DNA from: Naegleria gruberi | Taxonomy: Eukaryota | Direction: 5' to 3' (one strand) | Assembly (NCBI GenBank): GCA_000004985.1 | Contig: GG738848.1 | Length of the DNA: 64,000 nt | In this document: one piece after another, positions 1 through 64,000 of the stretch | Numbering within the stretch: the stretch's first letter is position 1 | Layout: each line of letters opens with the position of its first letter | Program-made: the position numbers and the translations under genes | Notes under the pieces: model-generated | What the model was told of the DNA's origin: nothing | The model's input: the letters and a program-made list of their open reading frames with translations, nothing else | Databases searched by the model: none

Positions 1-3000
1 AAATAAATATTTAACTTTGTAGAGATCTGTTGGAATGAATTGATCAGTGAGATCAACTGCAAACAATCCACTCTTTCTTGATTTTGGCTTAATGTAAAAG
101 TGAACATTATTCCCAAATGCATGAATGGTATCAGATGAAAAACAATCATCCACTAGAGTTTCTAATGGTGTAAGGATGGTTATTGTTTCGTGGTGAATTG
201 GTCTTTCCTTTGAAATTTGTCTAGAGAGCCAAGGATGCTTGTTACTTAAATAATTGAGAGGATTATTTGGAAAGGTAGTTAATGGGTGGACTTGTTTCAT
301 CTTCTTTTCAAGTAATTTAATACAAATAATAGTTCTATAATTGAACTCAGTCAATGATTTTTCATAAGGATCCTTGTTATAATAGACGTTATCTGAAACA
401 AAATCATCTTTGAACTTGAACTTGTGGGTTTTCACATAATAATATGATGGATCAAAATTGAAATTCATAAACAAAACTTTGACTTGCAAATGGTCCAATT
501 GTAAGCTGATTTCATCTGGATTCGTAGAATGTACTGAATCCAAATGTAATGAGGTTCTCACCTCTCCAAGATACTCTCCATTCTGAATACTGAGATACCA
601 CTTGAAACCAAAGGCTTCAAAAGTATGAGACTTGATCTTTTTAAAGAGCTCCACGTTGAAACCATGGGAAATATCAATACAATCCACATATGTATTCTTA
701 TCTGCCCATGCAGGATCCACTGCTATGGAAACCCTCTCCCTTGTTGGAATTGATACATCTAGTGGATCAACTTTACGGAAAGCTTCCTTTTCTTTCTTCA
801 CTTTAGCGGAAAGATTAGTGAAAGGATTATAAATATGTTGAATGCTACTGAACTTTTCAAAGTATTGTGCCATAACTGCAGGGCAATTAATGTTAAAACA
901 GTATGCAGATGTGATGGCATGACAAAATTCAGAAAATGATGGAGTACTAGTTATTTCCATGGAAAAAGAAATGGTGGAAAGGATTAGAAACAAATCTGGG
1001 AAGGAGAATATTTGTAATAAACAGTCTTTTTCTCTGACACATCTTTCCATGAACTTGGTAACTGTTTTGACTAATTGTGGATTAACCATGAATAAAGCTT
1101 GTGGCAGTGAGCTAGAAATCTTGGATATTGTATCCAAGTCATTCAAATCCAGTAAAATAGACAGTATTGCTAGTACTATTCCATAACTTGCTCCCTTGAT
1201 AAATGGTTCAATTGAATTTGAGCAGCAAAACTGTAATCTAGCTATTTGCTCTTGGCTGAGTATTCCTTCATTCAATCTAGCAAAAACAGAATTGACAAAT
1301 TTTAACATGTCATTTTGGTGTAGAGGCATAAAGTCACTATTCGTTGATAGCAATAGGTAATAGAAAAGCCAAAACTCATTGTCACGCTCAAGACGTAATC
1401 CTTTCTCTTTCAAAAGAGTCAAAACAGAGCAAGCACAAAGGTTCAATTCTATCAGTTTTCTCTCCTTCATCAATTTGGTAAAGTGAGTTGTGTGTAATTC
1501 TTGGAAAAGAGTATCTATTGACTTGTACGTTTCCATCATTAGCCTGCTTTTAAGTTCCTCATTGACTGTGGAATAGGCTTTTTCAAAATCAAATTTTCTT
1601 TCCTTAATTTTAGATGAGAACATGTGGAAATTTCTTTCGTATTCTAGGAGAGATATTTCATTACAATCCTTAAATTCTCTACAGTCTATTACCATTAAAT
1701 TTCTCAAATTTTCCATTGAGGTGAAGTGGTGAGTGATAGAATTGGTTAAAAACTTGGATCCACCAATTAACAATTCTTCTATTGGAGAATCCTTTGTACA
1801 AATAGTGGCAACTGTTTCATTTTGCAAACATTCCATCTTGAGCTTGAGTATTCTTAGATTTTTGAGTGCCAAAATATTATTGATAAAACCAGTATAACTC
1901 GGATCAACAATGTGGGAAAAGACTTCCAAATTATTTAAGGAGAGTGGCAGGACAATATCATTTGGGAGGCAAACATTCAAAGAAAGTTCCAAGTTTTTGA
2001 GCGTCTTGAATTGTGTAAGATCCATATCGCTATCATAGACCATTTTGAGAGATTTGATATTTTGCTTATTAGGAAGTAAATTTACAATATTACAAGTAAA
2101 TAATTTTCCAGAAACTGTTCTCAAGTTTGGTAAATGAATCTTGGAGCTGAGCGTAGCCGACAAGTTGTTATTTTCTGTCTCAAAATCCAAATTCAATGTT
2201 TCAATATTTGAGCATCTCTTTAAGAATGAGAAATCGAAATATTCTTCTTCTTCTCCTTGTAAATTGATTTCCTTGATGGCGTTGTCAACAATAATAGGTA
2301 CCAAAGAACCAGCACCACTATTCAAAGTACATGTAAGAGATTCCAAATGTTTCAAAGTTGAATTATTTGAAAGGGAATGGAGACATTTTGATGTGAACTT
2401 GACTTCCTCCACATCGAACACCAATTTCAGTTTCTTCAAGTTCTTTAAACAAACAATAGAATTTAACAATATATCATTCATTTCTAGCCCAGTACAATAC
2501 AAGCCTAGATAGGTCAACTTTTCTGAATAGATACCAAAGGGATTAATTGCTGATTTTGTATTGATACTATAAGGCAAAGAAATGGAAGATATATTGAGAG
2601 TAATTCCTTTTTTTTTGAAAATTGAAAAGAAAGAGCTTGACATGGTAGTGCATGATTCATCAAGAGTAACATGAAATGATGTTAATTTGGGCAATGATTC
2701 AATTAGTTCTATAGCAACATCATCTGATACTCCTTTAACACGTAAATCAGTTAAATTGGGACATTGCTTGCCTATACTTGCTACAAAGGTATCTGGTAGC
2801 TCGTAATCTAAAACTAATGTCTCCAAAGAAGGTGGAAATTTAAAGGTATCAAACTCAATATCTACGGCATCCTTTCCTATCAGTACTAATTTCTTCAGAT
2901 TTTCAAATGCTTCCATAGTCATATTCTGAAGTTCAAAGTCAATATCTCTAATCAACATCTCCTCAATAGTGTACAATGCTGGAATTTTCTTCTCTGCAAT

Positions 3001-3395
3001 GTCCTGTATAAAGTTGCCACACAGAGTATCATACCGTGCCAGATCTAACTTTTTAAGTTTACCACTCAAACTCTCCAACATTTTAAAAAGTGAAAAATCA
3101 TCCAGCTGTTGACAAAACCCATCATCATCAAGACTTTTCTCTGCTCCAATCTCTGTCAAATTGGCCAACTTGCAAAGAAAATGTTTGTAAATATTCTCAA
3201 ATCTGCCACATGCAATTCCGTATGGAATAGAGTAGCTTGTCTTGTATTTGATCCAGTAATCCCAAACCAATTTGTTAAAATATTGATTAGTTGTTTTAAG
3301 AGAAATTAGTGCCTTGTGATGAACAAAAGGAAGAAAGTGGTCAATTAGAATTTCTTCCGGAACACAAGCAAGTTGATGATCATCTCTTGATTGCA
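1..3395 (-). CDS. F-box-like / leucine-rich-repeat (RNI-type) protein with a C-terminal MATH/TRAF-like region; ATG at 3395, 3' end runs past the window start (partial)
   Basis: Reading the minus strand from the ATG at 3393-3395 (MQSRDDHQLACVPEEILIDHFLPFVHHKALISLKTTNQYF..., an F-box-like N-terminus) gives a stop-free coding frame down to position 1. The ORF track lists no minus ORF here because no stop lies inside the window. The middle of the protein has repeated L..L.L..N/C LRR-like segments (LKKLVLIG, LTDLRVKG, LKKLKLVF, LRILKLKM). The C-terminal part (FEAFGFKWYLSIQNGEYLGEVRTSLHL) resembles a MATH domain. Introns cannot be excluded. Confidence 0.55.
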
Positions 3396-3502
3396 TTTTT
3401 TTTAAAATTATTTTTAAATCTAATTGTGGCGGGAATTTTCAATATTGAATAATAAAATAGGTATGAATGAGAATGAAAATAATTATTTTTATGGTATAAT
3501 AT

Positions 3503-5016
3503 CTAGAATTTAGTCTTTCCAACAATGGCATTGGCAACCATAGTATTAATACCACACTTATCCTTACCTCTAATGAGACGGAACTGTTTGTCAAGAAAAT
3601 TGTTAAATAATTGTTAATTATTAAAAAATTGAACAAGTAAACCTACATAACCCTTTTCACCCCAAGATTCTCCCCAACTGTTCTTAACAATCCAATAATT
3701 AGTCTTTTCTCCAAGCCAATTAGTGCTATTAAGGTTGTTATGATAAATAACATGACAATTTTAAAACTTACTGAGTACCAAAACCAACAAGCAAAACAGC
3801 ATGGTCAATATCTGGAGGACAATACTTTTGCATGTCAATATTTGAATTGAAATGAATAAACTTACCATTGGATCACTAATACCACTATGATAGAATTGCA
3901 ACCACATGGCATTAAGGCAAATGGAGAGTGGTCCATTCTTTACCAAGTATGCGGCAATATCGTCTTCATTTTGAGAGACATTTTCATAACCAGCAACCTT
4001 TGCAACAAGTTGATAGTTTTGAACTGAACAAGTACGATTGCAATATTCTCCACTAGGACAATAGGTCTTGTTAGTGTTACACGGGAAACAGTTTCCTAAT
4101 GGTGGAATGCAGTATGGGTAAGAAGATTCAGTAGCCAAACCTCCTCTCTTTTGGATATATTGCATGGCAATAAATGGAAAACCTCCAACTATTTCCTATT
4201 TAGCATTTGCATATTTACTAATACTTACAACATCCACAATTCAAATTATCACAATCAACAAGTTGTTGAGGAGAGAATTTAGTCAAATTGTGACCAGCCA
4301 AAAAGTATGCTATTACAATGTCAATATTTCCGAAAAAAAGAATACTGACCTCCTTCAATATTTTCGACAGTACTAGATAAATTAATGGGCCTTTAAATAA
4401 TATTCAAATAACAAATACAAACCTGAAAGCCCAACAACTTCCGCAACTATTTTACAATGTCAATATTTAAAATTCTAAAGTATGTTTAACCTTACCTAGC
4501 TTGATCTTTAACAGCAGTAACAGCACCATGTTCTCTCCAATCAAATGATTCAGGAAGAGCATCAATTTGATACTTTTCCTTTGGTGCAGTTGGAGTGTGG
4601 TTGATATCCTTTTGTTTTGTTGGTGGCAAGAGTTTGACACGAGCAAATTCATTTGGACTCATATCCATAAATTGAGTGATACCATATTGAGCAACTGGTT
4701 TACCTGCAATTTCGTTTGGTTTATGCATAATATTTAATTGATTAACTAAATTAATATTATCATAGAAAATCTTCCATCTACGATGATGTTCCTCTTCAGT
4801 GGCATATCTCTTCAAATACAACTTTTTAAAATGTTGGAAATAATTTAAAGCTTCCTTTTCATCATAGGCTCCACCATACATAACTTTCAATGGAATACCT
4901 GCTTGATATTCTTCATTATCAGTTTGATCAATAGGTGAGCGAGCGTCGATCCATGATGCAAAATACATCAAGATGACGAAAACAACAGCGAGGGAAAGGA
5001 ACAAGTTCTTGCTCAT
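3503..5016 (-). CDS. papain-family (C1A, cathepsin L-like) cysteine protease preproenzyme, 8 exons
   Basis: ATG at 5014-5016, preceded by an A-run, then a signal peptide ([25 protein letters not shown]). An I29 propeptide motif follows ([19 protein letters not shown]). Mature-domain motifs appear after manual splicing: [29 protein letters not shown] (catalytic Cys), [65 protein letters not shown] (His) and [18 protein letters not shown] (Asn). Exons (minus strand): 5016..4496, 4446..4423, 4372..4350, 4309..4229, 4188..3866, 3824..3772, 3708..3648, 3583..3503. Introns are 40-64 nt with GTAAGT/GTTTGT/GTAGGT donors and AG acceptors, and all phases are consistent. The 24- and 23-nt exon boundaries are less certain. 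Confidence 0.85.
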
Positions 5017-5215
5017 TTTTTTCTTCGGTGAATTTGCTAATTGGTTACTTGAGCGATTTGGACAATGGATTGGTGGAATTTTTGAGTACATTTTGTAAAG
5101 AAAGCAGTGCATGCATTATTGAATTACTTGAGACAGAATCTCTTTCTTGTAATTGTTTGTCTGAACTATTGCAAATGATATTATCGCACAGATAAATAAA
5201 TTAAAATTAAAAAAA

Positions 5216-6097
5216 ATGTCAAAACAAACTCCAATAGTTTCATGGTCACAGAGGAAGGAATTTATCAATTTAAATGTAGAAATTACTGATGCAAAAAATG
5301 TTCAAGTTTCTTTCACTGATGAGGGTTTAGTACGAGTGAATGCAAGCAATTCCGATGATAAAGACTTTGAATTACAATTGGAATTATTTAATCAAATTAG
5401 AGCTGAGTTGTGTAAATATAAAGTGACTGGAAGAAAGATTGAATTGAGAATTGAAAAATTGGTTGATGATGTTGAATTTTGGCCAAGATTAACAAAGAGC
5501 AAGGAAAAGAATAGAAATATTACTATTGATTGGAGTAGATGGGTTGATGATGAGGATGAAATTGAAGATGAGGAAGAACAAGAGGATGATGAATCTAATT
5601 GGATGAATCAAAATCAATTCCTAAATAATAATAATCAATCACTTCCAGAAGAATATGATGAAGAAAATGAGGAAGATTACAACGAGGATGATGAAGAAAA
5701 TGAGGAGGAAGAAAAGATTCATGATGGTGAATATGTTTGGTATGAAAACTTGGAAACTAAAGATGCACTCTATCAACATTTCATTGACTCTTACAGATTG
5801 AGAGTTGAGGATGACTATTCACTTAGAGGCAAGCAAAGAGGTCTCTATGCTCAAGAAGATCCATTACAAGATTTCAAAAAGTATCTTGGTAAGGCAAAGG
5901 AAAGAAAAGTATTCCCAGAATGGTGGACTGATAATAATGAACAAGAAATGATTCACATGGCTCTCAACGATGAGTGGGCCAACATTAAGTATGCAGTAGA
6001 GAAACACGACATTCAAGACAAGTACAATGCCATCACTCCTCTCGAACTACGAGCTCTTGCTGAGCTTGTTTTGGATAAAAATTATAGAAACCTTTAA
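5216..6097 (+). CDS. p23/CS-domain protein (HSP90 co-chaperone p23 / Sba1-like) with an acidic C-terminal extension
   Basis: ATG at 5216 after an A-run. The N-terminal ~110 aa match the CS/p23 fold pattern (V.W.QR...I.L.V.I.D....V.F........FELQLELF..I....C.YKV..RKIELRIEK...FWPRLTK......I.IDWSRWVDDEDE). It is followed by D/E-rich low complexity. Single exon, 293 aa. Confidence 0.7.
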   Translation: MSKQTPIVSWSQRKEFINLNVEITDAKNVQVSFTDEGLVRVNASNSDDKDFELQLELFNQIRAELCKYKVTGRKIELRIEKLVDDVEFWPRLTKSKEKNRNITIDWSRWVDDEDEIEDEEEQEDDESNWMNQNQFLNNNNQSLPEEYDEENEEDYNEDDEENEEEEKIHDGEYVWYENLETKDALYQHFIDSYRLRVEDDYSLRGKQRGLYAQEDPLQDFKKYLGKAKERKVFPEWWTDNNEQEMIHMALNDEWANIKYAVEKHDIQDKYNAITPLELRALAELVLDKNYRNL

Positions 6098-6234
6098 GTG
6101 CTTTTTATTAAATCCACCAATAGTCATTTATTATTTAATACTTTCCAAAACAAATAATTCAAATTGATTACTTCAATTCCACGATAGAAATGAAAAACCA
6201 AATTGAAAATATTTTATAAAATTAGATTGAAAAA

Positions 6235-8413
6235 ATGTCTCAAACATCGCAAGCTGCTGCTACTGATGAATTGAATCCTCACATACAATTAGACAACCAA
6301 AACAAGGTGGTGGTGGAGGAGGAGACTTGTTTGGATCATCATCATGATGATGTGAATATTGAAGAATCTTTAGAATCAACTATTGAACATTACCATGATG
6401 AAATTGAGGAGAATGAGGTAGTAGCAGATAATGATGATCATCATCAACAACATTCGGACTTGAATCAACAAAAGAATAAGAATAGAAAAAACAAGCCAAA
6501 GAAGGTTTTTCCTGCTTCTCAATTCTTTATTGCCAATCAATCAAAGAGTAATGAAGAAGCTAATCTAGTCGAAACGAATGATGATCATGATGAAGAAGAA
6601 TATTTTCATTCCGAAGAACCAGAACTTGCCTATCACTATAAAGGACATAGTTTTATAGTTAACAAGACAGCATATAAGCCAAATAGTAATTCTGGCAATG
6701 GCAGTAGTAGTAGCAATACAAACAACAAGAATAACAAATCAAAGAAGCAACATCACCACAATCATAGTCATCATCACAAATACAATAATTACTATCAAAG
6801 ACCAAAGACAAAGGAGGAATTTGTGTTGGCCAAGTAGGTATTACTGAAAATTTCAAATTAATATATACTAACCAATTTGAAAGCTTTCATTTCGTTTTGA
6901 GACCCCTTTCTCAGAGTAATACCAATTTTATTAATCAACAATTTCATATCACTGAATATAACAATGGAAAATTTGATGCAGACACACTAGTTGATTGGGA
7001 TACCATTGAATTGGTTATTCAACAAACTCATGATGAAAATCAAGAATGTCCAATTTGTCTTGATACATTTAAGGCACCTAAAATGACAAAATGTGGCCAT
7101 GGTAAGTTTTTAACATGTTTGAATATTGAATATTAAATTTATGATTAGTTTTTTGTTATCCTTGCATTTTGAGACATGTTGCTTTAGGAGAAACAAACTA
7201 TAGAAAGTGTCCTCTCTGCAATGAAAGTGTTTATATAGATGCATTGAGAAGTGTAAGAGTTGAATACAGGAAGAAATATAAAGAAAATGACAAGATGAAT
7301 TTAGTTTTGCTTAAACGAGATAAGAAACTTATAATTCCAGACCTTGTTTCTGAGTTGAACACTACCAAGGAGGGTGTTCAATCAAAGGATTTACCTACTA
7401 TTTATCCAGTTGATGGTGATTCTGAAAGTGCCAAATTTTCCCGATTTAATGTTACCTATGATATTTCTCAAATATTAGAAAAGGAACTTGCTGATTTGGA
7501 CAATTCTCTTAAAACATCTGAAAGTGCTGCGGAATCTGAATTTATAGTATTGGCAAAGGATCAAGTTCTTCAAAGAAAAAAGGATTGGCTTGAATGGACA
7601 AAAACACATTTGGCAAAGGGAAAACCAACCCAACCAAAAAACAAATCCTCACAAAAACCTGAAGTATCTCAAGCCACAGAGAAGAAAGAAGTTGAGGATT
7701 ATTGGTATTATCAATCCTCTGATTGTCAAATGATATTCTTACATCCTCTCTGTTCAAAAATGTTAATTCACGAATTCCAAGATTACAGTAATTTTCCAAC
7801 CAATCTCAATGATTGTCCAATATTAGAAATTGAAACAGTTGAACTCAATGAGGAATTAAGAAGGAGATATCCTGTTCTTAAGCATGTTCCTTGTGGTTGT
7901 TACATTTCTCTGGTAGAAATTGATATGAGGAATATTGTATCAAAGGAGACGATTAATACATTTATAAAAGATATTAAGCATAGAAAATATAGAAGAGACG
8001 AAAAGGTGAGAATGAGAATAAGAGAAGAACAAGAGGAAAAGAAGAATGAGGAAAAGAGAAAGGAAGAAGAAAGACTTGCCAGGGAAAGATTAATTCAAGA
8101 GTTGCACATTTCTAACTTTCCAGAACTTATTTCCACTCCTCCACCTGTTAACAGTGATTTCCACTTCCCTACAACGTTGAAAACAGTAACACCTGTCCAA
8201 CAACAACAGCAACCTGAAAAGAAACAAAAGAAGCCAAACGATTGGTCAAAACGTAAGCAACAAATAGACATTACCCAATCAGTAGCAAGTTCTTCAGTAC
8301 AATTACAAGGAGATTGGGCTAAGAAAACTAACACAAATACTACAACAAAGAATGTATCAACCAGTTCTGGTAAAAAAGATGATTTTCCATCCATAAAGTC
8401 AAAGAAGAAGTAA
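6235..8413 (+). CDS. RING-type E3 ubiquitin ligase, RNF10 (yeast Mag2)-like; 3 exons
   Basis: Exons 6235..6833, 6884..7101 and 7149..8413. The donor GTAGGT at 6834 and acceptor AAG at 6881-6883 give a 50-nt intron; the donor GTAAGT at 7102 and acceptor ...GATTAG at 7143-7148 give a 47-nt intron. Splicing rebuilds a C3HC4 RING: ECPICLDTFKAPKMTKCGH|VFCYPCILRHVALGETNYRKCPLCNESV, which is the RNF10 signature (CPICL...CGH.FC.PCIL.....W..CP.C). The starts of the track ORFs at 6897 and 7169 are TTG artefacts inside exons 2 and 3. The C-terminus is K/E-rich. Confidence 0.75.
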
Positions 8414-8467
8414 TTTTTACAATAAACTTAGTATTAGTTTTATTCTTAGGTATTTTACATGTACAGG

Positions 8468-11400
8468 TTATGCATTTTTAGCAAGATATTTTTCAATTTT
8501 TTCTTTAAACATATCATCAATGTAAGTATTTTGAATGTTAATTACTCGAATGGTATTATTCGATTTGGCAAAATCAATCAAAGCTAAAGCTGCACCAATT
8601 GAAATCAAATTTCCACTCAAATCAAGCTCAACAATTGTTGGATGAGGCTTGAGAATTGAGACTAGGGTTTCAATAGCTGGATTTCTGAACCCTTGTTTTG
8701 GCAAACTCAATTTGTGGAATTCAACATTTAAAAGAGTTTCCAAGAAAGGCTCTAATCCCTTATCACCTAAATAATTGTCTGATAAATTAACTTCTCCATC
8801 GGTGACGATAGTATTTGTGCCAAATTGAGCTCTAAGACGAGTGTTTGGTCTAAGAGATCTCTTTTCACAGTTTTCAACATACACATCCTCAAGAGTTCTT
8901 TCCTTAACAGGTTCTTCTTCCTTAGTTTCTTCCACCACATATTCAGCTTGAGCTTCTTCGACATGTGTTTCTTCTGGTTGTTTGTGTTTTTCTGGTGCGT
9001 CAACACTTGTTTCCTCATGAGGTTCTTGTTTTTCCTCTGGTTGTTGGTGTTTTTCTTGCTTGTCTTCTTGTGTTTCTTCTTTTTGAGATGATTTCACGTG
9101 TGTTTCTTCTGAGAGTTTGGTATCAACAAAAGTTTCTTGGTGTGTTTCTTCCTGTGTTTCTTCATGATGGTTTGTTTCATCTTGTGTTGTGTATGAATCT
9201 TCAATTGTTTTAGTTTCTTCAGCAAATCTCACATGATGTTCCTCTTCAGTGGAAGATTCTTCTGAAGGTTGTTCTTCAAAGGTTTCAAAATCTTCTTCAA
9301 ACGAGTCAAACTCATCTTCCTTTTGAAGTTCAGCTTGTTCTTCTTCATGAGTTGTCTCCTTTTGTTCTTTTTGGTTATCTGCTGTCTCAATCTCTTCTGC
9401 TTGTACCTCCTCTTGTTGGTCAACCTCAAAAGGCAAACTTTCTTCATGGAATGGTTCTTGAACTGTTTGTTCTCTTGGAGATTCTTCTCCAGGAAAATGA
9501 TCCATATCTGTTTCTTGTTGATGACTTGTATCTTCTTTTTCTTCAGCTTCTTCTGATTGTTCTTTCATTTCCTTTTCCACTTGATCAACAAACTCGTTTG
9601 ATTCTTGTTTAATTTCTGTTGATTCCTCATTTGCAAACTCTTCGAATTGTTCCTCGAATTGATCTTCGAAGTGATCTTCGAATTGTTCCTCATGTTGATC
9701 TTGAGTTTCCTCTTGAGTTGGTTCATGGTCTTCTTGAGTTTCTTCTTGAGTTTCCTCATATTTCTCTTCGAAAAATTGATCTGTTTCATTGAACTCTTCC
9801 GTATTTTGCTCGAATTCATCAGTAGTTTCATTGAATTGATTTTCCTCAAAGTTTTCTTCATGACTTTCAATATTTTCAAAATTCTCATGTGTTTGTTCTT
9901 GGTTTTCAAGGCTCTCGAAGGTTTCTTCTTCAGTATTTTCTAGGGCAACTTCGTTATTTTCTGAGAATTCTTGTTCAACATGTTGTTTGCTGTTTTCAAA
10001 TTCATCCTCTTTAGTGACTTCCTCAGAAGATACTTCCTTAATGGACTCTTCATGTGCTGTTTGGTGAACCTCAAAGTCCTCTTCTTCTGAAACATGTACC
10101 TCTTCTGATTGTTCTTCATGTGATTCTTCCAATTCCTCTTGCTTACTTTCCACATATTCAACTGTTTCTTCAACTTGTTTAATCTCGCTTTCCTGATTGC
10201 TTTCTTGATGTCCAATATGTTCTTCGGTGCATTTAATTTCATCATTTTGTTCTTTGTGACTGTGTTCCTCAATAATTTGCTCCTCTTGTTCCTCAACCTT
10301 TTTGACCTCATCAACACTTTCGTGCTTAACTTGATGATGATCTTCAACCCTATCATGGTGTTCTTCATTCTTGATATCTTCCCTATGTTCTTCAGTTGTC
10401 TCAATGTTTTCATGATTCTCTTCGGTATGTTTATGCTCTTCAACAGATGCTTCCTCAATAGCTTGAGGTTTCTCTGTATTGGCAACTTCAAAAGGTAAGC
10501 TTTCCTCTTGAGGTGGTTCTGTAACTGGTTCCATTTTTGGTTCTTCTTCTTTGACAATTTCTTGTGCATGGATTTCTACTATTTCTTCAGTTTGCTCTTC
10601 GGAGGATTTGTTAATAATCTCAGTCTCTTGATATGCAATATTTTCTTGCTTATCATCGTGATTATGCTTTTCCTTCTTCTCTTCATTATCATGCTTTTCC
10701 TTCTTCTCTTCGTGATCATGTTTCTCAACCTTTTCTTCTTTCTTATCGTCTTTCTTCTCTTCAGGATCATGTTTTTTCTTCTCTTCCTTTTCTTCCTCAA
10801 CTTTCTCATCGTGTTTAAGCTCGTTTTTCTTCTCTTCATGATCATGCTTTTCCTTTTTCTCTTCACGATCATGAATCTCAACCTTTTCTTCCTTAACTTC
10901 CTCATGGTTATGTTTATCCTTCTCTTCATGAACATGTTTCTCAACATTTTCTTCCTTAACTTCCTTCTCATGGTTATGTTTATCCTTCTTTTCTTCATGA
11001 TCATGTTTCTCAACATTTTCTTTCTTATCCTCGTCGTGATTATGTATATCCTTCTTTTCTTCATGATCATTCTTTTCCTTCTCTTCGTGGTCATGTTTCT
11101 CAACATTTTCTTCCTTAACTTCCTTAACCTCCTCGTGGTTATGCTTATCCTTCTTTTCTTCATTTTCTGATTTTTTCTCATGACCTATTTCAAATGGCAA
11201 ACCTTCTTCTTGGAGTGGTTCTTGAATCGTTTGTTCTCTTGGGGATTCCACGTCTGCAAAATGATCCATATCTTCAATGTCTCTATGGCTTTTAGTTTCA
11301 GTATCTTCTTGTTCATGTGTTTCATGATCATCTAAGGTTTGATATTGCTCATGGTCGTGGCTTTCAGGAAGGGTAGAGCTGGTTTCATCATGATCCTCCT

Positions 11401-14281
11401 CAGTACACTCTTGTTCAGAGTGCACATCATGGAGATGAATAATAGATGTGTTGATTTCTTCCACATATTCGTTATGTTGGTCCGAATGTACTTCTTGCTT
11501 GATTTCTTCAATATGTTCACCGTGTTCCTCAACCTTTGTTTCCTCATGATTATACTGTTCATCTTGATGATCTGATGGTTCATGATGTTGAGTGGAATCG
11601 TGAGATTCCTGCTCTTCCATTTTTTCTACATGCTCGTCTTGCGCGCCAAATTGTTCATCTGTTTGCTCTACAGTATTAAGGGTGGACTCTTCAACATTCA
11701 CTTCCTCTTCATGTTGTATTTCTTCAGATTTAGGTTCTTCTACTTGTTGGACAGGTTCCTCTTCAAGTGGTTCGGCTGGTTCTTCCTCAGATGGAGATTC
11801 TTCTTGAACTGTGTCCTCATGAGTTGCTTCTATGGCTTGCTCTTCCAGTGGTGTCTCTTCAATAGGTTGCGATTCTTCTTGAATCAGATCTTGTGATTCT
11901 TGAACCTCTTCCTCTGGAGAAACAGGTTCCTCTTGTTCAATTTCTTCTTGTTGAGCTTCTTCGAAAAGTTGCTCTTCTTGAGTCTCTCCGGCTGAATTTT
12001 CTTGGACTGGTTCTTCCTCTTGTGTTTCTTCTTGAACAGTAGATTCCTCAATTGGTGCTTCTTGAACTGTTGCTTCTGGTGTTTCCTCAATTGGTTGATC
12101 ATCTTCAGTTTCTTGAGGAATTTCTTCAGTCTGTTCTTGAGCAGGTTGCTCTTCTTGAACATATTCCTCAATGTCAGCAGGTTGTGCTTCTTGAGCAACT
12201 TCCTCTTGAGAAACAGGTTCTTCCTGTTGAAGTTCTTCTTGTTTATCCTCAACTTCATGAGCAGTTGCTTCTAATGGTTGTTCTTCGTGTACTGGTTCCT
12301 CATCTACAACTTGCTCTATTGCAGGTTCTTCTGGTTGAACTTCTTCTTGTAGTGGCTCTTCATGCTCCTGGGTAGTTTCTTCTTGAGTTGTTACTTCTTC
12401 TGGTTGAGTTTCTACAATCTCCTCAGCTGGTTGAACTTCTTCTTGTAGTGGCTCTTCAGGAGAAGCTTCTTCTGGTTGAGGTTCTTCAATTCTTTCCTCC
12501 TGGGTTTCTTCCACTGGTGGTTCTTCTACTGGCCCAACTTGCTCTGGTTCTTGGGTCTCATCAACAGCTGATAGCTCTTCTTGGTGAGTTTCCACTTCTT
12601 GATCTGTAGATTCGTCAACCTCCTGCACTGGAACAGTTTCTGGGGAGGGGTCTTCATTGAGTTTCTCTTCCTCAGCTTGTTCCCCAACAGGTTGAGCTTC
12701 TTGAACCTCTTCCTCTGGTTGAATTTCTTCTTGCTCTTCTTGAACATGATCTTGGGAAGATTCTTCCTGGGTTGGTTCTTCAACTGGTTGTGATTCTTCT
12801 TGAATCAGATCTTGTGATTCTTGTTGGACCTCTTCCTCTTTAGAAACAGGTTCCTCTTGTTGAAGTTCTTCTTGTTTATCCTCAACTTCATGAGCAGTTG
12901 CTTCTAATGGTTGTTCTTCGTGTACTGGTTCCTCATCAACAACTTGCTCTATTGCAGGTTCTTCTGGTTGAGCTTCTTCAGCAGGAGATTCTTCTTGAAC
13001 TGTCTCTTGAGTTGGCTCGACAGGAAGGTCTTCTTGTGTCTCCAATGGTGCATCTTCAACAGGTTGAGCTTCTTCCTGGGTTGGTTCTTCAACTGGTTGT
13101 GATTCTTCTTGAATCAGATCTTGGGAATATTCTTCCTGGGCTACTGGTTGTTCTTCTTGAGCTACTTCCTCTTGTTCAATTTCTTCTTGTTGAGCTTCTT
13201 CTTCGAAACGTTGCTCTTCTTGAGTCTCTTCAGCCGAATGTTCTTGGATTGCTTCTTCCTCTTGTGTTTCTTCTTGAATAGTAGATTCCTCAATTGGCTC
13301 TTCTTGAACTGTTTCTTCAGGTGATTCTTGGATTGGTTCTTCTTGAGGAACTTCTTCTGTGGATTGAAGTATTTCTTGAGTTTCTTCTGCTTGAGGTTGC
13401 TCTTCTTCAGAAGGAGAAGAATTCACTTCTTGAGGAATTTCTTCAGTCTGTTCTTGAGGAGAATTCACTTCTGTTGCCTCAACAGGTAGGGTTTCCTCTT
13501 CCACTTGTTCTTGAGCTGGAGATTCTTCTGTTTGAGGTTGCTCTTCCAACGGAGCTTCCTCTTCAATAGGCTTATCCTCTTCTTGTGAAGGTTCTTCCTG
13601 AAGTTGTTCGTCCTTAGCTTCAGGCTGGTTTTCCTCGTTCAATTGATCAACCTGGGTTTGTTCTGCTGTTTCCTCTGCAACAGTTTGATTTTCCTCCTGA
13701 AATTCATTTAATTCAGTTTCCCCAGTTGGTGCTGATTCTTGTGGCTTCTCTTCCTCTACTGGTTGATTTTCTTGAGGTGATTCTTCTTGGATTGGTTCTT
13801 CTTGAGGTACTTCTTCTGTTTCTTCGGCCGTAGAAGTATTCACTTCTGTTACTGCTTCGGAAACTTCGGCAGCATCTGAGACAGGTTGTTCCTCTGTTTT
13901 TTCGTCCACTTTGGAATCCTCTTCCTTTGTTGGTTCTGAAATTTCTTCAGTAGTATTATTCTCGATTTGTTCCTTTTTTTCCTCTACAGGATGTTCCTCA
14001 GTATTTTCATTATTTACAGAATTTGATGGTTCCTTATGCTCTTTTTCATCAGAATTGAGGTTAGAAGCCGATACATTTTTTGAACCTTGTTGTTTTTGCT
14101 GATACTCATCCTTGACTGTATTTGCTAGAGCATCTCTGAAAGAAGCATTATCGATAAGAACAGGCGTAAGCTCGACACTTGTAGGAAGACTTTCCACTAC
14201 AGGTTCTGTAATTTCATCTTCATTAAAGTCATCTGTTGTATTTCCGATTAGATTATTATCGTTATGAACCTCAGTGCTCAT
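8468..14281 (-). CDS. giant (1,937 aa) hyper-acidic low-complexity repeat protein with C-terminal RNI-like leucine-rich-repeat cap
   Basis: Continuous minus-strand ORF. The real ATG is at 14279-14281 (aaaaagaATGagc; MSTEVHNDNN...); the track start at 14308 is a GTG artefact. Most of the body is E/Q/P/V-rich (EEPVQEE.., PEEPAIEQVVDEEPVHEEQPLEATAHEVEDKQEELQQEEPVS occurs twice). There is a His/Lys/Glu-rich block (KHDHEEKKDKHNHEEVKE repeats). The C-terminal ~180 aa are LRR/RNI-like (VEFHKLSLPKQGFRNPAIETLVSILKPHPTIVELDLSGNLISIGAALALIDFAKSNNTIRVINIQNTYIDD). Overlapping ORFs on the opposite strand are low-complexity artefacts. Confidence 0.8.
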   Translation of the reverse strand: MSTEVHNDNNLIGNTTDDFNEDEITEPVVESLPTSVELTPVLIDNASFRDALANTVKDEYQQKQQGSKNVSASNLNSDEKEHKEPSNSVNNENTEEHPVEEKKEQIENNTTEEISEPTKEEDSKVDEKTEEQPVSDAAEVSEAVTEVNTSTAEETEEVPQEEPIQEESPQENQPVEEEKPQESAPTGETELNEFQEENQTVAEETAEQTQVDQLNEENQPEAKDEQLQEEPSQEEDKPIEEEAPLEEQPQTEESPAQEQVEEETLPVEATEVNSPQEQTEEIPQEVNSSPSEEEQPQAEETQEILQSTEEVPQEEPIQESPEETVQEEPIEESTIQEETQEEEAIQEHSAEETQEEQRFEEEAQQEEIEQEEVAQEEQPVAQEEYSQDLIQEESQPVEEPTQEEAQPVEDAPLETQEDLPVEPTQETVQEESPAEEAQPEEPAIEQVVDEEPVHEEQPLEATAHEVEDKQEELQQEEPVSKEEEVQQESQDLIQEESQPVEEPTQEESSQDHVQEEQEEIQPEEEVQEAQPVGEQAEEEKLNEDPSPETVPVQEVDESTDQEVETHQEELSAVDETQEPEQVGPVEEPPVEETQEERIEEPQPEEASPEEPLQEEVQPAEEIVETQPEEVTTQEETTQEHEEPLQEEVQPEEPAIEQVVDEEPVHEEQPLEATAHEVEDKQEELQQEEPVSQEEVAQEAQPADIEEYVQEEQPAQEQTEEIPQETEDDQPIEETPEATVQEAPIEESTVQEETQEEEPVQENSAGETQEEQLFEEAQQEEIEQEEPVSPEEEVQESQDLIQEESQPIEETPLEEQAIEATHEDTVQEESPSEEEPAEPLEEEPVQQVEEPKSEEIQHEEEVNVEESTLNTVEQTDEQFGAQDEHVEKMEEQESHDSTQHHEPSDHQDEQYNHEETKVEEHGEHIEEIKQEVHSDQHNEYVEEINTSIIHLHDVHSEQECTEEDHDETSSTLPESHDHEQYQTLDDHETHEQEDTETKSHRDIEDMDHFADVESPREQTIQEPLQEEGLPFEIGHEKKSENEEKKDKHNHEEVKEVKEENVEKHDHEEKEKNDHEEKKDIHNHDEDKKENVEKHDHEEKKDKHNHEKEVKEENVEKHVHEEKDKHNHEEVKEEKVEIHDREEKKEKHDHEEKKNELKHDEKVEEEKEEKKKHDPEEKKDDKKEEKVEKHDHEEKKEKHDNEEKKEKHNHDDKQENIAYQETEIINKSSEEQTEEIVEIHAQEIVKEEEPKMEPVTEPPQEESLPFEVANTEKPQAIEEASVEEHKHTEENHENIETTEEHREDIKNEEHHDRVEDHHQVKHESVDEVKKVEEQEEQIIEEHSHKEQNDEIKCTEEHIGHQESNQESEIKQVEETVEYVESKQEELEESHEEQSEEVHVSEEEDFEVHQTAHEESIKEVSSEEVTKEDEFENSKQHVEQEFSENNEVALENTEEETFESLENQEQTHENFENIESHEENFEENQFNETTDEFEQNTEEFNETDQFFEEKYEETQEETQEDHEPTQEETQDQHEEQFEDHFEDQFEEQFEEFANEESTEIKQESNEFVDQVEKEMKEQSEEAEEKEDTSHQQETDMDHFPGEESPREQTVQEPFHEESLPFEVDQQEEVQAEEIETADNQKEQKETTHEEEQAELQKEDEFDSFEEDFETFEEQPSEESSTEEEHHVRFAEETKTIEDSYTTQDETNHHEETQEETHQETFVDTKLSEETHVKSSQKEETQEDKQEKHQQPEEKQEPHEETSVDAPEKHKQPEETHVEEAQAEYVVEETKEEEPVKERTLEDVYVENCEKRSLRPNTRLRAQFGTNTIVTDGEVNLSDNYLGDKGLEPFLETLLNVEFHKLSLPKQGFRNPAIETLVSILKPHPTIVELDLSGNLISIGAALALIDFAKSNNTIRVINIQNTYIDDMFKEKIEKYLAKNA
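10620..11170 (-). repeat. coding minisatellite (~60-66 nt unit) encoding His-rich KHDHEEKK/KHNHEEVKE repeats inside the giant acidic gene
   Basis: Directly visible tandem near-copies such as ttcttcatgatcatgtttctcaacattttcttccttaacttcct(t)ctcatggttatgtttatccttc, repeated at least 7 times with point differences. The translation is a periodic ...EEKKDKHNHEEVKEEKVEKHDHEEK... Confidence 0.8.
11850..13150 (-). repeat. degenerate tandem duplications (~630-nt super-unit with ~130-nt near-identical cores) in the E/Q/P/V-rich part of the giant gene
   Basis: Near-identical blocks at ~12213-12350 and ~12845-12975 (...aacaggttcytcctgttgaagttcttcttgtttatcctcaacttcatgagcagttgcttctaatggttgttcttcgtgtactggttcctcat...). 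Further copies ggttgtgattcttcttgaatcagatcttg occur at ~11861, ~12771 and ~13081. Confidence 0.7.
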
Positions 14282-15002
14282 TCTTTTTGTTTTTTCAATG
14301 TTATACACCTAGTTTATGTAATAAATAATTGTTTAAGTCCTTATTATTTAAAAAAATTAATGACCAACAATGTGTTGAGGGTTGTTGGGATTTTTTTTGT
14401 TCTGTCTCTTGCCCTTAAAATGCTCTTGCTAAGACTACAATGCAGCCAATATGACACATGCACAACCCGCCAATAAAAACTACAAAAAATCCTCTTTTAC
14501 GCCTGTACCTAACCAAGTACAAGGAGGTTCTTTGCAAAGATTTAAACTCACACCCAACGCTTTGACGATAATTGATGTGTTTGTGCCTCTCTACGAGTTG
14601 GGCGGGAAAGTAATAAAAAGAAAATGGGCATATAAAATACCAATTCTGTAAATTCTGTATCGATCACAGAAGAGATCCATTAGTATGATCTTCATCATTC
14701 TCTATTGTGAATAATTCTAAAGTTCAACTGAGATTTTAAACCTTGGAAAGAAATCAACACCAAACAAGTGTCTTCTCATTGTTACCAACTTGGAGAGCTC
14801 ATTATATCCAAACAGAACTCACAACAAATTGTAGGAATTTGTCTCATTTTGATGATCAGTTTCGTCTGCCTAATTTTATTAGACAAGTAAGATTTGAATT
14901 TGTATTTAAAGATTTAACAGGTCTTAATCTGGAATATTTCTGAATTACCATTAGGTAGCTATTCCAATGAAAACAAGATAAAGTTATGTAGACTATTATT
15001 AT

Positions 15003-16109
15003 TTAGTTTGATCCCAGAGCTCTTCCAGAACCCCAGCTGTGATTATTGGCTGATTGGTCGTTCGAATTATTGTTTCCTCCTCTAAACCACCCACTAATAC
15101 TGCTCATAAATCCACCTGAACTTGGTTGACTCGGGGTTGATTGAGTATCTTGTTGATTTGTTTGTGCTGTTGCGCTTGTAAAAACAGCCTCATTAGATAC
15201 AAAGTAAAAAGATCTTTCTCTGATAAATTTTGGAATTTTTCTGTCAATAAACAGGAATACCTTATTAATTGGTGTTACAAATCTCACAAGGATCCAAATC
15301 AAATATCCAGAAATCATGCCAGTCAAATGTCCCATCAATGAGACATTTGGCATTAACAATGAAGTAACAATTAACATTAACCATGGAATTAATTTAGGTG
15401 CAAAATCATCTGCATTGGCACCAGGATATAACTGTTCAAAAAGTGGTCTATATTGAACTGTAAAAACTAAATATCCAAACAAAACACCACTATATCCCAC
15501 AGTGCATCTATCCAATAAAAAGGAAAGTGTTTGTCCAGCTCCAAAACCTTGAATAAAAAGTGCATCAATAGCAACCCAAACAGCAGATCCAAATATTATC
15601 ATAAATAATGAAATAAAGAAAAAGTATATAGTTCCAAGTGTTGATTCAATCCTATTTCCGAATTGATATAAAGCCAGCATGTTAAACAATATATGTGTTA
15701 TACTCCCATGAAAGAAAGGGAATGTAAATAATTGCCAAACTTTAGTGGTTAATATTGTTGTGGAGTATCTATAGCAAATATCAGAAGACTTTGGTTCATT
15801 GAAAACGCCCTGTACAATATACAAAATAATACAAACACAAAATACAATATTACTACATAATGGAAAATATAAAAACCAATTTTTAACTTTGATATGAATA
15901 GGATCTTCAATATGATAGCCAGATTCAGGCTGCGAAGGAATTGTATGAATATTTGATGATCCACCTGTTGATGATCCAATTGCAGTATTCGTTAGAAATC
16001 CTCCTGAAGAAGATGATGATGTTTGTTGATTATTATTGTGGCTTCCTCCTCTTTGTAAGTCTTGTACTCGACCACTTGGAGAGAAAAACTCCCTTCCAAA
16101 CGAAAACAT
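15003..16109 (-). CDS. rhomboid-family intramembrane serine protease
   Basis: First ATG at 16107-16109 (caacaaaaaATGttt); the track start at 16145 is a TTG artefact. Rhomboid motifs are present: HGSITHILFNMLAL (TM2 H..H...N), GYSGVLFG (GxSG catalytic Ser) and MGHLTGMISGYL (catalytic His). There are several predicted TM helices, with S/G/N-rich termini. No intron detected. Confidence 0.8.
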   Translation of the reverse strand: MFSFGREFFSPSGRVQDLQRGGSHNNNQQTSSSSSGGFLTNTAIGSSTGGSSNIHTIPSQPESGYHIEDPIHIKVKNWFLYFPLCSNIVFCVCIILYIVQGVFNEPKSSDICYRYSTTILTTKVWQLFTFPFFHGSITHILFNMLALYQFGNRIESTLGTIYFFFISLFMIIFGSAVWVAIDALFIQGFGAGQTLSFLLDRCTVGYSGVLFGYLVFTVQYRPLFEQLYPGANADDFAPKLIPWLMLIVTSLLMPNVSLMGHLTGMISGYLIWILVRFVTPINKVFLFIDRKIPKFIRERSFYFVSNEAVFTSATAQTNQQDTQSTPSQPSSGGFMSSISGWFRGGNNNSNDQSANNHSWGSGRALGSN

Positions 16110-16322
16110 TTTTTGTTGTTTGTTGATGGGAGATTTTCGATGCAAAATGGAAATTAAAAATAGGGTAGAGGGATGCCTTGGAAAAATAGAATAGTTTCGA
16201 AATAAGGAGGCGAAATTAAGGATTCAAGTAAACTAAATGGTAAATCCCAACCCAAGGACTCTTTCAATTTATACTTATTTTGTAAAATACAATATTTATT
16301 ATGGATATAATATATTTACAAA

Positions 16323-17364
16323 TTAAAAAAAGTCACTCATATCCTCGAATGAATAGTTTGATGGATAATCTATATTTTCAAACCCAGTCCTTGGTGGGCT
16401 TGTAATGAAGAATGTTGGCGAAATATCCAATCCAGGTGATGAACAACTTGATGCCATCAAATTGGTTGGAGAACACATGCCAAAAGTATTACTTGTCAAT
16501 AATGGAACAGAAAGTGGTGAAGGTCTTGGTTTTGTAATTTTGGTTAATTGACTCATTGTACTAGGGATTTGTTGAGTAAGCGCAGAAGGAATTGAATTTT
16601 GATCAAATTGCAATTTTCCAGTTAGAATATCGCTTACTAACTTTTCCAACTCGGCAACTCTCTTCTTGAGCCCTTGATTTTCTTCGAAAAGGTTTGTTTG
16701 GTCTTGTGCAGGAATAATATTAATATCAATAGCCGGTTGCTTCTTTCTCTTCGAGTCACTGCTGTAACTACTTTCAGAGTCTTCTTCATATTCTCGCTTT
16801 TTCAGTTTCTTGTCTTCTGTTGTCTTTTTATCATTGGTGACGGTCTCTTTTCTAGTCTTTGTTCTAATCCAAAAGTTGTTTGATAAACCAACAAGCTTGA
16901 CTTGTTCTCCTTGTTTTTGAACAAGTTTCAAATAACCAATACGAGATTTGCCATTGCTTCCTCCCTGCCAAAGATAAGAATTTATGTAAATAATAAATAC
17001 TTACTTTGTTACATCTTGGAATTGTCAAATTACATTCGTGTAATTCGTTAAAGGCTTTTTCTGTATGGAGAGTTTCGTTAATAAATAACTGACAAACAAG
17101 TGATGAACCATCAATATCTAGTGGTTTAAAAAGTTGAACTTTAAGTTGATCAGAAACAAAGACATTATGAGTGGTGTTGCTAGGAGATCGTTTGCCATTA
17201 ACATTAAAACCGTTTGGTAAACATTCAATCCTTGCCAAACCACCATTAATTGTCTTATCATTGATGGAGAAAAGTATTGTAATGTCATTGTTTTTTGTTG
17301 TATTGTTATTTGTTGTTTCTTCATCATCAAATAATTTGCAAACGTCTTCTTCAGTAAACTCCAT
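16323..17364 (-). CDS. hypothetical protein (2 exons; N-terminal beta-rich domain, basic/acidic linker, leucine-zipper-like coiled coil); possible DNA-binding regulator
   Basis: ATG at 17362-17364 (gagaaaaATGgag). Exon 1 is 17364..17005, ending ...IPRCNK. The intron 17004..16965 is 40 nt (GTAAGT...TTTGGCAG). Exon 2 is 16964..16323, beginning GGSNGKSRIGYLKLVQKQGEQVKLVGLSNNFWIRTKTRKE. It then runs KKLKKREYEEDSESSYSSDSKRKKQ and LFEENQGLKKRVAELEKLVSDIL. The two track ORFs 16864..17376 and 16323..16931 are the unspliced pieces. No confident family assignment. Confidence 0.6.
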
Positions 17365-17771
17365 TTTTCTCTCCAATTAGTGTTCGTGATGTTCTTGCTG
17401 CTTCCCTCTTCTCAACGTTTTGGGATTTTTTTTGTGGAAGAAATTCTGGGCGAAAATACTTCCCAGAGTTATATCATCATTTTTTTTCAGTGTTGCTGTG
17501 GTGCTTTTAATAGAACACCTTATGGCGCGCAGAAGCAATGATGAAATATTGAAAATTGAATACCAACACAATAATCACAACAAATAACCAATGTGAATGT
17601 AAATAAATTGTAGTCTCTTCTGGGAGTGCTATTTATTATTAATATTTAAATTCTTCTTTAATAATTTAAGTTTGATGAAAATATGGTACAACAACTGATA
17701 GTAGGGGAATAATGGAAGAATAAAAATAATAGCCAAATACTTTGGGAAGAGATGATGAATATACAATAATA

Positions 17772-20510
17772 TTACTTTCTGTGGGCAAGAATGTGTACAC
17801 CATCATTAATTCTGGCACGAATATTACCCAAACTTTCCTTGATCTTATCACGGAAAGCATTATCTGCTTCCTCTTTAGAGGCATCGAGAATTAAACATTT
17901 TCTCAACCACAAGACATCTTCAATACTTGACAATTCTGGGATACCTGTACCCAACATTAATGTAAACAAGGTCATTATCATGTGACCATATTTACGTAAA
18001 ATATTGTAAGCCTTACAACCTAATTCACTGAATTTTTCATACATGACACTATTTTCACCACCCATAACATAGGCATACATTGGAGTGAAAACGAAAGGAG
18101 TAGTTTCACGTTTCAAACCAGCAAATGTCTTAAAGTGCCCCAAAAAGTGGCCAAAGTCAATGTGGAACAAGTCTCCCTTCTTGGTTATCATAATATTGTC
18201 ATTGTGTCTGTCACCAATACCTAAAACATAGGTTGCAGAACAGTAACCTGCACAAGAGTGTACAAAGTTATTAACTACTGTATCCCATTCTTCTTCACCG
18301 TTATGTTCTTTGAGCCATTTGTAAATTGGATCTTGTTTGAAAGCACCAGAGAAACCAGCTCTCTTCTTTGTAATATTTGCAATGGTTTGACTGTTTAAAA
18401 CAATTTCAAGCATACCAGTCATATAACCAGTACAAATACAACCATAAGGTTGCATATGAAGATCTAAACCTTCCTTCTTCCACAACTGATCCATAACACG
18501 TAAAACTTGCAAGGTCAATAAATCCTGACGTAAATCGTCACCAGCCTTAAACATGACAAGAATATCATCACCTGTTTCGTCAGCATTCTTGAAACAAAGC
18601 CATAATGGCCTCTTTGCAGAGTCCATGACTCTACATTTTTCTGGAATGATACCAATAACTTCCATACGTGGAGAGAGTGGTAACTTGTATTTTGGTGGTT
18701 GTTTGAGTCCATGAAGTAATTGTACAAGTGCTTCATTAACAGTAGCCTTCTTTTCATGTTTGATCTTAATGGCAATATCGAGCAATTGATCCAAAACACC
18801 GTTTTGTTTCAACAATTCTCTTCTGTGACCACCTGAATTCAATAAATATTCTTCCAAGATAAGACCGTGTCTCTCTTTTGCTGTTGGAACGTGCATTTCG
18901 GCCTTCAAATGCCAAAAGAGAATGTGACCAATGATGTGTGTTGATCTCAAACCTCTTTGAAGCAAAAATCTAGCAAGACTACTGTCATGATATAATTCAT
19001 ACTTAAGTGTTTGAACTAATTGAAGCAAAAAGTCACTCAATTGAACATCTCCTAATTCATTAAGTCTTTCAACTGAATATTGTCTAACTTTTGCATCAGC
19101 AAAGTTATAGTCCAATAATTCTAAAGCATCAACTGGAGTCATTGGTTTCCATCTAGGAAGTAATGTGTGAACAGTATAGACAGCTTGTGGCATCTTCCAT
19201 GGCACGCTCAAAATAAACTTTGGTAAAGCTTTTGGTATGTCAACAAGCTTTTCCTTATTGGACCAAAGTAACCATTTTTCTTCCTCTGTTAGATTTTGAA
19301 GTGGATCTTTGGAAATAATCTGATCAAGTCTCTGTTTCAGTTGTTCTCCTTGTGGTAAATCTTTGAAAAATTCATTAATCTTTTGTTCAAAAGAGGCCAA
19401 ACGTTTAGCCATCTTCTTTGGAGGTCTACCTTGAGGGAAGACCACTGGCAGTGGATAACGATCAAATTGATAAGCAATAACGATTGGTGTTTCATCAGTT
19501 CCAGTATTTTCAGCAACGACACTAATTGGTTTAGCTCTATCATTTGGCCACATTGGAGAAAGATAATCTCCTTGGTTCAAAAATCCCTTAAAGTTAATCA
19601 TTGTCTTAATCACATAACCGAGAGGAATATCCTTTGTACTGACGTGTGAAGGTGTATGGAAAGGATCTTTGGAAGTTGTTTGATTCTTTGTTATCACTCT
19701 TGAGAAGAGAGTAAAGCAGAGCTTTGTTTCTCTTGGAATATCAGAAAGTAAAACATCATCAAATACTATGAATTGATTCCATCTAGGAGATCTACTGAAA
19801 GGTACCATTTTAGTAAATCTGGCTTTTGTAAGTGGTGTACCACCGTGATATAATTCACAGCATACATATAAATAGGTATCGTCAATTTGAGACAAATTTG
19901 AAATAGAGTTGAAATTGAGATTGTCAATGCCCATAATTTTAACTCGTGCACATTTGACTAAATCCCACAAACTCAAATACTGCATTTTGTGCCATTCCTT
20001 TTCTCCAAAACGAATGTCATCATGTGCATAAATTTTTTGGTCCTTCTCGTGTTTAAAATCATATGAAACAGTTTTAAGAGTGACATCTCTAGGATCCAAT
20101 TCAGCCTTCACAGTTTCCTTATCTAAAAGTGTTAGTGTTGGCTTAACTGCCTTTTTCATACATTTTCTAATATGTTCAAATTCTGCCATTTTGTAATCAC
20201 CATACATGTATTCGGCAGTACCAGCTGCTTTAAATACCCAATCTTCCTTCTTTCTTCTCTGTTGATGGGCTGTATTCAATTTGTTTAAAAATATTTCAGC
20301 AAAATCGTCAGCTGTCGTGTTAAAATCACATTCAACAAGTTTTGCTGCCTTATTACCATCAAGTGTACAATTTACGTTAATGTAGAATTTTTTAGTCAAT
20401 TCATTTGGATTAATTGGTTCAACACTCAAAAATACAGGTGGAAGGAAAGCTTCTCTGTCTTCACTTTTCTTATCACTCTTTTCAAAGTGTTGAAGTCTGA
20501 AATTTTCCAT
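17772..20510 (-). CDS. phosphatidylinositol 3-kinase catalytic subunit, class I-like (Ras-binding domain, C2, PIK helical and kinase domains)
   Basis: ATG at 20508-20510. The 912-aa ORF has RBD-like and C2-like regions (LYVCCELYHGG..PRWNQFIVFDD), a helical domain, and a lipid-kinase catalytic core (KAGDDLRQD, GIGDRHNDNIMI, HIDFGHFLG). It has no p85-binding N-terminal domain, a p110-gamma-like layout. Confidence 0.85.
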   Translation of the reverse strand: MENFRLQHFEKSDKKSEDREAFLPPVFLSVEPINPNELTKKFYINVNCTLDGNKAAKLVECDFNTTADDFAEIFLNKLNTAHQQRRKKEDWVFKAAGTAEYMYGDYKMAEFEHIRKCMKKAVKPTLTLLDKETVKAELDPRDVTLKTVSYDFKHEKDQKIYAHDDIRFGEKEWHKMQYLSLWDLVKCARVKIMGIDNLNFNSISNLSQIDDTYLYVCCELYHGGTPLTKARFTKMVPFSRSPRWNQFIVFDDVLLSDIPRETKLCFTLFSRVITKNQTTSKDPFHTPSHVSTKDIPLGYVIKTMINFKGFLNQGDYLSPMWPNDRAKPISVVAENTGTDETPIVIAYQFDRYPLPVVFPQGRPPKKMAKRLASFEQKINEFFKDLPQGEQLKQRLDQIISKDPLQNLTEEEKWLLWSNKEKLVDIPKALPKFILSVPWKMPQAVYTVHTLLPRWKPMTPVDALELLDYNFADAKVRQYSVERLNELGDVQLSDFLLQLVQTLKYELYHDSSLARFLLQRGLRSTHIIGHILFWHLKAEMHVPTAKERHGLILEEYLLNSGGHRRELLKQNGVLDQLLDIAIKIKHEKKATVNEALVQLLHGLKQPPKYKLPLSPRMEVIGIIPEKCRVMDSAKRPLWLCFKNADETGDDILVMFKAGDDLRQDLLTLQVLRVMDQLWKKEGLDLHMQPYGCICTGYMTGMLEIVLNSQTIANITKKRAGFSGAFKQDPIYKWLKEHNGEEEWDTVVNNFVHSCAGYCSATYVLGIGDRHNDNIMITKKGDLFHIDFGHFLGHFKTFAGLKRETTPFVFTPMYAYVMGGENSVMYEKFSELGCKAYNILRKYGHMIMTLFTLMLGTGIPELSSIEDVLWLRKCLILDASKEEADNAFRDKIKESLGNIRARINDGVHILAHRK

Positions 20511-20513
20511 AAA

Positions 20514-21137
20514 TTAATATTTGATCATATTTGTGAAATAGTCCCCGAGAGTTAGATAAATTGTTGGATGATAATTGTGGTCAATCATTCTATTCAAAAT
20601 AGTTTTTACATACTTTTTAAAGGTTTCACGAGTAATTTGAACTTCTTCAGAATTCGAACTCCATTCTTTTGTTGGTCCAAGAATAATTTCAATTTCCTTT
20701 CTAATTTCCTCTTGTGTTGATGAGTTAGCCAAACGTTTACTTGTCTATTATTGTCAAATAACAAGAGTGACAATAAAAGTGATGATCAATGTGATTGTAA
20801 AGATGATAATAGCAATGACGATCCGCAAATAGTGATAAAAGAATAACCATCAATTAATAGATTGAATAGTAGATTATCAACAACACATTCCATCAATATA
20901 TTCCAACAATATAAACATTGTTACTACTAGTTGTTGAAGATTACTACTAACCTCATCGTCTTCCTCCAAAATTTTTCTCCAATGTTCCTCATCTCTTGCT
21001 GTTACTTTACCAAATTTTTCCAATCGCTTGATCATAGCCTCCATTTCTTTAGAGTCCTGTACTGATTCTCCATTTTCACCTCCATTCTCTGTTGTTGTTG
21101 GAGTTGTTGGTGTTTTTGGCTCTGCTTCGACAGGCAT
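20514..21137 (-). CDS. hypothetical small protein, putative 2-exon gene (exons 21137..20952 and 20744..20514); model uncertain
   Basis: ATG at 21135-21137 (MPVEAEPKTPTTPTTTENGGENGESVQDSKEMEAMIKRLEKFGKVTARDEEHWRKILEEDDE). A GTTAGT donor at 20951 and an AATAG acceptor at 20745-20749 join it in frame to the open frame 20744..20514 (TSKRLANSSTQEEIRKEIEIILGPTKEWSSNSEEVQITRETFKKYVKTILNRMIDHNYHPTIYLTLGDYFTNMIKY*). That downstream frame's track start is a TTG artefact and it has no ATG of its own. The 207-nt intron is long for this locus, so the two pieces could also be unrelated. Confidence 0.35.
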
Positions 21138-22200
21138 TTTTTTATTGGCTTGATTGGTTAATCATCTATCACAAAATTCTTCTTTCGCTACTCGACATCA
21201 ATGGTTTCTTTGCCTTTTGATGATTACTTGTTGGTTATTATGCACACAATTGTTGACAGAATTTATTCAAGTTGTTAGGGAAACCAATTGTTACATTAGT
21301 TTAGAGAGTAAATAATGGGCTCAACTTTACAAAATATCAAATGAAAAATGTTTCTAAACAATATGTAAAAGCAAAAATCAACAAGCAAGTTGTGACCTAG
21401 GAAAGTGATGAAAACTCAGTAATCATCAGTCTTTTTATCCGTGGTTGTGAACTAGGTTGTAAAAATTAATCATCTTAACATATTCTTGTCAAAGTCTTTC
21501 GTGACAATGTTTTAACATTGACCGTTGCAACATTAGTTTCATTACAACAGTAAATCAAGGGGTTGGATAGTAGGAAACAATACATAGCCAAGTCAGATAA
21601 GGGATCATGTTTTAACAAAACTGTAGTAAAATTCCTTGTTTCTACAAATTTCGCCACTCATTCTCAATTTAGACAAAAATCAACAACTTTTTTTTCACAA
21701 CTGGTTGACGATCCTTAACGCGATGAACATCCAAATCTCCATTGATAAGCAACAACAACTGCTCATTGAATGATTATCTAATCACTAAAAACTTTTGTAT
21801 CAAAATAATTATTGGAAATGAAAGTGAAACTGGGTATTCAATCAAATTGTCTGATTGATTATCCACTACAGCTCGGTCTCAATGACGAGGAACAAAGGAT
21901 TCTCAAACTCTGGCCGAAATGATTGAATAAAAATAAATCATGACCAGAAAAGTTAATTTTGCGAGAGAAATCACCGTTATGAATCGCCTCCAAGCAATAA
22001 TATTGTAGCGCTAGCTAATCAATTTGACAAAAAAAACGTGCGTTCAATCAATTGTACAAACCGCCAAACAACAACAACAACTAGTGATAGGTACTTTCAA
22101 TAACAAGTTTGTTCCTATTCCCAACCCATTTCATACCTAGAGATTTATGCTCCTATAAGCCAATCATTTTCTATAATTTCATTCCTTACAAATCATCATC

Positions 22201-23964
22201 ATGAATTTTGAATCAAACATCCCAAAGAACTCTTCCCTTGAAGACTTTTTTAGTGGTGTTTTCAATACTAGTGCATCACACTCTTTCATGATGAATAATG
22301 ATGATAACATGTACTTGGATGAAAATGTTAATGAATTCTTTGGAACTAGTCCTGAGCAAGATCCATTCTCCTCCTACTTCCCTTTCAATAATAACAATAA
22401 TAGTTTTTATGCCACCTCCTTCCCTGAAAATTCATCACCAATTAATAACATCAATGAAACCCAACAACAAATTGCCAAATCCTCCTCTATCCTCTCCCTA
22501 ACTGATTTTAAGCCTTCCTTCTCTAGAACCTCTTCCTCTACCTCATTTGCAGGATTGCAAACCCCATCTATTCTCCACAATGGTGAATCCTCGCCGATGG
22601 AAAGCTTCCATCAAATGGATGAATTCCAACGTCAATTAGATGAAGATTTTTTGAGAAATGGTGGTGTTACCTCTCTCAATATTTCTTCAGAAAGTGCTTT
22701 CAAACCAAGATCTGATCAACATTTGTTTAAATTTAATAAGCAAATGGACTTTTTAAGCGGTATTCCAAAACCATCAACTACAGAATCAAATCAAGACATT
22801 TTTGCCTCATTGAATGATATTTCAGAGTCACTTATTGAAGAACCACCAAAAGATTCTACTATTGATGCTATGGATACTTCGAGTGTAAATTCCAAAACTA
22901 CACCTGGTCTTCCACCAGGTCATAAGATAATCAACGGTGAAATGTATAATGACAGAGGATATAAGATTTGTGGTTTTATGAATCAACATAATAGACCATG
23001 TCAAAGAATTGGTAAATGCCCATTCCACGATAGAATGAAGAGTGATAAACCTTTATCCACAAATAGTGATGGTATTATTGCTGCTCAGGATAGTATTGAA
23101 CCAGAACATTTTGCACCAACTCAGGTCGTTAAAGAAAAGAAGAAGAGTGAAAAGAAATCAAAGAAGAAACAAGACGAAACTCTGTTAGAAGTTCCATCAG
23201 TTGAATCTTTGACTACAAGTACTACCACAGCCAGTGCTTCAACAACAACTGAAGATAAACCAGCAACCAAGAAGCCATACAAGCAAGGTTGGACCAAGGA
23301 AGAACATATTCTCTTCCTTAAAGGTCTTGAACTTCACGGCAAGGGAAGCTGGAAGGAAATAAGTGCAATTGTTGGTACAAGAAGTCCAACTCAAATCCAA
23401 TCACATGCTCAAAAATATTTCCTCAGACAAAAACAACAAAAGAAGAATAAGCGATCAATTCATGACTTTACAATGGATGACATGAAGAAACAAGATTCAG
23501 TTGAAGAAGTTGAAGAAAACAATCACAAGAGAAAGAGAAACAAATCCAAATCAAAAGAATCCAAGAAGACTGGAGCTGTTCATTCTGAAGATTCATTATC
23601 ATCAGAACCACAATTAGAAGTATTTGGTGAAACTCTTGTTGGTGATGCTAATGCCTCACTTATGAAACAATTCACTTTAGCTCCTCCTAAACCACAACAA
23701 CCTCAACCACAAGATGCAAACTATATGGATATTATTAACAAGTTGAACCATTTGAAAAGCTTTCCCAAACAGTCACCTTCTACTGGCAAGTCTTCTGCTT
23801 TCAGCAGCGTTTCCTCGGACGAATTAGACTTTCACTTCAATACAAACAACGAATCAATTCCAACAGTTACAGAGGAACATTCTGATCTTTATGATGCTTG
23901 GGAAATTGGCGAATCATCAACAATAGATGATGTTGCTCCTTTCCAAAAGAAAATCAAATTGTAA
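22201..23964 (+). CDS. Myb/SANT DNA-binding protein, SHAQKYF class
   Basis: ATG at 22201. There is a single Myb repeat, KKPYKQGWTKEEHILFLKGLELHGKGSWKEISAIVGTRSPTQIQSHAQKYFLRQKQ. The rest is N/S/T-rich low complexity plus a small Cys/His cluster (CGFMNQHNRPCQRIGKCPFHD). 587 aa, no intron seen. Confidence 0.8.
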   Translation: MNFESNIPKNSSLEDFFSGVFNTSASHSFMMNNDDNMYLDENVNEFFGTSPEQDPFSSYFPFNNNNNSFYATSFPENSSPINNINETQQQIAKSSSILSLTDFKPSFSRTSSSTSFAGLQTPSILHNGESSPMESFHQMDEFQRQLDEDFLRNGGVTSLNISSESAFKPRSDQHLFKFNKQMDFLSGIPKPSTTESNQDIFASLNDISESLIEEPPKDSTIDAMDTSSVNSKTTPGLPPGHKIINGEMYNDRGYKICGFMNQHNRPCQRIGKCPFHDRMKSDKPLSTNSDGIIAAQDSIEPEHFAPTQVVKEKKKSEKKSKKKQDETLLEVPSVESLTTSTTTASASTTTEDKPATKKPYKQGWTKEEHILFLKGLELHGKGSWKEISAIVGTRSPTQIQSHAQKYFLRQKQQKKNKRSIHDFTMDDMKKQDSVEEVEENNHKRKRNKSKSKESKKTGAVHSEDSLSSEPQLEVFGETLVGDANASLMKQFTLAPPKPQQPQPQDANYMDIINKLNHLKSFPKQSPSTGKSSAFSSVSSDELDFHFNTNNESIPTVTEEHSDLYDAWEIGESSTIDDVAPFQKKIKL

Positions 23965-24041
23965 AATAAGAAGATAAAGTTTTCTCCAATAATCTAGATT
24001 AAATAGAACCTTTTTAGAAAAAGTTATCTTCACACAAAAAA

Positions 24042-27000
24042 ATGGTCACCAACAGTCACAACCATTTTCTTATCATCACAATCATCACTCTCCTCTTGTT
24101 TTCGGAGAGATTATTTTGCCAACAAATGCCCAAAGTTAACCTCTTTGTGGATACAACATCAACAACACCTTCGATAAATAATTGCACAACAATAGAAAGT
24201 CCATGTACTTCAATACTGGAAGCAGTAGGAATTGTGGACACTTTTAATTCTGTGAGGAGTGCAACTGCATTCTCCATTTTACTTTTATCTGACATTATTA
24301 AAAATGATGAAGGAATTAACTGTTTTGTTCCTATAACTTTGAAAAATCCAAGTTTTGTCTCAAAATTTACTTTCCAAGCCTACAATAACACAATTCGATC
24401 GGAATGCCAAATAATTTTAAATTCAAATGTATTTATTACTTTTTCTAACATAGAATTTACATCAGTAGAATCACTTCCAACATCAGTTGAAGTTGTTACA
24501 ATAGAATATTCTTATTGTAAATTTATTGGAATTAATGTGGTGAAGACTTTTGTGAGAGGTTTATATTCTTTTGCAAATTCTATCATTGAGAATAGCTCTA
24601 TAGAAATTAGGTCTGCCTATGGGATAACATTTAGAGATTCAATTATCAGGAATAGTCAACTCAAATTTTCATCTTCAAACTCGTTTTTTTTCATGAGTAG
24701 TGAATTAAGAGATTCTTCAATGACAGTAGAAGATACAAGGACATCCCAAGCTCTATATTCAAAATTTTATAATGATTCCTCAAGCTTTTTTTCGATTGGA
24801 TCTTTGAGTTTTTTCAATTCTAATTTTGATCAAGGAAGATTAAGGGAATATTTCTTTATCAATAGTTTAGTAATGCAATCATGTACATCCAACAGCGGTA
24901 AATGGTTCAACGCTAGATCAATAATTTCGGCAGCATTCACAGATTGTACAATAACTGGTGATGGAAGAAATAGAAACTCTGAATCAGTTTTATTAGATAC
25001 AATAGATTCTGTGAGGATTATTGGCTTTGTTATTACAAATTATAAGGGCAGTGGTATTAGAAGTTTTAATATTGGAAATTTGAGTATTTTATCCTCAATA
25101 TGCAAAAATCTGGAATCTTTTGCCGGAGATGCGTGCTTTACAACTTCAGGTGTTAATATAGTTACTTTTGACCAGTGCTATTTCACAAATACTTTAGGTA
25201 CATCTCTTTCAATTTCGAGCACAAACGAAATTACCGTTAAGAATTCATTATTTTCGAATGGCATTGGTACATCCATTAATGCTCTTATTTCAGAAAATCT
25301 ATTGTTAGACTCAGTTTCCTTCCTAAATAATACAATTGCACCAAGGGTAAACGAATTACAAAATGGTTTTGACCTTAGTATAATGAATATTCGTCAAGTA
25401 ACTATTCGATCCACAACAACAAATGGCCCAGAAATTACAAATGGTTTTAGTATTTATTGCAGATTACTAAACGTTAAAAAAGTAAAAGGGGAGTTTGAAT
25501 GCAAGAGATCTAGTTCTGGACAAGTTAGTGGCTGCTTTTTTATGTGGTTAAATGAACCGTATGTGCCTGGAACTGTAGATGTTGAGGTCAAGACAAATCA
25601 AGATATTTCTAAATTGGAATATGGAAAACTAATTGCTTCAACGCCAAATAGAGTGGAGGTCAGCCCAGATAATGAAGTATATAAGAATGGGATGGTGAAT
25701 TTATATCCGGGTCAAGTTACAAATTTGAAATTATTGGCATATGATTACCTTAATATTAGTCAGCCATATCTTTACAAAAGGTTAATTTTACAAATGAATG
25801 GAACCCACATTTATTCAGATGATTTTGTAAACACTACTATGATGGGGGTTTCATTTTACATATTTCATCCCTCACTTATAGGTACAGTTGCATATATGAA
25901 GTTTATCAGGGAGCGTACAATATCAAATGTGTCAGTATTAATTTCTGATTGCCCTTCTGGACATAAACTAAGTTGTGTAAATGAGAACCACTATATTTGC
26001 GAAAAAGTTTTGGATCTGACTTCTATAGTTGTTGGTGCTGTATTTGGATTTATTTTGCTATTAATTATAGGTATATCAGTAGGGTCAATTTCATTTTATG
26101 TTGTTAGAAAACAAGTTGTAAACAAACTTAAAACTCTGAAAAACAAAGAGATGGCTGAAAAGGAAATACAAGAAAAGATTATTTCTAAGGATATCATTTT
26201 TGATGGATTGGAAAGTGAAGGAAATTGTATAGATTCCACAAAATTTGCCCCATCATTTTTAATTCCTGTAGATAGCCTTTGTATCGTTAAACAATTAGGT
26301 TCAGGAGGAGGAGGAATTGTTTATGAGTGCACCTGGTATGTTTTTAATTTATTTTGATTATTCAAATTTGAATTTTTGTGGAATTAGGAATGGAACTCAG
26401 GTTGCAATTAAAACTATAAGAAATGATAATGTGGACAATGAGGAATTTGAGACTGAGGTTTCACTTCTTAAGAGTTTAAGGTAAGCATATAGAATATTTG
26501 AAAAATAGTGGTCTAACTCAAACAGACATCCAAATATTGTTTCTTTTTATGGAATAAGTCTAACTTCTAACTCTAAAATTCTAGTTATTGAATATATGGA
26601 GAAAGGTAGCTTGGATACTCTAATTAACGAGTGTAGGGTAGGAAGAACTTCAATTTCACTAAAAAAGAAATTGGATATTTTGCTTGATATTTCCAGTGGT
26701 ATGGATTATCTTCACACAATCAATCCAAAGATTATTCATAGGTAAGTTCAGAAATAATATTAATTTTCTAATTATTTCATTCTAATTACAGAGATTTAAA
26801 ACCTGGTAATGTCTTGCTGGATAAGAATTTAAGATGTAAAATTTCAGATTTTGGATTGAGTAAAGTTTCTACTGAGGGAACAATGACACAAAATATAGGT
26901 ACCATGTTGTATCTAGCTCCAGGTAAGTTTTAATCTAGTCTCATTGTGTTGTAAAATATCTCCAGAGATGTTTAACGGTACCAATCCAAGCGAAATATCA

Positions 27001-27387
27001 GAAAAATTGGACGTCTTTAGTTTCAGTATTATAATGTATGAATTACTGTTTGAAGTTACGCCCTACCTGACTTTTTCATCAAGAAAGATTTATCGTTTTC
27101 GATCTGCTCCAAATATCAATCAAGATACTGCAGCCTTCTCAGTTCCATCAAAGGTTGCAAAAGGAATTCGTCCAGTAGTTCCCTTCTTAAATGATGAAGA
27201 GTTGGAATTGTGGGTTCAGGAACATATTTATCCCTCAGAACAATCCACACTGAATTCACTCCAAACCTGCATTACAATTATTTCCAGATATGTTTCATTG
27301 ATGCAAAAATGTTGGAGTCAAACACCTAGTGAAAGACCCTCATTCTCATACATTTTACATGAATTATCAAATCTTCAATCTCTTTAA
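24042..27387 (+). CDS. receptor-like protein kinase (TKL/tyrosine-kinase-like) with a signal peptide, Cys-containing beta-helix-like ectodomain, one TM helix and a 5-exon kinase domain
   Basis: Exons: 24042..26335, 26388..26480, 26526..26741, 26792..26922, 26966..27387. Introns of 43-52 nt begin GTATGT, GTAAGC, GTAAGT, GTAAGT. Spliced kinase motifs: [14 protein letters not shown]|[10 protein letters not shown] (GxGxxG/VAIK), [12 protein letters not shown] (catalytic loop across intron 3), DFGLSK, and LAPEMFNG (APE across intron 4). There is an N-terminal signal peptide and a TM segment [27 protein letters not shown]. The ectodomain has repeated N.I..SSI.I beta-helix-like segments. Confidence 0.85.
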
Positions 27388-27544
27388 TTGTTTTGGATAA
27401 TTAATTTTATACTTTACAATAATTGGACACAACTGCGCATAAACAAACCAATAAATATCTATGGTTACCGAATGTTACGCATAACACCAAGGAAGCACAT
27501 ATTGACGGATGCATTCTATTGAAATCATGTTTACAATAAAAAAA

Positions 27545-28888
27545 ATGTCGCAACAACCAACAATGCCTTCCCTTTCCAAACGTTCAGAACACTTCTCTGT
27601 AAATCCAAGTTTTGTATTGGCAATGGGAAAGGTATTTTCCAATGTCTATCATCCTGAGAATAATCCGAATGGTATTATAAATTTAGCTGTTGCTGAAAAT
27701 GTTCTTGTTTCCGATTGGCTTTGCAAGACTTTTCATCAAGTTGCTGTTGATTCTCCTCTTTTACCTATTAATTTGAATTATACAAATTTCTGTGGAGAAA
27801 ATAATTTCCGAAAGTATTTGGTTGATAATTTGATGAACAAGCACATCTTTAAGAGATTGGGAAATTCTGAATTTGATAAGGAATTTGCTAACATTAATAA
27901 TTATTACTTGTGTAATGGTGCAGGAAACGTTATTGAAATGTTGGCTGCTACTATTTGTGATGCTGGTGAATATATCATGGTTCCAGCTCCTTTGTATTTG
28001 GGATTTGAGAATGATTTTAATAAGAGATTCTTTGCTAAAGTTCTCCCAGTTGATATGGAATTTGATTCATCATCAAATACATACAAATTAACAGTTGAAA
28101 AAGTTAGAGAAACATATGAGGAACATAGTAAGACAAAGAGTATTAGAGGATTTCTATTATGTAATCCAAACAATCCTACTGGTGATTTGTTTGGTTCTGC
28201 AATTGTTAGACAATTGATTGATTTTTGTAAGGAAAAGAATATTCACTACATTAGTGATGAATTGTATGCTTTATCTGTTTTTGATCCAAATACTAGTTTT
28301 GAAAGTGTTTCAAATGTAATGACTGAGGATGATAGAAATCATGTTCATGTTATTTATTCCTTTTCAAAGGATTTGTGTTTGAATGGTTTTAGAATGGGTG
28401 TGTTATTTACAATGAATACTGGTGTGAAAGCTGTATTTGATTCATGTTCTTACTTTATGGGAGTTTCATCTGGAACACAACACATGATGGCCAACTTTTT
28501 AAAGAATGAAGAATATGTGGAAAATTATCTCAATCTTAATAAGAGCAAGTTATTGGAACAATACACAATGATGTGTGATTATTTCAAACAACATGACATT
28601 ACCTATGTTGATGCTAAGGCTGGCCTATTTGTTTGGTTCAATCTTGAAAGACAAATGAAGAAGTACCTTACTAGAAAGCATCCAGAAATTGATGTGAGCT
28701 TGCCTCTCACAGAGCAAGAAGAATACGAAGTATGGTTGGATGCCATCGATATTGCAGCTGTTAATGTTTCTGCTGGCAGTTTCTTTAAGACTAAACAATT
28801 TGGTTGGTTGAGAATTTGTTTCACCTCTGCTCATTGGCCAACAATGAAAATTGGTTTAGATAGATTATTTAATTTATTAAATCATTAA
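27545..28888 (+). CDS. class-I PLP-dependent aminotransferase, 1-aminocyclopropane-1-carboxylate (ACC) synthase-like
   Basis: ACS-family motifs: NPNGIINLAVAENVL, LLCNPNNPTGD, SFSKDLCLNGFRMG (PLP-binding Lys) and GWLRICF. I place the start at the third in-frame ATG (27545, aaaaaaaATGtcg), which has the A-rich context; the track start at 27509 is the first ATG of the same frame. Confidence 0.8.
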   Translation: MSQQPTMPSLSKRSEHFSVNPSFVLAMGKVFSNVYHPENNPNGIINLAVAENVLVSDWLCKTFHQVAVDSPLLPINLNYTNFCGENNFRKYLVDNLMNKHIFKRLGNSEFDKEFANINNYYLCNGAGNVIEMLAATICDAGEYIMVPAPLYLGFENDFNKRFFAKVLPVDMEFDSSSNTYKLTVEKVRETYEEHSKTKSIRGFLLCNPNNPTGDLFGSAIVRQLIDFCKEKNIHYISDELYALSVFDPNTSFESVSNVMTEDDRNHVHVIYSFSKDLCLNGFRMGVLFTMNTGVKAVFDSCSYFMGVSSGTQHMMANFLKNEEYVENYLNLNKSKLLEQYTMMCDYFKQHDITYVDAKAGLFVWFNLERQMKKYLTRKHPEIDVSLPLTEQEEYEVWLDAIDIAAVNVSAGSFFKTKQFGWLRICFTSAHWPTMKIGLDRLFNLLNH

Positions 28889-28898
28889 ACTATTGATC

Positions 28899-30512
28899 TC
28901 ATTTCACTTTCATATTTGGGTGAACACCTGTAACGAGTAGTGCTTTGGATTTGCCGTTGATGTTTGCTCTATTGATGGAAAAACTTGGAGCATTAATGTG
29001 TTTCACATTCTTGCAATCCCTAATTTCACCTCCTAATGAGTTGTTACATTTCACCGATTTCAAATCGTTACAGTTAGAAAGAGAAAAGAATTTACAACTC
29101 CTAGAATTCTTTGAAAGGTCAATGGTTGAAAGTTTGGAACAATTGTCGAGAGTAAGATTTGATATAATAGAGTTGTCCAGAATGTTTGCCATCTCATCGT
29201 CTTCAATTTTTGTATTTTTGATTGTTAATTTCAAATCTGAAGACCGTATTTCTACATATTTAAGCTTTTCCATATTTTCAATTACGAGTGAAATTGAAGA
29301 AATATCAACTGATAGTTTCCTCAGCGTTCTACAATCCTTAACTACCCAATTCGAAATAGATGAAGAGTTAGATGAATGAACTCTTATTTTTCTAATACTC
29401 TTAAAAATTGATAAATCCATTAAATAAGACAGCCACGTAGAGAATGTAGATTCTGAAAAATCCAAATGTGATTGAATGTCCAATTCCAATGATTGAAGTA
29501 AGCTCAACTTGGGTAATGTCAATGTACATAATGTCTCTTGCTTAATTGCTAACCCCAGCGTATCCAATACAGGACAATCAAGAATGTGAATTCCTTTCTC
29601 TTCCTCTCTTGAAAAATTATTTACAGTAAGCTTTTTCAAATTCGGCAAATTGGAGAATTTGAATTTGTCACAGTATGAATCCAGGTACTTTCCATTAAAA
29701 GAAAGAGTGTACGTAGATGTTTTAAGGGATATGGATTTGATATTTGGTGTTAAAAGGTAATGTTGAGAATGAGATGTCGTCTCACTATTATTGTAACATG
29801 GCGAAGGCAGTGTATGAAATTGAAAATGTTTCAATTTTGGAAAATGGTTTCCCAGCTGCATAACAAATGAATCGTCTCGTAAGTGTACAGTTATTGATAA
29901 ATATTTCAAATTTTCAAAATGATCCTTAAATCCTTCATATAATGAAATCTTCTTAAATTTGATTGATTTGAATGTCAAAATTAAATGTTTTAAATTTGGA
30001 ACCCAAGAGGGGTTGAGTAAAAATTGATGCATATTTGAAGATTCGATGTGCACAGAAGTTAATTGATTCACTTTTGTGAATAATTCATGGCAAACCTTTT
30101 CAGATACTTGCAAACAATTGGTAGAATACCATTCCCTAATTGCAAAATTACTCCTCTCAATAATTTCCAATAACTTTTCCTCCTTCAAAATTGAACGTTT
30201 AGAGAAGCAATCATTCTTTAATAAAATTGATCTGAGAGTTTGATTGTCACCACTTGGTTTTGCAAGTGAGGAATCCAAATATATTGTTTTAAATATCAAT
30301 CCCGAGAGTAATCCTCTCTCAATCACATTATAAAAACACTTGTTTATATATTTGAGACAAGCAAAAAATTCCGTGGTAGAGGAATATTGCAAAATAGTGG
30401 CAACAATCTCATCAATTGAGAATAGGCAATAATCCAACTTTTTAACCTTTCTTTGAGGATTCTCATTCATTGCTCGAGCCGAAGAAGAAATAGATGCTCG
30501 GCTTCGTTTCAT
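28899..30512 (-). CDS. F-box-like / leucine-rich-repeat (RNI-type) protein
   Basis: ATG at 30510-30512 after an A8 run. The N-terminus is F-box-like (DYCLFSIDEIVATILQYSSTTEFFACLKYINKCF). Many L..L..L.L..C/N repeats follow (LPNLKKLTVNNF, LTLPKLSLLQSLELD, LKYLSITVHL...). 537 aa, single ORF. Confidence 0.7.
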   Translation of the reverse strand: MKRSRASISSSARAMNENPQRKVKKLDYCLFSIDEIVATILQYSSTTEFFACLKYINKCFYNVIERGLLSGLIFKTIYLDSSLAKPSGDNQTLRSILLKNDCFSKRSILKEEKLLEIIERSNFAIREWYSTNCLQVSEKVCHELFTKVNQLTSVHIESSNMHQFLLNPSWVPNLKHLILTFKSIKFKKISLYEGFKDHFENLKYLSITVHLRDDSFVMQLGNHFPKLKHFQFHTLPSPCYNNSETTSHSQHYLLTPNIKSISLKTSTYTLSFNGKYLDSYCDKFKFSNLPNLKKLTVNNFSREEEKGIHILDCPVLDTLGLAIKQETLCTLTLPKLSLLQSLELDIQSHLDFSESTFSTWLSYLMDLSIFKSIRKIRVHSSNSSSISNWVVKDCRTLRKLSVDISSISLVIENMEKLKYVEIRSSDLKLTIKNTKIEDDEMANILDNSIISNLTLDNCSKLSTIDLSKNSRSCKFFSLSNCNDLKSVKCNNSLGGEIRDCKNVKHINAPSFSINRANINGKSKALLVTGVHPNMKVK

Positions 30513-30576
30513 TTTTTTTGTTGAATTTATTTACAATTCATTTGGACAATCTTGCCTAGACATGTATCGAACAATG

Positions 30577-31401
30577 TTAATTCTTGGTGGTGCCTCCTCT
30601 GTATTCAGAGATTGGTTTAGTAAAAGTGGTATTTCTATTCCATGGATTTGTGCTGGAGACTGGAGCTGAATGGTAAATGTTAGTGTGGAGTAAAGAGTTG
30701 AGGGGATTTTGGTTTTTGGCTTGTTCTGTGTGGAATGTGATTGGAATGTCTGATTTGTAAGTTTCATTTGTTTTCATCATACTGTTTGAGAGAGGTGGAA
30801 CGTTTCGTTCGTGTTCAACATGGTAAGTTGTCTTGTAAGATTCCTCCAGAACGGCTCTCTTATGAGCTTCTGAGTACAATTGTTCTTGTTGATCCAATTC
30901 TTTTGCTGCTTGTTCCAATAATTGTCTTTCTTCCATTTTCTTTCTTCTACCAATTACATTTTCCTCTTTTGGAAGAGCTGGTGGATTATATTTACGAGAA
31001 TTCAAACTCTTCTTAAATTCCTCGTCATTTCCAGTAATCATCATTGTTGATTTTTCCTTTTCCTTAGGTGTTGTATTAATGTAATCAGCAAAGAATGTTG
31101 TTGTTTTGCCTGTCAAATCCGTTGCCACTGTTGCACTATTCTTTCCCCTTCGGAAGTGTTGTTGTTCATTGAGATGAGGTGGCCCTCTATTTTGTTTTGA
31201 TGGCAAATTAGTATCAATTGTTGCCTCTTCTTGCCAATTACCAACCAAAACTCCCTTTCCGTGATTGTGTCTATTGTACTGACTCTCCTCAACCCAATCT
31301 CCATCTATATGGCTCGTATCTAAATTCCTAAAGGCTCTCTGTCTTCTATCCACCGTTCTACCTGGATCAGGTAAATAAGGCTCGTTGATTGTTCTATTCA
31401 T
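30577..31401 (-). CDS. hypothetical protein (274 aa, N/Q/K/E-rich with central coiled-coil-like segment)
   Basis: ATG at 31399-31401 after an A7 run; continuous ORF. Residues MNRTINEPYLPDPGRTVDRRQRAFRNLD... then ...RRKKMEERQLLEQAAKELDQQEQLYSEAHKRAVLEESYK. No confident homology. Confidence 0.55.
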   Translation of the reverse strand: MNRTINEPYLPDPGRTVDRRQRAFRNLDTSHIDGDWVEESQYNRHNHGKGVLVGNWQEEATIDTNLPSKQNRGPPHLNEQQHFRRGKNSATVATDLTGKTTTFFADYINTTPKEKEKSTMMITGNDEEFKKSLNSRKYNPPALPKEENVIGRRKKMEERQLLEQAAKELDQQEQLYSEAHKRAVLEESYKTTYHVEHERNVPPLSNSMMKTNETYKSDIPITFHTEQAKNQNPLNSLLHTNIYHSAPVSSTNPWNRNTTFTKPISEYRGGTTKN

Positions 31402-31532
31402 TTTTTTCTTATTTGAATTTAAGGAGAACTGTAAATATTAATAATAATTGTGAGAGCCAAAATGGGAAATTGATAGACTCTGATGTCAAAATATTGGCGC
31501 TTATTATCAAAATTAATTTCTTATTGAATTTT

Positions 31533-32957
31533 TTATTTTTTGCAAATTGACTCGTGTTTCTCTATTCTATCAGGATTGAATTTTCTTCCACAGACTCTAC
31601 ATGGCACTCGATGTGGTTCAGAAGATGAAGTTTGAGAGGATATTTTAGTTGTCACATTGTCAAGACTAGGATTTGGCATGTTCTTAATCTTTTCAGTAAG
31701 AATTTTGCTTGGTGATGGTTGGACCTCTTTCTTGGATCCTTTACAACTATTTTCGTGAATGGCCAATCGATCAAGAGCAAACTTTCTTCCACATTTTGAA
31801 CATTCTGCTCTTTCAAGTTCCTCATAAGCTTCTGAATTGTTTGAAGATTGTTTTCCAACAACAGCAGAAAATGGAACAACACCTCCTCTTGCTGCTGCAC
31901 CTGGTTGATTTTTGCCGAATGGAGGAGGGTTCTTATCTGCCTGTTTTTCACAAGATCTCAAATGGACAATTAAAGCTTCTGCATTGAATTTTCTGCCACA
32001 ATATTTACATCCAACTCTTGAACTTTGTTCAAAAATTCTATATGCCATTTGGTTATACTCATCAAGTTGTTGAAGGAACTCATCTGCCAACCGATCTTCA
32101 GGTATTGGAACTGTCGGTGCAGATGGAGGTTTTGTTCTCATTTCTTTTGGTAGTTCCTTTTGAGAAACAGCTCTCTTATCCAAACATTGAGGAATGTGGA
32201 ATGTTAGAGAGTCTACATTCAGATACTCCCTTCCACACAAGTGGCAACAATAAGCAATAGGCTTTCCATTAATATCCCTCATAGGAGCCTTCTTTTGTGA
32301 AGACGATGATCTACTCTGACTCACTGCAGTTTTTGAGACAGAATCTCTCACTGGAAGGTATTTATCAATATTTTGAGATGCTATTGTAGCTGATTTGTTC
32401 GATGAATTTGATCCTATTGAACCTGAAGAACTTTCTCTCACTAGTTGAGATTTTGAATTTGAGGGAGAGGTTTTTGGAGGAGTGTATTGAACCTGACGAG
32501 GAGGTGAGCAGGATCGGGGTGGTTGTATTGTTGATGATTGTTGTTGTTTTTTGGGTGATGAAGCAGAAACTGAGGGCTTGTTATTTTGTTGTTGTTGAGG
32601 TTGTTGCATTGTTTGTTGATGATGTTTTGGACTATTATCAGATGGATTGCATCTCAGAAAATGTTCTCCCAATTCACTAGCCTTGAATAATTTCAAACAT
32701 GACGGGCATGGATTTAGACTCTCCTGACAATACAACAATTTCGCATAAGTATTATACTTCTCAATGCTAGCCTTATCTTTAGAAGAGGAAGGCATCATCA
32801 TGGAAGGCAAACCCCGAGGAGGATACATCCTCTGCAATTCGGGAATCAACTTCTGCTGTTGAGCATGCCAATTATTAGAGCATTGAAACATGTGGTCCTT
32901 CAAATTTCCAAACTCCTCATTCTCTCCACAATAATAACAAATAAGCTTTGCAGACAT
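31533..32957 (-). CDS. zinc finger C2HC-type protein (ZC2HC1/FAM164-like), four C2HC fingers
   Basis: ATG at 32955-32957. A C..CG(R)(K/E)F.......H...C unit recurs four times: LICYYCGENEEFGNLKDHMFQC, YCCHLCGREYLNVDSLTFHIPQC, CKYCGRKFNAEALIVHLRSC/CSKCGRKFALDRLAIHENSC, and CRVCGRKFNPDRIEKHESIC. These are separated by S/Q/P-rich spacers. Confidence 0.75.
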   Translation of the reverse strand: MSAKLICYYCGENEEFGNLKDHMFQCSNNWHAQQQKLIPELQRMYPPRGLPSMMMPSSSKDKASIEKYNTYAKLLYCQESLNPCPSCLKLFKASELGEHFLRCNPSDNSPKHHQQTMQQPQQQQNNKPSVSASSPKKQQQSSTIQPPRSCSPPRQVQYTPPKTSPSNSKSQLVRESSSGSIGSNSSNKSATIASQNIDKYLPVRDSVSKTAVSQSRSSSSQKKAPMRDINGKPIAYCCHLCGREYLNVDSLTFHIPQCLDKRAVSQKELPKEMRTKPPSAPTVPIPEDRLADEFLQQLDEYNQMAYRIFEQSSRVGCKYCGRKFNAEALIVHLRSCEKQADKNPPPFGKNQPGAAARGGVVPFSAVVGKQSSNNSEAYEELERAECSKCGRKFALDRLAIHENSCKGSKKEVQPSPSKILTEKIKNMPNPSLDNVTTKISSQTSSSEPHRVPCRVCGRKFNPDRIEKHESICKK

Positions 32958-33772
32958 TTTTTAAAATCAATGTTCATACAAAATTGTAGTTGCACCCTTA
33001 TTGAATTCTTCTAGCAACAAACCATTACAATTTCGAAAGTATTGATACAATTTAACATAAATTGATTTTGTAATAAACCAACAAACTTTCATCAACATAA
33101 TTCAAAGTTGATGCTCAAGGTACTAATATTTCATCAACAAACCAAACAAAGCAAAGTCCTCAAATGTTTAAGTTGGTTCACGAATCAATGAATTAATTAC
33201 CCATGGCAAATGACCAGATTCAGACATTTCCTAACCATTTAAACAAATTATAATCCTATTCAACTCATACCTATTTGTATCTGAATATTCTTCAATATTA
33301 TATATTCTCTTAATTGTTTAACAAAATTTACAATATTGTTAATCAGTGCCATCCATTTCCTATTCAATTCTTCAATAGCAATAAAAACGTGTTGGCTTCC
33401 CCATTAGAAGTAAGTTTTCACCTTCAGTTCATGTAGAAAATTCCTTCCTTCTTCATGCCCCTTCATAGAATTGTGCTTAGCAAAAGGTACTTTGACAAAC
33501 TAATCAATTGTCTTCCGAACATGCGGTCTGCTCATAAAAGACGTTGTGGGATACCATAACATAGAATAAAAGAGGCAGCTGTCCAAAGTGTATTTTGTCA
33601 CGCCACAAGCGACAAGAGGTGAAGAATAATTTATTCGCTAAAAAACGTCAACAAGTGTAACCCTCCTTTCTTACCTGTACAACAATTAGAACAGTTATTC
33701 GAAAGGTTTACATCATCTTTTGAATACATTGTTGCATTTTCACAATTAGAATAATTTAAACTTTTCATCACA

Positions 33773-36488
33773 ATGGTCAATTTCACTACCTTTGTCAAAT
33801 CAAAAAGGAAGAGAAAAAAGGATATAACTTTTCAAGATATTCAGGAAAATTTTGATCTTCCTATCAAGGAAGCAGCCGATGCTTTACAAATTTCGTTAAC
33901 TCAACTCAAGAGAATTTGTAGAGAGAATGATATCCCTCGTTGGCCATACAGAAAGGTGAGTTTTTGCTTGTATATCACACATAACTGACAGTTATTATTA
34001 TTGTTTATCATTCCTTGTTCAACTGTACATGTATTCAATGTTACGACGATCCGCCTGTACTATTATTACATACGAAAATATTCTTAAATTGCTGTTGAAT
34101 GTTATCTCCTTCTCATTTGTTACCCAATTTGATAATTAATATTCTCTTTTTGATGGTCAAAAAACTCTTTGGATATGAAACGACCATTTGACTGTTCTTG
34201 TTGGACAAACAACGAATTCATAACATTTTAATGATGAAATGTTGTTCGACTTGTATTATACTTTTTCTATTCGAATCAAATAGTTACAAGCTCTACAAAA
34301 CAAATTACAAGATCTTCAAGATAGTTTAGCACAAGCAGATGAATTAACCAAGCAAAGAACACAAAGCAAAATAGATTCCATACATGAGGAGATTAAATTC
34401 ATTCGTGCCTATCCTAAAACAATTATTGAAAGTGGTGGCAATGGAGGAAAGAGAAATTCCATAACAAAATCCAAACGTTGGTCACTTCCATCAATGATGT
34501 CAGGAGATTCTATGAGTTCATGTGGAAGTGGAGCATCAACGAGTAACATTTTGGATCAAACCTTTGGTGGAGCTAATTCTGCTGCCAACAGACGTTCACA
34601 AAATGAAGAGGAATTCTTTAAAGATCTACAACAACGTTTGAGTAAACAATATGGTGGAATGCCTGCTGGATTAATGGGTCATGAAGAAGAGGAAGATATA
34701 GATGAAGATGAGATAATTGGTGATGCTGATGAGGATGAAGATGCTGAAAATAATAAGAAACAATCAGCAGCCAAGACGAATAATAGAAATAAGAGATTTT
34801 CAATGCCATCACTCTCTCATAATAACAGTAATAATAGTAGCAGTAGTAATATTTTGAATAGTTTAACTCCAAAGAGTAGTACTGCTAATCATTCTACAAG
34901 TGCTTTCACTACAGTCAATTCGAACACTAATCATCACCAACTTCATCATCATCAACAACAACAGTGGAATACATCCAATAATAATAATAATCAATTTAGT
35001 TATCCAACTCCATCAACAACAACGAATAATGCCACTAATAATATTATTCATCATCATCCAATTGGAAACCAATATCCACATCACCACCACCACCATCCTC
35101 AACCTCATCATGTTGGTTCTCCTCCACAACATATGACTGTTCAACATCAACACCATTCCTATGTTACACATCCACAACAAACAACTTCTAATTCGGGGCA
35201 TTCTCACGCATATCCTCCAATGGAGTCGCAAGGTCACTATGGAGTTGTTTCATCCCATCATCAGCTTCACCATTCTCATCATCATCAACACCAACCACAA
35301 CAACAACCTATCTATCATAATGTAATAGGTGGCAATAGTGGTGGTGGTCAATTGTATAATCATAATAATGTAAATGTGCCAACTCAATCAGTTTCTCCTC
35401 CACAACATTACCCAACCAATTATCAAGCCAATCAACATCAACCTCTAAATAATGTTGGCCACCTGCCTAATTCGTCAACTCAAAATTATCAACAACAGGG
35501 AATGCAAGGCCACCAAGTGATAAATCCTCAGCCAAACCAAAATAACATTGTTAGTCAACCTGTTGGTTTCGGTCATCCACAGCATGTTACGACAAGTAGT
35601 GCCCCACCTCAAAACGATCCAAATAATCAGGCAGCAATTCATAGCTTACATCACCAACCTTTGAATTCTCCCTCAAGTAGCTCAACTACAAGGGAAAGCG
35701 GTTTACCTTCAAGACAGCACGATTTCTTTTCCTCTGGATTTTCACATCACCATACTCCATTCAGTCATTCGAATAGACCTAGATCACTCAATATTAGCAC
35801 TCCATCTTCGGACTCTTATGGTTTTACTAAGTACTTACATCAAAATGGAAATTACCTGCCATCACTTGCTCAGGTTTTGAAGGAGAATGAATCTGACAGA
35901 ATGCAAGACTCACCTATAGCAGTGAATGAGCCATCACCCTTCTCAACGAGACCAACATTACCACCTGTAAATCGATCATTTGATCAACCACCAGATCTTC
36001 CAAATGATTCTCAGAGAAGTGATGCATCCAAGATTTCCCAAGCTTTAAGTATTCTTAAGAAGAAGAATACCAATGCATCCTCAACAAGCGCCTTACCACA
36101 ATCAAGTAGTGCAGGTAATTTAGAGCAGATACCAAGCAGTTCTTTCGATAATTTCCAATATTCAGGATATGGTGGAAATAATACTCATAGAGAAAATCTT
36201 CACTATCTCAGAAAGGGTGTCCACTCAACCGAGTTTGAGTATCCACCATTACAACAATATTATCAACAGTACCCAGATCAATTCATGGGTTCACAGCCAT
36301 TAACATCAACAACCCATTTCACACAACAGCAAATAGATCCAAATTCGCCAACTTCGAAAGGTATCGATGATAAGAACTCTAAATCAACAAATGGTGGTAA
36401 GGAAAACTCATCATCGGGTGGCAGCAAACTGTCCTTCCTAGAGAATTTATTCAGAAAGAAAATTCCATTCATAAGAAAGAGAAAGTAA
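33773..36488 (+). CDS. RWP-RK domain transcription factor (NIN-like/MID-like family), 2 exons, long Q/N/H/S-rich C-terminal region
   Basis: ATG at 33773. Exon 1 (33773..33955) encodes DITFQDIQENFDLPIKEAADALQISLTQLKRICRENDIPRWPYRK, the RWP-RK signature. The donor GTGAGT at 33956 and acceptor AAATAG at 34278-34283 leave exon 2 (34284..36488) in frame, starting LQALQNKLQDLQDSL.... The track ORF 34494.. lies inside exon 2. The intron is ~328 nt, unusually long for this locus. Confidence 0.75.
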
Positions 36489-36874
36489 TGTTAAAGCATT
36501 TCATTTCCAAACCAAGGATTACACACGAAAGAAATTTGTAAATAAACTCATCAATTTTGTTTTAATCACCTCAACAACAAGAAATGTGACTATTCTCACT
36601 ACTGAGTCATTTGCAAAAACTATCAAAAATGATCAACAACCAAATAGTTCATTTTCTACCTTGAAATAAACTTAATTTCTGATATTCACAACTTTGAGCA
36701 TCCAAAGGTCTCCAGAAGAATATTTGAAACCACCAGCAAATGTTCAACAATTTTGAAGCACCAAATTATTTTTGAATTTAAAATTTTTGAAAAAACTTGC
36801 GAGAAAAAAAATCATTAAACCTCCTACTCTCCATTGTTCGTTAATTAAAGTCTCTTTTAAACTCGGAGTAAAGA

Positions 36875-39346
36875 ATGGTCAAGAAAACAAAATTAAATAA
36901 TGAGCGTTTGGATAAATATTATCATATGGCCAAAGAGCAGGGATATCGTTCCCGTGCTGCTTTCAAATTGGTACAATTGAATAAGAAGTATGATTTTTTA
37001 GGAACTGCTAGAGTAATGTTGGATCTGTGTGCTGCTCCTGGAGGTTGGCTTCAAGTAGCTAAAAAGTTTATGCCTGTCAACTCTACACTTGTTGGTGTTG
37101 ATCTTTGCCCTATTAAAGCTATTCCACACGTAACAACAATTCAAGGAGATATCACAACTAAAAAGACAATGACAATGGTTAAAAACGTTTTGAGAGGACA
37201 AAAGTGTGATGTTGTTCTTCACGATGGTGCTCCAAACGTTGGTGCTAACTGGCTCAAAGATGCCTTCTCACAAAGTGAATTGTGTTTGTTTGCTTTAAAG
37301 ATGGCTACTGAATTTTTGAAACCTGAAGGATTGTTTATTACCAAAGTCTTTCGTTCTAAAGATTATACATCATTAATGTGGGTTTTGAATCAATTCTTTA
37401 CAAAAGTAGAAGCAACTAAACCAAAAGCTTCAAGAGATGCTTCTGCAGAAATTTTCGTAGTATGTTTTGGATACAAAGCTCCAAAAGAAATTGATCCAAA
37501 ATTATTTGATGCTTCTTTAGTTTTCGAGGATGTTGAATCACAAAAGAAGAAATTGAGACTTTCATTCAAGGACTTAGCTCAACAACAAAAGAAACCAAAC
37601 AGAGAAGGTTATGAAGAAGGTATGACTTTGCTCTATAAGAAACGTAGTATTGCAGAATTCGTTGAAAGTGATCAACCAATCAAGTTTTTGGTTGACTATA
37701 ACGAACTTGAATTTGATGAAGCATCACAAATTTATCTCAATCACCCACTTACAACAAAAGATATAATTGAAGCTTGTGAAGATTTACGTGTTTTGGGTAA
37801 ACCAGATTTCAGAATGTTGCTCAAATGGAGAAAGAATATGAAGGATTACAAGGATGAATTGGATGCTGATAACGATGAAGATATTATTGAACAAGATGAA
37901 GAAGATGAAGTTATGGAACCAATCCACGAAGATAACGAATTATCAACAGGTATTTCCAATGAAATGGATATTCCATCTGATGAAGAAGAATTAGACGGAG
38001 AATTGAAGGAATTGAAGAATAAGCAAACCAAAATTGAAAAGAAGAAGGAAAAGAAGGTTAGAGAAAAGCAAAAGAAGCTTGCTATCAAGGCTGCTGTTGA
38101 AAGACAAGAAGATATGCTCGATACCATTGATGATGGTTCTCTTTTCCGTATGAATGATATTTCAAGTAAGGATATGTTGGATGCTGTTCTAGATCCATCA
38201 CTTACCAGTAAAGTTTATAATGAATATTTGGAAAAGAAGGAAAAGACAAAGGAACAATTAAAGAAGCAAAAGGAAGCCATGGGTAGAATTGAACTCGATG
38301 AAGAAGAAGAAGATGATATTTTGGAAGCTGAACTTGATGCTTTATATCAACAACTCATGGATAAGAAGACAAGAAGATTCAAGGCTAACATTTTACAAAC
38401 AAGAGACCTCAGAGATCAAACTAAGAGTGAACTCTATGATGCCATTCAATATGAAGAAGAAAAATATGGCGCTCCAAATACTAATCCACTTTTAATTGAA
38501 CATAAGGAATTGGGATCCAAACAAACCAAAGCTAATCAATTCTTTGACCAACAAAATATTTTCAGCGTTTTGATGGAAGAACAAACTGGTAACAGTGACG
38601 ATGAAGATGAAAACGGTACTAGAACTAAGAGACGTAAACTTGGTAGATTGGACAATATTACTGAAGAAGAATTGGCTCAAGACTCATCAGATTCTGAATC
38701 AGAAGGTGAAGAAGACGATGATGATGGTGATGCCATTTCTGAATTCAAGAGAAAAGCCAGTGAAGGTAAGAAACAAGATGTTGGTGGATTTGAAGTCATG
38801 CCAAAGGAAATGAATGATCCAGAAGTTAGAGCTACTGCTCTTGCTTTGGGTAAGAAGCTTTTGAGAAAGAAGGAACGTAGAGAATTTATTGATAGTGCAT
38901 TCCATAGATATGCTTTCAATGATGAAGATGTTCCAGATTGGTTAGCTGACGATGAAGCCAAATCATATAGAAAACAAGACCCAATAACGAGAGAAGAAGC
39001 TGACGAAATTAAACGAAAGATGGCCGAAATTGATGCCAAGCCAATTAAGGCTGTTCTTGAAGCTAAGATTAGAAGAAAGATCAGAGCCCAAAAGAAGATC
39101 AAGATGGTAAAGGAAAAGGCTGATGTTATTGCACAAAGTCAAGAAATGACTCCACAAGAAAAGTCTAAGGAACTGATGAAACTTTACAAGGATGCCTCAG
39201 TGAAGACTCAAAGAAAGAAGGTCTACGTTGTTGCTGGTGGTAAGAAGATTATTGGTAAGAAGGCACCTGGCTCTATTATGAAGTTTGTAGATAATCGTAC
39301 AAAGAAGGATAAGAGAGCTACCGATGCAAAGAAGAGAAAGAGATAA
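36875..39346 (+). CDS. AdoMet-dependent pre-rRNA 2'-O-ribose methyltransferase Spb1/FtsJ3
   Basis: ATG at 36875. The FtsJ fold is clear: GYRSRAAFKLVQLNKKYDFLGTARVMLDLCAAPGGWLQVA, VGVDLCPI, VVLHDGAPNV and FITKVFRS. Spb1-type acidic and basic C-terminal regions follow, ending KKRKR. 823 aa, single ORF. Confidence 0.9.
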   Translation: MVKKTKLNNERLDKYYHMAKEQGYRSRAAFKLVQLNKKYDFLGTARVMLDLCAAPGGWLQVAKKFMPVNSTLVGVDLCPIKAIPHVTTIQGDITTKKTMTMVKNVLRGQKCDVVLHDGAPNVGANWLKDAFSQSELCLFALKMATEFLKPEGLFITKVFRSKDYTSLMWVLNQFFTKVEATKPKASRDASAEIFVVCFGYKAPKEIDPKLFDASLVFEDVESQKKKLRLSFKDLAQQQKKPNREGYEEGMTLLYKKRSIAEFVESDQPIKFLVDYNELEFDEASQIYLNHPLTTKDIIEACEDLRVLGKPDFRMLLKWRKNMKDYKDELDADNDEDIIEQDEEDEVMEPIHEDNELSTGISNEMDIPSDEEELDGELKELKNKQTKIEKKKEKKVREKQKKLAIKAAVERQEDMLDTIDDGSLFRMNDISSKDMLDAVLDPSLTSKVYNEYLEKKEKTKEQLKKQKEAMGRIELDEEEEDDILEAELDALYQQLMDKKTRRFKANILQTRDLRDQTKSELYDAIQYEEEKYGAPNTNPLLIEHKELGSKQTKANQFFDQQNIFSVLMEEQTGNSDDEDENGTRTKRRKLGRLDNITEEELAQDSSDSESEGEEDDDDGDAISEFKRKASEGKKQDVGGFEVMPKEMNDPEVRATALALGKKLLRKKERREFIDSAFHRYAFNDEDVPDWLADDEAKSYRKQDPITREEADEIKRKMAEIDAKPIKAVLEAKIRRKIRAQKKIKMVKEKADVIAQSQEMTPQEKSKELMKLYKDASVKTQRKKVYVVAGGKKIIGKKAPGSIMKFVDNRTKKDKRATDAKKRKR

Positions 39347-39368
39347 TTTATATAAAATACTTGTAAAT

Positions 39369-41420
39369 TTAAAATGTTAAAAGATCTCCAACAATTTGAG
39401 CAGGACTTTCTACTTCTTCTTGTTCTTCCTTTGAATTGATATCAACCAATCCCAAGACTAAATTGATAGCTTTTTGTCTTTCACTATCTTTAAAGTTGTT
39501 TAGGAAGTATCGTTTAACAGAGTTGAAACCGTCGTTCATTAAACCTTGTGCACTCTTTTGGAATTTGAGAGCTTCAGTACCACTGTATAAAACTGAAACT
39601 CTGTCACCATTATTAATCCAGAATGTTCTGAATGTTTGATCAAAAGCAGGATAGTTTTCCATCTTGTCATCTCTTGATTTAGTGATACCCATTCTGTACA
39701 ATTGTTCCATCATCATGTATTTAGCAATAAAGGTTTCAATATAATTGGTTCTGTCACAACAGTCAATACAATTGACACGGAAAACACCATTTTGAAGTTC
39801 ATATACTTTTACATCCATAGAGCTATTTGAACTCATAGCAAATGGATCATCAAATGAGGCAACATTTGGATTAGAAGTATTGCCAAATGATTCTCCAAAA
39901 TCTAACAAGTTTGACTTTTGAGCTGCTGGTTGTTGAACAGGAACAGGTTGTTGTTGTTGAGCAAAGTTTGATCCAAAATCGTCATCAAATCCAGATGTTG
40001 AACTATTGGATGGTGTTGTTTCATCATCCCAAGGGGTTGAAAGTAAAGGAGTGGAGTATGTTCTACCTAAGAATGTGAAAGCCTTTCCATCATCTGGTAA
40101 CCACATTCCTTCTTCCTTACTTTCTTGAAGTCTACATGAGAAATATTTGATATTTCTCATACTGTCCTTGATACTTGGTAAGAACATTGTATAGAGCTTT
40201 GTTGTATCGTGATTTTTACATTCATTGTGGAAATCGAAATGATTATAAGTGACTCCTTGAATATGTTTAACGTAGCTTGTATAGAGCTCGCTCAACTTGC
40301 TTTCTTGACCAGTCTTCTTACACAAGTTGACAGCAGTAATATTATTTTGATATTCTCTCAAAATATATTGGAAATGTTTTTCAAATGCTGTTTGTTGCTT
40401 TTGCTTGTCAGTCAAGAATTTAATCTCTGGTGTATATTTGAGATTGGCTTCTTGAGTCCAAATAAGAGGAATAGAACCACGAATTTGGAGGAAAGCACTC
40501 AAAACACCGTCATAATAAGCGAATTGTTCACTTTCAACAAAGTTAGCAACATAACCATTTTCATCAGCTCCTCTCATAATGTATCTAGTACCAGCTCTCT
40601 TGGTACTTGTTCTTGAAACAATACCAAAAGTAAACACTTTACCATTCATATTACAAGAAGCAATTTCCACAATACCTCTGATTGCTGGCATGATAAATCC
40701 ATCCATTCCCTTGCTAATGAGAGATTGTAACATGTGTCTATTCCAAAAGTACTTGTTGTGAGCTCCACGCCAAGCAGATAAATTTTCAGTGTCAAGACCT
40801 TGAATAGTTGAGAATGTGTGTTGCAAGTGATGAGTTAAATCAAGAGTATAACTCATATAGAAACTATTATCTTCAACAATGGTTCTATTCATCATTTCAA
40901 TGTATTGAATTTCTCTTTCTTTCAATTCTTCAGTTTGAGATTTGAAATTAGAAGGTTTAAATGGAATAAATTGAATCTTTTTAACTCTATAGATTTTGTG
41001 CTTGGCAATCATTCCGATAAATTCCTTTTCCAACACAACAATAAGGAATGGTCCAGAAACAAGAGTAACGATACCCATAATACCAAATATTCTAGTCATT
41101 GTCTTCATCTTTTTAAACAAATTATCCCTGACTTGGGTATCGGATGGATTGATAGACAATCTAGAAACAAGTTGTGTATCTCTATCGATCAAACACATAT
41201 TTTCATAAAAGAGTACCCTTCTCTGTGGAGTTGTTGTTGAAGGTACTTTGGGTACCACAAGAAAACGTCTGCTGTTTTCATACAATTCATATTCATCGTA
41301 GACTTTCATTTTTTTATGATGAGAAAAATCCGTTACATGTGATGAGTTTTCATCATCTATTTTAAAATCACTTTTTGAAATTAACGGGAAAACAGAAGGC
41401 GAGGAGGATCCAGTACGCAT
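39369..41420 (-). CDS. SAC-domain phosphoinositide phosphatase (Sac1/synaptojanin-N-like)
   Basis: ATG at 41418-41420. SAC homology runs from ~aa 130, and the catalytic CX5R(T/S) motif is present as RVNCIDCCDRTNYIETFIAKY. An internal Q/S/N-rich low-complexity insert precedes it. 683 aa. Confidence 0.8.
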   Translation of the reverse strand: MRTGSSSPSVFPLISKSDFKIDDENSSHVTDFSHHKKMKVYDEYELYENSRRFLVVPKVPSTTTPQRRVLFYENMCLIDRDTQLVSRLSINPSDTQVRDNLFKKMKTMTRIFGIMGIVTLVSGPFLIVVLEKEFIGMIAKHKIYRVKKIQFIPFKPSNFKSQTEELKEREIQYIEMMNRTIVEDNSFYMSYTLDLTHHLQHTFSTIQGLDTENLSAWRGAHNKYFWNRHMLQSLISKGMDGFIMPAIRGIVEIASCNMNGKVFTFGIVSRTSTKRAGTRYIMRGADENGYVANFVESEQFAYYDGVLSAFLQIRGSIPLIWTQEANLKYTPEIKFLTDKQKQQTAFEKHFQYILREYQNNITAVNLCKKTGQESKLSELYTSYVKHIQGVTYNHFDFHNECKNHDTTKLYTMFLPSIKDSMRNIKYFSCRLQESKEEGMWLPDDGKAFTFLGRTYSTPLLSTPWDDETTPSNSSTSGFDDDFGSNFAQQQQPVPVQQPAAQKSNLLDFGESFGNTSNPNVASFDDPFAMSSNSSMDVKVYELQNGVFRVNCIDCCDRTNYIETFIAKYMMMEQLYRMGITKSRDDKMENYPAFDQTFRTFWINNGDRVSVLYSGTEALKFQKSAQGLMNDGFNSVKRYFLNNFKDSERQKAINLVLGLVDINSKEEQEEVESPAQIVGDLLTF

Positions 41421-41650
41421 GAATGATGATGATCAAGAAGAATAAACTTCATCATGTTTCATCAGAAGCTAATAGACAAATTGGAACATGTGGGTGTTAT
41501 TGTTGATGGTCTTGTAATAAAAGCTTATTAATAGATAAGTTTCAAATTGGTTTCAACAATGCAAAAAGGAAAGAAAATGATTTAGTGTTTGGATTGAAAA
41601 TGAGAAAGAAATTGAGTTGAAAGGCATATTTCAATTATAATTTAATCATG

Positions 41651-42985
41651 TCATTCGCGAAAGCTAATGCCATTCAGAAGCTTTAATTGTTTGAATTGTG
41701 AAAATACTTCATTCTGCACGAATGTAAATTGATTATGCCTAATTGATAGTGCCGTTAATTGATTCATATTAATCATATGCTTTACCCCCTGGTAAGACAA
41801 TTCATTATTGTTCACCTCGAGAGCTGTTAACTTTTCCAATTTAGTGAGATATAGTGATCCCTCATCTGTAATATAATTGTTTGAAATATCCAGTATTGTT
41901 AATTCGTTCAAATCACCCAAAGATTTCATTCCATCATCAGAAATTTGACAATCATTAACAAATAGTTCTGTCAATTGTTTAATCTCACTGATGGATTTAG
42001 CCCCATCATCACCGAATGCATTTGAAGAAATATTCAAATGTGTTAATTGACTCAATCCACTTAATTGCTTAACTCCTTTAGCACTGATACCATTCGATTT
42101 AATATCTAGCAATGTTAATTGTTTCATTTTGCTAAGCTCCTCACATTCATCGAGAATAGTACAATTATTTATGCTTAGGGAAACCAATTTGTTCATTTTG
42201 CTAATTGCATTAATTCCGTCAGGATTTATACGATCAATTGAGAGAGCTGTTAATTGGTCCAACTCGCTCAACAAGATCACCTCCTCATCACCAACCTTAT
42301 TATCACCTATATCAAGATAAGTTAGTTGTTTCATCTGACTTATGGCTTTGGCACCCTCTCCTCCAATCCTATTTGATGAAACATTTAGCCAAGTCAATGT
42401 TTTCATTTCACTAATTACTTTTGCTCCTTCTGCACCAATATAATTATATCTAATACTGAGAGATTCTAATTTTTCCAATTGGCTAATATAATTTGCTCCT
42501 TCCAACCCAATCCCATTAAAATCAACACAGAGATGAATCAAATGTTTCAATGTTCCAATTGACTTTAAACCATCCTCATTAGTAAAGTGACTTCCTAATG
42601 TGAGGTGTGTTAAATTTTTCATTAAAACAAAACCTTGAATTACCTTAGCTCCAAGAGTATTATAATTAAATGTTAGAAATTTAATTTGCACTCTTTCAAT
42701 ACTTTCCAAGAATTGACTTTTCATTAACGATTCTACTCTTTCACTATCAAACGGAACATTAAAATCCAAATAAAACGTAACTCGACTTTTGATAATATTT
42801 AAAAACTGTGTTGAAATTAATGTACAATTTTTCAAAATAAACCAATCATCCAGAAAACAAATAATTTCATAACAAATATCATCGGGAAATATTTCCTCTA
42901 TTATTTACCAAATAATACTAATATTTAACTACTATTTTCACTACTAATAATTACCCTGATGATGAATTTTTATAGCTTTACTCAT
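41651..42985 (-). CDS. F-box-like / leucine-rich-repeat (RNI-type) protein, 2 exons
   Basis: The track ORF (start 42835) begins at a TTG. The in-frame upstream sequence EIFPDDICYEIICFLDDWFILKNCTL (F-box-like) is closed by a stop. Splicing exon 1 (42985..42955, ATGAGTAAAGCTATAAAAATTCATCATCAGG, with a GTAATT donor) to exon 2 (42897..41651), after a 57-nt intron ending AATAATAG, keeps the frame and gives a proper ATG. The body is 12+ RNI-type LRRs (LTxLxISSNxIGxEGAKxIS). Confidence 0.65.
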
Positions 42986-43151
42986 TGGTTGAATTTCCGA
43001 ACTTTCACATGTAATAGAATCATTTGCAAACTCTTCTCTTTCTAATCTTTTCATTTTTTTTAATTAATATTTAAATAATAATTTTCAAATTGAACTTTCC
43101 ATTGTAATCTGTGAATTAATCCATCTTTGTGGAGGAAAGAACTTTAAAAAA

Positions 43152-44411
43152 ATGAAAAGACACACCACAGAGGAAGCATCATCTCCATCAAAATCCAGCA
43201 AAACTGTGCCAACAGCTGCACCTTTTTCATCGGAGAGTTTGGCACAAATTTTGTGTTTTCTACATGTTGAAGATGTTGTGAGTGCTTCGATGGTTTCTAA
43301 TCAGTGGAATGCAACTTGTATTGATTATCAGGAAACTATCTGGAAGGCTGTCTGTTACAATTCATTGAATGATCTGGAAAAGTATCCATTCATGAAGAAT
43401 GTTAAAGGAGGAACATTTGATATTCAAGCTTATGAGGGAATTTATTCTTCATGGAAGGAAACTTTTGTTAAAATGTAGGTTTAAAGTTTAGCTTTCACAT
43501 AATTACTATTATCATGGTGAAGGTTTTATGGACAACTCAAGGAATTTACATCCCAATATCAAATGTATGTGAATGAAGTGTTTGCTGATGTAGAGGATAA
43601 GGAGAATATATTAGAGACCATGAAGAAGAGATCCACTCTTGCAATTCCCTACACTTTTAAAGGTCAACAACAAGAGCAAAATGAAGTATTTGGAGACGAG
43701 GGGACTGAAGAAAAGAAAGATGATGAGGAAAAAGATGAAGATGAAGAAGGAGATTGCAAAGACAATACCCCTATTGGATCAAGTAAGATTGGTGGACTTC
43801 CTGACCTACCAAAAGGAATGAAATGGCCAAATGTAATCGATGACGAAGAACAATTGCTCAAGTTTGTGTGTCAAATCGATTTGAGAGATCTCAAAAACTA
43901 TCACTCAGTTAAGGGAATATTACCAAGATGTGGCTGGTTGTTTTGCTTTATTGATTGGGAGAATTTGGAAAGTGATGACTACAAAGAACCATATTCTTTC
44001 TATTGGAATGGACCTATTGATATGCTTGAAAGGGTGAAACCAGAAGATGGATTGGAATATGAAGAGAGTAAGGTAGCTCAAATACAGTTCAAAAAGGAAG
44101 TAGTTCAACCACTCTCACCAGAAAATGCTCTTCGTATGGATGTTAACGAAAAATACTCAAGCAGTAAAGCTGATTTGGGAACATCAGTAATGGGATATCC
44201 TGAAGCAGTTCAATCAGAAGATGAAATGATTTGTGATGATCGTTATTTCATTCTCCAATATCAAAATATGTCACTGAACAACAATCTGGTTGATACTGCT
44301 GACTCTGTATTTTATTGGATGCTCCCTTTAGAAAGTCATGAAAAAATCAGAAATATCAAAGATGATAAGAAACAAATCAGAGTTCCACTATTCACAACCT
44401 TCCAATGTTGA
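43152..44411 (+). CDS. F-box-like protein fused to a DUF1963 (YwqG-like) domain, 2 exons
   Basis: Exon 1 is 43152..43474 (ATG after an A7 run; LAQILCFLHVEDVVSASMVSNQWNATCID is F-box-like). The 48-nt intron runs from GTAGGT at 43475 to GTGAAG ending at 43522. Exon 2 is 43523..44411. The C-terminal half matches DUF1963 (GGLPDLPKGMKWPNV...LLKFVCQIDLRDL...LPRCGWLFCFIDWENLE). Confidence 0.7.
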
Positions 44412-44449
44412 GTATTAAATGTCAAAAATAGTTTTGTAACATATCAAAG

Positions 44450-45650
44450 TTTACAACATTGGTTGTAAACCCTGAAAACACCCAAAATTTATTAAAAAAT
44501 TTACGCAGCTTTAAATTATACACTTTAACTCTATAGGTATTGGTGGCGAGTTGAATTGATAGAGCTCTGTAAGCTTTTTTGGCTCATTAAGGTTGTGATT
44601 CTAAACTAAATTTATTAAAAAAATGCAACACGTCGCTATCAAGAACATAAAGAGAAACTCCTGTTAGATTCACCTGGTCAAAAAACACTTGTTGAAAGCC
44701 AACCTACGATTTAATCATCATGTTATGGAAGAAACAGAAAAGGTGATGAAGCAAATGAGTACAAAAATACTAGAGGTTTAAACTCACATACTCTAATTGG
44801 ACCAAGAGGTATTGGTAGCACCATTGATATTCCCAAAAATCATTCCCATTTATATCTCATACTTAGAAATTGAAAATGAGCTGTTTCTCCAAAACCACAC
44901 TGTTTTGGAGATTGGGGAGATGGTGCTAAATGAACAGGGTATTACAATTGAAACAGAGGGAGGAAGATCTAACAACATTACGAGAGCTCTACAAAGGGAA
45001 GATAAGTTTGTACTTGTATTGTAGATGAAATAGATCAATGTTATTGTATCAAGTTACTCCACACGGTTATAGCGAAACTCTTATCAAGATCATTAGGAGA
45101 ACTGGCTTCCATTGGTGATAACAGTAGTGGAAGATTTTCGGCTGCTATATGTAGTTCTTCTTCACGAATTTCATTACTTGTTAATGCTAATGGTAAAAAA
45201 GATGCTGTTACAGTTAAAGAGTTTCCTCATATTGCTTGTTCCCCTAATTTGAATGGAAATAAGTTTAGAGTACGTTTTTTACATCTCTCCATGTTGAATC
45301 AAACCCTCAGGCCTTGGGTACAATACAAGAGGGCATTGAAGTAGACGATTTGGATCATTGGATTTTCCATCTATTTGATAGAGACTTCATAACAGTTTGT
45401 AAGATCAACAATGGAAGACCAGACGAAATTTACCCCTACTCGCTCCACATGTTGTTAAGATGAAATGACAGAGAGTGTTAAAAAAGAGGATGCAAGAAGA
45501 ATGTCGGTATGGTTTCATGAAATGTGGGATGGTAACTCTACTTCTAAGAACCTTGCACTAATTGCATTTGCAGTATGCCAAAGCACTTTGAGAGGTTTCT
45601 AATTATTTTGATCAAAGGTTTTTGAATAAAAGTTGACCTTTTGTCTTGGC
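44450..45650 (+). pseudogene. candidate frameshifted gene remnant (or unresolved multi-exon gene); ORF-poor 1.3 kb with coding-like open frames lacking starts
   Basis: There is no ATG-initiated ORF of 60 aa or more. Several long stop-free frames on the + strand overlap in different phases. One runs ~110 codons from ~45035 (VCTCIVDEIDQCYCIKLLHTVIAKLLSRSLGELASIGDNSSGRFSAAICSSSSRISLLVNANGKKDAVTVKEFPHIACSPNLNGNKFRVRFLHLSMLNQTLRPWVQYKRALK*). The -1 frame continues (…LHVESNPQALGTIQEGIEVDDLDHWIFHLFDRDFITVCKINNGRPDEIYPYSLHMLLR*). A further frame reads DEMTESVKKEDARRMSVWFHEMWDGNSTSKNLALIAFAVCQSTLRGF* (~45463-45603). GC is higher than in the surrounding intergenic DNA. Confidence 0.35.
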
Positions 45651-45788
45651 ACATCACAAATAATTGCCTCACGAACAAGATACTAATTATACTTTAATAT
45701 TGACCTTGCATGCCTGCTAGGACGGTCTTCAAAACACCTTCCAATGTTAACAATTCTATCAATTTACATAATTTATTGTAATTGTTCA

Positions 45789-46930
45789 CTATTGGGTATT
45801 CTTATAAATTTTCTTCACTAGAGTGGCATGATGTTCAAGCTCCTCCTTTTGTTGCTCAATTATCTTAACCAGCTCCTTCTTTGAAGTTATTGATTCCATT
45901 ATTGTTTCAAAGTTACTCGATATTTTTTCAATTAGGGACCTTGTTGAGTTGTGAGATTGACTTGTTAAATGAGCTCTTTGTAAGGCTCCATTTAATTCAT
46001 CTATCGTTTAGAGTTGGAATCACAATCAAAAATTTAGTGTCAAACTTACCAATCATTTCTCTCATTTCCAGAATTTGTCGTTCTCTTTCTAAATATTTTC
46101 TTTTGAGATTGTTTACATATTGTTGATGTCTCGAAACGAGTCCAGAGTATTCCCTAGCAACTTGAATAGCTCTCTTCTCTCTTAGTCTTGAATTTTGATA
46201 CTCCTTTTGAAGTTTTATCACCATGTATCGCAGTCTTTGTTTTTCAACATCATTGGAACCATCATTCCCTAAAATTACAGCCGTGTTATTCGGAGATCCA
46301 TTGCTGGACGTGGAAACAGACATTATTTTCTTAATGTTTCGCTGAGAGTTTTGTTGAGGAAGTGACTTTGGTGAGAGATGATTTTTTACCTTCTCTCTAA
46401 TTGCACTCAGCTTGGCATCAATTTCATCCGTTTGTTTTTGAAATTCTCTTCTTGTTGTTGTTAAATTCCCCCTTTTCTCAGGTGTTGTTTCTAACACAGA
46501 CGATTCGGACTCTCTTTCATCTCTATCATCTATGGATCTTATTATTAATTCACTTAGTTGTTTTTTAATTTCATTAAGCTCATCCGAAGAATCTCTCGAT
46601 TTGTTATCCAACGATACATTATGTAATTGTTTTAATATCATTTCCTCATCAAGATTGGAAACAAGTTTTTTCCCTACATGAATTGGTAAATTCCTTAAAA
46701 TTATAAATATTAAACTTACAGAATTCTAGCTCTCTTTCATCCCCATCAGAATTATTTTCAGTGTGTTTATCTGTATTATCAGTAATTTCCTTTGACTCTA
46801 TTCGTTCATCCTTGTACAACAAATGGGATCGATTAGGTTTTTTAAGGCTTAATTTTTTCATCTTTTTTTTAATATTTTTTTTATAACAGAAAATTAGTGG
46901 AGGGAGTTTATTGTTCGTTAAATTGCCCAT
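45789..46930 (-). CDS. hypothetical coiled-coil protein, 3 exons
   Basis: ATG at 46928-46930. Exons: 46930..46720, 46673..46050, 46000..45789. The introns are 46 nt (GTAAGT...TCATGTAG) and 43 nt (GTAAGT...AAACGATAG). Both keep frame across the two track ORFs (46649..46930 and 45997..46641) and add a 70-codon C-terminal exon ending ...HATLVKKIYKNTQ*. K/E/R-rich heptad-like segments (LRYMVIKLQKEYQNSRLREKRAIQVAREY). Exon 3 rests on splice logic only. Confidence 0.55.
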
Positions 46931-47106
46931 TCAAATAAATGTCGTCTAGCCAATTGTTAAATCATCATTATACATGAGATGGATGGCAGGAATGTAATAG
47001 TCATCTCTAATCCCCAACTCTTCAAACTCTCCATCTTCATCCTCAATTCCATTCTCAGATAAGGTTTTTTCTACAATTCATTTTACGATAGGACCAATTA
47101 GTGATA

Positions 47107-47787
47107 TTAAATTGTGAACTTACCCATATCTAAAACTTCTCCTAGTCGTTTCCATGTGTAACTTGCTGCATGAGCATTGAAAACCAAGTATCTATCCAAA
47201 ATCTCCCTTAATGTCTCCTCAGAACAGACTTCCAATTGATGATCATCTTGTGTTAGTGTATTGATAATTCTTATAAATCGGGTTTTCCTTGATAAATACC
47301 CAATCATGTACTTTGAGTCTTGCCACCAAGGCACTACAGGAATCACTTCTTGAGTTTTTGATTTTGCTTCATAAGGTGGTGCAGGTACATGTAAAAATCT
47401 CTTCATTGGTGTATAGAAGGCTCTTTCGTTAATGATTGGATCTATCCATGTTTTTACATCTTGTGTTGTTGCATCAAACCAATGGGAAATATCCCTTCCA
47501 GCATTAGCAACAATTGGTTCAATTAATACAGAAGCTAAAATCCAATTTGATCATTATTCCGATTTGTAGTATAGTGATTACATACTTTTGTTTAGAGCAA
47601 TGAGTGGAGTAAGGTTGTACACCTTATTTAAAAACGACACCCAACAATCACTAGCACAATTATGTTCACTCACTTCATAGGGTGTATAAAATCTCCTCTT
47701 CTTTGCATTCAAAGTCAAGTTATGATATTCCAATGGTGGAAGAGCACTGGCAGTTGATGATGCTCCCTCCGATGATGAACCACTCAT
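47107..47787 (-). CDS. cytochrome b5-like heme-binding domain protein (CYB5D1-like), 2 exons
   Basis: ATG at 47785-47787. Exon 1 is 47787..47586 (…YTPYEVSEHNCASDCWVSFLNKVYNLTPLIALNK, the cyt-b5 HN..DCW...VYD.T pattern). The 51-nt intron runs GTATGT...GATTTTAG. Exon 2 is 47534..47107 (…ANAGRDISHWFDATT...). The track ORFs 47578..47787 and 47107..47406 are the unspliced parts. Confidence 0.65.
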
Positions 47788-48643
47788 TCTTTTTTGCTTG
47801 AAATAACGTAATTGAATGGCGCCAAATTACATCCACCTACCGTAAATAACATCATCGGGATTTATTGCTACAATCTATTTCTCTAATTTTGTGTTGATTT
47901 GTACTGCCATTACGTTGTGATGGGTCGGTTTTCTCTCATTCCTACTATTGATAGGAGTTAGTGCTGTCCAATGATTAGTCAACAGTTTCTGCTTCTAATT
48001 ATTTAACAAGGTGAATTAAAGTAGATAATTGTTGAGGTAATTTTCTAATGCATGAAACAAAGTGAGTGGCACAATACTTTCAAAGGACTTTTTGTGGCAG
48101 TTTAGAATGACATTAACAAATCAATATTAGAAAACTTTTCCCAATTTTCTCAAGTCGCCAATTTATTGACCCTTTAAAGCCACAACGATTCGTTCTGTCT
48201 CGTCGTTAGCCTTGTGAATTTCCATTCTCCAATTTCCAACACTTCAATAGTTTACTAATAACAAGACGACTCGAAACTGCATCAAAACAACAAACCACTT
48301 TATATAATTGGTTGTGGTGGATTGTCAATTTGATTGTAATTTGAAATTAATTGCCATGCAACAATAGAAATGACCAAATCATAAGATGAACACTATGAAG
48401 TAACGAATTTCATAACCGAATCCTCTTTCTGTGCAGTAAGTGAACAAGGAAAAGCGCAAGTCGTTTGTCAAAATCGAACGAGAGCATCCTCAACACGCTC
48501 ATGTCAGAGAGTTTTAGGCTCTCAGAGGGCAAAGAGAATTGACACGATAGACGGATGACATTGTTTTTTCCAACAGCAAAAAAAATCCATCATCACCCTC
48601 TTCTTTTTATTCAAAAATCTTTCCCACCATACTTTCATTAGAA

Positions 48644-49837
48644 AATACACAAAATGTCTAATAACAAAACTTGTAAAGTTGTCGCTGTTGGTAAGTATTT
48701 ACTATTGAATTCAAAGTTTATTAATTTGAATTTACAGGTGACGGTGCTGTCGGTACGTAGGAGAAGAAATTTCGTTGTTGATTATTAATTGATGGTTTTA
48801 AATTGACATTTGACAATAACAGGAAAGACTTGTTTGTTGATGGTCTATGTTAATAATGAATTTCCGGAGGATTACATTCCTGTAAGTAAAATAGCCTAAA
48901 CTTGTTGTTATAACCTTTCATCATCATCATAGACTGTCTTTGATAAGTATGTATTTGTGCGCTCTATTTGATGAATTAAATTCATCCAAATCACATCATT
49001 CTAATAACAACAATAACAAAATAATATATAGCTATGATACCAATGTAAAATACCAAGATAGTGTTGTTCGTTTGAGTTTATGGGATACAGCTGGTCAAGT
49101 AAGTAATAATTCGTTCATGAAAAAATTAATGCTAAATTGATGAAAATTTCAATTATTTGATTTTGTTTTTCTAACATTGTTCCATGATGAATACGTATTC
49201 ACTCTCTTCCTAAACGTTAAATAGGAAGGTAAATATTATTATTTATTTAAATTTATATTCATGGTGATGATTTATTATAATAGAGTAAGTATTATTCTTG
49301 TTCAATAATTATTGAAGGTTTACTTTCTTCTTGCTTGTTTATTTTGAAAATTTCTCTATTATTCAAAAATAGATATGATCGTCTGAGATATCTTTCATAT
49401 CCAAATACCAACGTTTTTATTGTTTGTTTCTCCGTAAATAGTAGATCATCATATGATAACGTTAAAGAAAAGGTAAGTTTCGAATATTTTACTGAGCAGT
49501 AAAGCTCACATACGTTTAGTGGCTTAAGGAATTGAATGAATACAGCAAGGGAACACCAATCATTCTCGTTGCCACCAAGATCGATATCAGAGATGACAAG
49601 GCAATGATTGAACAATTAGCTAAAGATGGTGAAAAAGTTCTCACAGCAGAAGAAGGTGAAAAACTTGCAAAGGAAATCGGAGCAGCCCACTACATTGAAA
49701 CATCAGCTCGTACACGAAAGGGTGTTGATGAAATTTTCCAAAAAGCTTTGGATGTTCGTTTTGCTAAAGGAGGAAAAGCTGCAACTCCAAGCAATGAATC
49801 TAAAGGAAATGGTGATGGATGTTGTATTTTAATGTAA
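48644..49837 (+). CDS. Rho-family small GTPase (Rac-like), at least 7 exons including a 14-nt micro-exon; one junction unresolved
   Basis: Exons supported by homology and GT-AG: 48644..48680 ([13 protein letters not shown]), 48738..48752 (DGAV), 48823..48881 ([20 protein letters not shown]), 48933..48946 (TVFDN, micro-exon), 49032..49098 ([22 protein letters not shown]), 49373..49472 ((E)[33 protein letters not shown]), 49520..49837 ([26 protein letters not shown]...GCCILM*, a CAAX end). Between 49099 and 49372 a 2-mod-3 mini-exon, giving E(E/D) before YDR, is required but I could not place it with canonical sites. Confidence 0.75.
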
Positions 49838-50139
49838 AGTACAATAATTGACAACTCAAAGAATTTATATTTATATTGAAATCAAATGGAAAAGAAAACA
49901 TTTTCTTTACATATCTCTCTTCACACAAATTTTTCAAAACTTTCACATAATCACTACTCACACTCCTTCAACACTACCAATGTCCAAAAAAACACACAAC
50001 TAGATTTTGTACGATATTATTAAACAGTAAAATTCTTTATTTGTTAATTGACTAGATCTTGGTGCTGAACACATTATCATTAACTCAAACCATGTTGTGA
50101 AATTTGATCTAGTCCTTCACACAGTAAAGATAACAACGC

Positions 50140-50170
50140 TGTCTTTTTTGGTCAATCAATTTGTTGGCAA
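50140..50170 (+). repeat. 31-nt exact duplicate (copy A) of the 5' leader of the CN-hydrolase-like gene
   Basis: tgtcttttttggtcaatcaatttgttggcaa at 50140-50170 is identical to 54579-54609. Both copies continue with ...acaccaagaa. Copy A lies in the intergenic region 565 nt upstream of the LRR gene that starts at 50735. Confidence 0.85.
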
Positions 50171-50734
50171 TTTTAACACCAAGAATCAGTAGAGGTTCTG
50201 ACTATTAATTCATTAGGTATTTATTTTCAAAAGAAACGAATCACTGATCCATGATACACTCAAGATGAAGTTCCTTTCAGAAATACAACAGTTTCCTATC
50301 CTTTGGAAGATGGCAGAATTATAAGATTTAACGTAAATTCGTATATTTCATAATATATAACTGGTGATCAACTCTTTCAAGTTTTATCTTCGGAAATTCG
50401 TACAACTTCATCTTTCTAAACCAGTTTCTCCATTCAAGAGATGTTTGAAATTGGTTAGATTTGTTTTAACTCTATTCAGGAGTTTATGCCAAACAATTAA
50501 TTGATTCCATAAGAAAGTAATAAATTCAATTAAAATTAAAAGTTTTAAATTGAAAAAAATGCTTTCACAAAATTGTCAATTACGGCAACAACCCATCAAG
50601 TCGCCATCAGCAAGAATATTTCATTCGATTGGATTGCAATCTGTTGAATGGAACTAAAGCAAAATGGACCACATATTAGGAATTAGTATTTCTGGTGATT
50701 AAAGTTCCACAACAAAAATTAACAAATTAAAAAA

Positions 50735-52036
50735 ATGGAAAGAGATGATGCATTTCATGATGATGTTATTTATGAAATTTTATCATTTCATGATGATTTT
50801 AAATTTCTTGTCATGAATTGTTCGTTGGTTTCTAAACAATGGTACCATGTTGTGTTAACAATGTGCAAGCAAATGACATTGAAATGCCATTCCGATGTAA
50901 ATGGTCACTTTATACAAAATATTGCAAATCTTGTGATTGAAAAACAATCCAATGTTTACAAGAATTTATTATTGATGAAATCATTGACAAAACTGTGTAT
51001 TTCATATGGCAATAAGAATAAGAAATTCAAAGTTGATGATGAAACACTTCAATACATTGGTGAATTGAAACAATTAACAAGTCTTCATATTCATGGAATT
51101 GGTATTGATAATGTTTGGGACATAGCTGATTTGAAACAATTAACAGAACTTGACATCTCTGATAATAAGATTAATTCTGAAGGAGCTAGAGTTATCAGCG
51201 AATCATTTAAACATTTAACAAAGCTTGATATATCCAACAATACTATTGATGTAGGAACCAAATATATAAGCCAATTGAAACAATTGACCTATCTGGATGT
51301 TTCTAATAATGAAATTGAAGAAGAGGATGTTAAATATATTGGAAATATGAACGGATTAACAAGTCTATCTATTCAGTACAATCATATTGGTAATATTGGT
51401 GCTCAATACATTAGTGGACTGAAACAGATAACTACTCTCTCTATTTATAGCGGTGATATTGGTGATGAAGGAGCTAAATATATCAGTGAAATGAAACAAT
51501 TAACAAATCTGAATATTGGTTTCAATAATATCAATATAAGAGGAGCTATACACATTTCTAAATTGAAACAATTGACAGAACTTTCTATTTCTGCGAATAA
51601 CTTTGGTTCTGGAGGACTTAAATACATTACTCAATTAAAACAATTAACAAAACTTTATTGCTGTGACAGTGAAATTGATAGTGAGGGAGTTAAATATATA
51701 AGTGAAATGAAACAATTAACAGATGTTGACCTTAGTTATAATAACATTAACAGTGAAGGAGTTAAATATCTTAACAAATTGAAAAAATTAACTAAACTTT
51801 ATATAGGAGGCAATGATTTAGGTAATAAAGGAGCTATGTACATAAGCAGACTGAACCAATTAACACATCTAGATATTTGTAGAAATAATGTTAGTGATGA
51901 AGGATTCAAGTCAATTAGTAAAATGAAACAATTGAGCAGTCTGTTTATTTCTGAAAATACTATTTCTGGTGAAGGAGTTGAATACATACGTAAAATGACA
52001 CAAGCAGCAAGTATTTGTGTGGACTTTGGAGATTAG
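50735..52036 (+). CDS. F-box-like / leucine-rich-repeat (RNI-type) protein
   Basis: ATG at 50735 after an A7 run. The N-terminus is F-box-like (DDVIYEILSFHDDFKFLVMNCSLVSKQWYHVV). About 13 consecutive RNI-type LRRs of 24-25 aa follow (LKQLT.L.IS.N.I..EGAKYIS). 433 aa. Confidence 0.75.
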   Translation: MERDDAFHDDVIYEILSFHDDFKFLVMNCSLVSKQWYHVVLTMCKQMTLKCHSDVNGHFIQNIANLVIEKQSNVYKNLLLMKSLTKLCISYGNKNKKFKVDDETLQYIGELKQLTSLHIHGIGIDNVWDIADLKQLTELDISDNKINSEGARVISESFKHLTKLDISNNTIDVGTKYISQLKQLTYLDVSNNEIEEEDVKYIGNMNGLTSLSIQYNHIGNIGAQYISGLKQITTLSIYSGDIGDEGAKYISEMKQLTNLNIGFNNINIRGAIHISKLKQLTELSISANNFGSGGLKYITQLKQLTKLYCCDSEIDSEGVKYISEMKQLTDVDLSYNNINSEGVKYLNKLKKLTKLYIGGNDLGNKGAMYISRLNQLTHLDICRNNVSDEGFKSISKMKQLSSLFISENTISGEGVEYIRKMTQAASICVDFGD

Positions 52037-52239
52037 TTTAGATTAGTTTTAACTTTAACGTATAAACTTGTGGATTCAATCTTGACCAATTTAAATCATA
52101 ATTGTTTTTATCAATATTCTTTGAATCAATTTCTTATTAATTAGAGATGGAGTAGACACACATTTTTTCTAATTTAAATTATGAATAAGCATTTAAGGTA
52201 TTTGATAACAATTAAGGTTACGCAAATGCTTTGAATGAA

Positions 52240-52312
52240 GCTGGCGTAGCTCAGTCGGTAGAGCGTTGGTCTAATAAGCCATTGGTCGCCGGTTCGATCC
52301 CGTCCGTCAGCA
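52240..52312 (+). tRNA. tRNA-Ile, anticodon AAT (read as IAU)
   Basis: The 73-nt cloverleaf folds by hand. The acceptor stem GCTGGCG/CGTCAGC has 7 bp with one G-U. The D-arm is GCTC-AGTCGGTA-GAGC (A-box TAGCTCAGTCGG). The anticodon stem is TTGGT/GCCAT with loop CTAATAA (anticodon AAT). The T-arm is GCCGG-TTCGATC-CCGTC (B-box GGTTCGATCC). The discriminator is A and no CCA is encoded, as expected in eukaryotes. It is close to human tRNA-Ile-AAT. There is one mismatch in each of the anticodon and T stems. Confidence 0.8.
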
Positions 52313-52317
52313 ATACG

Positions 52318-52321
52318 TTTT
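52318..52321 (+). terminator. RNA polymerase III terminator T-run downstream of tRNA-Ile
   Basis: TTTT lies 6 nt after the tRNA 3' end (…CAGCAatacgTTTTgc). Confidence 0.5.
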
Positions 52322-52558
52322 GCTTATTGGTTTTGAAGTTAAATTCTCACAGCAATTTTTCTTAATAATGGACACAAGATAACCTACATACTCTATCTCC
52401 AGCTTGTTTGTTATCAGCAAGTTGAATTTTTGACATATGATCTTTTTCAGGCTATTCTGACCTTTAAAATTTTGAGGAGGTGGGGTTTATAAACAACAAT
52501 AATGATGAGTAACCTCACGGTGTTTGAAGAACATTCATTGAAAGTTTGAATTTGAAAT

Positions 52559-53023
52559 TTATTTTATCAACAACAACCGTTTAGTACTGCACTCGAGTCG
52601 TTGTGTTGCTAATGATATCCTTATAGATTTTTTCATTGGGTTCGTTTGAGTTGAAGAACGCAAAAACATCTTTCCCAAGAAAATTTTGTAAACCCAATCC
52701 ACTTCAATACCACCATTTGAGATTTTTAACCAAGACTGTTTGCATGGTAGATACTCATATGTAAGATTGTTTTCATCATCTAAATAACAGGTTTCAGCAA
52801 TAAGCAGAGCTCCGTCCTCTCCGTTCTGTCCAATGACTTCTAGAATGTCTTCTGAATATCTGAATACTACTATCACCAATGTAACACTCACAGCATCGCT
52901 TTGCAAACTTGGTTTTGAAGTGACCGGAAGTTTGGGAAGTAGTTTCACAGCTTCGTTAATTTCAGTTTGTATATGTTTCAAGTTGAATGAATCCTCTTGT
53001 TTTAGCTTAATTTCTAATAGCAT
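52559..53023 (-). CDS. hypothetical protein (about 154 aa); may be one exon of a larger spliced gene
   Basis: The first ATG in the track ORF 52559..53062 is at 53021-53023 (MLLEIKLKQEDSFNLKHIQTEINEAVKLLP...EDGALLIAETCYLDDENNLTYEYLPCKQSWLKISNGGIEVDW...). The track start is a GTG artefact. There is no recognisable family. Coding-like open frames without starts continue on the same strand up to ~53350. Confidence 0.3.
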   Translation of the reverse strand: MLLEIKLKQEDSFNLKHIQTEINEAVKLLPKLPVTSKPSLQSDAVSVTLVIVVFRYSEDILEVIGQNGEDGALLIAETCYLDDENNLTYEYLPCKQSWLKISNGGIEVDWVYKIFLGKMFLRSSTQTNPMKKSIRISLATQRLECSTKRLLLIK

Positions 53024-53578
53024 TAGTTTATGGGGTTTATTAAAGGTAAACAGAGAAACCACTATTTAATGGTATTGGAACACCGAAACAAAAATTGGTT
53101 ATATTTGACTGCTTCAAAATGAATGGAAGGGAATCATATTTATGGCTAATTATTGTAGATTGTGGTAGCAAACTAGGAATTATATCTGTTTGAACTTCCT
53201 GGGTTGTTAATAAGTGTGTTTGAATATTCGATTACAAATTTTTCCAAAGGTACTTTCTTCTCCTGAGATCAATGAGCTTATCTGATCTACCAAAACATCC
53301 ATTGCTGCTAACTCCAAAAATTTAGACTTATCGAATATGGGAGCTAGTGTATAAGTTAATGATTTGATTTCTCACACCAATATGGAGTGTATTGTTTCAG
53401 TGATGATATTATACTGTGTTGAAGGATTTTTGGAATATTCAAGTAAATCAATTCATCTTTCACGTAAAAATGAATGAGAAAAACAGGCAAGAGCTCTATT
53501 AGAAATCTTAATCTTCCAATGTATTGGACTATTGCTGAAGATGGTATTGGAATGCCAAGACAAAATAAGGTGAATAAC

Positions 53579-54393
53579 TTAGACACCAATACAGCTTGTT
53601 CCTCCAATCTGAATGGTAACATCTGTTGATTTTTGCCATGCTCTATTGTTCAACACAGCTTCAATCTTTTCAGTTGTTTCCAATCTTGTTTGATTTGATA
53701 AAATATAGCAAATTGAATTTCTCATAATTCTTGGCACAGTTCCAGCATATTCCTTTAGCAAAGTGATAAACTTTGGTTCGTCCTTCAAACCTAATAATGA
53801 CAATACATGTGATAACGATGTGTGTTTGCCACCAAGATTGACTACTGTACACTCCAGAATTAGCTTTAACTTTTCATCATCCATTGAAGGTAGAAATACC
53901 ATTTGATAGTCAGATGGAGATCTGTCTGTTTGTAGTTGATATTGAATAGGTGAGTGGCCACTCACAATGACTGAGCTTCGCTTACCAACTACAAGAGGTG
54001 CAACTGTATTAAATAGTGTTTCCAAAGGTTTGATACTGTTGTCCTTTTCGCATAATCTATCCACCTCATCAAAAAAGACTAGATAACCTTCTGGGGCATG
54101 TACAGAGTCAATATGATCTAGCATGTCATATGCAGTTCTAAATTCAGATAATTCTTCATTGAACTTCTTTCTCAATCCTGACATTTCTTGTGTTGTAGAC
54201 AAATCGTGCACTAATTGATTTCTGTACGCATTCAAAACACTTTTTCTTATGTACTCATCAACTGTATTGGTTGGTGCACAACAAGTAATTTCAAATCCCT
54301 AACAAACTTTGTGGACTCATCCCATTCGAAATGATTGTCTTCATACACTTGCCTAAACTTTTTAACAAGCGAAGATTTACCAATACCATAGGT
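53579..54393 (-). CDS. P-loop NTPase (AAA+-like: Walker A GIGKSS, Walker B LVFFDEVD) protein, 3'-terminal exons; 5' exon(s) unresolved
   Basis: The exon 54393..54308 (acceptor TTCCAG; TYGIGKSSLVKKFRQVYEDNHFEWDESTK) carries Walker A. A GTTTGT or GTTAGG donor and an AG acceptor at 54236 or 54221 join it in frame to the large exon ending at 53579 (…HAPEGYLVFFDEVDRLCEKDN...VIVSGHSPIQ...). The track ORF 53579..54235 starts at a TTG. The start codon upstream of 54393 was not located. Confidence 0.5.
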
Positions 54394-54578
54394 CTGGAAA
54401 TCAAATTAGCCCCACGGTTAGTAGTCAAAGTTCTCACAATGACTCTATTTACAAACTTTAGTTGAAAGAATCTGAAGAAGTGTAAATCTTTTGCAATTTA
54501 CGTGGTGTTAGTATATGTTGTTCAGCCTTTCTTTTGTTGGTTTGAATTGGAGACTCATTACCACTTTCCGAATAGAAT

Positions 54579-54609
54579 TGTCTTTTTTGGTCAATCAATT
54601 TGTTGGCAA
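54579..54609 (+). repeat. 31-nt exact duplicate (copy B), immediately upstream of the ATG at 54620
   Basis: Identical to 50140-50170. The downstream acaccaagaa of copy B is codons 3-6 (HQE) of the CN-hydrolase-like CDS. Confidence 0.85.
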
Positions 54610-54619
54610 ATAAGAAAAA

Positions 54620-55843
54620 ATGATTTCACACCAAGAAGGGGAACAAGTTGTCTCACAGCAGCAGCAAATCATTGATGACAATAATGTGGAGAATGTTTCA
54701 TCATCGGATCAAGCTAATAATGAAACCAATATTATTGTTGTTCATCCAACAAATTTAAATCAAGATTATTATCGGAATGAAGAAACATTCAAGCAAGCTA
54801 TGAATAATTTTGTAGATTTAGCATCAAAACAAGAAGAATCAATAGATAAATCCTTTAAAAGAAATATAATAATATTCCCAGAAATGATTGGAGCATGGTT
54901 AATTTGTCTAAATGAACAACCCTTCACTTTTTGGATTCCTTCACAATTATTAGCAATAATATTTATTGCATTTTCAAATATTATTCAATTTATAAGATAC
55001 TTTATTAATGAATGTTGGATTTACTTTTCAGAAATTAAAAGATTGACTAATTTATTAAGTTTTGTAGCATGGGAGGGAATAATTTATAGAAGTATTTTCA
55101 AGATGAAATCACAATTAATGTTTGATGTTTATTTGAGTACATTTTCAGAGATTGCCATTAATAGGAATGCCTATGTCATTGCAGGTTCAATTTATTTACC
55201 AAAAATTGAATATACTCACAAGTTCAAGAGATTGACCAATGATGGATTTTACAATCAATCAATTGTTTTTGATCCAAGAGGAAATATTTGTCATATTAGT
55301 GTCAAGGCATTCCCATCAGAAGATGAACATTACATTCTCACAAAGCAAAAAGATAGAATTTTCAAATCGAATGATTTCACCTTTGAGATTGAAGATTTTG
55401 GAAGAGTTATTCTCTTGATTGGATATGATTCATGGTATCCAAATTGTTATCCAACAGCCATTTCTAAAGAAAAGGATATGCCAAAACTTGTCATTGTTCC
55501 ATTTCTTTCTTCACCAGCAAATTCTTGGAAAGAATGTTGGCAAGGTTTTCAAGACAATGGACCTCTTCCACAAGATTTTGATGAATTTAACTTGGCAAAT
55601 TCAACAAGTTTGAGTGATTTATGGAAAGGTGATGGTGCAGGTTTGAGAATTTTCAAACAAAATAAGACCACCTCAAATCAATTATCAACCACAAATAATA
55701 TTAACACCTCATCATACTTTATTTGTTGTCAAATGACTGGAAAAATTTGGAGTTTATCAGCTAATGGTGAATCATTTATTAGAAACTCTGAGAAAGTACT
55801 ATTAGAAACTAACCTCAATGGATTTAATATTTCAATAAAATAA
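54620..55843 (+). CDS. carbon-nitrogen hydrolase (nitrilase superfamily)-like protein with an inserted hydrophobic segment; catalytic Cys apparently absent
   Basis: ATG at 54620 after an A6 run. CN-hydrolase signature blocks are present: IIFPEMIGAW (the Glu), NAYVIAGSIYLP, SIVFDPRGNI, and RVILLIGYDSWYP, where the canonical G..iCyD..fPE Cys position is Tyr. A TM-like insert is FTFWIPSQLLAIIFIAFSNIIQFIRYFI. 407 aa. Confidence 0.6.
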   Translation: MISHQEGEQVVSQQQQIIDDNNVENVSSSDQANNETNIIVVHPTNLNQDYYRNEETFKQAMNNFVDLASKQEESIDKSFKRNIIIFPEMIGAWLICLNEQPFTFWIPSQLLAIIFIAFSNIIQFIRYFINECWIYFSEIKRLTNLLSFVAWEGIIYRSIFKMKSQLMFDVYLSTFSEIAINRNAYVIAGSIYLPKIEYTHKFKRLTNDGFYNQSIVFDPRGNICHISVKAFPSEDEHYILTKQKDRIFKSNDFTFEIEDFGRVILLIGYDSWYPNCYPTAISKEKDMPKLVIVPFLSSPANSWKECWQGFQDNGPLPQDFDEFNLANSTSLSDLWKGDGAGLRIFKQNKTTSNQLSTTNNINTSSYFICCQMTGKIWSLSANGESFIRNSEKVLLETNLNGFNISIK

Positions 55844-56278
55844 TAATAATTAATTTATTTTTGTTCTTGAGCCGTCAACCATTATCCAACCAATCACCTT
55901 GTTCACCTGTCAAATTTCAATCCTATGAATCTGCACCAGTTGAACTCTTGTTCATCCACAAACAACTCAACAACAGACCTAAAAACCAACTACTTTTCAA
56001 TACGTGTATGATTCTTTTCTAGAAGTGATACTGGTGTTTGTTGTTGTGCATTGCGCCCAACCATAACGTTAAAATTCTCCATCTATTTCTGTTTCATCTT
56101 CTCTCTGTCGCGCATGGAAAGAGAAAATTAACGGTTCGAAAAGAGCACAGAAAGAAAATTTGGTGGTTTAGCTATTTTAAAAACAGTTGTAAAAAAATAA
56201 CCAATATTTTTGGAGCCATTTTTAAAAAACAAGAGGAAACTAACGTTTTGTCTTACTAGTTGTCAATATATATAAAGG

Positions 56279-57110
56279 ATGGATTGCGACGTTTTATACA
56301 AAGGTAAGATGAGTTTGATGATGATTTTATTTAATTTTATATTTGATGATGATAGTTGTTGTTATTGGAGATTCTGGTGTCGGAAAATCAAATTTAATTA
56401 CCAGATTTACTCAAAATAAGTTTACTAAAGACACAAAACCAACTATCGGTGTTGAGTTTGGTGCTAAATCTATTGAATATGATGGTGTAACTATCAAGGG
56501 TCAAATTTGGGATACGTACGTAGTATAATTATTATTGTTGTGTTTTAATAATAATCAATGACATTGATACGTAATAATATCATGTATAATTATTGTTTTT
56601 AGTGCTGGTCAAGAACGATTCAGAGCAAGTAAGTATATAATTTGATTATTTTAATGTCTAAACAATTTTATAGTTTCTGCTGCTTATTACAGAGGTGCTA
56701 ACGGAGCTCTTATTGTTTATGATATTACAAACCAAGAAAGCTTTGATAATTTGGAAAAATGGTTCAAGGAAATTGAAAATCAAGGAGAAAATGGTTGTAT
56801 CAATATTTTAGTTGGTAACAAGTGTGACTTGAATCACTTGAGACAAGTAGAAACAGCAACTGGTAGAGCTTTTGCTGAAAAACATAACGTTTCATTCATG
56901 GAAACATCTGCTTTGGATAGTACTAACGTAGATGAAGCTTTCACCACACTTTTGAAGGAAATTTACAAGACCCAAAGCCGAAAGAGTAAGAAACCAGAAG
57001 AGGATCGTAAAGATGAACCAATAGGTCCAAGTGACAAGGTCATCATTGATGATGGTGAAGGTGATAAACCAAAACCAAAACCAGCTCAAGGTGGTGGTTG
57101 TGGTTGTTAA
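56279..57110 (+). CDS. Rab11-family small GTPase, 4 exons
   Basis: Exons: 56279..56303 (MDCDVLYK), 56356..56515 ([54 protein letters not shown]), 56603..56628 (AGQERFRA), 56674..57110 ([19 protein letters not shown]...ILVGNKCDL...[23 protein letters not shown]...GGGCGC*). The introns are 52, 87 and 45 nt (GTAAGA, GTACGT, GTAAGT donors). G1-G5 motifs are present and the end is CGC, as in Rab proteins. The closest match is the Rab11 switch region ([26 protein letters not shown]-like). Confidence 0.85.
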
Positions 57111-57199
57111 GTTTGAGTGACACTCTTTATTGTAAATATTTAATGTATAAACTCAATTCAATAGAAATCCACAATAATAAATTGATGAAATAATTTATT

Positions 57200-60100
57200 T
57201 TAATAAGTTGGAGTAAAATCTTGCATTTCTGGCATGACACTTTCACTGATGGCAGCTGCATTGACACTCTTTTTTCTTTGGATTTCATTCTTTTTTGTAA
57301 AACGAAGGATCAATATCACAATAATTATGATTATAACAATTATGGTGAATACAATTACAAAAACAATTGGTATAACAATTGCAGCAACAATATTTGGTCT
57401 AAAAGCACGAGGAGGAACATCTTTTGAGTATGTACAAAATGCTTCATTCACCTGAACTAGAGTTCCATTTGTTGATGTCAACACCAAAGCATAAGGTTGA
57501 CTAGTTGTAACTGAAGCCAATTGATTCATATAAACTGCAACACTAACATATGAAGCTGCACCCAAAGAATTAACAATAACCTTTTCCAAATTATTTACAG
57601 TGTCCACTGCTCCTAAATCATTACCTCCATACACTACAAGATTTTTGAAACTTGTTCCATCAGTGGTGAATGTATTTACAATCAAATCCAAATTATTAAT
57701 GAGTGGAACAAAAGAAGAAATATCACTTGGATAATCGTACCAAGCTAAAGTTGCTTTGATCCAACTTGCACTTTCAACTTTGTAACATAATTTGAATGAT
57801 TGAGAGGAGGCAGTGAACGAATTTTCAAAGAATGTCAAGCCAACATCATTTCCAGTTTCAGTTTTCAGCAATGATCCCAAGGAAACAATACCATGACCTT
57901 CAACAGGATTTGGTTGAAAATAGGCATTTAGCTCAACTCTATCAGTTTCGTCTCCATTCAATGAAACTGTTCCTTTAGATGGAACAGCTGATTGGACCAA
58001 GAGAGCTTTAATCAAAGGTCCTGATGGGTTGGAAACTCCTCTATTCTTCTGTAAATATTGTCTTATCAAAGCTATTATTAGTGTTGAAACTTAAGTTGAA
58101 ATTGAAATAACTTACCAGCAGCTCCAGCCTTTAAAGGAATATTAAATATAATATTAAATAATTAAATACTTACCATTAGAGGTGTACTCATTGAAGTTCC
58201 TCTCTATTTTCAATGAGTTTATGTGAAAAAAGTTTAAAAAAACACAACTTACCTTTGAAAGAAGAGCAGCATCGTTTCCTTCTTTTGGACGACCAGTTCC
58301 ACATTGATTGGTAGTAATTATACCATCAGAGTGAGCACTCACAATATTTTCTCCAACTGCAACTAAATCTGGTTTAATTCTTCCTCCATCTTCATTTACC
58401 TTAATTAACTTGTAAAAATCAAAGAAAACATACCAGCAGGTCCTCTACTCGAAAATGAAGCGATATTCATCTCATTGTAAGCTTTAGTATCTTTAAACTG
58501 ATTTTCAACATAACTTGGGCAACAGTATGATCTCACATTGGTAGATAATGATAAACAACATTCTTCAGGTCCAGCAAAATTTAGAGATGCTTCCTTAATC
58601 TTTGTATAGTAATCTTCATAATACAGTGAGGTAAGAATTCCACTATTTGAAGAACGAGATGATCCAACACTAATGATATTCTTTGAGTTTGATTGCTCTG
58701 TGAGAGTTCCTTGTTTGGCGAGTGCTCCATCATTTCCTTTTAAGTGTTTAGAATAAGAAATTCCAATTTGGAAACAACTTACCTGCAGCAAAGAGAATAA
58801 CTGCATCCTGTTTATCCCACAAATACTTGTCAAGGTTATAAGCTGAAGAAGTGTAAAAGTTTGTAATGGAACAACATGTTTCAGAACCAAACAATCTGTT
58901 ACACTGGGCATCAGTAATCGAATCACCAGAATTGAATGAATCAAATGCATTGACCACTCTACAATTCTTACAATCATAAGAACAAGTAACATAGACAGAA
59001 GCAGAGGTTCCGTAACTGTTGGAGAAAATTCTTGCGCCGTAATTATATCCTTGTTTAAAGAGAACTGTTAAATCATTAGACATGAACATATTGTCATTGT
59101 TTGAATCTTTCATATCAACAAAGAATAGTTTTGAAGCTGGAGCCATTCCATGATATTGATTGACAGTGTCAGAAAAATCTGTATTTTCCATTGAGCCAGA
59201 GATGGAACCTGCTACGTGAGTACCATGTCCAGAAACATCATCCTTAAAATCTGTAGTAATCTTTTGATTATTAAATTGGAATGTAATTGTATTATATGAC
59301 ACAATCTTTCTATGATTTTCATCAAAGACATTGACATTGGAAGAATCTCTAAAGAAGCAATGATCGTGATCAATACCAGTATCACTCAATCCAATTATCT
59401 GTCCCTCTCCATAAATTCCAAGATCATAGAATGGACTAGCTCTTGCCACAGAGTTGGCATTAACTGATTGTGAGATGGAAACTCCATTCTTATTGAAAAA
59501 GCCAAGTTGATGGACCTTTTCAACATAGTGTACGTTTGGGTGACTCTTCAAAGTTTGTCCAACTCTTGCAGAAACTAGAGGTGAAAATTGAATTTCGAAA
59601 TGACTATCTGAAATTACTTCAATTGGGAAGAAATCCCTTCCTTTGATAAGTTGACTTCCCAATAATTCATTAAGATTATTGGCTATTTGTTGAGCTGATT
59701 CATTTTGCTGTTCAGTTGTGAGAGAATCCAACGAATGGGTAAGAGAAATTGAAGCCCTCAAATATCTTGGAGTGGTCAGAGATCTCTTTGAGCTATTCAA
59801 ATATTGGATTGAAATGTGTTCAATTTCTGCAAAATCTAAAATTGACTTGAATCTTTCTTCATAGTTTCCAATAAACTCTAAATCATCCTTAAAAGCCAGC
59901 AATTGACTCAACTTTCCAACAACTTTAAACACACCATGATTTAAAAAATTTCCTACTCTTGTCAAAGGATGATTCCTCTCCCTTTCACTCTTAATCTTTA
60001 TAATATATTCAGCAATTTGTTCTTCTTGTTTAATTCTTCTTTTCAAATTACCATGAAGAATGTTATTCTCTGAATTAAGTATATAATTATTACCCTCGCC

Positions 60101-60319
60101 TTCTATTCTATTATTACTATTCATCATGGCCTTAAAACTAATAAATTCTTCACTTATTGATGGTGCTGCCAAAGCCCTCTCGGTCATCATTGTTGTTATG
60201 ATAATCAGCAGAAAACAACTTAGCACCAAATTCTTCATCATCATTCTTGTTGCACTAATTCCTTCTGAATTGTTGCAACTCTTCCTCAGCTTTGAACACT
60301 TAGAAGAATTGTCTCTCAT
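57200..60319 (-). CDS. subtilisin-like serine protease (S8 family) with signal peptide and C-terminal transmembrane anchor, 6 exons
   Basis: ATG at 60317-60319. Exons: 60319..58783, 58736..58434, 58389..58253, 58203..58174, 58128..58116, 58071..57200. The introns are 44-49 nt, all GTAAGT/GTATGT...AG with consistent phases. The catalytic triad is reconstructed as GLSDTGID (Asp), SGHGTHVAGSI (His) and GTSMSTPLMAGAAG (Ser, across exons 4-5); the oxyanion-hole Asn region is also present. The C-terminal hydrophobic stretch is IVAAIVIPIVFVIVFTIIVIIIIIVILIL. The 30- and 13-nt exons are inferred from motif continuity. Confidence 0.8.
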
Positions 60320-60611
60320 AATTATTTAAAACAACCACCAGAAGCTACAAGTTGATTTACTGTTGATTTTTTTTGAACTTGCAAAAGGTCGTGCCTCAAT
60401 TAAGAGAAATTGTTGGTGAATGATCTATTTCGGAAATAGGTGTGCCTTACGCATAATTTGGGTACTACTGTATTGTTTGCTGAAGGAGGTTTATTGTGTA
60501 CGCTTCTAAGACGTTTCAAACATTCTAATTTGATGATCACAAGTTATTAAAACATAATAATAAATTCAATAAAAAGCAATATATTAAGTGTTCAAAGAAC
60601 AGATAGTACTT

Positions 60612-63600
60612 TTAGAAAAGGGTATAACTGTCTGGGAATCTCATCTTCTTATTATTTTTCAAGAGAGTGGACCAATGGTTGAATCCCATCTCTCCAGTGA
60701 GCTTGGATATGAGATCATACAATTTGGATTCATTTTCATTTTGTTCTCCCAATGATTTAATCAACTTTTGAAGGGCAACTGTTTGATATTTAAAGTATAA
60801 ATCATATTGGACATCTGTGAAGAGGAATTTCTCTGTTGGATCAACAAATTGTCTGAGGGTCTTCATTGTTTGCTTGATTAGAGTATCTCTGTCCGAAATT
60901 TCTGAGCCAGTTGTATCATCTAACAACAAATCGAGTTTGGTTTGCAATGAATTAATGAGTGCATCCTTCTTCTTATCCATTTCTTTACATTTGAGTTGGT
61001 ATGCTTGTTGTTCGAGTTCAGATTCTTCATCTTCGTTCTTTGTCTTATTCTTTGGTTGACTACCATAGTGAATAATCAAATCAGAAATGTTAGCGACTTC
61101 AGTGACACTATCAACAAGTTGAGTAATTTGATTGACGAGATCCTTCTTTTCAGTGCTGGTCTTGAGTTGTTCCTTGAGAATATCAAGCTTCAATAGAAGA
61201 AGTCCCAAATACTTTGGATTGTTCTCTAAAAGTGTGTTGACAAATGGTAAAGCTTCAGCTTTGAGCTTTTTAAGATAGGTTACTTGTTGTTCAATAATGT
61301 AGTCTTGGAACTTTTGTTCTGCCGTTCTTTCATCAGCCTTATTTTCCTTTTCAGGAGTTGATTTTTCACTTGCCAAGAAAGAAGGTGGAACCACAAAGGT
61401 AAGTGGAACAGTGGCAACATCAACACCTTGATATTGGAATTTACCAGTCAATCTATCGCCAGCCTTAACCTCCTTTGGTAAATCCTTTTCAACTCCAGAA
61501 TATCCCAAGGCATAGGAATTGCTTCTACCATAACTCAACTTGAATTTTTCATCTTGTTTATCAACATCAGTAAGAGCACCATTGATGTGCTTGAATAATT
61601 TGAGTGAAATTGGTTTGGCAAGTACGTGAGTAATGACGAGAGGATAATTCTTGAGCTTTTGTAGGGTTGCAATATTGTCATGTCTGAATTGTGCTCTGAC
61701 AACATAGTCACCCTTCTTCAACTTGAATTTTTCAGGATGGTAATCAGAAACCTTGACTAATTTCTTATTCTTATTGAAGATCATAAGCATTCTTGATTCA
61801 ATATTGCATTCATAGAGTAATTTGGAGAGAACTGGTAGTGAGGTGATAATTTCATGATCTGATGCCATCTTGAGATTATAGTCAAGTATCATTTCATAGC
61901 TACACTTTTCAGTATCAAAATAGGTATTTCTTGGATTGTTTTGAATTTGAATGAGTTTTGAATCTTCACTATTGGTTGGAGAGAGTGTTTCTTTCCAAGA
62001 ATCAAGTTTTGCAGAAATATTCATTTCCATATTTCTTAATGATGAAGTGAGTTGTATCTTTCTAGCAACTTCACTTCCATCAAAGAATATCTCATCATTG
62101 GAAATATTGATAGAGTCGATTCCATAGAATTCTACATCAACTGTAATTTTACATTGTCCAGGAGAGGACCAGAATTGACCAAATGTCAATTCTAGAGTTC
62201 TATTTGGAACAGTCTTAATATTGTGAGTGGAAACATCTGACTGAGAAACTTGAATGAATTTTCTGGTGTCATATTTAGAATAGGCTTCCCTGTCCAAAAG
62301 TTGTGTAGCATGGAAGACGAGCATTTTTTGTGTGTCCATTTCATCAGCTCTCAATGATAACTTGCAGTATTGAATAGAGCATGAAGGGGTGCTAATATAT
62401 TGTCTATAGAGTTCTCCTGATTTCATTTGATAGGTGAAAGTCTTTCTATATTCTACTTCGGTATCAGATTTGACTAGCTTGTAAGGTTTCATTACAGTAA
62501 TTGGAACAGAGAAAACTGGACCGAATTCCATATTATCACAATCAAGAGCATCAATTCTGGCAAAATAAACATTATTTTCGTCTAAAATTTCAGTATTAAT
62601 TTGAACAACGAATGAGAATGTTCCTGGTATGTGTAAGAATTCTGGTGCTTTGATGAATTTTGGAGTCTCATTTGCTTTGTGATCTGTGACTGTATTTGCA
62701 TTATTGCTAGAAAAAATAGGTACAAGTTTGAATCTCTTTTCAAACTCGATCTTGCTCATATTCTTTGTTTTCTCATTGTAGACAAGATCAATACTGACTG
62801 TATAGAATTGGGTTGAGTGAGTCTCCTCAAATTCTCTTAAATAAATGCCTCTTGCATTATTTCTTTGTGGAATTGAAATTACATATCTATAATCGTCAGT
62901 GTCTGGATTGAATGGCTTTTGCTTTTCAATAAATTTAAAGGCGTCCAAAACTTGAACTAATCCTGAACCAATAGATAATGGATGATGGCTATGCTCATCC
63001 ACATTCTTTTCATCATTTTCATGATTATTTCTTGCAGTATTTTCCAAAACTTTTTTGATGTAATAAGGATTCCATTTTCTTCCCTCAGCTATTAAGGCAC
63101 TATAAAGCAATGCAAGACAACCGGAACATTGAGGTGAAGACATGGAAGTTCCATTACATCGATTTACAGATTGTAGAGTATAGTTTGGTACACTGGTAAT
63201 AGCAGCACCCAAGCTAGAAATAGTTGGGCACAATTGACCATCCTCTGTTGGACCTCTGGAAGACCATGTAAATTGGGAATCTGGAACTGTCTCAGAAAGT
63301 CCATACTGAGCTTTTATCATAGACTGGGTTACATAAGCTCCAACACCTATACATGAGTCAGATAAGGAAGCAGGGGCACCACAAGTTGTATAGTTTGGTC
63401 CAGCGTTACCAGCTGAGGTGACAAATGTAACATTGTGATTGTAAACCAATTCTTCCAACTTTTCTCTAAAGATACCAGTGTTAGCAAGAGAGCTTGGCTC
63501 GCCGTATGACATATTAATAATGGAACACTTATTTTCATAGCAGGAAATTAAGCCTCTATTGAGAGCTGTTCCAGTTTCCATAGAACCCAATCTATTATCA

Positions 63601-63992
63601 CCAATTTTGCATGAAACAATTTGGCAACCAGGTGCTGCACCGTTCAATTCTGGTTTATCTGGGAAGTGAGCGCCAACAATTCCTGCAACGTGTGAGCCGT
63701 GAGATCCTGAGGTAGTAACAATAGAAAGCAAGTTACCATTATCATAAATCTTGAAAGAATAGTTCAATAAATCAAGTTCTGTGAAGGTGGAATATTCGTA
63801 ATTCAGGCTATAGTCACTCATCAACTTTTCATTACTCAAATCGACAACTTGTTCATCAAAACTAGAGGTTTCAAAAATATTCTTCTCAGCATCATAACTA
63901 TCATGAACAACCACAGCTCTATACACGTTGGCCTTCTCGTCTAAAAATACAATACAATCCAAAAGTGGACCAGAGTCTTCATAATTCTTCAT
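60612..63992 (-). CDS. tripeptidyl-peptidase II (TPP2, S8 family), 3' part; N-terminal exon(s) with the catalytic Asp lie beyond the window end
   Basis: The 1,126-codon ORF ends at 60612. It aligns to TPP2 from the segment after the Asp box (PLLDCIVFLDEKANVYRAVVVHDSYD ~ human PVYDCLVWHDGEVWRACID). It continues through GSHGSHVAGIVGAHFPDKPELNGAAPGCQIVSCKIGD (His), SAGNAGP, and LQSVNRCNGTSMSSPQCSGCLALL (Ser), then the long TPP2 C-terminal region. The track start at 63992 is not an ATG. The 5' end is truncated by the window. Confidence 0.85.
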   Translation of the reverse strand: MKNYEDSGPLLDCIVFLDEKANVYRAVVVHDSYDAEKNIFETSSFDEQVVDLSNEKLMSDYSLNYEYSTFTELDLLNYSFKIYDNGNLLSIVTTSGSHGSHVAGIVGAHFPDKPELNGAAPGCQIVSCKIGDNRLGSMETGTALNRGLISCYENKCSIINMSYGEPSSLANTGIFREKLEELVYNHNVTFVTSAGNAGPNYTTCGAPASLSDSCIGVGAYVTQSMIKAQYGLSETVPDSQFTWSSRGPTEDGQLCPTISSLGAAITSVPNYTLQSVNRCNGTSMSSPQCSGCLALLYSALIAEGRKWNPYYIKKVLENTARNNHENDEKNVDEHSHHPLSIGSGLVQVLDAFKFIEKQKPFNPDTDDYRYVISIPQRNNARGIYLREFEETHSTQFYTVSIDLVYNEKTKNMSKIEFEKRFKLVPIFSSNNANTVTDHKANETPKFIKAPEFLHIPGTFSFVVQINTEILDENNVYFARIDALDCDNMEFGPVFSVPITVMKPYKLVKSDTEVEYRKTFTYQMKSGELYRQYISTPSCSIQYCKLSLRADEMDTQKMLVFHATQLLDREAYSKYDTRKFIQVSQSDVSTHNIKTVPNRTLELTFGQFWSSPGQCKITVDVEFYGIDSINISNDEIFFDGSEVARKIQLTSSLRNMEMNISAKLDSWKETLSPTNSEDSKLIQIQNNPRNTYFDTEKCSYEMILDYNLKMASDHEIITSLPVLSKLLYECNIESRMLMIFNKNKKLVKVSDYHPEKFKLKKGDYVVRAQFRHDNIATLQKLKNYPLVITHVLAKPISLKLFKHINGALTDVDKQDEKFKLSYGRSNSYALGYSGVEKDLPKEVKAGDRLTGKFQYQGVDVATVPLTFVVPPSFLASEKSTPEKENKADERTAEQKFQDYIIEQQVTYLKKLKAEALPFVNTLLENNPKYLGLLLLKLDILKEQLKTSTEKKDLVNQITQLVDSVTEVANISDLIIHYGSQPKNKTKNEDEESELEQQAYQLKCKEMDKKKDALINSLQTKLDLLLDDTTGSEISDRDTLIKQTMKTLRQFVDPTEKFLFTDVQYDLYFKYQTVALQKLIKSLGEQNENESKLYDLISKLTGEMGFNHWSTLLKNNKKMRFPDSYTLF

Positions 63993-64000
63993 TAAATCGT

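What the first reader, a model, noticed from the sequence alone, without database searches (positions are those of the whole stretch)
8468..14281. 1,937-aa hyper-acidic protein built from nested tandem repeats with an RNI-like LRR cap
More than 1,700 residues are E/Q/P/V-rich or H/K/E-rich low complexity, generated by recent tandem duplications. Examples are a ~66-nt minisatellite and ~130-nt near-identical cores spaced ~630 nt apart. It is capped by ~180 aa of leucine-rich repeats that resemble tropomodulin, CARMIL or RNI-type LRR caps. Proteins of this kind (PEVK/elastic-spring-like, or polyanionic ion- and metal-binding) are rarely characterised. Repeat copy number is likely polymorphic.
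Basis: seen in the sequence. Interest (0 to 1): 0.6.

Follow-up and report, generated by a model that had tools for sequence, protein, structure and literature searches.

The report
Giant acidic disordered protein, LRR anchor
This is a real but apparently unannotated Naegleria gruberi gene for a 1,937-residue, extremely acidic, floppy protein that ends in a small leucine-rich-repeat domain; related amoebae keep only that domain and a few short motifs, one shaped like a protein phosphatase 1 docking site, so it is probably an anchored docking scaffold, with function unproven.

Summary
Window 8468-14281 (minus strand) is one uninterrupted 1,937-codon ORF: 29.5% Glu, 10% Gln, net charge -542. It contains in-frame nested DNA repeats and ends in a small RI-type LRR domain of about 145 aa (two cap helices plus four 28-aa repeats), not about 180 aa.

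The window is Naegleria gruberi NEG-M. No N. gruberi protein model for this ORF turned up in three large searches. Positional orthologues exist in N. fowleri, N. lovaniensis and Willaertia magna. All are single-exon (shown for N. fowleri and Willaertia), next to the same convergent RING-finger gene, and uncharacterised.

The 1,400-2,270-aa disordered region has turned over almost completely in sequence and composition. What survives is the LRR module and a few short islands: E[SG]LPF, FEExFExF, SQDL, and exactly one RVxF-type motif upstream of the LRR in each of the four species. N. gruberi's lineage-specific duplications tripled two of these islands.

Best reading: an LRR-anchored polyanionic scaffold carrying short docking motifs, possibly docking PP1 (about 0.3). 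PEVK, tropomodulin and CARMIL membership are not supported. Interest is moderate.

The parts
8468..14281 (-). Complete single-exon CDS, 1,937 codons plus stop (stop at 8468-8470, ATG at 14279-14281)
   Evidence: The N- and C-terminal conserved blocks lie in the same frame as in the orthologues. Codon usage matches the neighbouring genes.
14081..14206 (-). N-terminal conserved island, aa 26-67 ([25 protein letters not shown]...TVKD). It is Naegleria-specific and itself contains an ESLP core.
   Evidence: 63-67% identity to N. lovaniensis and N. fowleri. No convincing match in Willaertia.
11612..13981 (-). E/Q/P/V-rich polyanionic region, aa 101-890 (E 34%, Q 15%, P 9%, V 8%, K 2%, R 0%; net -0.36 per residue). 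It holds the nested 633-nt and 1251-nt duplications.
12832..12979 (-). 148-nt near-identical repeat, copy A (partner at 12199-12346; 96.6% identity, offset 633 nt = 211 codons)
   Evidence: Over 49 codons there are 3 synonymous and 2 non-synonymous differences.
12199..12346 (-). 148-nt near-identical repeat, copy B
13071..13407 (-). Older duplication of about 340 nt, copy A (partner at 11841-12156; 77% identity, offset 1251 nt = 417 codons)
11841..12156 (-). Older duplication of about 340 nt, copy B
13103..13126 (-). SQDLIQEE island, copy 1 (aa 386-393)
   Evidence: Island conserved in N. lovaniensis (aa 691) and N. fowleri (aa 689); 20.6 bits against a null maximum of 20.1
12794..12817 (-). 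SQDLIQEE island, copy 2 (aa 489-496)
11873..11896 (-). SQDLIQEE island, copy 3 (aa 796-803)
10577..11191 (-). H/K/E-rich repeat region, aa 1031-1235 (E 31%, K 24%, H 13%). Units of about 22 aa of the form ...VEKHDHEEKKDKHNHEE... are encoded by the 66-nt minisatellite (10836-11070) and the flanking 27/48-nt arrays (10641-11163).
11192..11275 (-). LPF unit 1, aa 1003-1030 (EDMDHFADVESPREQTIQEPLQEEGLPF)
   Evidence: (family D10)
10490..10573 (-). LPF unit 2, aa 1237-1264 (...EPVTEPPQEESLPF), a diverged copy
9428..9511 (-). LPF unit 3, aa 1591-1618 (TDMDHFPGEESPREQTVQEPFHEESLPF)
   Evidence: EESLPF is the only 6-mer shared by all three Naegleria IDRs (0.03 expected).
9635..9682 (-). Phe/acidic cluster 1, aa 1534-1549 (FEDHFEDQFEEQFEEF)
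9278..9319 (-). Phe/acidic cluster 2, aa 1655-1668 (EDEFDSFEEDFETF), just upstream of the RVxF as in the orthologues
9224..9238 (-). RVxF-type motif HHVRF, aa 1682-1686, 107 aa upstream of the LRR module, in a predicted disordered segment
8798..8917 (-). N-terminal cap of the LRR module, aa 1789-1828: two helices carrying the family signature Y..xC......PN
   Evidence: AF2 model helices at residues 9-19 and 26-33. Y13, C17 and N25 are invariant in the family alignment.
8471..8797 (-). Four RI-type leucine-rich repeats of 28, 28, 28 and 25 aa (aa 1829-1937: 8714-8797, 8630-8713, 8546-8629, 8471-8545), running to the last residue

Best explanation
The region is a genuine single-exon protein-coding gene of Naegleria gruberi that appears to be missing from the public protein sets. 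Its product has two parts. The first is an intrinsically disordered polyanion of about 1,720 residues with no signal peptide or membrane segment. The second is a compact C-terminal protein-binding module: two cap helices plus four ribonuclease-inhibitor-type LRRs. This module defines an uncharacterised protist family. I infer that the LRR module anchors the protein to a partner or structure. The acidic chain then acts as a long, charge-extended tether that displays a few conserved short linear motifs: E[SG]LPF, a Phe/acidic cluster, SQDLxxEE and one RVxF-type motif. The most specific inferred activity is recruitment of the protein phosphatase 1 catalytic subunit through the RVxF motif next to the solenoid domain, in the manner of MYPT1 (RVxF plus ankyrin repeats). 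In N. gruberi, in-frame nested tandem duplications lengthened the E/Q/P/V spacer and tripled the SQDL and LPF motifs. Shown: the ORF, composition, repeats, fold, orthology and motif conservation. Inferred: anchoring, scaffold function and PP1 binding (about 0.3 on its own).
For: Gene reality: a 1,937-codon ORF whose N-terminal island (63-67% identity) and C-terminal domain (72-73% identity) are conserved in frame in N. lovaniensis and N. fowleri. The N. fowleri and Willaertia orthologues are single exons with the same convergent RING-finger gene downstream. Codon usage matches the neighbours.
Disorder: AF2 gives pLDDT below 50 for aa 1590-1786 and about 90 for the LRR. No 19-aa window in aa 1-1788 exceeds Kyte-Doolittle hydropathy 0.75.
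Motifs: an unbiased rarity-weighted scan of the three Naegleria IDRs ranks LPF (24.7 and 23.4 bits), FEExFExF (22.4), HVRF (22.2) and SQDL (20.6) above the maximum of 40 local shuffles (20.1).
RVxF: each of the four heterolobosean giants has exactly one strict RVxF match, always 22-168 aa upstream of the LRR. None of the 14 other family members has one. The per-protein chance of a match is 4-12%. KHVRF and KHVSF satisfy all three published consensus forms.
Motif multiplication by in-frame repeats.
Against: There is no experimental or expression evidence at all. N. gruberi's own motif, HHVRF, satisfies only one of the three published RVxF consensus forms. RVxF-like strings occur by chance in 4-12% of shuffled sequences of this size. 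The extended [KR][KR]-prefixed consensus used for protist PP1 interactors is not met in any of the four species. No SILK or MyPhoNE companion motif lies in the disordered region; the only SILK in N. gruberi is inside an LRR helix. The LRR family exists without RVxF in other protists, including the heterolobosean Acrasis, so PP1 cannot be the module's ancestral partner. AF2 showed no docking of any island onto the LRR. No family member has a known function, and the literature searches found nothing.
Confidence: 0.5

Rival explanations
1. It is a passive polyanion. The protein would be a high-capacity sink or buffer for cations (Ca2+ or Mg2+; Zn2+, Ni2+ or Cu2+ through the His/Glu tracts) or for basic proteins such as histones, comparable to prothymosin-alpha, the ANP32 acidic tail, calsequestrin or HRC. 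The LRR would only localise it, and the RVxF-like string would have no function.
For: The one bulk property kept across all four orthologues is a long chain rich in acidic residues: 25-37% D+E against 4-13% K+R. N. fowleri and N. lovaniensis have 13-14% His, including an 11-His run. N. gruberi has a 13-14% His segment at aa 891-1235 with HxH-type repeats. The sequence between the islands is unconstrained.
Against: His-richness is not conserved: 5% in N. gruberi and 3% in Willaertia. Several short islands are conserved above the shuffled null, which bulk charge alone does not explain. There is no signal peptide, so it is not a lumenal Ca2+ store of the calsequestrin/HRC kind.
Confidence: 0.25
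2. It is a cytoskeletal spacer, spring or actin regulator. The acidic chain would be an entropic bristle or spring (like titin PEVK or neurofilament sidearms), and the LRR would bind actin filament ends or capping protein as in tropomodulin, leiomodin or CARMIL.
Against: The similarity is generic RI-type LRR. FAP101, NLRP1, RanGAP and DRC5 score as well or better. There is no Pfam Tropomodulin or CARMIL match, no tropomyosin- or actin-binding site 1, no PH, HD or CP-binding region. The module has only 4 repeats. The E/Q/P/V region has 2% K, so it lacks the PEVK polyampholyte character.
Confidence: 0.12
3. It is a flagellar, basal-body or microtubule-associated LRR protein used in the amoeba-to-flagellate transformation, related to axonemal RI-type LRR proteins such as FAP101 (central pair), DRC5 and LRRC34.
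Against: These are multi-repeat proteins matched on generic repeats. None has the architecture of a C-terminal 4-LRR module plus a giant IDR. A polyanion would be repelled by the acidic tubulin tails (general knowledge). There are no expression data.
Confidence: 0.08
4. It is not a functional gene: a spurious ORF kept open by GAA-rich low-complexity DNA, or an assembly expansion or collapse artefact.
For: No N. gruberi protein model was found in three searches. Low-complexity DNA here also keeps ORFs of 100-220 aa open in other frames.
Against: Both ends are conserved and collinear in frame, with positional orthologues in four species. The C-terminal domain folds with confidence. All duplication offsets are multiples of 3. 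Repeat copies are diverged (at most 96.6% identity over 148 nt), so a mis-assembly is unlikely.
Confidence: 0.03

Closest known systems
Unnamed protist family with a C-terminal 'cap + 4 RI-type LRR' module. Orthologues: N. fowleri FDP41_009509 (XP_044556916), N. lovaniensis C9374_014364 (XP_044552956), Willaertia magna ABK040_006661 (KAL9654599). More distant members: Acrasis kona AKO1_007374, and small proteins from Cryptobia borreli, Ancoracysta twista, MMETSP transcriptomes and metagenomes.
   Same: The whole module aligns in a single stretch at the extreme C-terminus, with the signature Y..xC......PN / NYLGDxG / NGLRN / HP..x.DLSxNxIS / TxID. The three Naegleria/Willaertia proteins also share the giant acidic IDR, the single RVxF, the single-exon structure (shown for N. 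fowleri and Willaertia) and the convergent RING-finger neighbour.
   Different: All members are 'hypothetical protein'. Most are only 144-231 aa with little or no IDR and no RVxF. IDR composition differs completely between species: E/Q/P/V in N. gruberi, H/E/S/T in N. fowleri and N. lovaniensis, E/K/N in Willaertia, and not acidic in Acrasis. The nested repeats are specific to N. gruberi.
RVxF-type PP1 regulatory subunits that pair the motif with a solenoid domain: MYPT1 (RVxF + ankyrin repeats); PPP1R37/LRRC68 (RVxF + RI-type LRR). Both architectures are recalled from memory and were not tested here.
   Same: A single RVxF-type motif sits in a disordered segment directly upstream (22-168 aa) of a repeat-solenoid protein-binding domain. 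It is followed by acidic residues and conserved across orthologues.
   Different: No sequence relationship was demonstrated. The N. gruberi variant HHVRF is a weak match. There is no MyPhoNE or SILK motif. The LRR has only 4 repeats. There is a 1,700-aa polyanion N-terminal to it. PP1 binding is untested.
Ribonuclease inhibitor / RNI-like LRR superfamily, including CARMIL, tropomodulin/leiomodin, RanGAP1, NLR LRRs, and the axonemal proteins FAP101, DRC5 and LRRC34
   Different: Only four repeats plus a specific two-helix cap. None of the accessory domains that define those families is present. Pfam LRR_6 falls below its gathering score on the single sequence (19.0 against 23.4 bits).
ANP32 (acidic leucine-rich nuclear phosphoprotein 32) and RanGAP1: LRR domain plus acidic low-complexity region
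   Different: The order is reversed: LRR first, then an acidic tail of only about 40-100 aa. ANP32 uses SDS22/U2A'-type repeats rather than RI-type. No sequence match was found.
Titin PEVK / poly-E segments, and KNL1-type scaffolds whose short-motif arrays evolve quickly by tandem repeats
   Same: Long disordered E/P/V-rich sequence generated by tandem duplication, and lineage-specific multiplication of short motifs inside repeat units.
   Different: The PEVK-like region has 2% K and no PPAK repeats, so it is a polyanion rather than a polyampholyte. It has no kinetochore domains. A Naegleria kinetochore study does not mention such a protein.

Membership tests
RI-type (RNI-like) LRR superfamily | Tandem 28-29-aa repeats with the consensus LxxLxLxxNxLGDxGaxxLaxaL | tested here: met
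   Four repeats of 28/28/28/25 aa. The PDB profile search gives ribonuclease inhibitor at E 6e-16 (3-sequence profile) and 3e-39 (18-sequence profile).
RI-type (RNI-like) LRR superfamily | Beta-strand/alpha-helix solenoid fold | tested here: met
RI-type (RNI-like) LRR superfamily | Pfam LRR_6 (PF13516) at or above its gathering score | tested here: not met
   The single sequence scores 19.0 bits against a cut-off of 23.4 (E 0.0013). This is a short-model sensitivity issue, because the profile and fold evidence are decisive.
C-terminal 'cap + 4 RI-LRR' protist family (unnamed) | A single full-length match to the module, ending at the protein's C-terminus, with the invariant cap residues Y, C and N | tested here: met
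   18-sequence alignment; Y13, C17, N25, G51, N79 and N103 are invariant.
Tropomodulin / leiomodin | N-terminal tropomyosin-binding and actin-binding site 1 region (Pfam Tropomodulin PF03250) | tested here: not met
   No Pfam family matches the full protein at E <= 0.1.
Tropomodulin / leiomodin | C-terminal LRR domain (ABS2) fold | tested here: met
CARMIL | PH domain + 16-repeat LRR + dimerisation domain + capping-protein-binding region | tested here: not met
   Only 4 repeats are present and there are no other Pfam domains. The fold match is to a sub-segment of the CARMIL LRR.
Titin-type PEVK segment | P, E, V and K all abundant (a polyampholyte) in ~28-aa PPAK repeats and poly-E motifs | tested here: not met
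   aa 101-890 has E 34%, Q 15%, P 9%, V 8%, K 2%, R 0%, and there is no Pfam match.
RVxF-type PP1-interacting proteins | Sequence matches a published RVxF consensus | tested here: inconclusive
   N. gruberi HHVRF fits [HKR][ACHKMNQRSTV]V[CHKNQRST][FW] but not the two other forms. The orthologues' KHVRF and KHVSF fit all three. None fits the extended [KR][KR] form.
RVxF-type PP1-interacting proteins | The motif lies in an accessible, disordered segment and is conserved among orthologues | tested here: met
   pLDDT below 50 around the motif. There is one motif per orthologue, always upstream of the LRR, and the island scores above the shuffled null.
RVxF-type PP1-interacting proteins | Physical, RVxF-dependent binding to the PP1 catalytic subunit | not testable with these tools
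   This needs a pull-down or ITC, or at least a complex prediction with Naegleria PP1c.
ANP32 | N-terminal SDS22/U2A'-type LRR cap followed by a C-terminal acidic tail | tested here: not met
   The order is reversed and the repeats are RI-type 28-mers. No Pfam LRR_9 or ANP32-type hit was found.

The most novel reading that the evidence does not exclude
This is a Vahlkampfiid-specific (Naegleria + Willaertia) phosphatase-targeting scaffold of a new architecture. A four-repeat LRR anchor and an adjacent RVxF recruit PP1 to a cellular structure, while a polyanionic tether of 1,400-2,300 residues displays multivalent docking motifs of unknown partners (E[SG]LPF, SQDLxxEE, Phe/acidic clusters). Selection acts on bulk charge, length and these motifs only. 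The chain's composition has therefore been rewritten completely between sister species (E/Q/P/V, H/E/S/T, E/K/N), and tandem duplication tunes motif valency.
Probability: 0.25. Interest if true: 0.55.

Novelty: new variant of a known kind. Interest (0 to 1): 0.4.

Why it matters
First, it points to a large gene (5.8 kb, one of the longest ORFs in this 64-kb window) that seems to be missing from the reference N. gruberi protein set. The likely cause is that low-complexity sequence was masked or rejected during annotation, so other such genes may be missing too.

Second, the four positional orthologues form a clean natural experiment in disordered-protein evolution. The same locus, the same folded anchor and the same handful of short motifs persist, while the intervening 1,400-2,270 residues have changed amino-acid alphabet. 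N. gruberi shows how this happens, through in-frame nested duplications that multiply motifs.

Third, the conserved RVxF next to an LRR gives a cheap, testable hypothesis for a protein family with no known function. That family includes a protein of the pathogen N. fowleri. None of this is a surprise of principle: long acidic disordered proteins, RI-type LRRs and RVxF motifs are all well known.

Tried and rejected
- **C-terminal 220-aa search:** the word-indexed protein database returned nothing and missed even the 72%-identical orthologues later found with the full-length query. This was a sensitivity failure, not evidence of absence.
- **Exact-sequence look-ups:** the ORF is not in the collection with either start codon. 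The contig look-up for the neighbouring rhomboid protein also failed, so the N. gruberi annotation around the gene could not be read directly.
- **Pfam:** the whole protein and the orthologues gave no family; only a sub-threshold LRR_6 hit appeared on the C-terminus.
- **Family-profile search for a named member:** only unnamed proteins and one automatic 'RanGAP' label on a weak hit.
- **PDB search with the cap-proximal half of the family profile:** only FAP101 and one bovine axonemal chain match the cap, so no family member has been solved.
- **AlphaFold-database fold library:** not available.
- **AF2 of aa 1590-1937, to see whether the LPF, F/acidic or RVxF islands dock on the LRR:** all islands stayed disordered, giving no support for an intramolecular interaction.
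- **Other short motifs considered:**
  - FxDxF (AP-2 alpha-ear motif): one match, FEDHF in N. gruberi, not conserved. Rejected.
  - SILK: the only N. gruberi match is inside an LRR helix. Rejected.
  - Clathrin box, LxxIxE, PxIxIT/LxVP, SxIP and FFAT were checked by eye with no convincing match.
- **N-terminal island in Willaertia:** no significant match.
- **Acrasis kona:** the relative has a longer ORF than annotated, but no RVxF and no hyper-acidity.
- **Literature:** nothing on the locus tags, on PPP1R37/LRRC68 together with RVxF, or on Naegleria His/Glu-rich proteins; the Naegleria kinetochore preprint is unrelated.
- **Other window ORFs:** among those of at least 250 aa scanned (17 of 21), no phosphatase or obviously linked gene was found.
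Full report

Yes. The mechanical ORF list shows one open frame at 8468..14308 on the minus strand, 1,946 codons from a GTG. The first ATG is at 14281 and gives 1,937 aa plus a stop at 8468-8470, and an in-frame stop lies just upstream. The product is 29.5% Glu, 10.0% Gln, 6.6% Val, 6.6% Thr, 6.0% Lys and 5.6% Pro, with net charge -542. Every 100-residue block from aa 101 to 1800 is dominated by Glu, and only the last ~150 residues are Leu-rich and near neutral.

- A 66-nt unit x3.6 at 10836-11070 (82% matches), inside a wider 27/48/66-nt periodic zone at 10641-11163.
- A 148-nt pair at 96.6% identity, at 12832-12979 and 12199-12346, spaced 633 nt (E 7e-67).
- An older ~340-nt pair at 77% identity, offset 1251 nt (E 6e-74).
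- An 84-nt pair at 85% identity, offset 1764 nt.

All offsets are multiples of three. Two corrections apply. The folded C-terminal module is about 145-149 aa, not about 180 aa. The minisatellite units are already 63-82% diverged, so only the 148-nt pair is recent. ORFs of 100-220 aa in other frames of this region are side effects of the low-complexity sequence.

**2. Where the window comes from, and whether the gene is known**

The neighbouring rhomboid ORF (15003-16109, minus strand) is identical to XP_002682089 of Naegleria gruberi NEG-M. The 1,937-aa sequence is not in the 15-billion-protein collection with either start codon. A full-length search returned only two proteins, neither from N. 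gruberi. The exhaustive profile search of 1.84 billion cluster representatives also returned no N. gruberi entry for this domain. The gene therefore seems to be unannotated in NEG-M. I could not read the annotation directly, because the contig look-up failed.

The two hits are hypothetical proteins: N. lovaniensis C9374_014364 (2,410 aa) and N. fowleri FDP41_009509 (2,426 aa). The profile search added Willaertia magna ABK040_006661 (1,572 aa). Neither Naegleria locus tag appears in the searchable literature.

**3. Orthology and gene structure**

The N. fowleri gene is one uninterrupted 7,281-nt exon. A RING-finger gene converges on its 3' end. The window ORF at 7169-8413, which converges on our gene with a 54-nt gap, is the orthologue of that RING gene (57% identity, E 1e-125). 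Willaertia has the same arrangement: a single 4,719-nt exon with a convergent RING-finger gene 10 nt downstream.

These are therefore positional orthologues. A single unspliced coding exon is the conserved state. Codon usage in the ORF (GAA:GAG 422:150; CAA:CAG 176:18) matches the neighbouring genes. This effectively rules out a spurious ORF.

**4. Anatomy of the protein**

- **(a) N-terminal island, aa 26-67** ([25 protein letters not shown]...TVKD). It is 63-67% identical in the other two Naegleria species and is not detectable in Willaertia.
- **(b) E/Q/P/V polyanion, aa 101-890.** Composition is E 34%, Q 15%, P 9%, V 8%, K 2%, R 0%, with net charge -0.36 per residue. It holds the nested 633- and 1251-nt duplications.
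- **(c) His/Asp/Glu/Thr-rich segment, aa 891-1030.**
- **(d) H/K/E repeats, aa 1031-1235.** Units are about 22 aa (...VEKHDHEEKKDKHNHEE...), with E 31%, K 24% and H 13%. They are encoded by the minisatellite.
- **(e) E/H/F-rich region, aa 1236-1788.** It contains the remaining motif islands.
- **(f) LRR module, aa 1789-1937.**

No 19-residue window in aa 1-1788 exceeds Kyte-Doolittle hydropathy 0.75, so there is no signal peptide or membrane segment. AlphaFold2 on aa 1590-1937 gives pLDDT below 50 for all of 1590-1786 and about 90 for the LRR.

**5. The C-terminal module**

A three-species alignment gave a confident model (pLDDT 84, pTM 0.77) with two cap helices followed by four beta-alpha units. 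The repeats are 28, 28, 28 and 25 residues long.

- Sequence profiles hit ribonuclease inhibitor at 6e-16, and at 3e-39 with the 18-sequence family profile. NLRs, RanGAP, CARMIL, tropomodulin and many axonemal LRR proteins follow.
- Foldseek ranks FAP101 at 7e-6 and tropomodulin at 3e-4, with CARMIL at TM 0.73.

The match is generic, though, and none of the accessory regions that define those families is present.

More specifically, the exhaustive search found 5,013 proteins at E <= 0.001. Most of the 150 listed hits match through many stretches, but 15 of them match once, over the whole module, ending at their own C-terminus. These share a signature: Y..xC......PN in the cap, then NYLGDxG, NGLRN, HP...DLSxNxIS and TxID.

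Members come from Willaertia, Acrasis kona, Cryptobia borreli, Ancoracysta twista, MMETSP transcriptomes and metagenomes. All are unnamed. Most are 144-231 aa. A few (788 aa, 934 aa, and the Acrasis ORF, which is really at least 769 aa rather than the annotated partial 317 aa) carry long disordered N-terminal regions of unrelated composition. No member has a solved structure.

**6. What is conserved inside the disordered region**

BLAST with low-complexity filtering aligns only the two ends between N. gruberi and its orthologues. Composition has turned over:
- N. gruberi: E 29.5%, Q 10%, H 5%.
- N. lovaniensis and N. fowleri: E 18%, H 13-14%, S 9-10%.
- Willaertia: 27% D+E, 13% K+R, 3% H.

To avoid cherry-picking, I scanned all 8-residue windows for positions identical in the three Naegleria IDRs. 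Positions were weighted by residue rarity and compared with 40 local-composition shuffles (null maximum: mean 17.9, sd 1.0, highest 20.1 bits). Four islands exceed the null:

| Island | Score (bits) |
|---|---|
| L.EE[SG]LPF | 24.7 and 23.4 |
| FEExFExF | 22.4 |
| HVRF | 22.2 |
| SQDL[IA]xEE | 20.6 |

EESLPF is also the only 6-mer shared by all three IDRs, against 0.03 expected. The islands are collinear between species: N-island, SQDL, then the LPF / F-acidic / HVRF group, then the LRR.

N. gruberi has three SQDL copies (aa 386, 489, 796) and three LPF units (aa 1003-1030, 1237-1264, 1591-1618). N. fowleri and N. lovaniensis have one of each. These extra copies sit inside the DNA repeats. The tandem duplications have therefore multiplied conserved motifs as well as spacer.

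N. fowleri has no DNA repeat of at least 60 nt in its gene. Willaertia has its own in-frame repeats: 92 nt at 92% identity with spacing 600, and 67 nt at 85% identity with spacing 546. Repeat expansion is thus lineage-specific and recurrent. Two N. fowleri isolates differ by two substitutions and a three-His indel (2,426 against 2,429 aa).

**7. The RVxF lead**

The HVRF island has the form of the PP1-docking RVxF motif. [quoted passage not shown]

With the second form, each of the four heterolobosean giants has exactly one match:
- HHVRF at aa 1682 in N. gruberi.
- KHVRF at aa 2090 in N. lovaniensis and at aa 2111 in N. fowleri.
- KHVSF at aa 1409 in Willaertia.

The match always lies 22-168 aa upstream of the LRR cap. 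None of the 14 other family members has one. Global shuffles of each protein produce at least one match in 4-12% of trials. The motif lies in predicted disorder and in Naegleria is followed by acidic residues.

Caveats:
- The N. gruberi variant satisfies only one of the three consensus forms.
- None of the four meets the extended [KR][KR] form used for Plasmodium PP1 interactors (PMC4794898).
- There is no companion SILK or MyPhoNE motif in the disordered region.
- The LRR family exists without RVxF elsewhere, so PP1 would be a clade-specific addition.

From memory only, MYPT1 (RVxF next to ankyrin repeats) and PPP1R37/LRRC68 (RVxF next to RI-type LRRs) are the functional analogues. I could not retrieve those sequences to test this, and a literature search on PPP1R37 found nothing.

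**8. Best explanation and rivals**

I commit to the following. This is a real gene whose product is an LRR-anchored polyanionic tether that displays a small set of docking motifs. PP1 recruitment through the RVxF is the most specific inferred step. I put about 0.5 on the scaffold model as a whole and about 0.3 on PP1 specifically. The ORF, composition, repeats, fold, orthology and motif conservation are shown. Anchoring, tethering and PP1 binding are inferred.

Rivals:
- **A passive polyanion that sinks metals or basic proteins (0.25).** It is favoured by the conserved bulk acidity and the His tracts. It is weakened by non-conserved His content and by the conserved motifs.
- **A cytoskeletal spring, or an actin-end regulator of the Tmod/CARMIL kind (0.12).** The fold match is only generic, and the 'PEVK-like' region has 2% Lys.
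- **An axonemal or basal-body LRR protein (0.08).** The best named structural hits are axonemal, but the resemblance is again generic.
- **A non-gene or assembly artefact (0.03).** Orthology contradicts it.

**9. Novelty and score**

Every component is familiar: RI-type LRRs, acidic disordered proteins, RVxF motifs and repeat-driven IDR evolution. The combination is not described. It consists of a giant polyanion in front of a four-repeat C-terminal LRR module from an uncharacterised protist family. The IDR's amino-acid alphabet has been replaced between sister species, while the motifs and the locus are retained. I rate it a new variant of a known kind, with interest 0.4. It is useful as an annotation correction, as a clean case study of disordered-region evolution, and as a testable PP1 hypothesis for a protein family that includes one from the pathogen N. 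fowleri. It is not a surprise of principle.

Noticed in passing
window 8468-14281 (-): The 1,937-aa ORF has no N. gruberi entry in any protein collection searched, although its neighbour (rhomboid, XP_002682089) is present. It is likely an unannotated gene in the NEG-M reference, perhaps lost to low-complexity masking.
   Followed up: partly
window ~6787-8413 (+): The ORF at 7169-8413 (listed with a TTG start, no Pfam hit) is the 3' part of a multi-exon RING-finger gene orthologous to the N. fowleri 833-aa and Willaertia 713-aa RING proteins. tblastx similarity extends upstream to about 6787 in other frames, implying introns. It converges on the target gene with a 54-nt gap in N. gruberi, about 107 nt in N. 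fowleri and about 10 nt in Willaertia.
   Followed up: partly
window 41651-42835 (-) and 50735-52036 (+): Two further RI-type LRR proteins (Pfam LRR_6, E 2e-31 and 3e-36) lie in the same window. N. gruberi appears rich in this repeat class. Their relationship to the target's LRR module was not examined.
   Followed up: no
L003 6660-8969 (Acrasis kona JAOPGA020000605.1): The Acrasis kona model KAL0479871 (317 aa, 'partial') is truncated. The ORF is open for at least 769 aa. A separate upstream ORF (5704-6489) carries an NFEEDFEDY Phe/acidic cluster like the one next to the Naegleria RVxF. A metagenomic family member (P0075) starts with a similar DEDFDDFDEFE cluster.
   Followed up: partly
P0003 vs P0157 (N. 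fowleri), aa ~1095: Two N. fowleri assemblies differ in this gene by two substitutions and a three-His indel in a His run (2,426 against 2,429 aa). This is direct evidence of length polymorphism in the disordered region.
   Followed up: yes
P0100 (934 aa, Logan assembly, unknown protist): Another long-IDR member of the LRR family repeats a [VL]PFQ(Q/Y)WIA(H/Q)EI motif several times. This faintly resembles the Naegleria E[SG]LPFE island ([LV]PF[EQ]). It could be coincidence or a shared docking motif.
   Followed up: no
window 8468-14281, other frames (e.g. 10508-11170 +, 10579-11181 -, 9940-10569 -): ORFs of 100-220 aa open in other frames and on the opposite strand are artefacts of the GAA-rich low-complexity DNA. 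The region also shows a strong AT skew of about -0.45 on the plus strand.
   Followed up: yes
tool behaviour: The word-indexed protein search with the C-terminal 220 aa returned nothing, although orthologues with a 142-aa block at 72-73% identity exist and were found with the full-length query. 'No hits' from that tool on short or biased queries should not be read as absence.
   Followed up: yes
window 5216-6097, 17772-20510, 22201-23964, 27509-28888, 36875-39346, 39369-41420: Ordinary neighbouring genes: a CS-domain protein, a class I PI3-kinase, a Myb protein, an aminotransferase, the Spb1 rRNA methyltransferase and a Sac1-domain phosphatase. None has an evident link to the target gene.
   Followed up: yes

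Follow-up and report, generated by a model that had tools for sequence, protein, structure and literature searches.

The histidine-rich stretch of a 5.8-kb Naegleria gruberi gene is translated as an in-frame tandem repeat that is old, degenerate and particular to this species, and it occupies the disordered central part of a giant, acidic and uncharacterised protein, most of which is likewise disordered. We tentatively read this array, with a probability of about 40%, as a low-affinity, multivalent and pH-titratable cation-binding spacer. We regard it as low-complexity sequence and not as a new system; metal binding is chemically plausible for it, and would be no more than a hypothetical function.

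The initial annotation had placed a His-rich coding repeat of about 180 residues at positions 10620-11170 of the window, which is the whole 64,000-nucleotide stretch of contig GG738848.1 that was analysed. The repeat is real at this place, lies on the minus strand and has the expected length (179-184 aa). The interval corresponds to aa 1047-1230 of the open reading frame 8468..14308 (numbered from the GTG at 14308), and the most frequent of its 184 residues are E57 K47 H25 D19 N13 V11. Delimited by its repeats, the array extends over 10643-11179 (minus strand; aa 1044-1222, GTG numbering) and comprises an 11-aa lead-in and 13 cores of the form K/I-H-x-H-E-E-K-K, in all 179 aa of which 25 are His, 76 Asp/Glu and 48 Lys/Arg. 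His accounts for 13.6-14% of the array, Asp+Glu for 42% and Lys for 26%; in 21 further long ORFs from the window His amounts to 2.7%. A His at every second to fourth position, as had been described, is not what the sequence contains: there are roughly a dozen HxH pairs with Glu-Glu after each of them, their starts lie 8-25 residues apart (mostly 8-17), and the His-His spacings i+1, i+3, i+4 and i+5 do not occur in the array. HxH was found 10 times where chance predicts 3.3 (z 4.3, reached by 0 of 5000 shuffles), and an acidic residue is enriched directly after His (i+1, z 3.7). The array has no Cys and no HH runs, and a scan by eye revealed no HExxH, EF-hand, coiled-coil or poly-His motifs in it.

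The description of this segment as embedded in a polyanion was right, the whole protein having 29.5% Glu, 5.3% Asp and a net charge of about -540. Within it the array is the sole Lys-rich and nearly charge-balanced island, with at most 28 Lys per 100 aa and 0-9 elsewhere, two adjoining bins excepted. It is an extremely well-mixed polyampholyte (fraction of charged residues 0.70, kappa about 0.036-0.04), and its kappa of 0.036 is below that of 200 out of 200 shuffles, which suggests selection on the patterning. An optimisation for an ER/K single helix is absent from this charge pattern. The calculated charge of the array goes from -24 at pH 8 to about zero at pH 5.5-6.

Tandem Repeats Finder described a degenerate array with periods of 66 nt (3.6 copies, 82% matches, 10836-11070), 27 nt (9 copies, 63% matches, 10641-10873) and 48 nt (2.9 copies, 11020-11163). 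Parsed at the protein level, the 13 cores start between aa 1055 and 1214 and follow a definite order, in which four higher-order units of nominally 22 aa are succeeded by a degenerate stretch and then by three 9-aa units. The higher-order units, composed of KHNHEEVKEENVE followed by KHDHEEKKD, occupy 10850..11146 on the minus strand (period 66 nt, 82% matches) as U1 (11048-11146), U2 (10982-11047), U3 (10916-10981) and U4 (10850-10915), U1 being 33 aa long owing to insertions. The degenerate middle of the array, KHDHEEKKNELKHDEKVEEEKEEKKKHDPEEKKDDKKEEKVE, lies at 10724..10849, and the closing units KHDHEEKKE, KHDNEEKKE and KHNHDDKQE, which correspond to the 27-nt period, at 10643..10723, both on the minus strand.

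Pairwise differences among the 13 cores number 139, 91 and 295 at codon positions 1, 2 and 3, respectively. Every one of the 13 units has the first His, and 10 of them have retained the second. The predominance of third-position differences together with the invariant first His indicates that the repeat is translated, old and constrained. A codon alignment of the 22-aa units gave pN/pS 0.20 (pS 0.54, pN 0.11) and the KHxHEE core gave 0.15 (pS 0.54-0.9 and pN 0.11-0.13 across both sets), values that are biased toward apparent constraint because the frequent codons are all two-fold degenerate and transitions dominate. The CAY codons for His are the only regular pyrimidine-containing codons, the rest of the repeat being purine-only.

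The host gene is an uninterrupted ORF on the minus strand (8468..14281) that encodes 1,937 aa from its first ATG (14279-14281) to the stop at 8468-8470, in a genome of 34% GC. The exact product is missing from a collection of 15 billion proteins, in which the matches of its C-terminal domain include no N. gruberi protein, so that the N. gruberi reference gene model is apparently either missing or different. The neighbouring ORF is an exact match to NAEGRDRAFT_62643. No Pfam family was found for the full-length protein (E<=0.01). The protein is predicted from its sequence to be of a cytosolic type, as there is no signal peptide or transmembrane segment (mean hydropathy of the first 30 aa, -0.9). 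Its maximum KD19 of 1.5 falls inside the C-terminal leucine-rich repeats (LRR), and none of the three Naegleria proteins has a hydrophobic stretch outside the LRR. Cys makes up 0.2% of the residues. The N-terminal half (aa ~100-900) is repetitive and rich in Pro, Glu, Val and Gln, with a net charge of about -0.35 per residue.

The conserved parts of the protein are limited to an N-terminal motif, the "EEsLPFE" motifs and a C-terminal four-repeat LRR domain of the RNI type. The short N-terminal motif (14081..14227, minus strand) is 63-67% identical by BLASTP to both Naegleria orthologues over 42-46 aa. The EEsLPFE-type motif occurs three times on the minus strand, as DMDHFADVESPREQTIQEPLQEEGLPFEIG at 11183..11272, immediately N-terminal of the array, as the partial copy EEEPKMEPVTEPPQEESLPFEVAN at 10478..10549, C-terminal of the array, and as DMDHFPGEESPREQTVQEPFHEESLPFEVD at 9419..9508. 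The array is thus placed exactly between two of these motifs. In the N. fowleri and N. lovaniensis orthologues the motif is present as a single copy each, in the version SEPLTEESLPFT.

The C-terminal folded domain of 142 aa (8474..8899, minus strand) has two N-cap helices, four beta-alpha LRRs and a C-terminal helix, and is 72-73% identical to its counterparts in the Naegleria orthologues and 43% to that of Willaertia. AlphaFold2 modelled the four beta-alpha units with pLDDT 88. RNI-type LRRs are characterised by beta/alpha repeats of ~28 aa, for which LxxLxLxxNxL(g)dxG is the signature, and by a horseshoe fold, and the domain belongs to this type according to its AlphaFold2 model and its phmmer and Foldseek matches. 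Searches of PDB sequences with phmmer retrieved ribonuclease inhibitor (4e-13) and tropomodulin (1io0, E 0.04), and Foldseek returned FAP101, the LRRs of tropomodulin/leiomodin and NLRP1, and ribonuclease inhibitor (TM about 0.6, 16-28% identity), with probability 1.00 for ribonuclease inhibitor, NLRP1 and tropomodulin. The Pfam LRR_6 score, 21.7 bits, is below the 23.4 cut-off. The closest profile relatives are stand-alone LRR proteins of 180-230 aa from kinetoplastids, which carry the label PF27087 in precomputed Pfam annotation. An assignment to the tropomodulin, RanGAP or axonemal LRR proteins was rejected, since the phmmer and Foldseek similarity is generic for the RNI type and specifies no subfamily; moreover, the tropomodulin N-terminal domain is absent and the full protein has no Pfam tropomodulin match. 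The domain is presumed to be an anchor or interaction module.

Orthologues of the host, annotated as N. fowleri FDP41_009509, N. lovaniensis C9374_014364 and Willaertia magna ABK040_006661, have 1,572-2,426 aa and the same architecture, and one of them is syntenic. Orthology with FDP41_009509 follows from the conserved termini and from the tail-to-tail synteny with a RING-finger gene. A strongly negative net charge is the sole property common to all four proteins (-203 to -542). The disordered body cannot be aligned between N. gruberi and its relatives, alignment being confined to the termini, and the KHDHEEK repeat is absent from the three orthologues. In each of the three Naegleria species His exceeds the background five-fold, and it does so within sequences that are unrelated. 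The proteins of N. fowleri and N. lovaniensis have 14% and 13% His, respectively, and about 24% acidic residues over ~2,400 aa, compared with the window background of 2.7% His, which is also the His content of the Willaertia protein. Poly-His runs are present in the N. fowleri and N. lovaniensis orthologues and absent from this window. Conservation of His positions between N. fowleri and N. lovaniensis was 0.62, a raw value tied with that of Glu, against 0.51 for a null in which residues were shuffled within 30-aa blocks. This small excess falls short of those of Glu, Ser and Phe. What is kept is the density of His and not its position, and positional conservation was rejected as a sign of specific sites. 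Searches with the array itself gave no basis for homology-based annotation, which was dropped: among 5.8 billion proteins 8000 candidates shared words with the 179 aa and none reached E<=0.001, PDB sequences yielded a single spurious match (E 0.17), and hmmscan of the 184-aa segment against Pfam-A found no family even at E<=10. The literature search returned nothing relevant on histidine-rich Naegleria proteins or on the orthologue locus tags.

The array had been put forward as a candidate metal-binding module. This proposal stands as far as plausible chemistry and some evolutionary support go, but the array matches no known metal-binding family in Pfam, PDB or the 5.8 billion proteins, and the low His content in Willaertia and the lack of special conservation of His positions weigh against it. 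Metal binding is chemically plausible given the dozen or so HxH pairs amid carboxylates, with the well-studied histidine-rich Ca2+-binding protein (HRC) of muscle sarcoplasmic reticulum as an analogue. Evolution lends it some support through the invariant first His, pN/pS of 0.15-0.2, the CAY codons and the His-rich orthologues, and we infer that the array may bind metals under physiological conditions. As a cation-binding spacer it would be extended and flexible, its HxH-plus-carboxylate sites holding divalent cations weakly and multivalently, with imidazoles taking Zn2+, Ni2+ and Cu2+ and carboxylates Ca2+ and Mg2+. The 25 His would become protonated between pH 8 and 5.5, which would bring the net charge from about -25 to near zero, so that the linker joining the two adjacent docking motifs would change in size and charge with metal load or pH. 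Such behaviour would amount to HRC-like buffering and sensing rather than to a specific metal site. The His-bearing character is common to the Naegleria orthologues in non-homologous sequence. Weak affinity is predicted from the lack of Cys and HH runs, the 8-25 residues between HxH pairs and the adjoining Lys. Binding in vitro by IMAC would be almost guaranteed and so no proof of function. The very low concentrations of free Zn and Cu in the cytosol count against the cation-binding reading, and the 2.7% His of the Willaertia protein implies that His is dispensable for the common role of the family.

Nearly as likely is that the array is a spacer in which composition alone matters, a near-neutral low-complexity expansion generated by slippage or unequal crossing-over in a fast-evolving disordered region; it would contribute, if anything, hydrophilic length and charge between the conserved motifs, and the His would be passengers of the founding unit. 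The unalignable body, the lack of a counterpart of the repeat in any orthologue, the His content that ranges from 2.7 to 14% among orthologues and the unremarkable conservation of His positions all fit such an origin. Other young internal duplications are found elsewhere in the gene (97% identity over 148 nt and 89% over 173 nt), and a 3-His indel in a poly-His run separates two N. fowleri isolates, indicating that slippage is still ongoing. However, neutral expansion does not account well for units that have kept KHxHEE, with the first His in 13 of 13, despite high synonymous divergence, nor for the five-fold His enrichment throughout the genus or for charges mixed more evenly than in any of the 200 shuffles. 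It is quite unlikely that the His have no role because the protein as a whole works as a generic polyanion, a sink or chaperone for Ca2+, Mg2+, polyamines or basic proteins, with the KHDHEEK island as a mere Lys-rich interruption that might serve, for example, as a self-interaction or nuclear-localisation-like patch. The large negative charge shared by the four orthologues and the fact that no other part of the protein is Lys-rich are in line with this proposal, as is the fact that carboxylates do the work in HRC and calsequestrin-type buffers (PMC6171002), but it leaves the invariant first His and the genus-wide His enrichment unexplained, and the protein has no signal peptide toward a storage compartment.

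Unlikely, too, is a stable single alpha-helix (SAH) of the ER/K type, a long monomeric helix that would act between the flanking motifs as a semi-rigid ruler or constant-force spring, with His tuning its stability according to pH. SAH domains are E/K/R-rich linkers common among eukaryotes (PMC5812594, PMC4183817). About 70% of the array residues are charged, E/K-rich stretches occur in the Willaertia orthologue as well, and single-sequence AlphaFold2 placed helices at aa ~1092-1176 and ~1218-1252 (residues 83-167 and 209-243 of a 281-aa query), but with pLDDT of only 50-63 and pTM 0.20. Opposite-charge pairs at i+3/i+4, whose count is a proxy for SAH scoring, amount to 0.40 per residue, compared with 1.68 for EEEEKKK and 0.46 +/- 0.04 in shuffles of equal composition (z -1.75). 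For acid-to-base pairs at i+4 the z score is no higher than 1.5, and there is a strong shortage of base-to-acid pairs at i+3 (z -4.5). Asp, Asn, His and Val are poor helix formers and together make up about 38% of the array. The helix reading was demoted on account of the low-confidence model and of charge pairs below shuffle level. It is highly improbable that the repeat is not real at all, being an assembly or sequencing artefact or else non-coding or intronic sequence open by chance, as purine-rich repeats lack stops. Two further frames are indeed open across it (10508-11170 on the plus strand and 10579-11181 on the minus strand), and the exact product is absent from the protein collection, the reference gene model being missing or different. 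However, an assembly artefact, which had been named as a possible refutation, is unlikely because the units are just 63-82% identical in DNA, which makes collapse or expansion errors improbable, and because the 1,937-codon frame runs into conserved motifs on both sides. Third-position variation is dominant in exactly this frame, and three other species have orthologues with the same architecture.

Independently of how the array functions, this analysis documents an apparently unannotated or mis-modelled 5.8-kb gene of N. gruberi, a vahlkampfiid-specific architecture that combines a giant polyanion with a C-terminal mini-LRR, and a low-complexity repeat that is constrained yet lineage-specific. 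Its value is that of a useful annotation, which should not surprise specialists. If the His/carboxylate arrays do buffer metals or sense pH, the family would represent a Naegleria-specific cytosolic protein that handles metals with large capacity, and a clean natural case of function carried by composition instead of sequence. How Naegleria deals with iron and copper is being actively studied. It would be a long shot to suppose that Naegleria species, including the pathogen N. fowleri, have a so far unrecognised, LRR-anchored cytosolic "histidine/carboxylate sponge" of 200-270 kDa that buffers or senses Zn, Cu, Ni, Fe and pH. As part of that same unlikely proposal, the protein would be a non-homologous, non-luminal analogue of HRC or calsequestrin, each molecule having 100-340 His and 570-680 acidic residues. 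The module that responds to metal and pH would take the form of the KHDHEEK array in N. gruberi and would alter the spacing of the conserved LPFE docking motifs.

Several known systems resemble parts of this protein. The LRRs of ribonuclease inhibitor, tropomodulin/leiomodin, NLRP1 and the axonemal proteins FAP101 and DRC5 are similar to the C-terminus of the host and not to the repeat, the likeness to tropomodulin/leiomodin being confined to the LRR (TM 0.6, 20-24% identity). The N-terminal half may be compared to titin PEVK and other E-rich entropic springs, as it is likewise Pro/Glu/Val-rich and repetitive, but it has no homology with PEVK and has Gln where PEVK has Lys. With SAH linkers the array shares an E/K-dominated, highly charged sequence between functional elements, and AlphaFold2 draws a helix with low confidence, whereas its charge order is unsuited to i/i+4 salt bridges and it contains 14% His plus Asp, Asn and Val. 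The short His-rich tails of the bacterial metal storage and chaperone proteins Hpn, HypB, SlyD and UreE, with HH/HHHH runs and often Cys, are presumed to bind Ni/Zn in a multivalent manner; the array has a similarly high His density, but as isolated HxH pairs in an E/K matrix without Cys. Plant dehydrins (LEA group 2), in which His-rich motifs mediate metal binding, are also hydrophilic, disordered and rich in Lys, Glu and His. They belong to an unrelated lineage, and the Naegleria host is about ten times larger and joined to an LRR domain. Dehydrins are defined by at least one K-segment (PMC4215689), which the host lacks, and no Pfam Dehydrin match was found.

A further comparison is with HRC, with which the array shares tandem repeats, each made of a short stretch rich in His and a run of acidic residues, in a disordered, highly charged protein. 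There is no sequence homology between them, since the array has no phmmer match and no match to any Pfam family, the HRC His-rich/acidic repeat family (PF10529) included. The HRC motif is HRHRGH followed by 10-11 acidic residues, while that of Naegleria is KHxHEEKK in a Lys-rich (26%) array, and the Cys-rich (CxxC) C-terminus of HRC has its place taken by the LRR domain in a protein with very little Cys. HRC has an ER/SR signal sequence (PMC6171002); the Naegleria host has none and thus is not luminal. In muscle, HRC, with 13% His, more than 30% acidic residues and tandem His-rich/acidic repeats, binds Ca2+ with low affinity and high capacity, and the reference list of the same paper includes work on Zn2+ sites (PMC6171002). 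The array, with 14% His and 42% Asp+Glu in tandem, has this bulk composition too, a resemblance in kind only, and a close match to it is seen in the orthologues from N. fowleri and N. lovaniensis.

The histidine-rich coding repeat of about 180 residues that the initial annotation placed at 10620-11170 is a real tandem array, and translation of this interval on the minus strand gives 184 aa with E57, K47, H25 and D19. It belongs to a single long minus-strand ORF (8468..14308; first ATG at 14281, giving a 1,937-aa product; residues are numbered here from the GTG at 14308), in which the array spans aa 1044-1222 (10643-11179, minus strand) and comprises 13 cores of the form K/I-H-x-H-E-E-K-K. Tandem Repeats Finder detects degenerate arrays with periods of 66 nt (3.6 copies, 82% matches), 27 nt (9 copies, 63% matches) and 48 nt; a 22-aa higher-order unit (KHNHEEVKEENVE[KHDHEEKKD]) occurs four times at the start and is followed by a degenerate stretch and then by three 9-aa units. 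Histidine makes up 14% of the array, as opposed to 2.7% across 21 further long ORFs in the window. Its spacing is not one His every 2-4 positions, as had been described: the residues form HxH pairs whose starts lie 8-25 residues apart, mostly 8-17. HxH is seen ten times, whereas 3.3 would be expected in shuffled sequence (z 4.3, reached in 0/5000), and no His pairs at i+1, i+3, i+4 or i+5 were found in the array.

Several frames are open across this purine-rich repeat, and in such sequences openness alone is weak proof of coding. The frame is fixed instead by its continuity, over 1,937 codons, with conserved motifs on both flanks, by pairwise differences among the 13 cores that fall mainly on third positions (139/91/295 on codon positions 1/2/3), and by Nei-Gojobori counts in which pS exceeds pN, both in the 22-aa units (0.54 and 0.11) and in the KHxHEE core (0.90 and 0.13); pS is inflated, as all frequent codons of the array are two-fold degenerate, but the direction of the result is clear. 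The first His of the core is invariant in 13/13 units, always as CAT, and the second is kept in 10/13. An assembly artefact, which had been named as grounds for dismissing the repeat, is very improbable, since the units are only 63-82% identical at the DNA level, which speaks for an old expansion. The KHDHEEK repeat was found nowhere else in the database protein search and the orthologues. Thus, the array is a real, translated, constrained and lineage-specific tandem repeat.

The host protein is, as had been proposed, a polyanion (29.5% Glu, 10% Gln, 5.3% Asp and 5.1% His; net charge about -540), with no Pfam domain at E<=0.01 and no signal peptide or TM segment found. Database searches returned orthologues in three species only: N. 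fowleri (FDP41_009509, 2,426 aa), N. lovaniensis (C9374_014364, 2,410 aa) and Willaertia magna (ABK040_006661, 1,572 aa). Only two blocks can be aligned with the Naegleria orthologues, an N-terminal motif (63-67% identity) and the C-terminal 142 aa (72-73%, and 43% to Willaertia). Orthology with the N. fowleri gene is also backed by synteny, since that gene lies tail-to-tail with a RING-finger gene 57-68% identical to the plus-strand one at 6897-8413, which is convergent with the giant acidic gene. In this plus-strand gene, a short canonical intron (GTAAGT...TTAG, about 7101-7147) splits the RING domain between CGH and FCYPC. The exact 1,937-aa product (8468-14281, minus strand) is absent from a collection of 15 billion proteins, and the profile search with the C-terminal leucine-rich repeat (LRR) domain matched N. 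fowleri, N. lovaniensis and W. magna but no N. gruberi entry; the N. gruberi reference annotation therefore probably lacks this gene or has a wrong model of it.

The GC content of the window is 34%. Among the neighbouring ORFs are matches to PI3K, rhomboid and Myb domains, and one ORF is identical to NAEGRDRAFT_62643. A class I/III-like PI3-kinase ORF of 912 aa (17772-20510, minus strand) has Ras-binding, C2, PIK and kinase domains; its full product exactly matches an ENA-derived protein, and the NCBI N. gruberi entry clustering with it is a 522-aa 'partial' protein, EFC49347. A tRNA-Ile with anticodon AAT, typical of eukaryotes, lies at 52240-52312 (plus strand).

The C-terminal block is modelled (pLDDT 88) as four beta-alpha leucine-rich repeats, preceded by two cap helices and closed by a terminal helix; it resembles ribonuclease inhibitor in sequence (4e-13) and, in fold (TM about 0.6), FAP101, the tropomodulin/leiomodin and NLRP1 LRRs and ribonuclease inhibitor. 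The single-domain proteins closest to it are free-standing LRR proteins 180-230 aa long, two of them from trypanosomes, and the domain may be Discoba-wide if the remaining ones are also kinetoplastid. The kinetoplastid-type relatives (database proteins P0006, P0007, P0065, P0078, P0107 and P0109) have a basic N-terminus; P0006 and P0007 carry the precomputed Pfam label PF27087, and the annotations disagree with one another ('RanGAP', 'cAMP-dependent protein kinase regulator', 'Leucine-rich repeat').

The only well-conserved element of the disordered body is [ST]EP[LF]xEE[SG]LPF[ET], a candidate docking motif. N. gruberi has three copies, all on the minus strand (aa 1013-1042, 11183-11272; aa 1254-1277, 10478-10549; aa 1601-1630, 9419-9508), two of them preceded by DMDHF..ESPREQT, and the array fills most of the interval between the first two; N. 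fowleri (P0002, aa ~2150-2165) and N. lovaniensis (P0001, aa ~2135-2150) have one each. The N-terminal half of the protein (aa ~100-900; ~11600-14000, minus strand) is a polyanion rich in Pro, Glu, Val and Gln but poor in His (1.6%), and recalls entropic springs of the PEVK type; it contains young internal duplications (for instance aa 444-492 and 655-703, 97% DNA identity; aa 324-381 and 738-794, 89%). Its counterpart in N. fowleri and N. lovaniensis is, by contrast, rich in His.

Histidine content is 2.7% in W. magna, 5.1% in the whole N. gruberi protein (1.6% in aa 1-899, 9.3% in aa 900-1795), 13.2% in N. lovaniensis and 14.1% in N. fowleri, the last two also having poly-His runs and numerous HH and HxH motifs. 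Their disordered bodies are 44% identical, and His is conserved at 62% of aligned positions; as shuffling within 30-aa blocks already gives 51%, this excess is small, below that of Glu, Ser or Phe, the latter being the most position-conserved residue. These two species keep local His density, not His positions. Moreover, two N. fowleri isolates (P0002 and P0156, ~2,430 aa) differ by two substitutions and one 3-His indel (HHH vs HHHHHH in a poly-His run, P0002 aa ~1095), indicating that these tracts vary in length by slippage. His enrichment is thus a property of the genus Naegleria, not of the family, and behaves like a compositional trait.

Within a giant polyanion that has short conserved motifs and, at its C-terminus, an LRR domain as presumed anchor, the array forms an island of polyampholyte. 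Its fraction of charged residues is 0.70 and its net charge per residue -0.14, with charges exceptionally well mixed (kappa 0.036, below 200/200 shuffles), and nowhere else is the protein rich in Lys, which here reaches 28 per 100 aa (0-9 in other bins, two adjoining ones excepted). Against a net charge of -25 stand 25 His, and the charge is calculated to be about -24 at pH 8 but about 0 at pH 5.5-6. Single-sequence AlphaFold2 predicts helices over about half of it, but at low confidence (pLDDT 50-63). A salt-bridged ER/K single alpha-helix is unlikely and the sequence lacks that arrangement, since opposite-charge i+3/i+4 pairs number 0.40 per residue, under the 0.46 of same-composition shuffles and far from the 1.68 of an ideal helix.

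We favor, tentatively (probability about 0.4), a weak, multivalent divalent-cation binder and pH-titratable spacer, in which the HxH-plus-Glu-Glu sites would provide both properties and which would be comparable in kind to the histidine-rich Ca-binding protein described below. Its main rival, only somewhat less probable, is a spacer defined by composition only, with His as a passenger. The low His content of the Willaertia orthologue and the absence of conserved His positions support it; against it stand the five-fold His enrichment across Naegleria, the low pN/pS and the invariance of the first His. A generic polyanion role is improbable, slightly more so than the single helix. A cytosolic "sponge" for metal and pH, specific to Naegleria and of relevance to N. 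fowleri, would be interesting if true, and we consider it unlikely.

Histidine-rich acidic repeats are an already known kind of sequence. In the muscle histidine-rich Ca-binding protein (HRC), 13% of residues are His and >30% acidic, the His-rich/acidic repeats are in tandem, and Ca2+ binding is of low affinity but high capacity (PMC6171002); work on sites for Zn2+ is among the references of that paper. The array resembles HRC in bulk composition only: it has no repeat homology to it, and the Naegleria protein has neither a signal peptide nor a Cys-rich domain. What is novel in the N. gruberi array is that it is non-homologous, Lys-rich, of cytosolic type and joined to an LRR domain.

Follow-up and report, generated by a model that had tools for sequence, protein, structure and literature searches.

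A spliced Naegleria gruberi gene joins an F-box-like module to a YwqG-family (DUF1963) TYPP domain

The stretch of Naegleria gruberi DNA analysed here (the window) is 64,000 nucleotides long and carries on its plus strand one two-exon gene that combines an F-box with a YwqG-family TYPP domain (DUF1963). In the unspliced sequence this gene appears as two open reading frames, ORF1 and ORF2, which lie on the same strand in different frames (Table 1). Excision of the intron (GTAGGTTTAAAG...GGTGAAG) brings them into one frame and yields a product of 403 aa, in which codon 108 is divided by the phase-2 intron into AT and G. No other candidate junction has a consensus-like 5′ splice site: alternative GT...AG pairs at the locus keep the frame as well but lack one. 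An in-frame TAA is found two codons upstream of the start ATG, and the N-terminus MKR... is kept in homologues. The wider window is intron-poor with a GC content of about 33%, and its genes include a PI3-kinase, Spb1, a Sac1-like protein, TPPII and LRR proteins.

Table 1. Positions of the gene, its exons and its protein features in the window
Feature	Position	Strand	Description
ORF1	43152-43478	+	108 aa
ORF2	43563-44411	+	282 aa; own ATG at 43563
Exon 1	43152..43474	+	codons 1-107 and the first two bases of codon 108; encodes the N-terminal tail, the F-box and the first part of the linker helix
F-box	43224..43355	+	residues 25-68, FSSESLAQILCFLHVEDVVSASMVSNQWNATCIDYQETIWKAVC; match marginal in this protein
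Intron	43475..43522	+	48 nt, spliceosomal, phase 2, GTAGGT...GAAG
Exon 2	43523..44411	+	last base of codon 108 to stop TGA at 44409-44411
YwqG-family TYPP / DUF1963 domain	43587..44408	+	about residues 130-403, N-terminal helix and first strand included
Acidic low-complexity loop	43665..43763	+	residues 156-188, from the first strand to the GGxP motif
GGxP motif, TYPP repeat 1	43791..43802	+	GGLP, residues 198-201
Glutamine Q225	43872..43874	+	TYPP signature Q, in FVCQIDL
Repeat-2 G[YF]P...Q motif	44190..44213	+	MGYPEAVQ, residues 331-338, GYP at 332-334
Repeat-2 glutamine Q353	44256..44258	+	in FILQYQ, equivalent to the LLLQ.D motif

Across its full length of 403 residues the spliced product is 100% identical to N. 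gruberi XP_002681946.1 / EFC49202.1 (NAEGRDRAFT_62658), whose UniProt entry D2V1Q5 is named "F-box domain-containing protein". The gene model and the F-box annotation are therefore already present in public databases. The same identity makes the host a heterolobosean (Heterolobosea, Discoba) and sets aside the amoebozoan placement of the original prediction.

Taken by itself, the window is undecided on the intron because ORF2 has its own ATG. The locus could then be read as two genes, a small F-box protein and a DUF1963 protein starting at that ATG, with the GT...AG pair a coincidence; prokaryote-style gene callers do divide it in this way. An exhaustive HMMER search over 1.84 billion representatives returned N-terminal-only and C-terminal-only fragments, split in two by prokaryote-style gene callers. 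Examination of the contigs behind these fragments gave three further Naegleria-like metagenomic loci: L002, whose protein is about 72% identical to that of N. gruberi; L003, a paralogue type; and L005/L006, a third locus type. Another contig, L001, comes from the same metagenome as L003 and is 98-99% identical to the window, with an identical intron.

In L002, L003 and L005/L006 the N-terminal ORF stops at GTA[AG]GT after the motif W-K-E/N-x-F/Y-x-x-[ML], and the frame resumes past [ACT]AG. The intron occupies the same codon in the same phase in all of them, while its length varies among the four locus types (38 nt in L002, 44 nt in L003 and 41 nt in L005/L006) and differs from the 48 nt of N. 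gruberi by no multiple of 3. On either side of the intron the coding sequence remains conserved as far as the splice junctions, for example MFYGQLKEFTSQYQ in N. gruberi and MFYGQLKQFTSQYQ in L002. Downstream of the intron, coding conservation sets in at the 3′ splice site, 40 nt before ORF2 reaches its first ATG. Furthermore, in L002 and L003 the interval from the upstream stop to the domain's GGxP motif is devoid of ATG codons, which excludes an independent gene for the domain exon at these two loci.

This conserved position and phase, combined with varying length, argues that both the intron and the fusion are real. The public model of a spliced 403-aa protein and a homologue from Stenamoeba stenopodia, which is encoded by a single ORF on a single transcript (see below), point the same way. 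Two separate genes are accordingly very improbable, and the missing ATGs of L002 and L003 together with the conserved intron largely refute them. The claims that a 48-nt GT-AG intron fuses the two ORFs, and that they form one spliced eukaryotic gene, thus both held. Comparison with L002 gives an overall dN/dS of 0.20, with values of 0.27 in exon 1 and 0.11 in the DUF1963 part, at a dS of about 1.25; judged from these alignments, the fusion is genuine and purifying selection acts on both halves. The AF2 model also places a single unbroken helix at residues 91-127, spanning the junction at residue 108.

The N-terminal module had been described as F-box-like, a description that profile searches confirm. 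In the N. gruberi protein itself the signal is marginal: the PF00646 match (21.1 bits) lies just above the cut-off of 20.5, and that to the F-box-like family PF12937 (residues 27-68; 21.7 bits) lies under the cut-off of 24.3. Homologues pass the Pfam F-box cut-offs with 35.0 bits (P0008), 26.5 bits (L006) and 35.9 bits (Stenamoeba). When a profile built from six N-terminal sequences was searched against PDB sequences at E<=10, 22 of the 25 matches were F-box proteins, headed by FBXO3 (E=2.9e-5) and FBXW11 (3.5e-4), with GID2, FBH1, beta-TrCP, cyclin F, Cdc4, TIR1 and FBXL5 further down. The sequence ESLAQILCFL..EDVVSASMVSNQW also fits the F-box core L..IL.FL...D......VS..W.

Two features depart from the canonical pattern. 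All Naegleria-like copies have (P)F-S in place of the LP of the usual L-P-x-E start, while Stenamoeba has LPED, and the L003 paralogue carries an acidic insertion within the F-box and gives no Pfam F-box match. An AF2 model of the N-terminus, built on a five-sequence alignment, has helices at residues 27-36, 42-47 and 51-55 that are compatible with an F-box, but its pLDDT of 43 is too low to support a fold search. On sequence grounds, we consider the F-box assignment marginal for the N. gruberi protein and clear at the level of the family. The protein is thus laid out as an N-terminal F-box (residues 25-68) followed by a putative protein-binding TYPP domain (about residues 130-403).

For the C-terminal domain, the predicted DUF1963 identity was confirmed by a significant Pfam match (PF09234, E=5e-15, 56.9 bits with the cut-off at 23) at residues 195-344, which extends over positions 1-161 only of the 216 in the profile. 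All 148 nearest representatives are likewise DUF1963 proteins. Those with names are proteins of Anaerolineae and Phascolarctobacterium or metagenome proteins called "YwqG", in agreement with the predicted, and published, overwhelmingly bacterial character of the family (PMC4275035). A profile made from the 148 representatives matches Bacillus subtilis YwqG (PDB 1PV5; YwqG family / DUF1963 of the TYPP superfamily, Burroughs and Aravind 2014, PMC4275035) over its full length with E=1.2e-30, at 16% identity to the N. gruberi domain, which has the two-repeat all-beta fold of 1PV5. In the AF2 model most 10-residue blocks of residues 191-300 average a pLDDT of 85-97.

The TYPP superfamily is defined by a GGxP motif and a highly conserved glutamine (PMC4275035), and both are present. 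Within the GGxP motif, G199 is the invariant position, and at least 90% of the 148 family representatives keep G198 and P201. Q225 is invariant in the family alignment and in 122 of 122 non-eukaryotic sequences. In the second repeat, MGYPEAVQ aligns with lGYpd.iQ of the family profile and of 1PV5, and the column of Q353 holds a glutamine in 93 of 122 other family members. A near-invariant glutamine of the second TYPP repeat lies at the base of the binding pocket (PMC4275035), and Q353 is, by motif, its candidate counterpart. A C-terminal ...FQC motif is also present.

Between the first strand and GGxP lies the acidic loop, where residues 156-166 have a pLDDT below 50; acidic stretches occur at or near this site in every homologue. 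This loop, and a DW(E) signature past the central strand, set the N. gruberi domain apart from bacterial YwqG. In the L005/L006 paralogue the middle of the TYPP domain has been lost.

A Pfam scan of the N. gruberi protein gave no match to PDCD2_C or MYND at E<=10, and the nearest relatives are all of the YwqG type. With the TYPP motifs present and PDCD2_C absent, the domain belongs to the YwqG family and is no orthologue of PDCD2 or Tsr4; membership of the PDCD2 family was accordingly rejected. An NCBIfam scan of the protein returned zero matches, and a single-sequence phmmer search against the PDB gave a lone match of LPDLPKG to a streptococcal surface protein, which is due to chance.

Among the 148 nearest representatives, an F-box is found only in the N. 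gruberi cluster and in one other protein, P0015. This is a complete ORF on a Trinity transcript of Stenamoeba stenopodia (Amoebozoa, Discosea; EP01102_P013876), in which a WWE domain (E=6e-13), an F-box (E=6e-9) and DUF1963 are found on the same transcript. Domains of the WWE type typically occur in proteins of ubiquitin and ADP-ribose signalling. The record comes from a transcriptome assembly only, in which contamination by another eukaryote is possible. BLASTP aligns residues 28-372 of the N. gruberi protein with 153-505 of P0015 as a single collinear segment (E=5e-16), which runs through the F-box and a linker with the W-K-x-x-F motif and reaches almost to the end of the TYPP domain. They share 23% identity and differ in the added N-terminal WWE, the canonical LP of the Stenamoeba F-box, and a 53-residue acidic/basic insert directly past the Stenamoeba GGLPDLPKG motif.

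The two proteins have the DW(E) signature in common, and W is outside the top three residues at this column in 122 other family members. Once the acidic insert is removed, the N. gruberi protein is the best match of the Stenamoeba TYPP domain in the sampled set. In a rough neighbour-joining tree, the five eukaryotic F-box-linked domains form one clade, weakly supported by 29 of 200 bootstrap replicates, on saturated distances and with a numerical warning.

Searches for further cases gave little. None of the 80 DUF1963 loci from a domain-pattern scan of metagenomes had the F-box/linker module upstream, and a metagenome scan by N-terminal patterns gave 102 pattern matches, of which 0 were confirmed. 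Word-index homologue searches returned 2-7 matches, with N. gruberi and Stenamoeba as the only named eukaryotes; even with the acidic low-complexity stretches cut out, these searches missed relatives found by HMMER.

It is plausible that the fusion arose once. More tentatively, we see some possibility that the F-box, linker and YwqG/TYPP arrangement has one origin common to Heterolobosea and Amoebozoa and defines an undescribed class of SCF receptors that would read disordered, possibly basic, peptides in the manner of PDCD2 and Tsr4. Under such a common origin, the arrangement would be either an ancient eukaryotic invention lost nearly everywhere or a fused gene transferred between free-living amoebae.

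A bacterial origin of the TYPP domain is plausible and, because the YwqG family is centred in bacteria, a bacterial source is the simplest reading; it also fits the account of Burroughs and Aravind (PMC4275035). Recent YwqG transfers into yeasts are documented, together with Entamoeba homologues (Rolland et al. 2009, PMC2715888). A recent insertion of the DUF1963 part from bacteria, or its presence as a contaminant of the assembly, is hardly credible: these precedents and the mainly bacterial family (PMC4275035) lend it a starting point, but it is refuted by a GC content of 0.34 that matches the flanks, by eukaryotic neighbours (Sac1-like, LRR, PI3K, Spb1), by the conserved spliceosomal intron and several diverged paralogues and orthologues, by best bacterial matches of 35-44% identity over 100-160 residues, and by the independent metagenome assembly of the same locus at 98-99% identity. 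Horizontal transfer, which had been suggested, thus stays plausible, while a recent event does not agree with the host-like GC, the conserved intron, the paralogues, the homologue in another supergroup and the low bacterial identity (at most about 44%, over partial alignments). If the transfer was bacterial, it was ancient.

We consider it probable, with moderate confidence, that the protein is an SCF substrate receptor whose YwqG-type domain catches a disordered client segment. The N-terminal F-box would dock onto Skp1 of the SCF (Skp1-Cul1-Rbx1) ubiquitin ligase, the two-repeat beta domain, with its GGxP motif and its glutamine-lined pocket and cleft, would capture an extended or disordered client peptide, and the captured client would be ubiquitinated. 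The Skp1 of N. gruberi is encoded outside the window. In this model we infer Skp1 binding, peptide binding and ubiquitination as well as the identity of the client.

Several observations lead to this reading. TYPP domains are predicted to bind extended peptides through a glutamine-lined pocket and cleft, and to act in protein-protein interaction or as chaperones (PMC4275035). For PDCD2, the TYPP domain is experimentally needed for binding of uS5, and yeast Tsr4 recognises the unstructured N-terminal region of uS5 (PMC7736825). The position C-terminal to an F-box is that of substrate recognition in SCF receptors, and bacterial-derived SUKH domains have twice been joined to an N-terminal F-box, where they form the portion of an E3 that recognises the substrate (PMC3113570). 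Fusions of bacterial YwqG proteins to Ank, LRR, HEAT and TPR repeats also occur. Together with the WWE context, these points suggest an SCF substrate receptor. The original prediction of a ubiquitin-ligase role therefore gains independent support, of a contextual kind, from the Stenamoeba WWE domain; its SCF part would depend on Skp1 binding by an F-box whose LP is replaced in Naegleria. Against the receptor reading speak the marginal F-box score and replaced LP, the interrupted F-box of L003, the low-confidence model of the N-terminus, the incomplete span of the Pfam DUF1963 match, the shortened domain of L005/L006, the possible contamination behind the Stenamoeba transcript and the fact that, to our knowledge, YwqG-family proteins have no known ligand.

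The fusion could also be real and work outside SCF, with a degenerate F-box or another kind of module at the N-terminus and a TYPP domain that serves as chaperone or adaptor, like PDCD2 and Tsr4, and with no ubiquitination involved. The marginal F-box score, the loss of LP in the Naegleria copies and the interrupted, Pfam-negative F-box of L003 would all fit, as would the fact that the characterised TYPP proteins are chaperones and not ligase subunits. F-box proteins that act outside SCF are also known. However, purifying selection acts on the N-terminal module (dN/dS 0.27), the family profile matches F-box proteins almost exclusively, and Stenamoeba combines a strong canonical F-box (35.9 bits, LPED...) with WWE. 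We regard such a non-SCF function, the chief alternative to the receptor reading, as rather unlikely.

[quoted passage not shown] Burroughs and Aravind mention catalysis as a 'more radical interpretation' (PMC4275035), and the pocket residues GGxP, Q225 and Q353 are strictly retained. Both authors, however, see little enzymological precedent for it (PMC4275035); moreover, PDCD2 and Tsr4 work by binding, and the C-terminal slot of F-box proteins is one of substrate recognition.

The SCF substrate-receptor reading can be set against known systems. Bacterial YwqG proteins stand alone or are fused to Ank, LRR, HEAT or TPR, while the N. gruberi protein has an N-terminal F-box. The uS5 chaperones PDCD2, PDCD2L and Tsr4 belong to the same TYPP superfamily and offer a template for client binding; they form a different family and have no F-box, while the N. 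gruberi protein lacks their MYND insert and CxxC pairs. The likeness is by analogy only and implies no link to ribosome biogenesis.

Yeast YwqG proteins of Lachancea/Kluyveromyces thermotolerans are also eukaryotic with an evident bacterial source, but they are unfused and about 260 aa long, with 38-48% identity to Bacillus YwqG; the Entamoeba proteins are about 30-35% identical to the yeast ones (PMC2715888). The acquisitions in yeasts and Entamoeba are events apart from the F-box-fused clade.

Closer in architecture are FBXO3, SKIP16 and the fungal proteins that combine an F-box with SUKH-4 (Zhang, Iyer and Aravind 2011, PMC3113570), where a binding domain centred in bacteria also stands behind an N-terminal F-box. 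Proteins of the FBXO3 type carry SUKH and ApaG/DUF525, in place of which N. gruberi has TYPP/YwqG: a Pfam scan of its protein gave neither SUKH (SMI1_KNR4) nor ApaG/DUF525. They are found across animals and plants, whereas the F-box and YwqG combination was found in Naegleria-like organisms and Stenamoeba only. By analogy, then, F-box plus SUKH as in FBXO3 is the closest counterpart, and the N. gruberi gene is a case of domain recruitment and no new kind of system. Our literature search found no paper with the locus tag NAEGRDRAFT_62658 and none pairing a TYPP domain with an F-box, so the architecture is absent from the literature searched, though the gene was already annotated.

The YwqG/DUF1963 family is large and mainly bacterial, and a structure has been solved for it. 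Its relatives in eukaryotes, PDCD2 and Tsr4, are dedicated chaperones for a disordered stretch of a ribosomal protein. A YwqG-type domain in the substrate slot of an F-box protein favours the view of the superfamily as a 'peptide-binding module' over an enzymatic one, and the case is the stronger because purifying selection acts on both halves, the arrangement recurs in Naegleria-like genomes and the amoebozoan protein carries WWE. It may also be another instance, after SUKH in FBXO3, of bacterial protein-binding domains being wired into the eukaryotic ubiquitin system. If the F-box-linked proteins of Heterolobosea and Amoebozoa do form one class of SCF receptors with a single origin, they would open a first experimental route to the binding partners of the widespread bacterial YwqG domain.

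With a single-protein query, a word-index protein search did not recover the protein representatives P0003, P0004 and P0015 (the latter a Stenamoeba stenopodia transcript ORF), all of which were recovered by an exhaustive HMMER search. The query protein and P0015 have the 12-mer SKIGGLPDLPKG in common. A negative result of the word-index search is not to be taken as a sign that a relative is absent.

The target locus is flanked by two ORFs rich in LRR_6/LRR_8 repeats. The minus-strand LRR ORF is divergent to the target and lies 316 bp upstream of its ATG.

Features in the window and introns of the third paralogue type
Feature	Position	Strand	Remark
1946-aa ORF	window 8468-14308	-	
LRR_6/LRR_8-rich ORF	window 41651-42835	-	
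LRR_6/LRR_8-rich ORF	window 50735-52036	+	
tRNA-Ile, anticodon AAT	window 52240-52312	+	
TPPII-like ORF and second, adjoining ORF	window 58748-60319 and 60612-63992	both -	
Intron of third paralogue type	L005 1991-2031; L006 2380-2420		downstream exon follows

Comparison with L001, a metagenome contig 98-99% identical to the window, reveals an extra 192-bp segment (L001 1694-1885, ERZ929261) that is absent from the window at about 44747 and has no further copies in the window. With a length that is a multiple of 3, it resembles an in-frame indel between strains, located in the next gene downstream of the target.

Elsewhere in the window, the TPPII-like ORF combines Peptidase_S8, TPPII, Ig-like and GBD domains, while the C-terminal part of the adjoining ORF matches the first half of Peptidase_S8. 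We looked for a consensus-type intron linking the two and found none. The pair may represent subtilase genes in tandem, or else exons belonging to one longer gene model. The 1946-aa ORF, for which a Pfam scan gave zero matches, is probably a big repetitive or low-complexity protein. It contains tandem repeats at window 10641-11163 with periods of 27, 66 and 48 nt. In its region GC is raised to 0.40-0.43, and the AT skew is extreme, at about -0.45.

The third paralogue type, found on the Naegleria-like metagenomic contigs L005 and L006, still has the F-box and the intron, and its TYPP domain is preserved over the first half. The middle of this domain is missing, with WLFFFMDC directly joined to ...LFLLQY, and the predicted protein of 304 aa is a shortened variant.

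Finally, we considered retention of the target intron. The unspliced reading at window 43473-43478 is ...ATG TAG, an immediate stop, and the equivalent sites in L006 and in the related metagenomic sequences L002 and L003 likewise read ...ATG TAG (or TAA). This stop results from the phase-2 placement of an intron that begins with GTA[AG]GT, and is a generic outcome of the splice-site consensus. A transcript retaining the intron would encode a hypothetical 108-aa product consisting of the F-box only.

What the first reader, a model, noticed from the sequence alone, without database searches (positions are those of the whole stretch)
44450..45650. ORF-poor 1.3 kb with overlapping start-less open frames: a decayed gene or a mis-assembled one
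In an otherwise tightly packed region this stretch has no callable gene, yet it has a coding-like composition. Three long stop-free frames each switch phase at the previous frame's stop, which is the pattern of a frameshifted pseudogene or of 1-nt indel errors. One switch point sits in the homopolymer cgttttttac at ~45270.
Basis: seen in the sequence. Interest (0 to 1): 0.5.

Follow-up and report, generated by a model that had tools for sequence, protein, structure and literature searches.

The report
Dead duplicate of an ATPase gene
The gene-free gap is the decayed, unannotated remnant of a second copy of a Naegleria gruberi ATPase gene, an ordinary pseudogene and not a sequencing or assembly error.

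Summary
The window is Naegleria gruberi NEG-M nuclear DNA, shown by exact protein matches. Between 44411 and 45997 no usable ORF exists, but the + strand carries a chain of stop-free frames: 44797-45021, 45006-45341, 45269-45460 and 45459-45599. Translated, they match an uncharacterised AAA+/AAA_22-type P-loop ATPase family (E 6e-56). The closest relative is the intact N. gruberi gene NAEGRDRAFT_68862 (597 aa), which lies on another scaffold.

Against that parent, the locus keeps the start codon (44623) but has many lesions:
- a TAG stop at codon 15;
- the Walker A lysine changed to serine;
- deletions of 32, 1, 166 and about 168 nt;
- a +5/+1 insertion pair;
- three further deletions found only in NEG-M (193, 2 and 10 nt).

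An independent assembly of a roughly 98.5% identical strain shares every old lesion and has two of its own, so assembly error is excluded. The homologous blocks abut or overlap, so introns cannot explain the frame changes. The "homopolymer" switch near 45270 is the junction of the 166-nt deletion.

Retained codons give dN/dS of about 0.13, so the copy was functional for a long time and died recently. This is an ordinary duplicated pseudogene of low interest.

The parts
44623..44667 (+). Relic start codon (ATG at 44623) and codons 1-14, ending in a premature TAG at 44665-44667.
   Evidence: The nucleotide alignment with the parent-type gene L001 places this ATG opposite the parent's ATG, and both are preceded by an A-rich AAATTT...AAAAAAATG context. 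The TAG is read directly from the sequence and is also present in strain L002.
44668..44746 (+). N-terminal relic in frame 1 (ANLRFNHHVMEETEKV, about parent aa 22-40). It ends at the junction of a NEG-M-specific 193-nt deletion at 44746/44747.
   Evidence: Strain L002 keeps 193 extra nt here. Those bases encode the equivalent of parent aa ~40-113 (tblastn of P0013 aa 24-136 in one frame).
44754..44822 (+). Parent aa 114-136 in frame 0, including a degenerate Walker A motif at 44799-44822 (GPRGIGST instead of GRRGIGKT). It is followed by a 32-nt deletion that shifts the frame.
   Evidence: tblastn gives 83% identity. K135 is invariant in 20 family members. The 32-nt gap is seen in the DNA alignment.
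44812..45021 (+). Parent aa 144-213 in frame 1. It ends at a 1-nt deletion (about 45015-45017) just before Walker B.
   Evidence: tblastn gives 63% identity. The 1-nt gap is seen in the DNA alignment.
45018..45275 (+). Parent aa 213-296 in frame 0, with Walker B (IVDEID, 45018-45035). It contains a compensating +5/+1 insertion pair (about 45037 and 45088) that scrambles roughly 17 codons.
   Evidence: tblastn gives 70-72% identity. The insertions are seen in the DNA alignment.
45270..45282 (+). Junction of a 166-nt deletion (parent aa 297-350 lost, frame shifted).
   Evidence: Parent block aa 213-296 ends at 45275 and block aa 351-368 starts at 45272 in another frame. The TTTTTT run corresponds to the parent's two Phe codons TTC TTC. 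The run is identical in L002.
45272..45325 (+). Parent aa 351-368 in frame 2 (TFFTSLHVESNPQALGTI). It is followed by a net in-frame loss of about 56 codons (parent aa 369-429).
   Evidence: tblastn gives 83% identity. Alignment A1 shows the gap.
45341..45460 (+). Parent aa 430-469 in frame 2 (LDHWIFHLFDRDFITVCKINNGRPDEIYPYSLHMLLR). It ends at a NEG-M-specific 2-nt deletion at 45459.
   Evidence: tblastn gives 87.5% identity. Strain L002 reads through in frame here.
45465..45602 (+). C-terminal relic in frame 0. Parent aa 472-488 are recognisable to 45515. A NEG-M-specific 10-nt deletion lies at 45533, and the frame ends at TAA 45600-45602.
   Evidence: tblastn gives 47% identity over 17 aa, as part of a linked hit. 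The indel is listed.

Best explanation
Window 44623-45602 (+) is a non-functional, duplicated pseudogene in the nuclear genome of Naegleria gruberi NEG-M. It descends from an old duplicate of NAEGRDRAFT_68862 (XP_002675861.1, 597 aa). That gene belongs to an uncharacterised eukaryotic family of AAA+/AAA_22-type P-loop ATPases.

The copy stayed under purifying selection for most of the time since the duplication. It then lost constraint shortly before the two sampled N. gruberi strains diverged, and it has been eroding mainly by deletion since then.

It cannot make the ATPase:
- translation from the conserved ATG stops at codon 15;
- the Walker A lysine is replaced;
- five other family-invariant residues are deleted;
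- at least five frame changes separate the remaining blocks.

Shown by tool results: the homology, the lesions, their presence in a second strain, and the indel excess. Inferred: the order of events (functional first, dead later), the lack of any current function, and the mode of duplication (DNA-level rather than retrocopy).
For: **Organism.** Five window ORFs are exact N. gruberi proteins or exact matches in a second strain.

**Homology.** The concatenated frames hit P0001 at E 6e-56. P0001 clusters at 90% or more with N. gruberi XP_002675861.1, here P0013. P0013 blocks aa 114-136, 144-213, 213-296, 351-368, 430-469 and 472-488 map in order to frames 0, 1, 0, 2, 2, 0.

**Lesions at nucleotide level**: TAG at codon 15, deletions of 32, 1 and 166 nt, a +5/+1 insertion pair, and an in-frame loss of about 56 codons.

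**Invariant residues.** K135 is changed to S. R297, G334, R338, N387 and W411 are deleted.

**Independent strain assembly.** L002 is 98.2-98.8% identical and shares all the old lesions. It differs by five indels inside the relic: 1, 193, 7, 2 and 10 nt.

**Indel distribution.** Five of the 12 indels between the strains fall in the roughly 1-kb relic. None falls in about 2.6 kb of flanking ORFs.

**Past constraint.** dN/dS is 0.134 and dS is 1.28 over 181 retained codons against the parent DNA.

**The family is real and intact elsewhere.** There are 225 cluster representatives at E<1e-30. Intact copies sit between ordinary cellular genes in other compact eukaryotic contigs.
Against: - No transcription or translation data were available, so a residual non-coding or regulatory role cannot be excluded.
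- The codons used for dN/dS were chosen because tblastn could align them, which biases dN/dS downward.
- The NEG-M annotation of this locus could not be read directly, because the look-up of encoding contigs had no record for this genome. 'Unannotated' therefore rests only on the fact that no protein model from this locus appeared.
- The parent's DNA beyond codon 419 was not available, so the size of the second large deletion is inferred from protein alignment only.
Confidence: 0.93

Rival explanations
1. The locus is a functional gene whose frame is broken only by sequencing or assembly errors, such as 1-nt homopolymer miscalls in the NEG-M assembly.
For: One frame switch coincides with a run of six T at about 45275-45280. 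One lesion is a single-base deletion.
Against: - An independent short-read assembly of another strain has the same TAG, the same 32-, 1- and 166-nt deletions and the identical T6 run.
- Most lesions are tens to hundreds of nucleotides long.
- The invariant Walker A lysine is substituted, which is not an indel.
Confidence: 0.01
2. The locus is a normal multi-exon gene, and the frame changes mark introns removed by splicing.
For: N. gruberi does have intron-containing genes. The neighbouring Ras/Rho-like GTPase has exons at 48940-49140 and 49532-49837, and the cyt-b5-like gene has exons at 47107-47406 and 47578-47787. These are separated by stop-filled gaps of about 170-390 nt.
Against: - Here the homologous blocks overlap by 4-11 nt at each switch (44812-44822, 45018-45021, 45272-45275), so no intron fits without removing conserved residues.
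- Relatives encode the whole region in one continuous frame.
- Splicing cannot restore the Walker A lysine, the roughly 110 missing conserved codons, or codon 15 (TAG).
Confidence: 0.02
3. The relic is a processed (retrotransposed) pseudogene rather than a DNA-level duplicate.
For: A 13-nt exact direct repeat, ACCTTCCAATGTT, lies at 44397 and 45736 and brackets the whole relic like a target-site duplication.
Against: - No poly(A) tract precedes the 3' repeat.
- About 8 such 13-nt repeat pairs at comparable spacing occur by chance per 55 kb of this window.
- The first repeat copy lies inside the coding end of the upstream gene.
- dN/dS of 0.13 implies that the copy was expressed and selected for a long time, which is uncommon for retrocopies.
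- With dS above 1, a neutral 13-nt duplication would not be expected to survive intact.
Confidence: 0.07
4. The open frames arise by chance in AT-rich intergenic DNA.
For: Open-frame length alone is only modestly unusual: 33 of 2000 shuffles reach 112 aa.
Against: Homology at E 6e-56 to a conserved protein family, with co-linear blocks.
Confidence: 0.005

Closest known systems
Naegleria gruberi NAEGRDRAFT_68862 (XP_002675861.1 / UniProt D2VJ05, 'predicted protein', 597 aa)
   Same: It is the closest relative. Retained blocks are 63-87% identical in protein and about 74-81% in DNA. The block order is the same, the start codon sits at the same position, and both share the Walker B IVDEID and the motifs SLGELASIGDN, SSSRISLLVNANGKKD and HWIFHLFDRD.
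   Different: The parent is intact and lies on another scaffold (396 kb against 713 kb). The window copy has a nonsense codon and at least 5 frame changes, has lost about 40% of its length, and carries K135S. Synonymous divergence is saturated (dS 1.28), so the duplication is old.
Pfam PF13401 (AAA_22) and the ORC/Cdc6-like AAA+ ATPases
   Same: Intact family members match AAA_22 around Walker A and B. P0003 scores 39 bits and P0010 scores 30 bits, against a cut-off of 27. The AlphaFold model of P0010 finds ORC4, Cdc6 and Orc1 as best PDB folds (Foldseek E about 1e-6).
   Different: The matches are weak and generic. P0013 scores 22.8 bits, below the cut-off, and TM-scores are 0.25-0.3 on a model with pLDDT 60. 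The conserved C-terminal half has no Pfam match. No link to replication is shown. The window relic itself matches no Pfam model.
Duplicated (non-processed) pseudogenes of eukaryotic genomes
   Same: It has homology to a functional paralogue, multiple disabling mutations and deletion-biased decay. It also has an indel polymorphism density like non-coding DNA: 5 per kb in the relic, about 2.7 per kb in other non-coding DNA and 0 in flanking ORFs.
   Different: Nothing essential differs. The one notable trait is the long period of constraint before death (dN/dS 0.13).

Membership tests
Pseudogene (duplicated, non-processed) | Clear homology to a functional protein-coding gene in the same genome | tested here: met
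   P0013 (XP_002675861.1) aligns in six co-linear blocks, with a linked E of 4e-55. The first search gave E 6e-56.
Pseudogene (duplicated, non-processed) | Disabling mutations (nonsense, frameshift, loss of essential residues) that are real and not artefacts | tested here: met
   The lesions are a TAG at codon 15, deletions of 32, 1 and 166 nt, a +5/+1 insertion pair, K135S and the loss of five invariant residues. The same lesions occur in independent strain assembly L002.
Pseudogene (duplicated, non-processed) | Relaxed selective constraint at present | tested here: met
   Five non-triplet or large indels separate the two strains within about 1 kb, against none in about 2.6 kb of flanking ORFs (a rough Fisher-type probability is about 0.0015, my own arithmetic). 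dN/dS against the parent is low (0.13), but it mostly measures the earlier, functional period.
Pseudogene (duplicated, non-processed) | No functional transcript or protein product | not testable with these tools
   No RNA-seq or proteomic data were available.
Processed pseudogene (retrocopy) | 3' poly(A) tract, flanking target-site duplications and loss of the parent's introns | tested here: inconclusive
   There is no poly(A) tract. A 13-nt flanking direct repeat exists, but it is compatible with chance. The parent's intron structure was not available.
AAA+ / AAA_22 P-loop ATPase (as a functional member) | Walker A GxxGxGK[ST] with the catalytic lysine | tested here: not met
   The window reads GPRGIGST at 44799-44822. 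K135 is invariant in 20 relatives.
AAA+ / AAA_22 P-loop ATPase (as a functional member) | Walker B hhhhDE in the same reading frame as Walker A | tested here: not met
   IVDEID is present at 45018-45035. However, it is separated from Walker A by two frameshifts, the 32-nt and 1-nt deletions.
AAA+ / AAA_22 P-loop ATPase (as a functional member) | Pfam model match above the gathering score | tested here: not met
   The four translated frames have no Pfam hit at E<=1. Intact relatives do match: P0003 at 39.4 bits and P0010 at 30.3 bits, against a cut-off of 27.

The most novel reading that the evidence does not exclude
The ATPase family itself may be a fast-turnover family in Naegleria-like amoebae, for example a STAND-like defence ATPase or a gene carried on a repeated or selfish unit.

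Four of the five heterolobosean-type loci examined are damaged:
- this relic;
- the parent's orthologue in the second strain, which has GAA changed to TAA at codon 389 (L001);
- a copy truncated at both ends (L003);
- a copy with a nonsense codon and a frameshift, on a 1.85-kb contig whose ends overlap by 29 nt, which suggests a tandem or circular unit (L004).

The family has no Pfam model of its own and no studied member. Some relatives touch the NACHT and nSTAND models weakly.
Probability: 0.12. Interest if true: 0.5.

Novelty: new member of a known kind. Interest (0 to 1): 0.15.

Why it matters
This mainly matters for annotation. A 1.6-kb "empty" interval in the compact N. gruberi genome is explained as a dead paralogue, and it should be labelled as a pseudogene of NAEGRDRAFT_68862.

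It also gives a small natural sample of neutral decay in this genome. Every event that could be polarised against the parent is a deletion, and the relic has shrunk from at least 1.47 kb to about 0.9 kb.

It flags an uncharacterised AAA+-type ATPase family, conserved in protists, with at least 225 clusters at 50% identity, no dedicated Pfam family and no studied member. None of this is surprising to a specialist.

Tried and rejected
**Paralogues inside the window.** Self-BLAST (tblastn and blastn) of the frames against the window found none.

**Pfam on the raw frames.** There were no hits, so the relic cannot be recognised by domain models alone.

**NEG-M's own annotation.** The look-up of encoding contigs had no record for four exact N. 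gruberi proteins or for the parent P0013. The parent's genomic context and introns could not be read.

**Literature.** Searches for the sample and assembly accessions and for NAEGRDRAFT_68862 / D2VJ05 returned nothing.

**PDB sequence search with the family profile.** Only marginal hits appeared: Cdc6 at E 0.03 and a STAND NADase at E 0.08.

**Structure prediction and fold search.** The P0010 model reached pLDDT 60, and Foldseek gave only generic AAA+ similarity with ORC/Cdc6 on top. This was not enough to assign a function.

**Names for family members.** All were 'hypothetical protein'. A third word-indexed search with a 20-sequence profile added nothing because of the candidate cap.

**Mobile-element signatures around the relic.** There are no terminal inverted or long direct repeats. 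The only candidate is one 13-nt direct repeat, judged compatible with chance.

**RNA genes.** An Rfam gathering scan found only tRNA-Ile at 52240.

**Considered and rejected.** Assembly error, a multi-exon gene and chance ORFs were rejected. A retrocopy origin is judged unlikely but not excluded. See the rival explanations.

Full report
**Source of the window.** The window is AT-rich (about 33% GC) and gene-dense. It has a eukaryote-type tRNA-Ile(AAT) and typical eukaryotic genes: a class I PI3-kinase, TPPII, Spb1 and Sac1. Exact-sequence look-ups identify it as Naegleria gruberi NEG-M, on a 712,659-nt scaffold. ORFs 31533-32957, 54620-55843, 36875-39346 and 22201-23964 are identical to XP_002682093, XP_002681949, XP_002681945 and XP_002681941.

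**The observation.** No ORF longer than 75 aa lies between the F-box/DUF1963 gene (43152-43478 plus 43563-44411, +) and a 214-aa ORF (45997-46641, -).

The + strand carries stop-free stretches that relay from frame to frame:
- 44668-44778 (frame 1)
- 44715-44870 (frame 0)
- 44797-45021 (frame 1, 75 aa)
- 45006-45341 (frame 0, 112 aa)
- 45269-45460 (frame 2, 64 aa)
- 45459-45599 (frame 0, 47 aa)

Against 2000 dinucleotide-preserving shuffles this is only moderately unusual. A frame of 112 aa appears in 33 of 2000 shuffles, and a top-four sum of at least 303 aa appears in 7 of 2000. So the pattern is real, but frame length alone would not prove it.

**What it is.** The concatenated frames hit three proteins among 5.8 billion, the best at E 6e-56. 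These proteins carry a Walker A (GRRGIGKT) and a Walker B (LLIVDEID) motif and match Pfam AAA_22 weakly.

The best hit, P0001, clusters at 90% or more with an annotated N. gruberi NEG-M protein. This is NAEGRDRAFT_68862 (XP_002675861.1 / D2VJ05, 597 aa, 'predicted protein'), which lies on a different, 396-kb scaffold.

tblastn of that protein against the window places its blocks in order:

| Parent aa | Window coordinates | Frame |
|---|---|---|
| 114-136 | 44754-44822 | 0 |
| 144-213 | 44812-45021 | 1 |
| 213-296 | 45018-45275 | 0 |
| 351-368 | 45272-45325 | 2 |
| 430-469 | 45341-45460 | 2 |
| 472-488 | 45465-45515 | 0 |

Identities are mostly 63-87% (47% for the short last block), and the linked E-value is 4e-55.

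**Lesion map.** I aligned the window with parent-type DNA (L001, the orthologue of the parent gene in a second strain) and with protein relatives.

- The ATG at 44623 aligns with the parent's start, but a TAG follows at 44665-44667 (codon 15).
- The Walker A motif reads GPRGIGST, so the lysine is replaced by serine.
- A 32-nt deletion follows Walker A.
- A 1-nt deletion precedes Walker B.
- A +5/+1 insertion pair scrambles about 17 codons after Walker B.
- A 166-nt deletion removes aa 297-350.
- A net in-frame loss of about 56 codons removes aa 369-429.

In a 20-member family alignment, 22 columns are invariant. The relic has K135S and has lost R297, G334, R338, N387 and W411 through the deletions.

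Its six T's are the parent's two Phe codons (TTC TTC changed to TTT TTT).

**Not an artefact.** The downstream 214-aa ORF is also encoded on a 6,347-nt contig of an ENA assembly (ERZ929261, k127_578673; locus L002). This contig aligns to window 43056-49231 at 98.2-98.8% identity, so it is another N. gruberi strain that was sequenced and assembled independently.

It has the same TAG, the same K135S, the same 32-, 1- and 166-nt deletions, the same in-frame loss and an identical T6 run.

The two strains differ within the relic by five indels. NEG-M lacks 193 nt at 44746/7, 2 nt at 45459 and 10 nt at 45533. L002 lacks 7 nt at 45262. There is also a 1-nt difference at 44694. The 193 nt kept by L002 encode the equivalent of parent aa ~40-113, so that event is a deletion in NEG-M.

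Of the 12 indels along the 6.2-kb comparison, five fall in the relic and none in the flanking ORFs. The other seven lie in non-coding DNA at 47.9-49.0 kb. This is what unconstrained DNA looks like.

**Not introns.** At each frame switch the homologous blocks overlap by 4-11 nt, so no intron can be placed between them. Relatives encode the region in a single frame.

Real interrupted genes in the same window look different. The exons of a Ras/Rho-like GTPase (48940-49140 and 49532-49837) and of a cyt-b5-like gene (47107-47406 and 47578-47787) are separated by stop-filled gaps of about 170-390 nt.

**History (inferred).** Over 181 retained codons against parent DNA, dS is 1.28 (saturated), dN is 0.17 and dN/dS is 0.13. 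If the copy had died at birth, a pairwise value near or above 0.5 would be expected. Even allowing for the bias of using alignable blocks, the copy was probably a functional paralogue for most of its life.

The number of shared lesions (about 8) is comparable with the number that arose since the two strains split (about 5 at about 1.5% divergence). Death was therefore recent, but it predates the strain split. Every event that can be polarised against the parent is a deletion, and the relic has shrunk from at least 1.47 kb to about 0.9 kb.

**The family.** A profile of six members finds 677 representatives at E<=1e-3 and 225 at E<1e-30, among 1.84 billion clusters at 50% identity. Most are 450-560 aa.

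Intact members lie among ordinary cellular genes on compact eukaryotic contigs:
- between a kinase and a large WD-repeat, IFT140-like protein (identified from my reading of the sequence) in L006;
- next to a histone gene in L007;
- next to mitochondrial-carrier and M1-peptidase genes in L008.

Only generic matches to AAA_22, AAA_16, NACHT and nSTAND appear, and the C-terminal half matches no Pfam model. An AlphaFold model of P0010 (pLDDT 60) resembles AAA+ proteins, with ORC/Cdc6 on top, but at low TM-scores.

The N-termini of intact members are basic and poor in acidic residues. They look like organelle presequences. This is my own reading of the sequences and has not been tested. The family's function is unknown, and no named or studied member was found.

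**Verdict.** This is an ordinary duplicated pseudogene, apparently unannotated. The assembly-error alternative and the homopolymer mechanism are not. Interest is low.

The only loose thread is that several Naegleria-type copies of this family are also broken (L001, L003, L004). This could mean rapid turnover of the family.

Noticed in passing
L001 (ENA ERZ929261 k127_1369), positions 1401-1403: The parent gene's orthologue in the second N. gruberi strain has TAA where NEG-M has GAA (codon 389, ...FEKNK*LLEQ...). Homology continues in the same frame after the stop. This is either a second, very recent pseudogenisation or an error in that assembly.
   Followed up: partly
L004 (Logan SRR22388309, 1850 nt) 1-29 and 1822-1850; L005: This family copy has a nonsense codon (NLNSS*FRTRR) and a frameshift. 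It sits on a contig whose first and last 29 nt are identical, and the contig begins with the C-terminus of the same gene. That suggests a tandem or circular unit of about 1.82 kb. GC is 40%, and the organism is unknown.
   Followed up: partly
window 44397-44416 and 45736-45755: A direct repeat, ACCTTCCAATGTT (13 nt exact, 20 nt at 85%), brackets the whole relic like a target-site duplication. The first copy is the last codons of the F-box/DUF1963 gene. About 8 comparable pairs occur per 55 kb of the window, so it is probably chance.
   Followed up: yes
window 46650-50700: This is a second ORF-poor stretch. It holds intron-containing genes: cyt-b5-like exons at 47107-47406 and 47578-47787 (-), and Ras/Rho-like GTPase exons at 48940-49140 and 49532-49837 (+), the latter ending in a CaaX-like CCILM. 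Seven of the 12 indels between the strains lie at 47883-49006.
   Followed up: partly
window 8468-14308 (-): This 1946-aa ORF has extreme strand composition (AT skew about -0.45 and GC up to 0.43, against 0.33 elsewhere) and many short tandem repeats with periods of 12-66 nt. It has no Pfam match and is a low-complexity repeat protein of unknown nature.
   Followed up: partly
window 43152-43478 and 43563-44411 (+): An F-box ORF and a DUF1963 ORF lie 84 nt apart on the same strand. They are probably two exons of one F-box/DUF1963 gene. The 282-aa ORF alone is not on record as a protein.
   Followed up: no
window 44485-44499 and 44608-44622: The 15-nt direct repeat AAATTTATTAAAAAA occurs twice upstream of the relic's ATG. 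The second copy directly abuts the start codon. It is low-complexity sequence and may be a promoter-like element.
   Followed up: no

Follow-up and report, generated by a model that had tools for sequence, protein, structure and literature searches.

A putative one-nucleotide exon adjoining a four-nucleotide exon in a Rho-family GTPase gene of Naegleria gruberi

A splice junction in the switch II region of a Rho-family GTPase gene of Naegleria gruberi NEG-M, which an earlier note had held impossible to close with canonical sites, very probably closes with GT-AG introns only, through a 4-nt exon and then a 1-nt exon, the A at position 49284 of the window (the whole stretch of DNA analysed, 64 kb long, with a GC content of ~33%). 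With equally high probability, the mRNA carries the join CAA GAA GAA TAT GAT through this one-base exon. The codons for Glu62 and Glu63 would then be cut by three GT-AG introns within five coding nucleotides (CAA/126 nt/GAAG/55 nt/A/88 nt/ATATGAT; slashes mark splice sites throughout). The case for the putative 1-nt exon is a comparative one, and we regard it as strong: the anatomy of the sequence, its conservation, the selective constraint on the gene and the lack of any other closure common to the species are all directly observed. We further consider it likely, if a little less so, that the Naegleria spliceosome constitutively splices a 1-nt exon older than the split between N. gruberi and N. 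fowleri, and that N. gruberi then added a third intron, so that a 4-nt and a 1-nt exon adjoin and a single Glu codon is drawn from three exons.

Three long ORFs of the window match, in exact sequence, the N. gruberi NEG-M proteins EFC49349, EFC49205 and EFC49197, encoded on a scaffold of 712,659 nt. The gene lies on the plus strand and runs from an ATG at 48654 to a stop codon ending at 49837; the span of 48644-49837 proposed in the earlier note is correct at its end, while its start moves 10 nt downstream, to the ATG. When 49225-49228 and 49284 are included, in-silico splicing yields a stop-free, in-frame coding sequence of 615 nt, which reads WDTAGQEEYDRLR and encodes 204 amino acids in nine exons (37/15/59/14/67/4/1/100/318 nt) separated by eight introns, all GT-AG and 47-126 nt long. 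The exons, and the introns of the disputed interval, are as follows.

48654..48690, plus strand: exon 1, 37 nt, ATG..GTT G, followed by the donor gtaagtat
48738..48752, plus strand: exon 2, 15-nt micro-exon GTGACGGTGCTGTCG (GDGAV), placed by in-silico splicing
48823..48881, plus strand: exon 3, 59 nt
48933..48946, plus strand: exon 4, 14-nt micro-exon ACTGTCTTTGATAA (TVFDN), with catag before it and gtatgt after it
49032..49098, plus strand: exon 5, 67 nt, ending TGG GAT ACA GCT GGT CAA (WDTAGQ) in phase 0
49099..49224, plus strand: intron, 126 nt, gtaagt..aaatag
49225..49228, plus strand: exon 6, predicted 4-nt micro-exon GAAG, codon 62 (GAA) and the first base of codon 63
49229..49283, plus strand: intron, 55 nt, gtaaat..taatag, phase 1, common to the orthologs and the paralog
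49284..49284, plus strand: exon 7, predicted single-nucleotide exon A, supplying the central base of codon 63 (GAA = Glu), tag/A/gtaagtat
49285..49372, plus strand: intron, 88 nt, gtaagtat..aaaaatag
49373..49472, plus strand: exon 8, 100 nt, A TAT GAT CGT.., opening with the third base of codon 63 and ending ...KEK
49520..49837, plus strand: exon 9, 318 nt with the TAA stop counted, WLKELNEY...GDGCCILM, ending in the CAAX box CILM

The spliced protein matches the Pfam Ras family (PF00071, E 5.2e-52) and aligns without gaps to residues 3-176 of human Cdc42 (E 2e-60), including DTAGQE(E/D)YDRLR and the Rho insert region, which places what had been called a Rac-like gene in the Rho family. The product combines a Ras-type G domain, a Rho-type switch II and insert, collinearity with solved Rho proteins and a CAAX box. 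Like Rac1 and Cdc42 (e.g. PDB 1doa, 1foe), it has the P-loop GDGAVGKT, the switch II sequence DTAGQEEYDRLR, the Rho insert and a C-terminal CAAX motif (CILM), but it matches both about equally and is assignable to neither subfamily. Its closest proteins are heterolobosean Rho GTPases: Willaertia magna ABK040_006747 is 79% identical over the full length, and Naegleria lovaniensis C9374_014469 is 87% identical but is a truncated, 155-residue model. Pairwise Nei-Gojobori estimates of dN/dS are 0.02-0.18 upstream and downstream of the junction, with dS of ~0.8-1.4 between N. gruberi and the others. Strong purifying selection therefore acts on both halves of the gene, and an in-frame join between them is required.

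The 14-nt exon (TVFDN, 48933-48946), which had been proposed to lie between two GT-AG introns, is borne out: its boundaries are the same in N. lovaniensis, N. fowleri and W. magna, and its join to exon 5 is confirmed by an uncultured metagenomic relative (locus L006), in which the 14-nt block is contiguous with exon 5 (ACTGTGTTTGATAACTATGAT). The earlier account did not include the 15-nt exon at 48738-48752. The same 15-nt exon is present in N. lovaniensis, N. fowleri and the uncultured relative, and is fused to exon 1 in Willaertia.

At the disputed junction, our coordinates agree in full with those reported before: WDTAGQ closes exon 5 at 49098, the large exon that follows begins at 49373, GAAG occupies 49225-49228, and one base is missing. 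With GAAG appended, exon 5 stops in phase 1, but exon 8 opens in phase 2, which leaves the frame exactly one base short. When GAAG is spliced in without 49284, the frame shifts and meets a stop after QEDMIV, and the frame also breaks without either micro-exon. GAAG had been regarded as the only candidate for the missing piece, yet the intervening sequence holds a second one: 55 bases past GAAG, in ataatag/A/gtaagtat, a single A at 49284 is flanked directly by a canonical AG acceptor and a consensus GT donor. Codon 63 (GAA) would then be assembled from three exons, the 4-nt exon giving its G, the 1-nt exon its first A and exon 8 its last A. The cDNA from exon 5 to exon 8 is predicted to read GGTCAAGAAGAATATGATCG, with the core join GAAGAATATGAT; the spliced N. 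gruberi product would be ..GGTCAAGAAGAATATGATCGT.., with the junction k-mer GCTGGTCAAGAAGAATATGATCGTCTGAGATATC, and the corresponding k-mers would be ..CGTCTCAGATATC in N. fowleri and ..CGTCTTAGATATC in N. lovaniensis. Protein searches with full-length, C-terminal-half and junction-centred queries, which also covered transcriptome-derived proteins, returned no junction-spanning product at 95% identity or more, and the spliced 23-mer GGTCAAGAAGAATATGATCGTCT found five contigs in metagenomes, all of them unrelated fungal or other Rho genes.

Orthologous loci were fetched through protein matches, and gene models were reconstructed for five orthologs. Loci L004 and L005 belong to N. fowleri, since a neighbouring gene is identical to FDP41_009371. 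The paralog used as a ruler is N. lovaniensis P0069. The junctions, as reconstructed, compare as follows.

N. gruberi (window): CAA/gtaagt..tag/GAAG/gtaaat..tag/A/gtaagtat..tag/ATATGAT
N. lovaniensis (L002): CAAGAAG/gtatgt..gtttag/A/gtaagtat..aacag/ATATGAT, with the A at L002:3976
N. fowleri (the two independent assemblies L004 and L005, identical at this junction): CAAGAAG/gtacgt..tttcag/A/gtaagtat..aatag/ATATGAT, with the A at L004:4642
Uncultured relative (L006, JGI metagenome 3300002220): CAAGAAG/gtatgt..aacag/AATATGAT
W. magna (L001): CAAGAA/gtaggt..tatag/GAATATGAT; the annotated protein reads QEEYDRLR
N. lovaniensis paralog (L013): CAAGAAG/gtatgt..attag/AATATGAT

The uncultured relative, Willaertia and the N. 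lovaniensis paralog have fewer introns and can serve as length rulers; all of them spell CAA GAA GAA TAT GAT. The one-base deficit of N. gruberi recurs, equal in size, in N. lovaniensis and N. fowleri, and YAG/A/GTAAGTAT is present in the orthologous introns of all three Naegleria species, although these introns are otherwise diverged and unalignable. The 126-nt intron between CAA and GAAG is found in N. gruberi only; N. lovaniensis, N. fowleri, the uncultured relative and Willaertia are without it (CAAGAAG contiguous), and the bases GAAG form the end of exon 5 in these other species. The position of the 88-nt intron is occupied in N. gruberi, N. lovaniensis and N. fowleri, and empty in the uncultured relative, Willaertia and the paralog.

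We evaluated the conserved element quantitatively. Across N. gruberi, N. lovaniensis and N. fowleri, the inter-exon regions have AGAGTAAGTAT as their longest common word, which forms an island in their MAFFT alignment; none of 5000 shuffles reached a shared word of at least 10 nt. This conservation represents about two independent lineages rather than three, since N. lovaniensis and N. fowleri are close (dS 0.22). In two-way shuffles of N. gruberi against N. fowleri, a shared word of at least 11 nt arose in ~4.6% of trials, because the introns are AT-rich. YAGNGTAAGT is found a single time in the 64 kb of the window, both strands counted (0.6 expected), and this copy lies in the 144-nt interval that needs it; TAGGAAGGTAA also occurs once in the window (0.04 expected).

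Splice sites were scored with a position matrix that we derived from the five orthologs' 23 other introns, which are 45-238 nt long and all end in AG (donors GTAAGT in 14, GTACGT in three, GTTTGT in three, GTATGT in two and GTAGGT in one). Among the 15 GT sites between 49090 and 49372, the top donors are 49099 (CAA/gtaagtaa, 11.0, the best of the set), 49285 (10.0) and 49229 (6.7), with the rest at 0.9 or below; the top acceptors among the nine AG sites are 49284, 49373 and 49225, on a matrix that discriminates weakly. The site at 49284 thus combines a donor score of 10.0 with an acceptor score of 5.1, both inside the reference ranges, while the donor after GAAG in N. gruberi (gtaaat, 6.7) falls slightly under the reference range of 7.9-13.3. 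The three best donors and acceptors interleave to give introns 126, 55 and 88 nt long, all inside the 45-238 nt of the reference set. When we enumerated every GT-AG path with zero to two micro-exons that is in frame and stop-free, the path through the 1-nt exon was the sole one common to all three species, and the sole one to yield QEEY.

Could the junction be closed in another way? Of the three options that the earlier note had offered, the evidence supports a second micro-exon, as the A at 49284 in three species; the other two, a non-canonical splice and an assembly indel, fare poorly. A non-canonical splice would take the form of one intron, running from GAAG/gt.. to an acceptor one base upstream (N. 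gruberi and N. fowleri would use ..aaaata/GATATGAT, N. lovaniensis ..aaaaca/GATATGAT), to give Q-E-G-Y-D and the cDNA GAAGGATATGAT, with AGAGTAAGTAT left as an intronic element with some other role. The arithmetic fits in all three species, the G of the terminal AG being the missing base, and no 1-nt exon is needed. However, TA or CA 3' splice sites would be required, and 23 of the 23 reference introns end in AG; Gly would stand in switch II where every retrieved homolog has Glu or Asp; the uncultured relative, Willaertia and the paralog encode GAA at this place through AG acceptors; and an 11-nt conserved island of acceptor plus donor would be left unexplained. We consider this closure very unlikely.

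It is similarly improbable, and perhaps a shade more so, that each species closes the junction in its own way, by weak alternative GT donors or a different micro-exon. Paths of this kind exist, and all are in-frame, stop-free and GT-AG: in N. gruberi they give QVSNNSYDRLR (donor gttcat, 49113) or QSKYDRLR (5-nt exon AGTAA at 49284-49288, donor gtatta), in N. lovaniensis QEGIYDRLR (gtttta) and in N. fowleri QEGTYDRLR (gttgtg). Transcripts joined differently from the 1-nt-exon path would, for example, read CAAGTAAGTAATAATTC-ATATGAT or retain gtaagtaataattc. Yet the donors of these closures score from -1.2 down to -13, where reference donors reach 7.9-13.3, and each path skips or reads through a site scoring 10-11. 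Their products vary by species and insert or replace residues in switch II, whereas the flanking ~60 residues are identical (dN/dS 0.02-0.03 upstream). None of these closures is common to the species, and none explains the conserved tag/A/gtaagtat or the tag/GAAG/gtaaat of the window.

Decay of the gene or a one-base assembly indel, near 49225-49230 or at the acceptor, would be expected to leave exactly such a one-base deficit, but we give either next to no probability. The indel fails on the agreement of four independent assemblies about the deficit: N. lovaniensis and both of the N. fowleri assemblies would need the identical extra base at the identical place, where they show the equal deficit with its compensating A; in addition, an independent N. 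gruberi-like metagenome contig (L003) reproduces the ..aaaaatag/ATATGAT acceptor exactly. That the gene might prove a pseudogene, as the earlier note had allowed, is at odds with the low dN/dS on either side of the junction (at saturating dS), and all other exons are intact, with canonical sites and no other frame disruption in the five orthologs. A processed or decaying pseudogene, with dN/dS near 1 and disabling mutations, is thus not what we found. Restoration of the frame after splicing, in an mRNA ...GAAGATATGAT from which the A is skipped, by ribosomal frameshifting, transcriptional slippage or insertion editing, is formally possible with nothing specific in its favour and is scarcely credible, since CAAGAAGATATG, as read from the sequence, holds no slippery heptamer of the form X XXY YYZ, the conserved intronic pair of splice sites would be unaccounted for, and nuclear insertional editing is, to our knowledge, not known in Heterolobosea.

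How might a spliceosome handle a putative exon of one nucleotide? The introns of this gene family are short (45-238 nt), which makes intron definition probable. An acceptor complex on ..tag/A and a U1 complex on A/gtaagtat would overlap physically and could not bind at the same time, so the flanking introns would have to be excised in succession. We infer that the two introns around 49284 are removed sequentially, in a manner resembling recursive splicing with one base kept. Either order would work: removal of the downstream intron first would create an ordinary acceptor, ..tag/AATATGAT, and removal of the upstream intron first would create an ordinary donor, GAAGA/gtaagtat. In all three Naegleria species the donor after the single A is GTAAGTAT, a sequence that would be expected to pair with the 5' end of U1 wholly on the intron side (+1 to +8), so that no exonic bases would be needed.

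The distribution of introns suggests how such an arrangement could have arisen. The phase-1 intron (GAAG/../AA) is old, as the paralog shares it. A second intron, gained one base downstream of it in the lineage of N. gruberi, N. lovaniensis and N. fowleri, would have left the 1-nt exon, and the extra intron of N. gruberi, four bases upstream, would have left the 4-nt exon; the direction of these changes is inferred from presence and absence among the orthologs. After the 14-nt block, Willaertia has an intron and the uncultured relative has none, so this relative has probably lost introns. Should a reverse-transcribed mRNA have mediated the loss, the AATATGAT of this relative would indirectly preserve the join made by splicing.

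It is instructive to compare the Naegleria junction with systems already described. The single-nucleotide exon of Arabidopsis thaliana APC11 was validated experimentally (Guo & Liu 2015, PMC4674806), through cDNA sequencing and through protoplast constructs that carried substitutions and deletions, and its authors proposed that the flanking introns are removed sequentially, in a recursive-like fashion, by intron definition (PMC4674806). As in Naegleria, the exon is an A between AG and GT in a supposed single intron, needed for the frame and missed by annotation. The differences are that APC11 is transcript-validated, while the Naegleria exon is predicted from genomic comparison; that APC11 has one ultra-micro-exon in a 422-nt interval, while N. 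gruberi would have a 4-nt and a 1-nt exon consecutively (three introns in five coding nucleotides); and that one organism is a plant and the other a discoban protist. The one-nucleotide exon of Fusarium CYP621A, spanned by SRA reads and described by its authors as the "second example" (Nelson & Syed 2026, PMC12940212), is a G (AGGGT) found in 20-24 orthologs of one fungal genus (PMC12940212). It resembles the Naegleria case in its phase-incompatible flanking exons, its conserved AG-N-GT in orthologous introns, the use of an intron-poorer homolog as a ruler, the division of a codon of a conserved motif among three exons and erroneous gene models in the databases; it differs in that the Naegleria base is an A (AGAGTAAGT), in a Rho GTPase gene of three amoeboflagellate species, one of which would have a 4-nt exon next to it. 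Together, APC11 and CYP621A show that spliceosomes process 1-nt exons (PMC4674806, PMC12940212). The Naegleria site would thus share the defining anatomy of the known 1-nt exons and be new in its lineage (Discoba), its gene and its adjoining 4-nt exon.

The ratchet points of Drosophila and vertebrates also place a 3' splice site directly against a strong 5' splice site (YAG/GTAAGT) and use the two sequentially, which makes them a likely mechanistic analogue. However, they retain no nucleotides and subdivide very long introns, while Naegleria would keep one nucleotide among introns of 47-126 nt. With one A between AG and GT, and that A needed for the frame, the 49284 site falls outside the class of zero-nucleotide recursive splice sites, since one base is retained, even if it probably works like one.

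The only nuclear single-nucleotide exons in the literature that we searched are those of APC11 and CYP621A, although catalogues of plant micro-exons also exist, and full-text searches yielded no paper on nuclear micro-exons in Naegleria. The Naegleria exon, if real, would be only the third nuclear one-nucleotide exon reported and the first outside plants and fungi, and no tandem pair of exons smaller than that of N. gruberi would have been described. Exons of one nucleotide stand at the lower bound of what a spliceosome can define. If Discoba, remote from both plants and fungi, supply a third case, this would suggest that intron-defined splicing has the ability in general, not as a quirk of one lineage, and that such splicing has no lower limit of exon size across eukaryotes. 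With three introns inside five coding nucleotides, N. gruberi would also offer a natural substrate for tests of ordered or recursive splicing.

The junction appears to have left its mark on gene annotation as well. The GenBank annotation of N. lovaniensis splits the gene into models of 67 and 155 amino acids that meet exactly at the junction, and the 15 matches at E ≤1e-30 in the protein collection include no model from N. gruberi or N. fowleri with the C-terminal 138 amino acids. With the gene split or without a model in these species, a conserved Rho GTPase of a human pathogen and of its model relative is mis-annotated or missing. If the 1-nt exon is real, hidden ultra-micro-exons would lead to gene models being split or missed in Naegleria genomes, that of the pathogen N. 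fowleri among them, and pipelines unable to represent exons of 1-4 nt will repeat the error.

Searches for the origin of the three introns and for the partner of their donors gave little. An Rfam scan of the window, made for U1 complementarity, found no snRNA and one tRNA only. When the three introns were compared by blastn with the window and with other introns, for an introner or transposon origin, only short AT-rich chance words were returned. The introns beginning at 49229 and 49285 are alike in their first 12 nt (gtaaRtattatt), a resemblance that is not significant.

In an uncultured relative, two introns of the Rho-family GTPase gene are absent: one after the 14-nt exon 4 (TVFDN) and one after the single A that forms the 1-nt exon (window 49284). 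The loci concerned are as follows.

L006 516-600 and 688: intron-less junctions of the uncultured relative (contig of JGI metagenome 3300002220)
L001 4396-4470: Willaertia magna intron within the Glu-Glu codons, phase 0, GAA/gtaggt..tatag/GAA
L002 3176-3980 and 4001-4593: N. lovaniensis ortholog, as two GenBank genes (PYSW02000008.1)
Window 48738-48752, + strand: 15-nt exon GTGACGGTGCTGTCG, encoding GDGAV of the P-loop

Because Willaertia has the intron after the 14-nt block, the uncultured relative has probably lost introns; its uninterrupted stretch provides a built-in ruler by which to read the spliced mRNA. The N. lovaniensis ortholog is divided in GenBank into two models of 67 aa and 155 aa (C9374_014469), with the break exactly at the 1-nt exon, and the N-terminal start of the 155-aa model, MNDRMNDSMSIGSSCENR, is a spurious peptide from the intron.

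The Willaertia Glu-Glu intron (phase 0) lies one base off the phase-1 position found in Naegleria and the N. lovaniensis paralog, a displacement that looks like a one-base intron slide. The two N. gruberi introns flanking the 1-nt exon begin alike at 11 of 12 positions (gtaaatattatt, 49229-49240, vs gtaagtattatt, 49285-49296), a likeness that is not statistically significant; an origin of these introns by local duplication would be compatible with it.

The 15-nt exon is a further small exon in this gene, unflagged in the earlier note. It is kept in N. lovaniensis, N. fowleri and the uncultured relative; in Willaertia it is joined to exon 1, with no intron between them.

Two further features lie elsewhere in the window.

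8468-14308, - strand: 1946-aa ORF, with raised GC and a very strong negative AT skew, especially at 10000-14000
52240-52312, + strand: tRNA-Ile, anticodon AAT (Rfam, 59.9 bits; ARAGORN)

Over the ORF, GC rises to 0.425 and AT skew is very strong (-0.44 to -0.47), a pattern that points to coding sequence that is repetitive or biased in composition. The tRNA-Ile gene is located ∼2.4 kb 3' of the GTPase gene.
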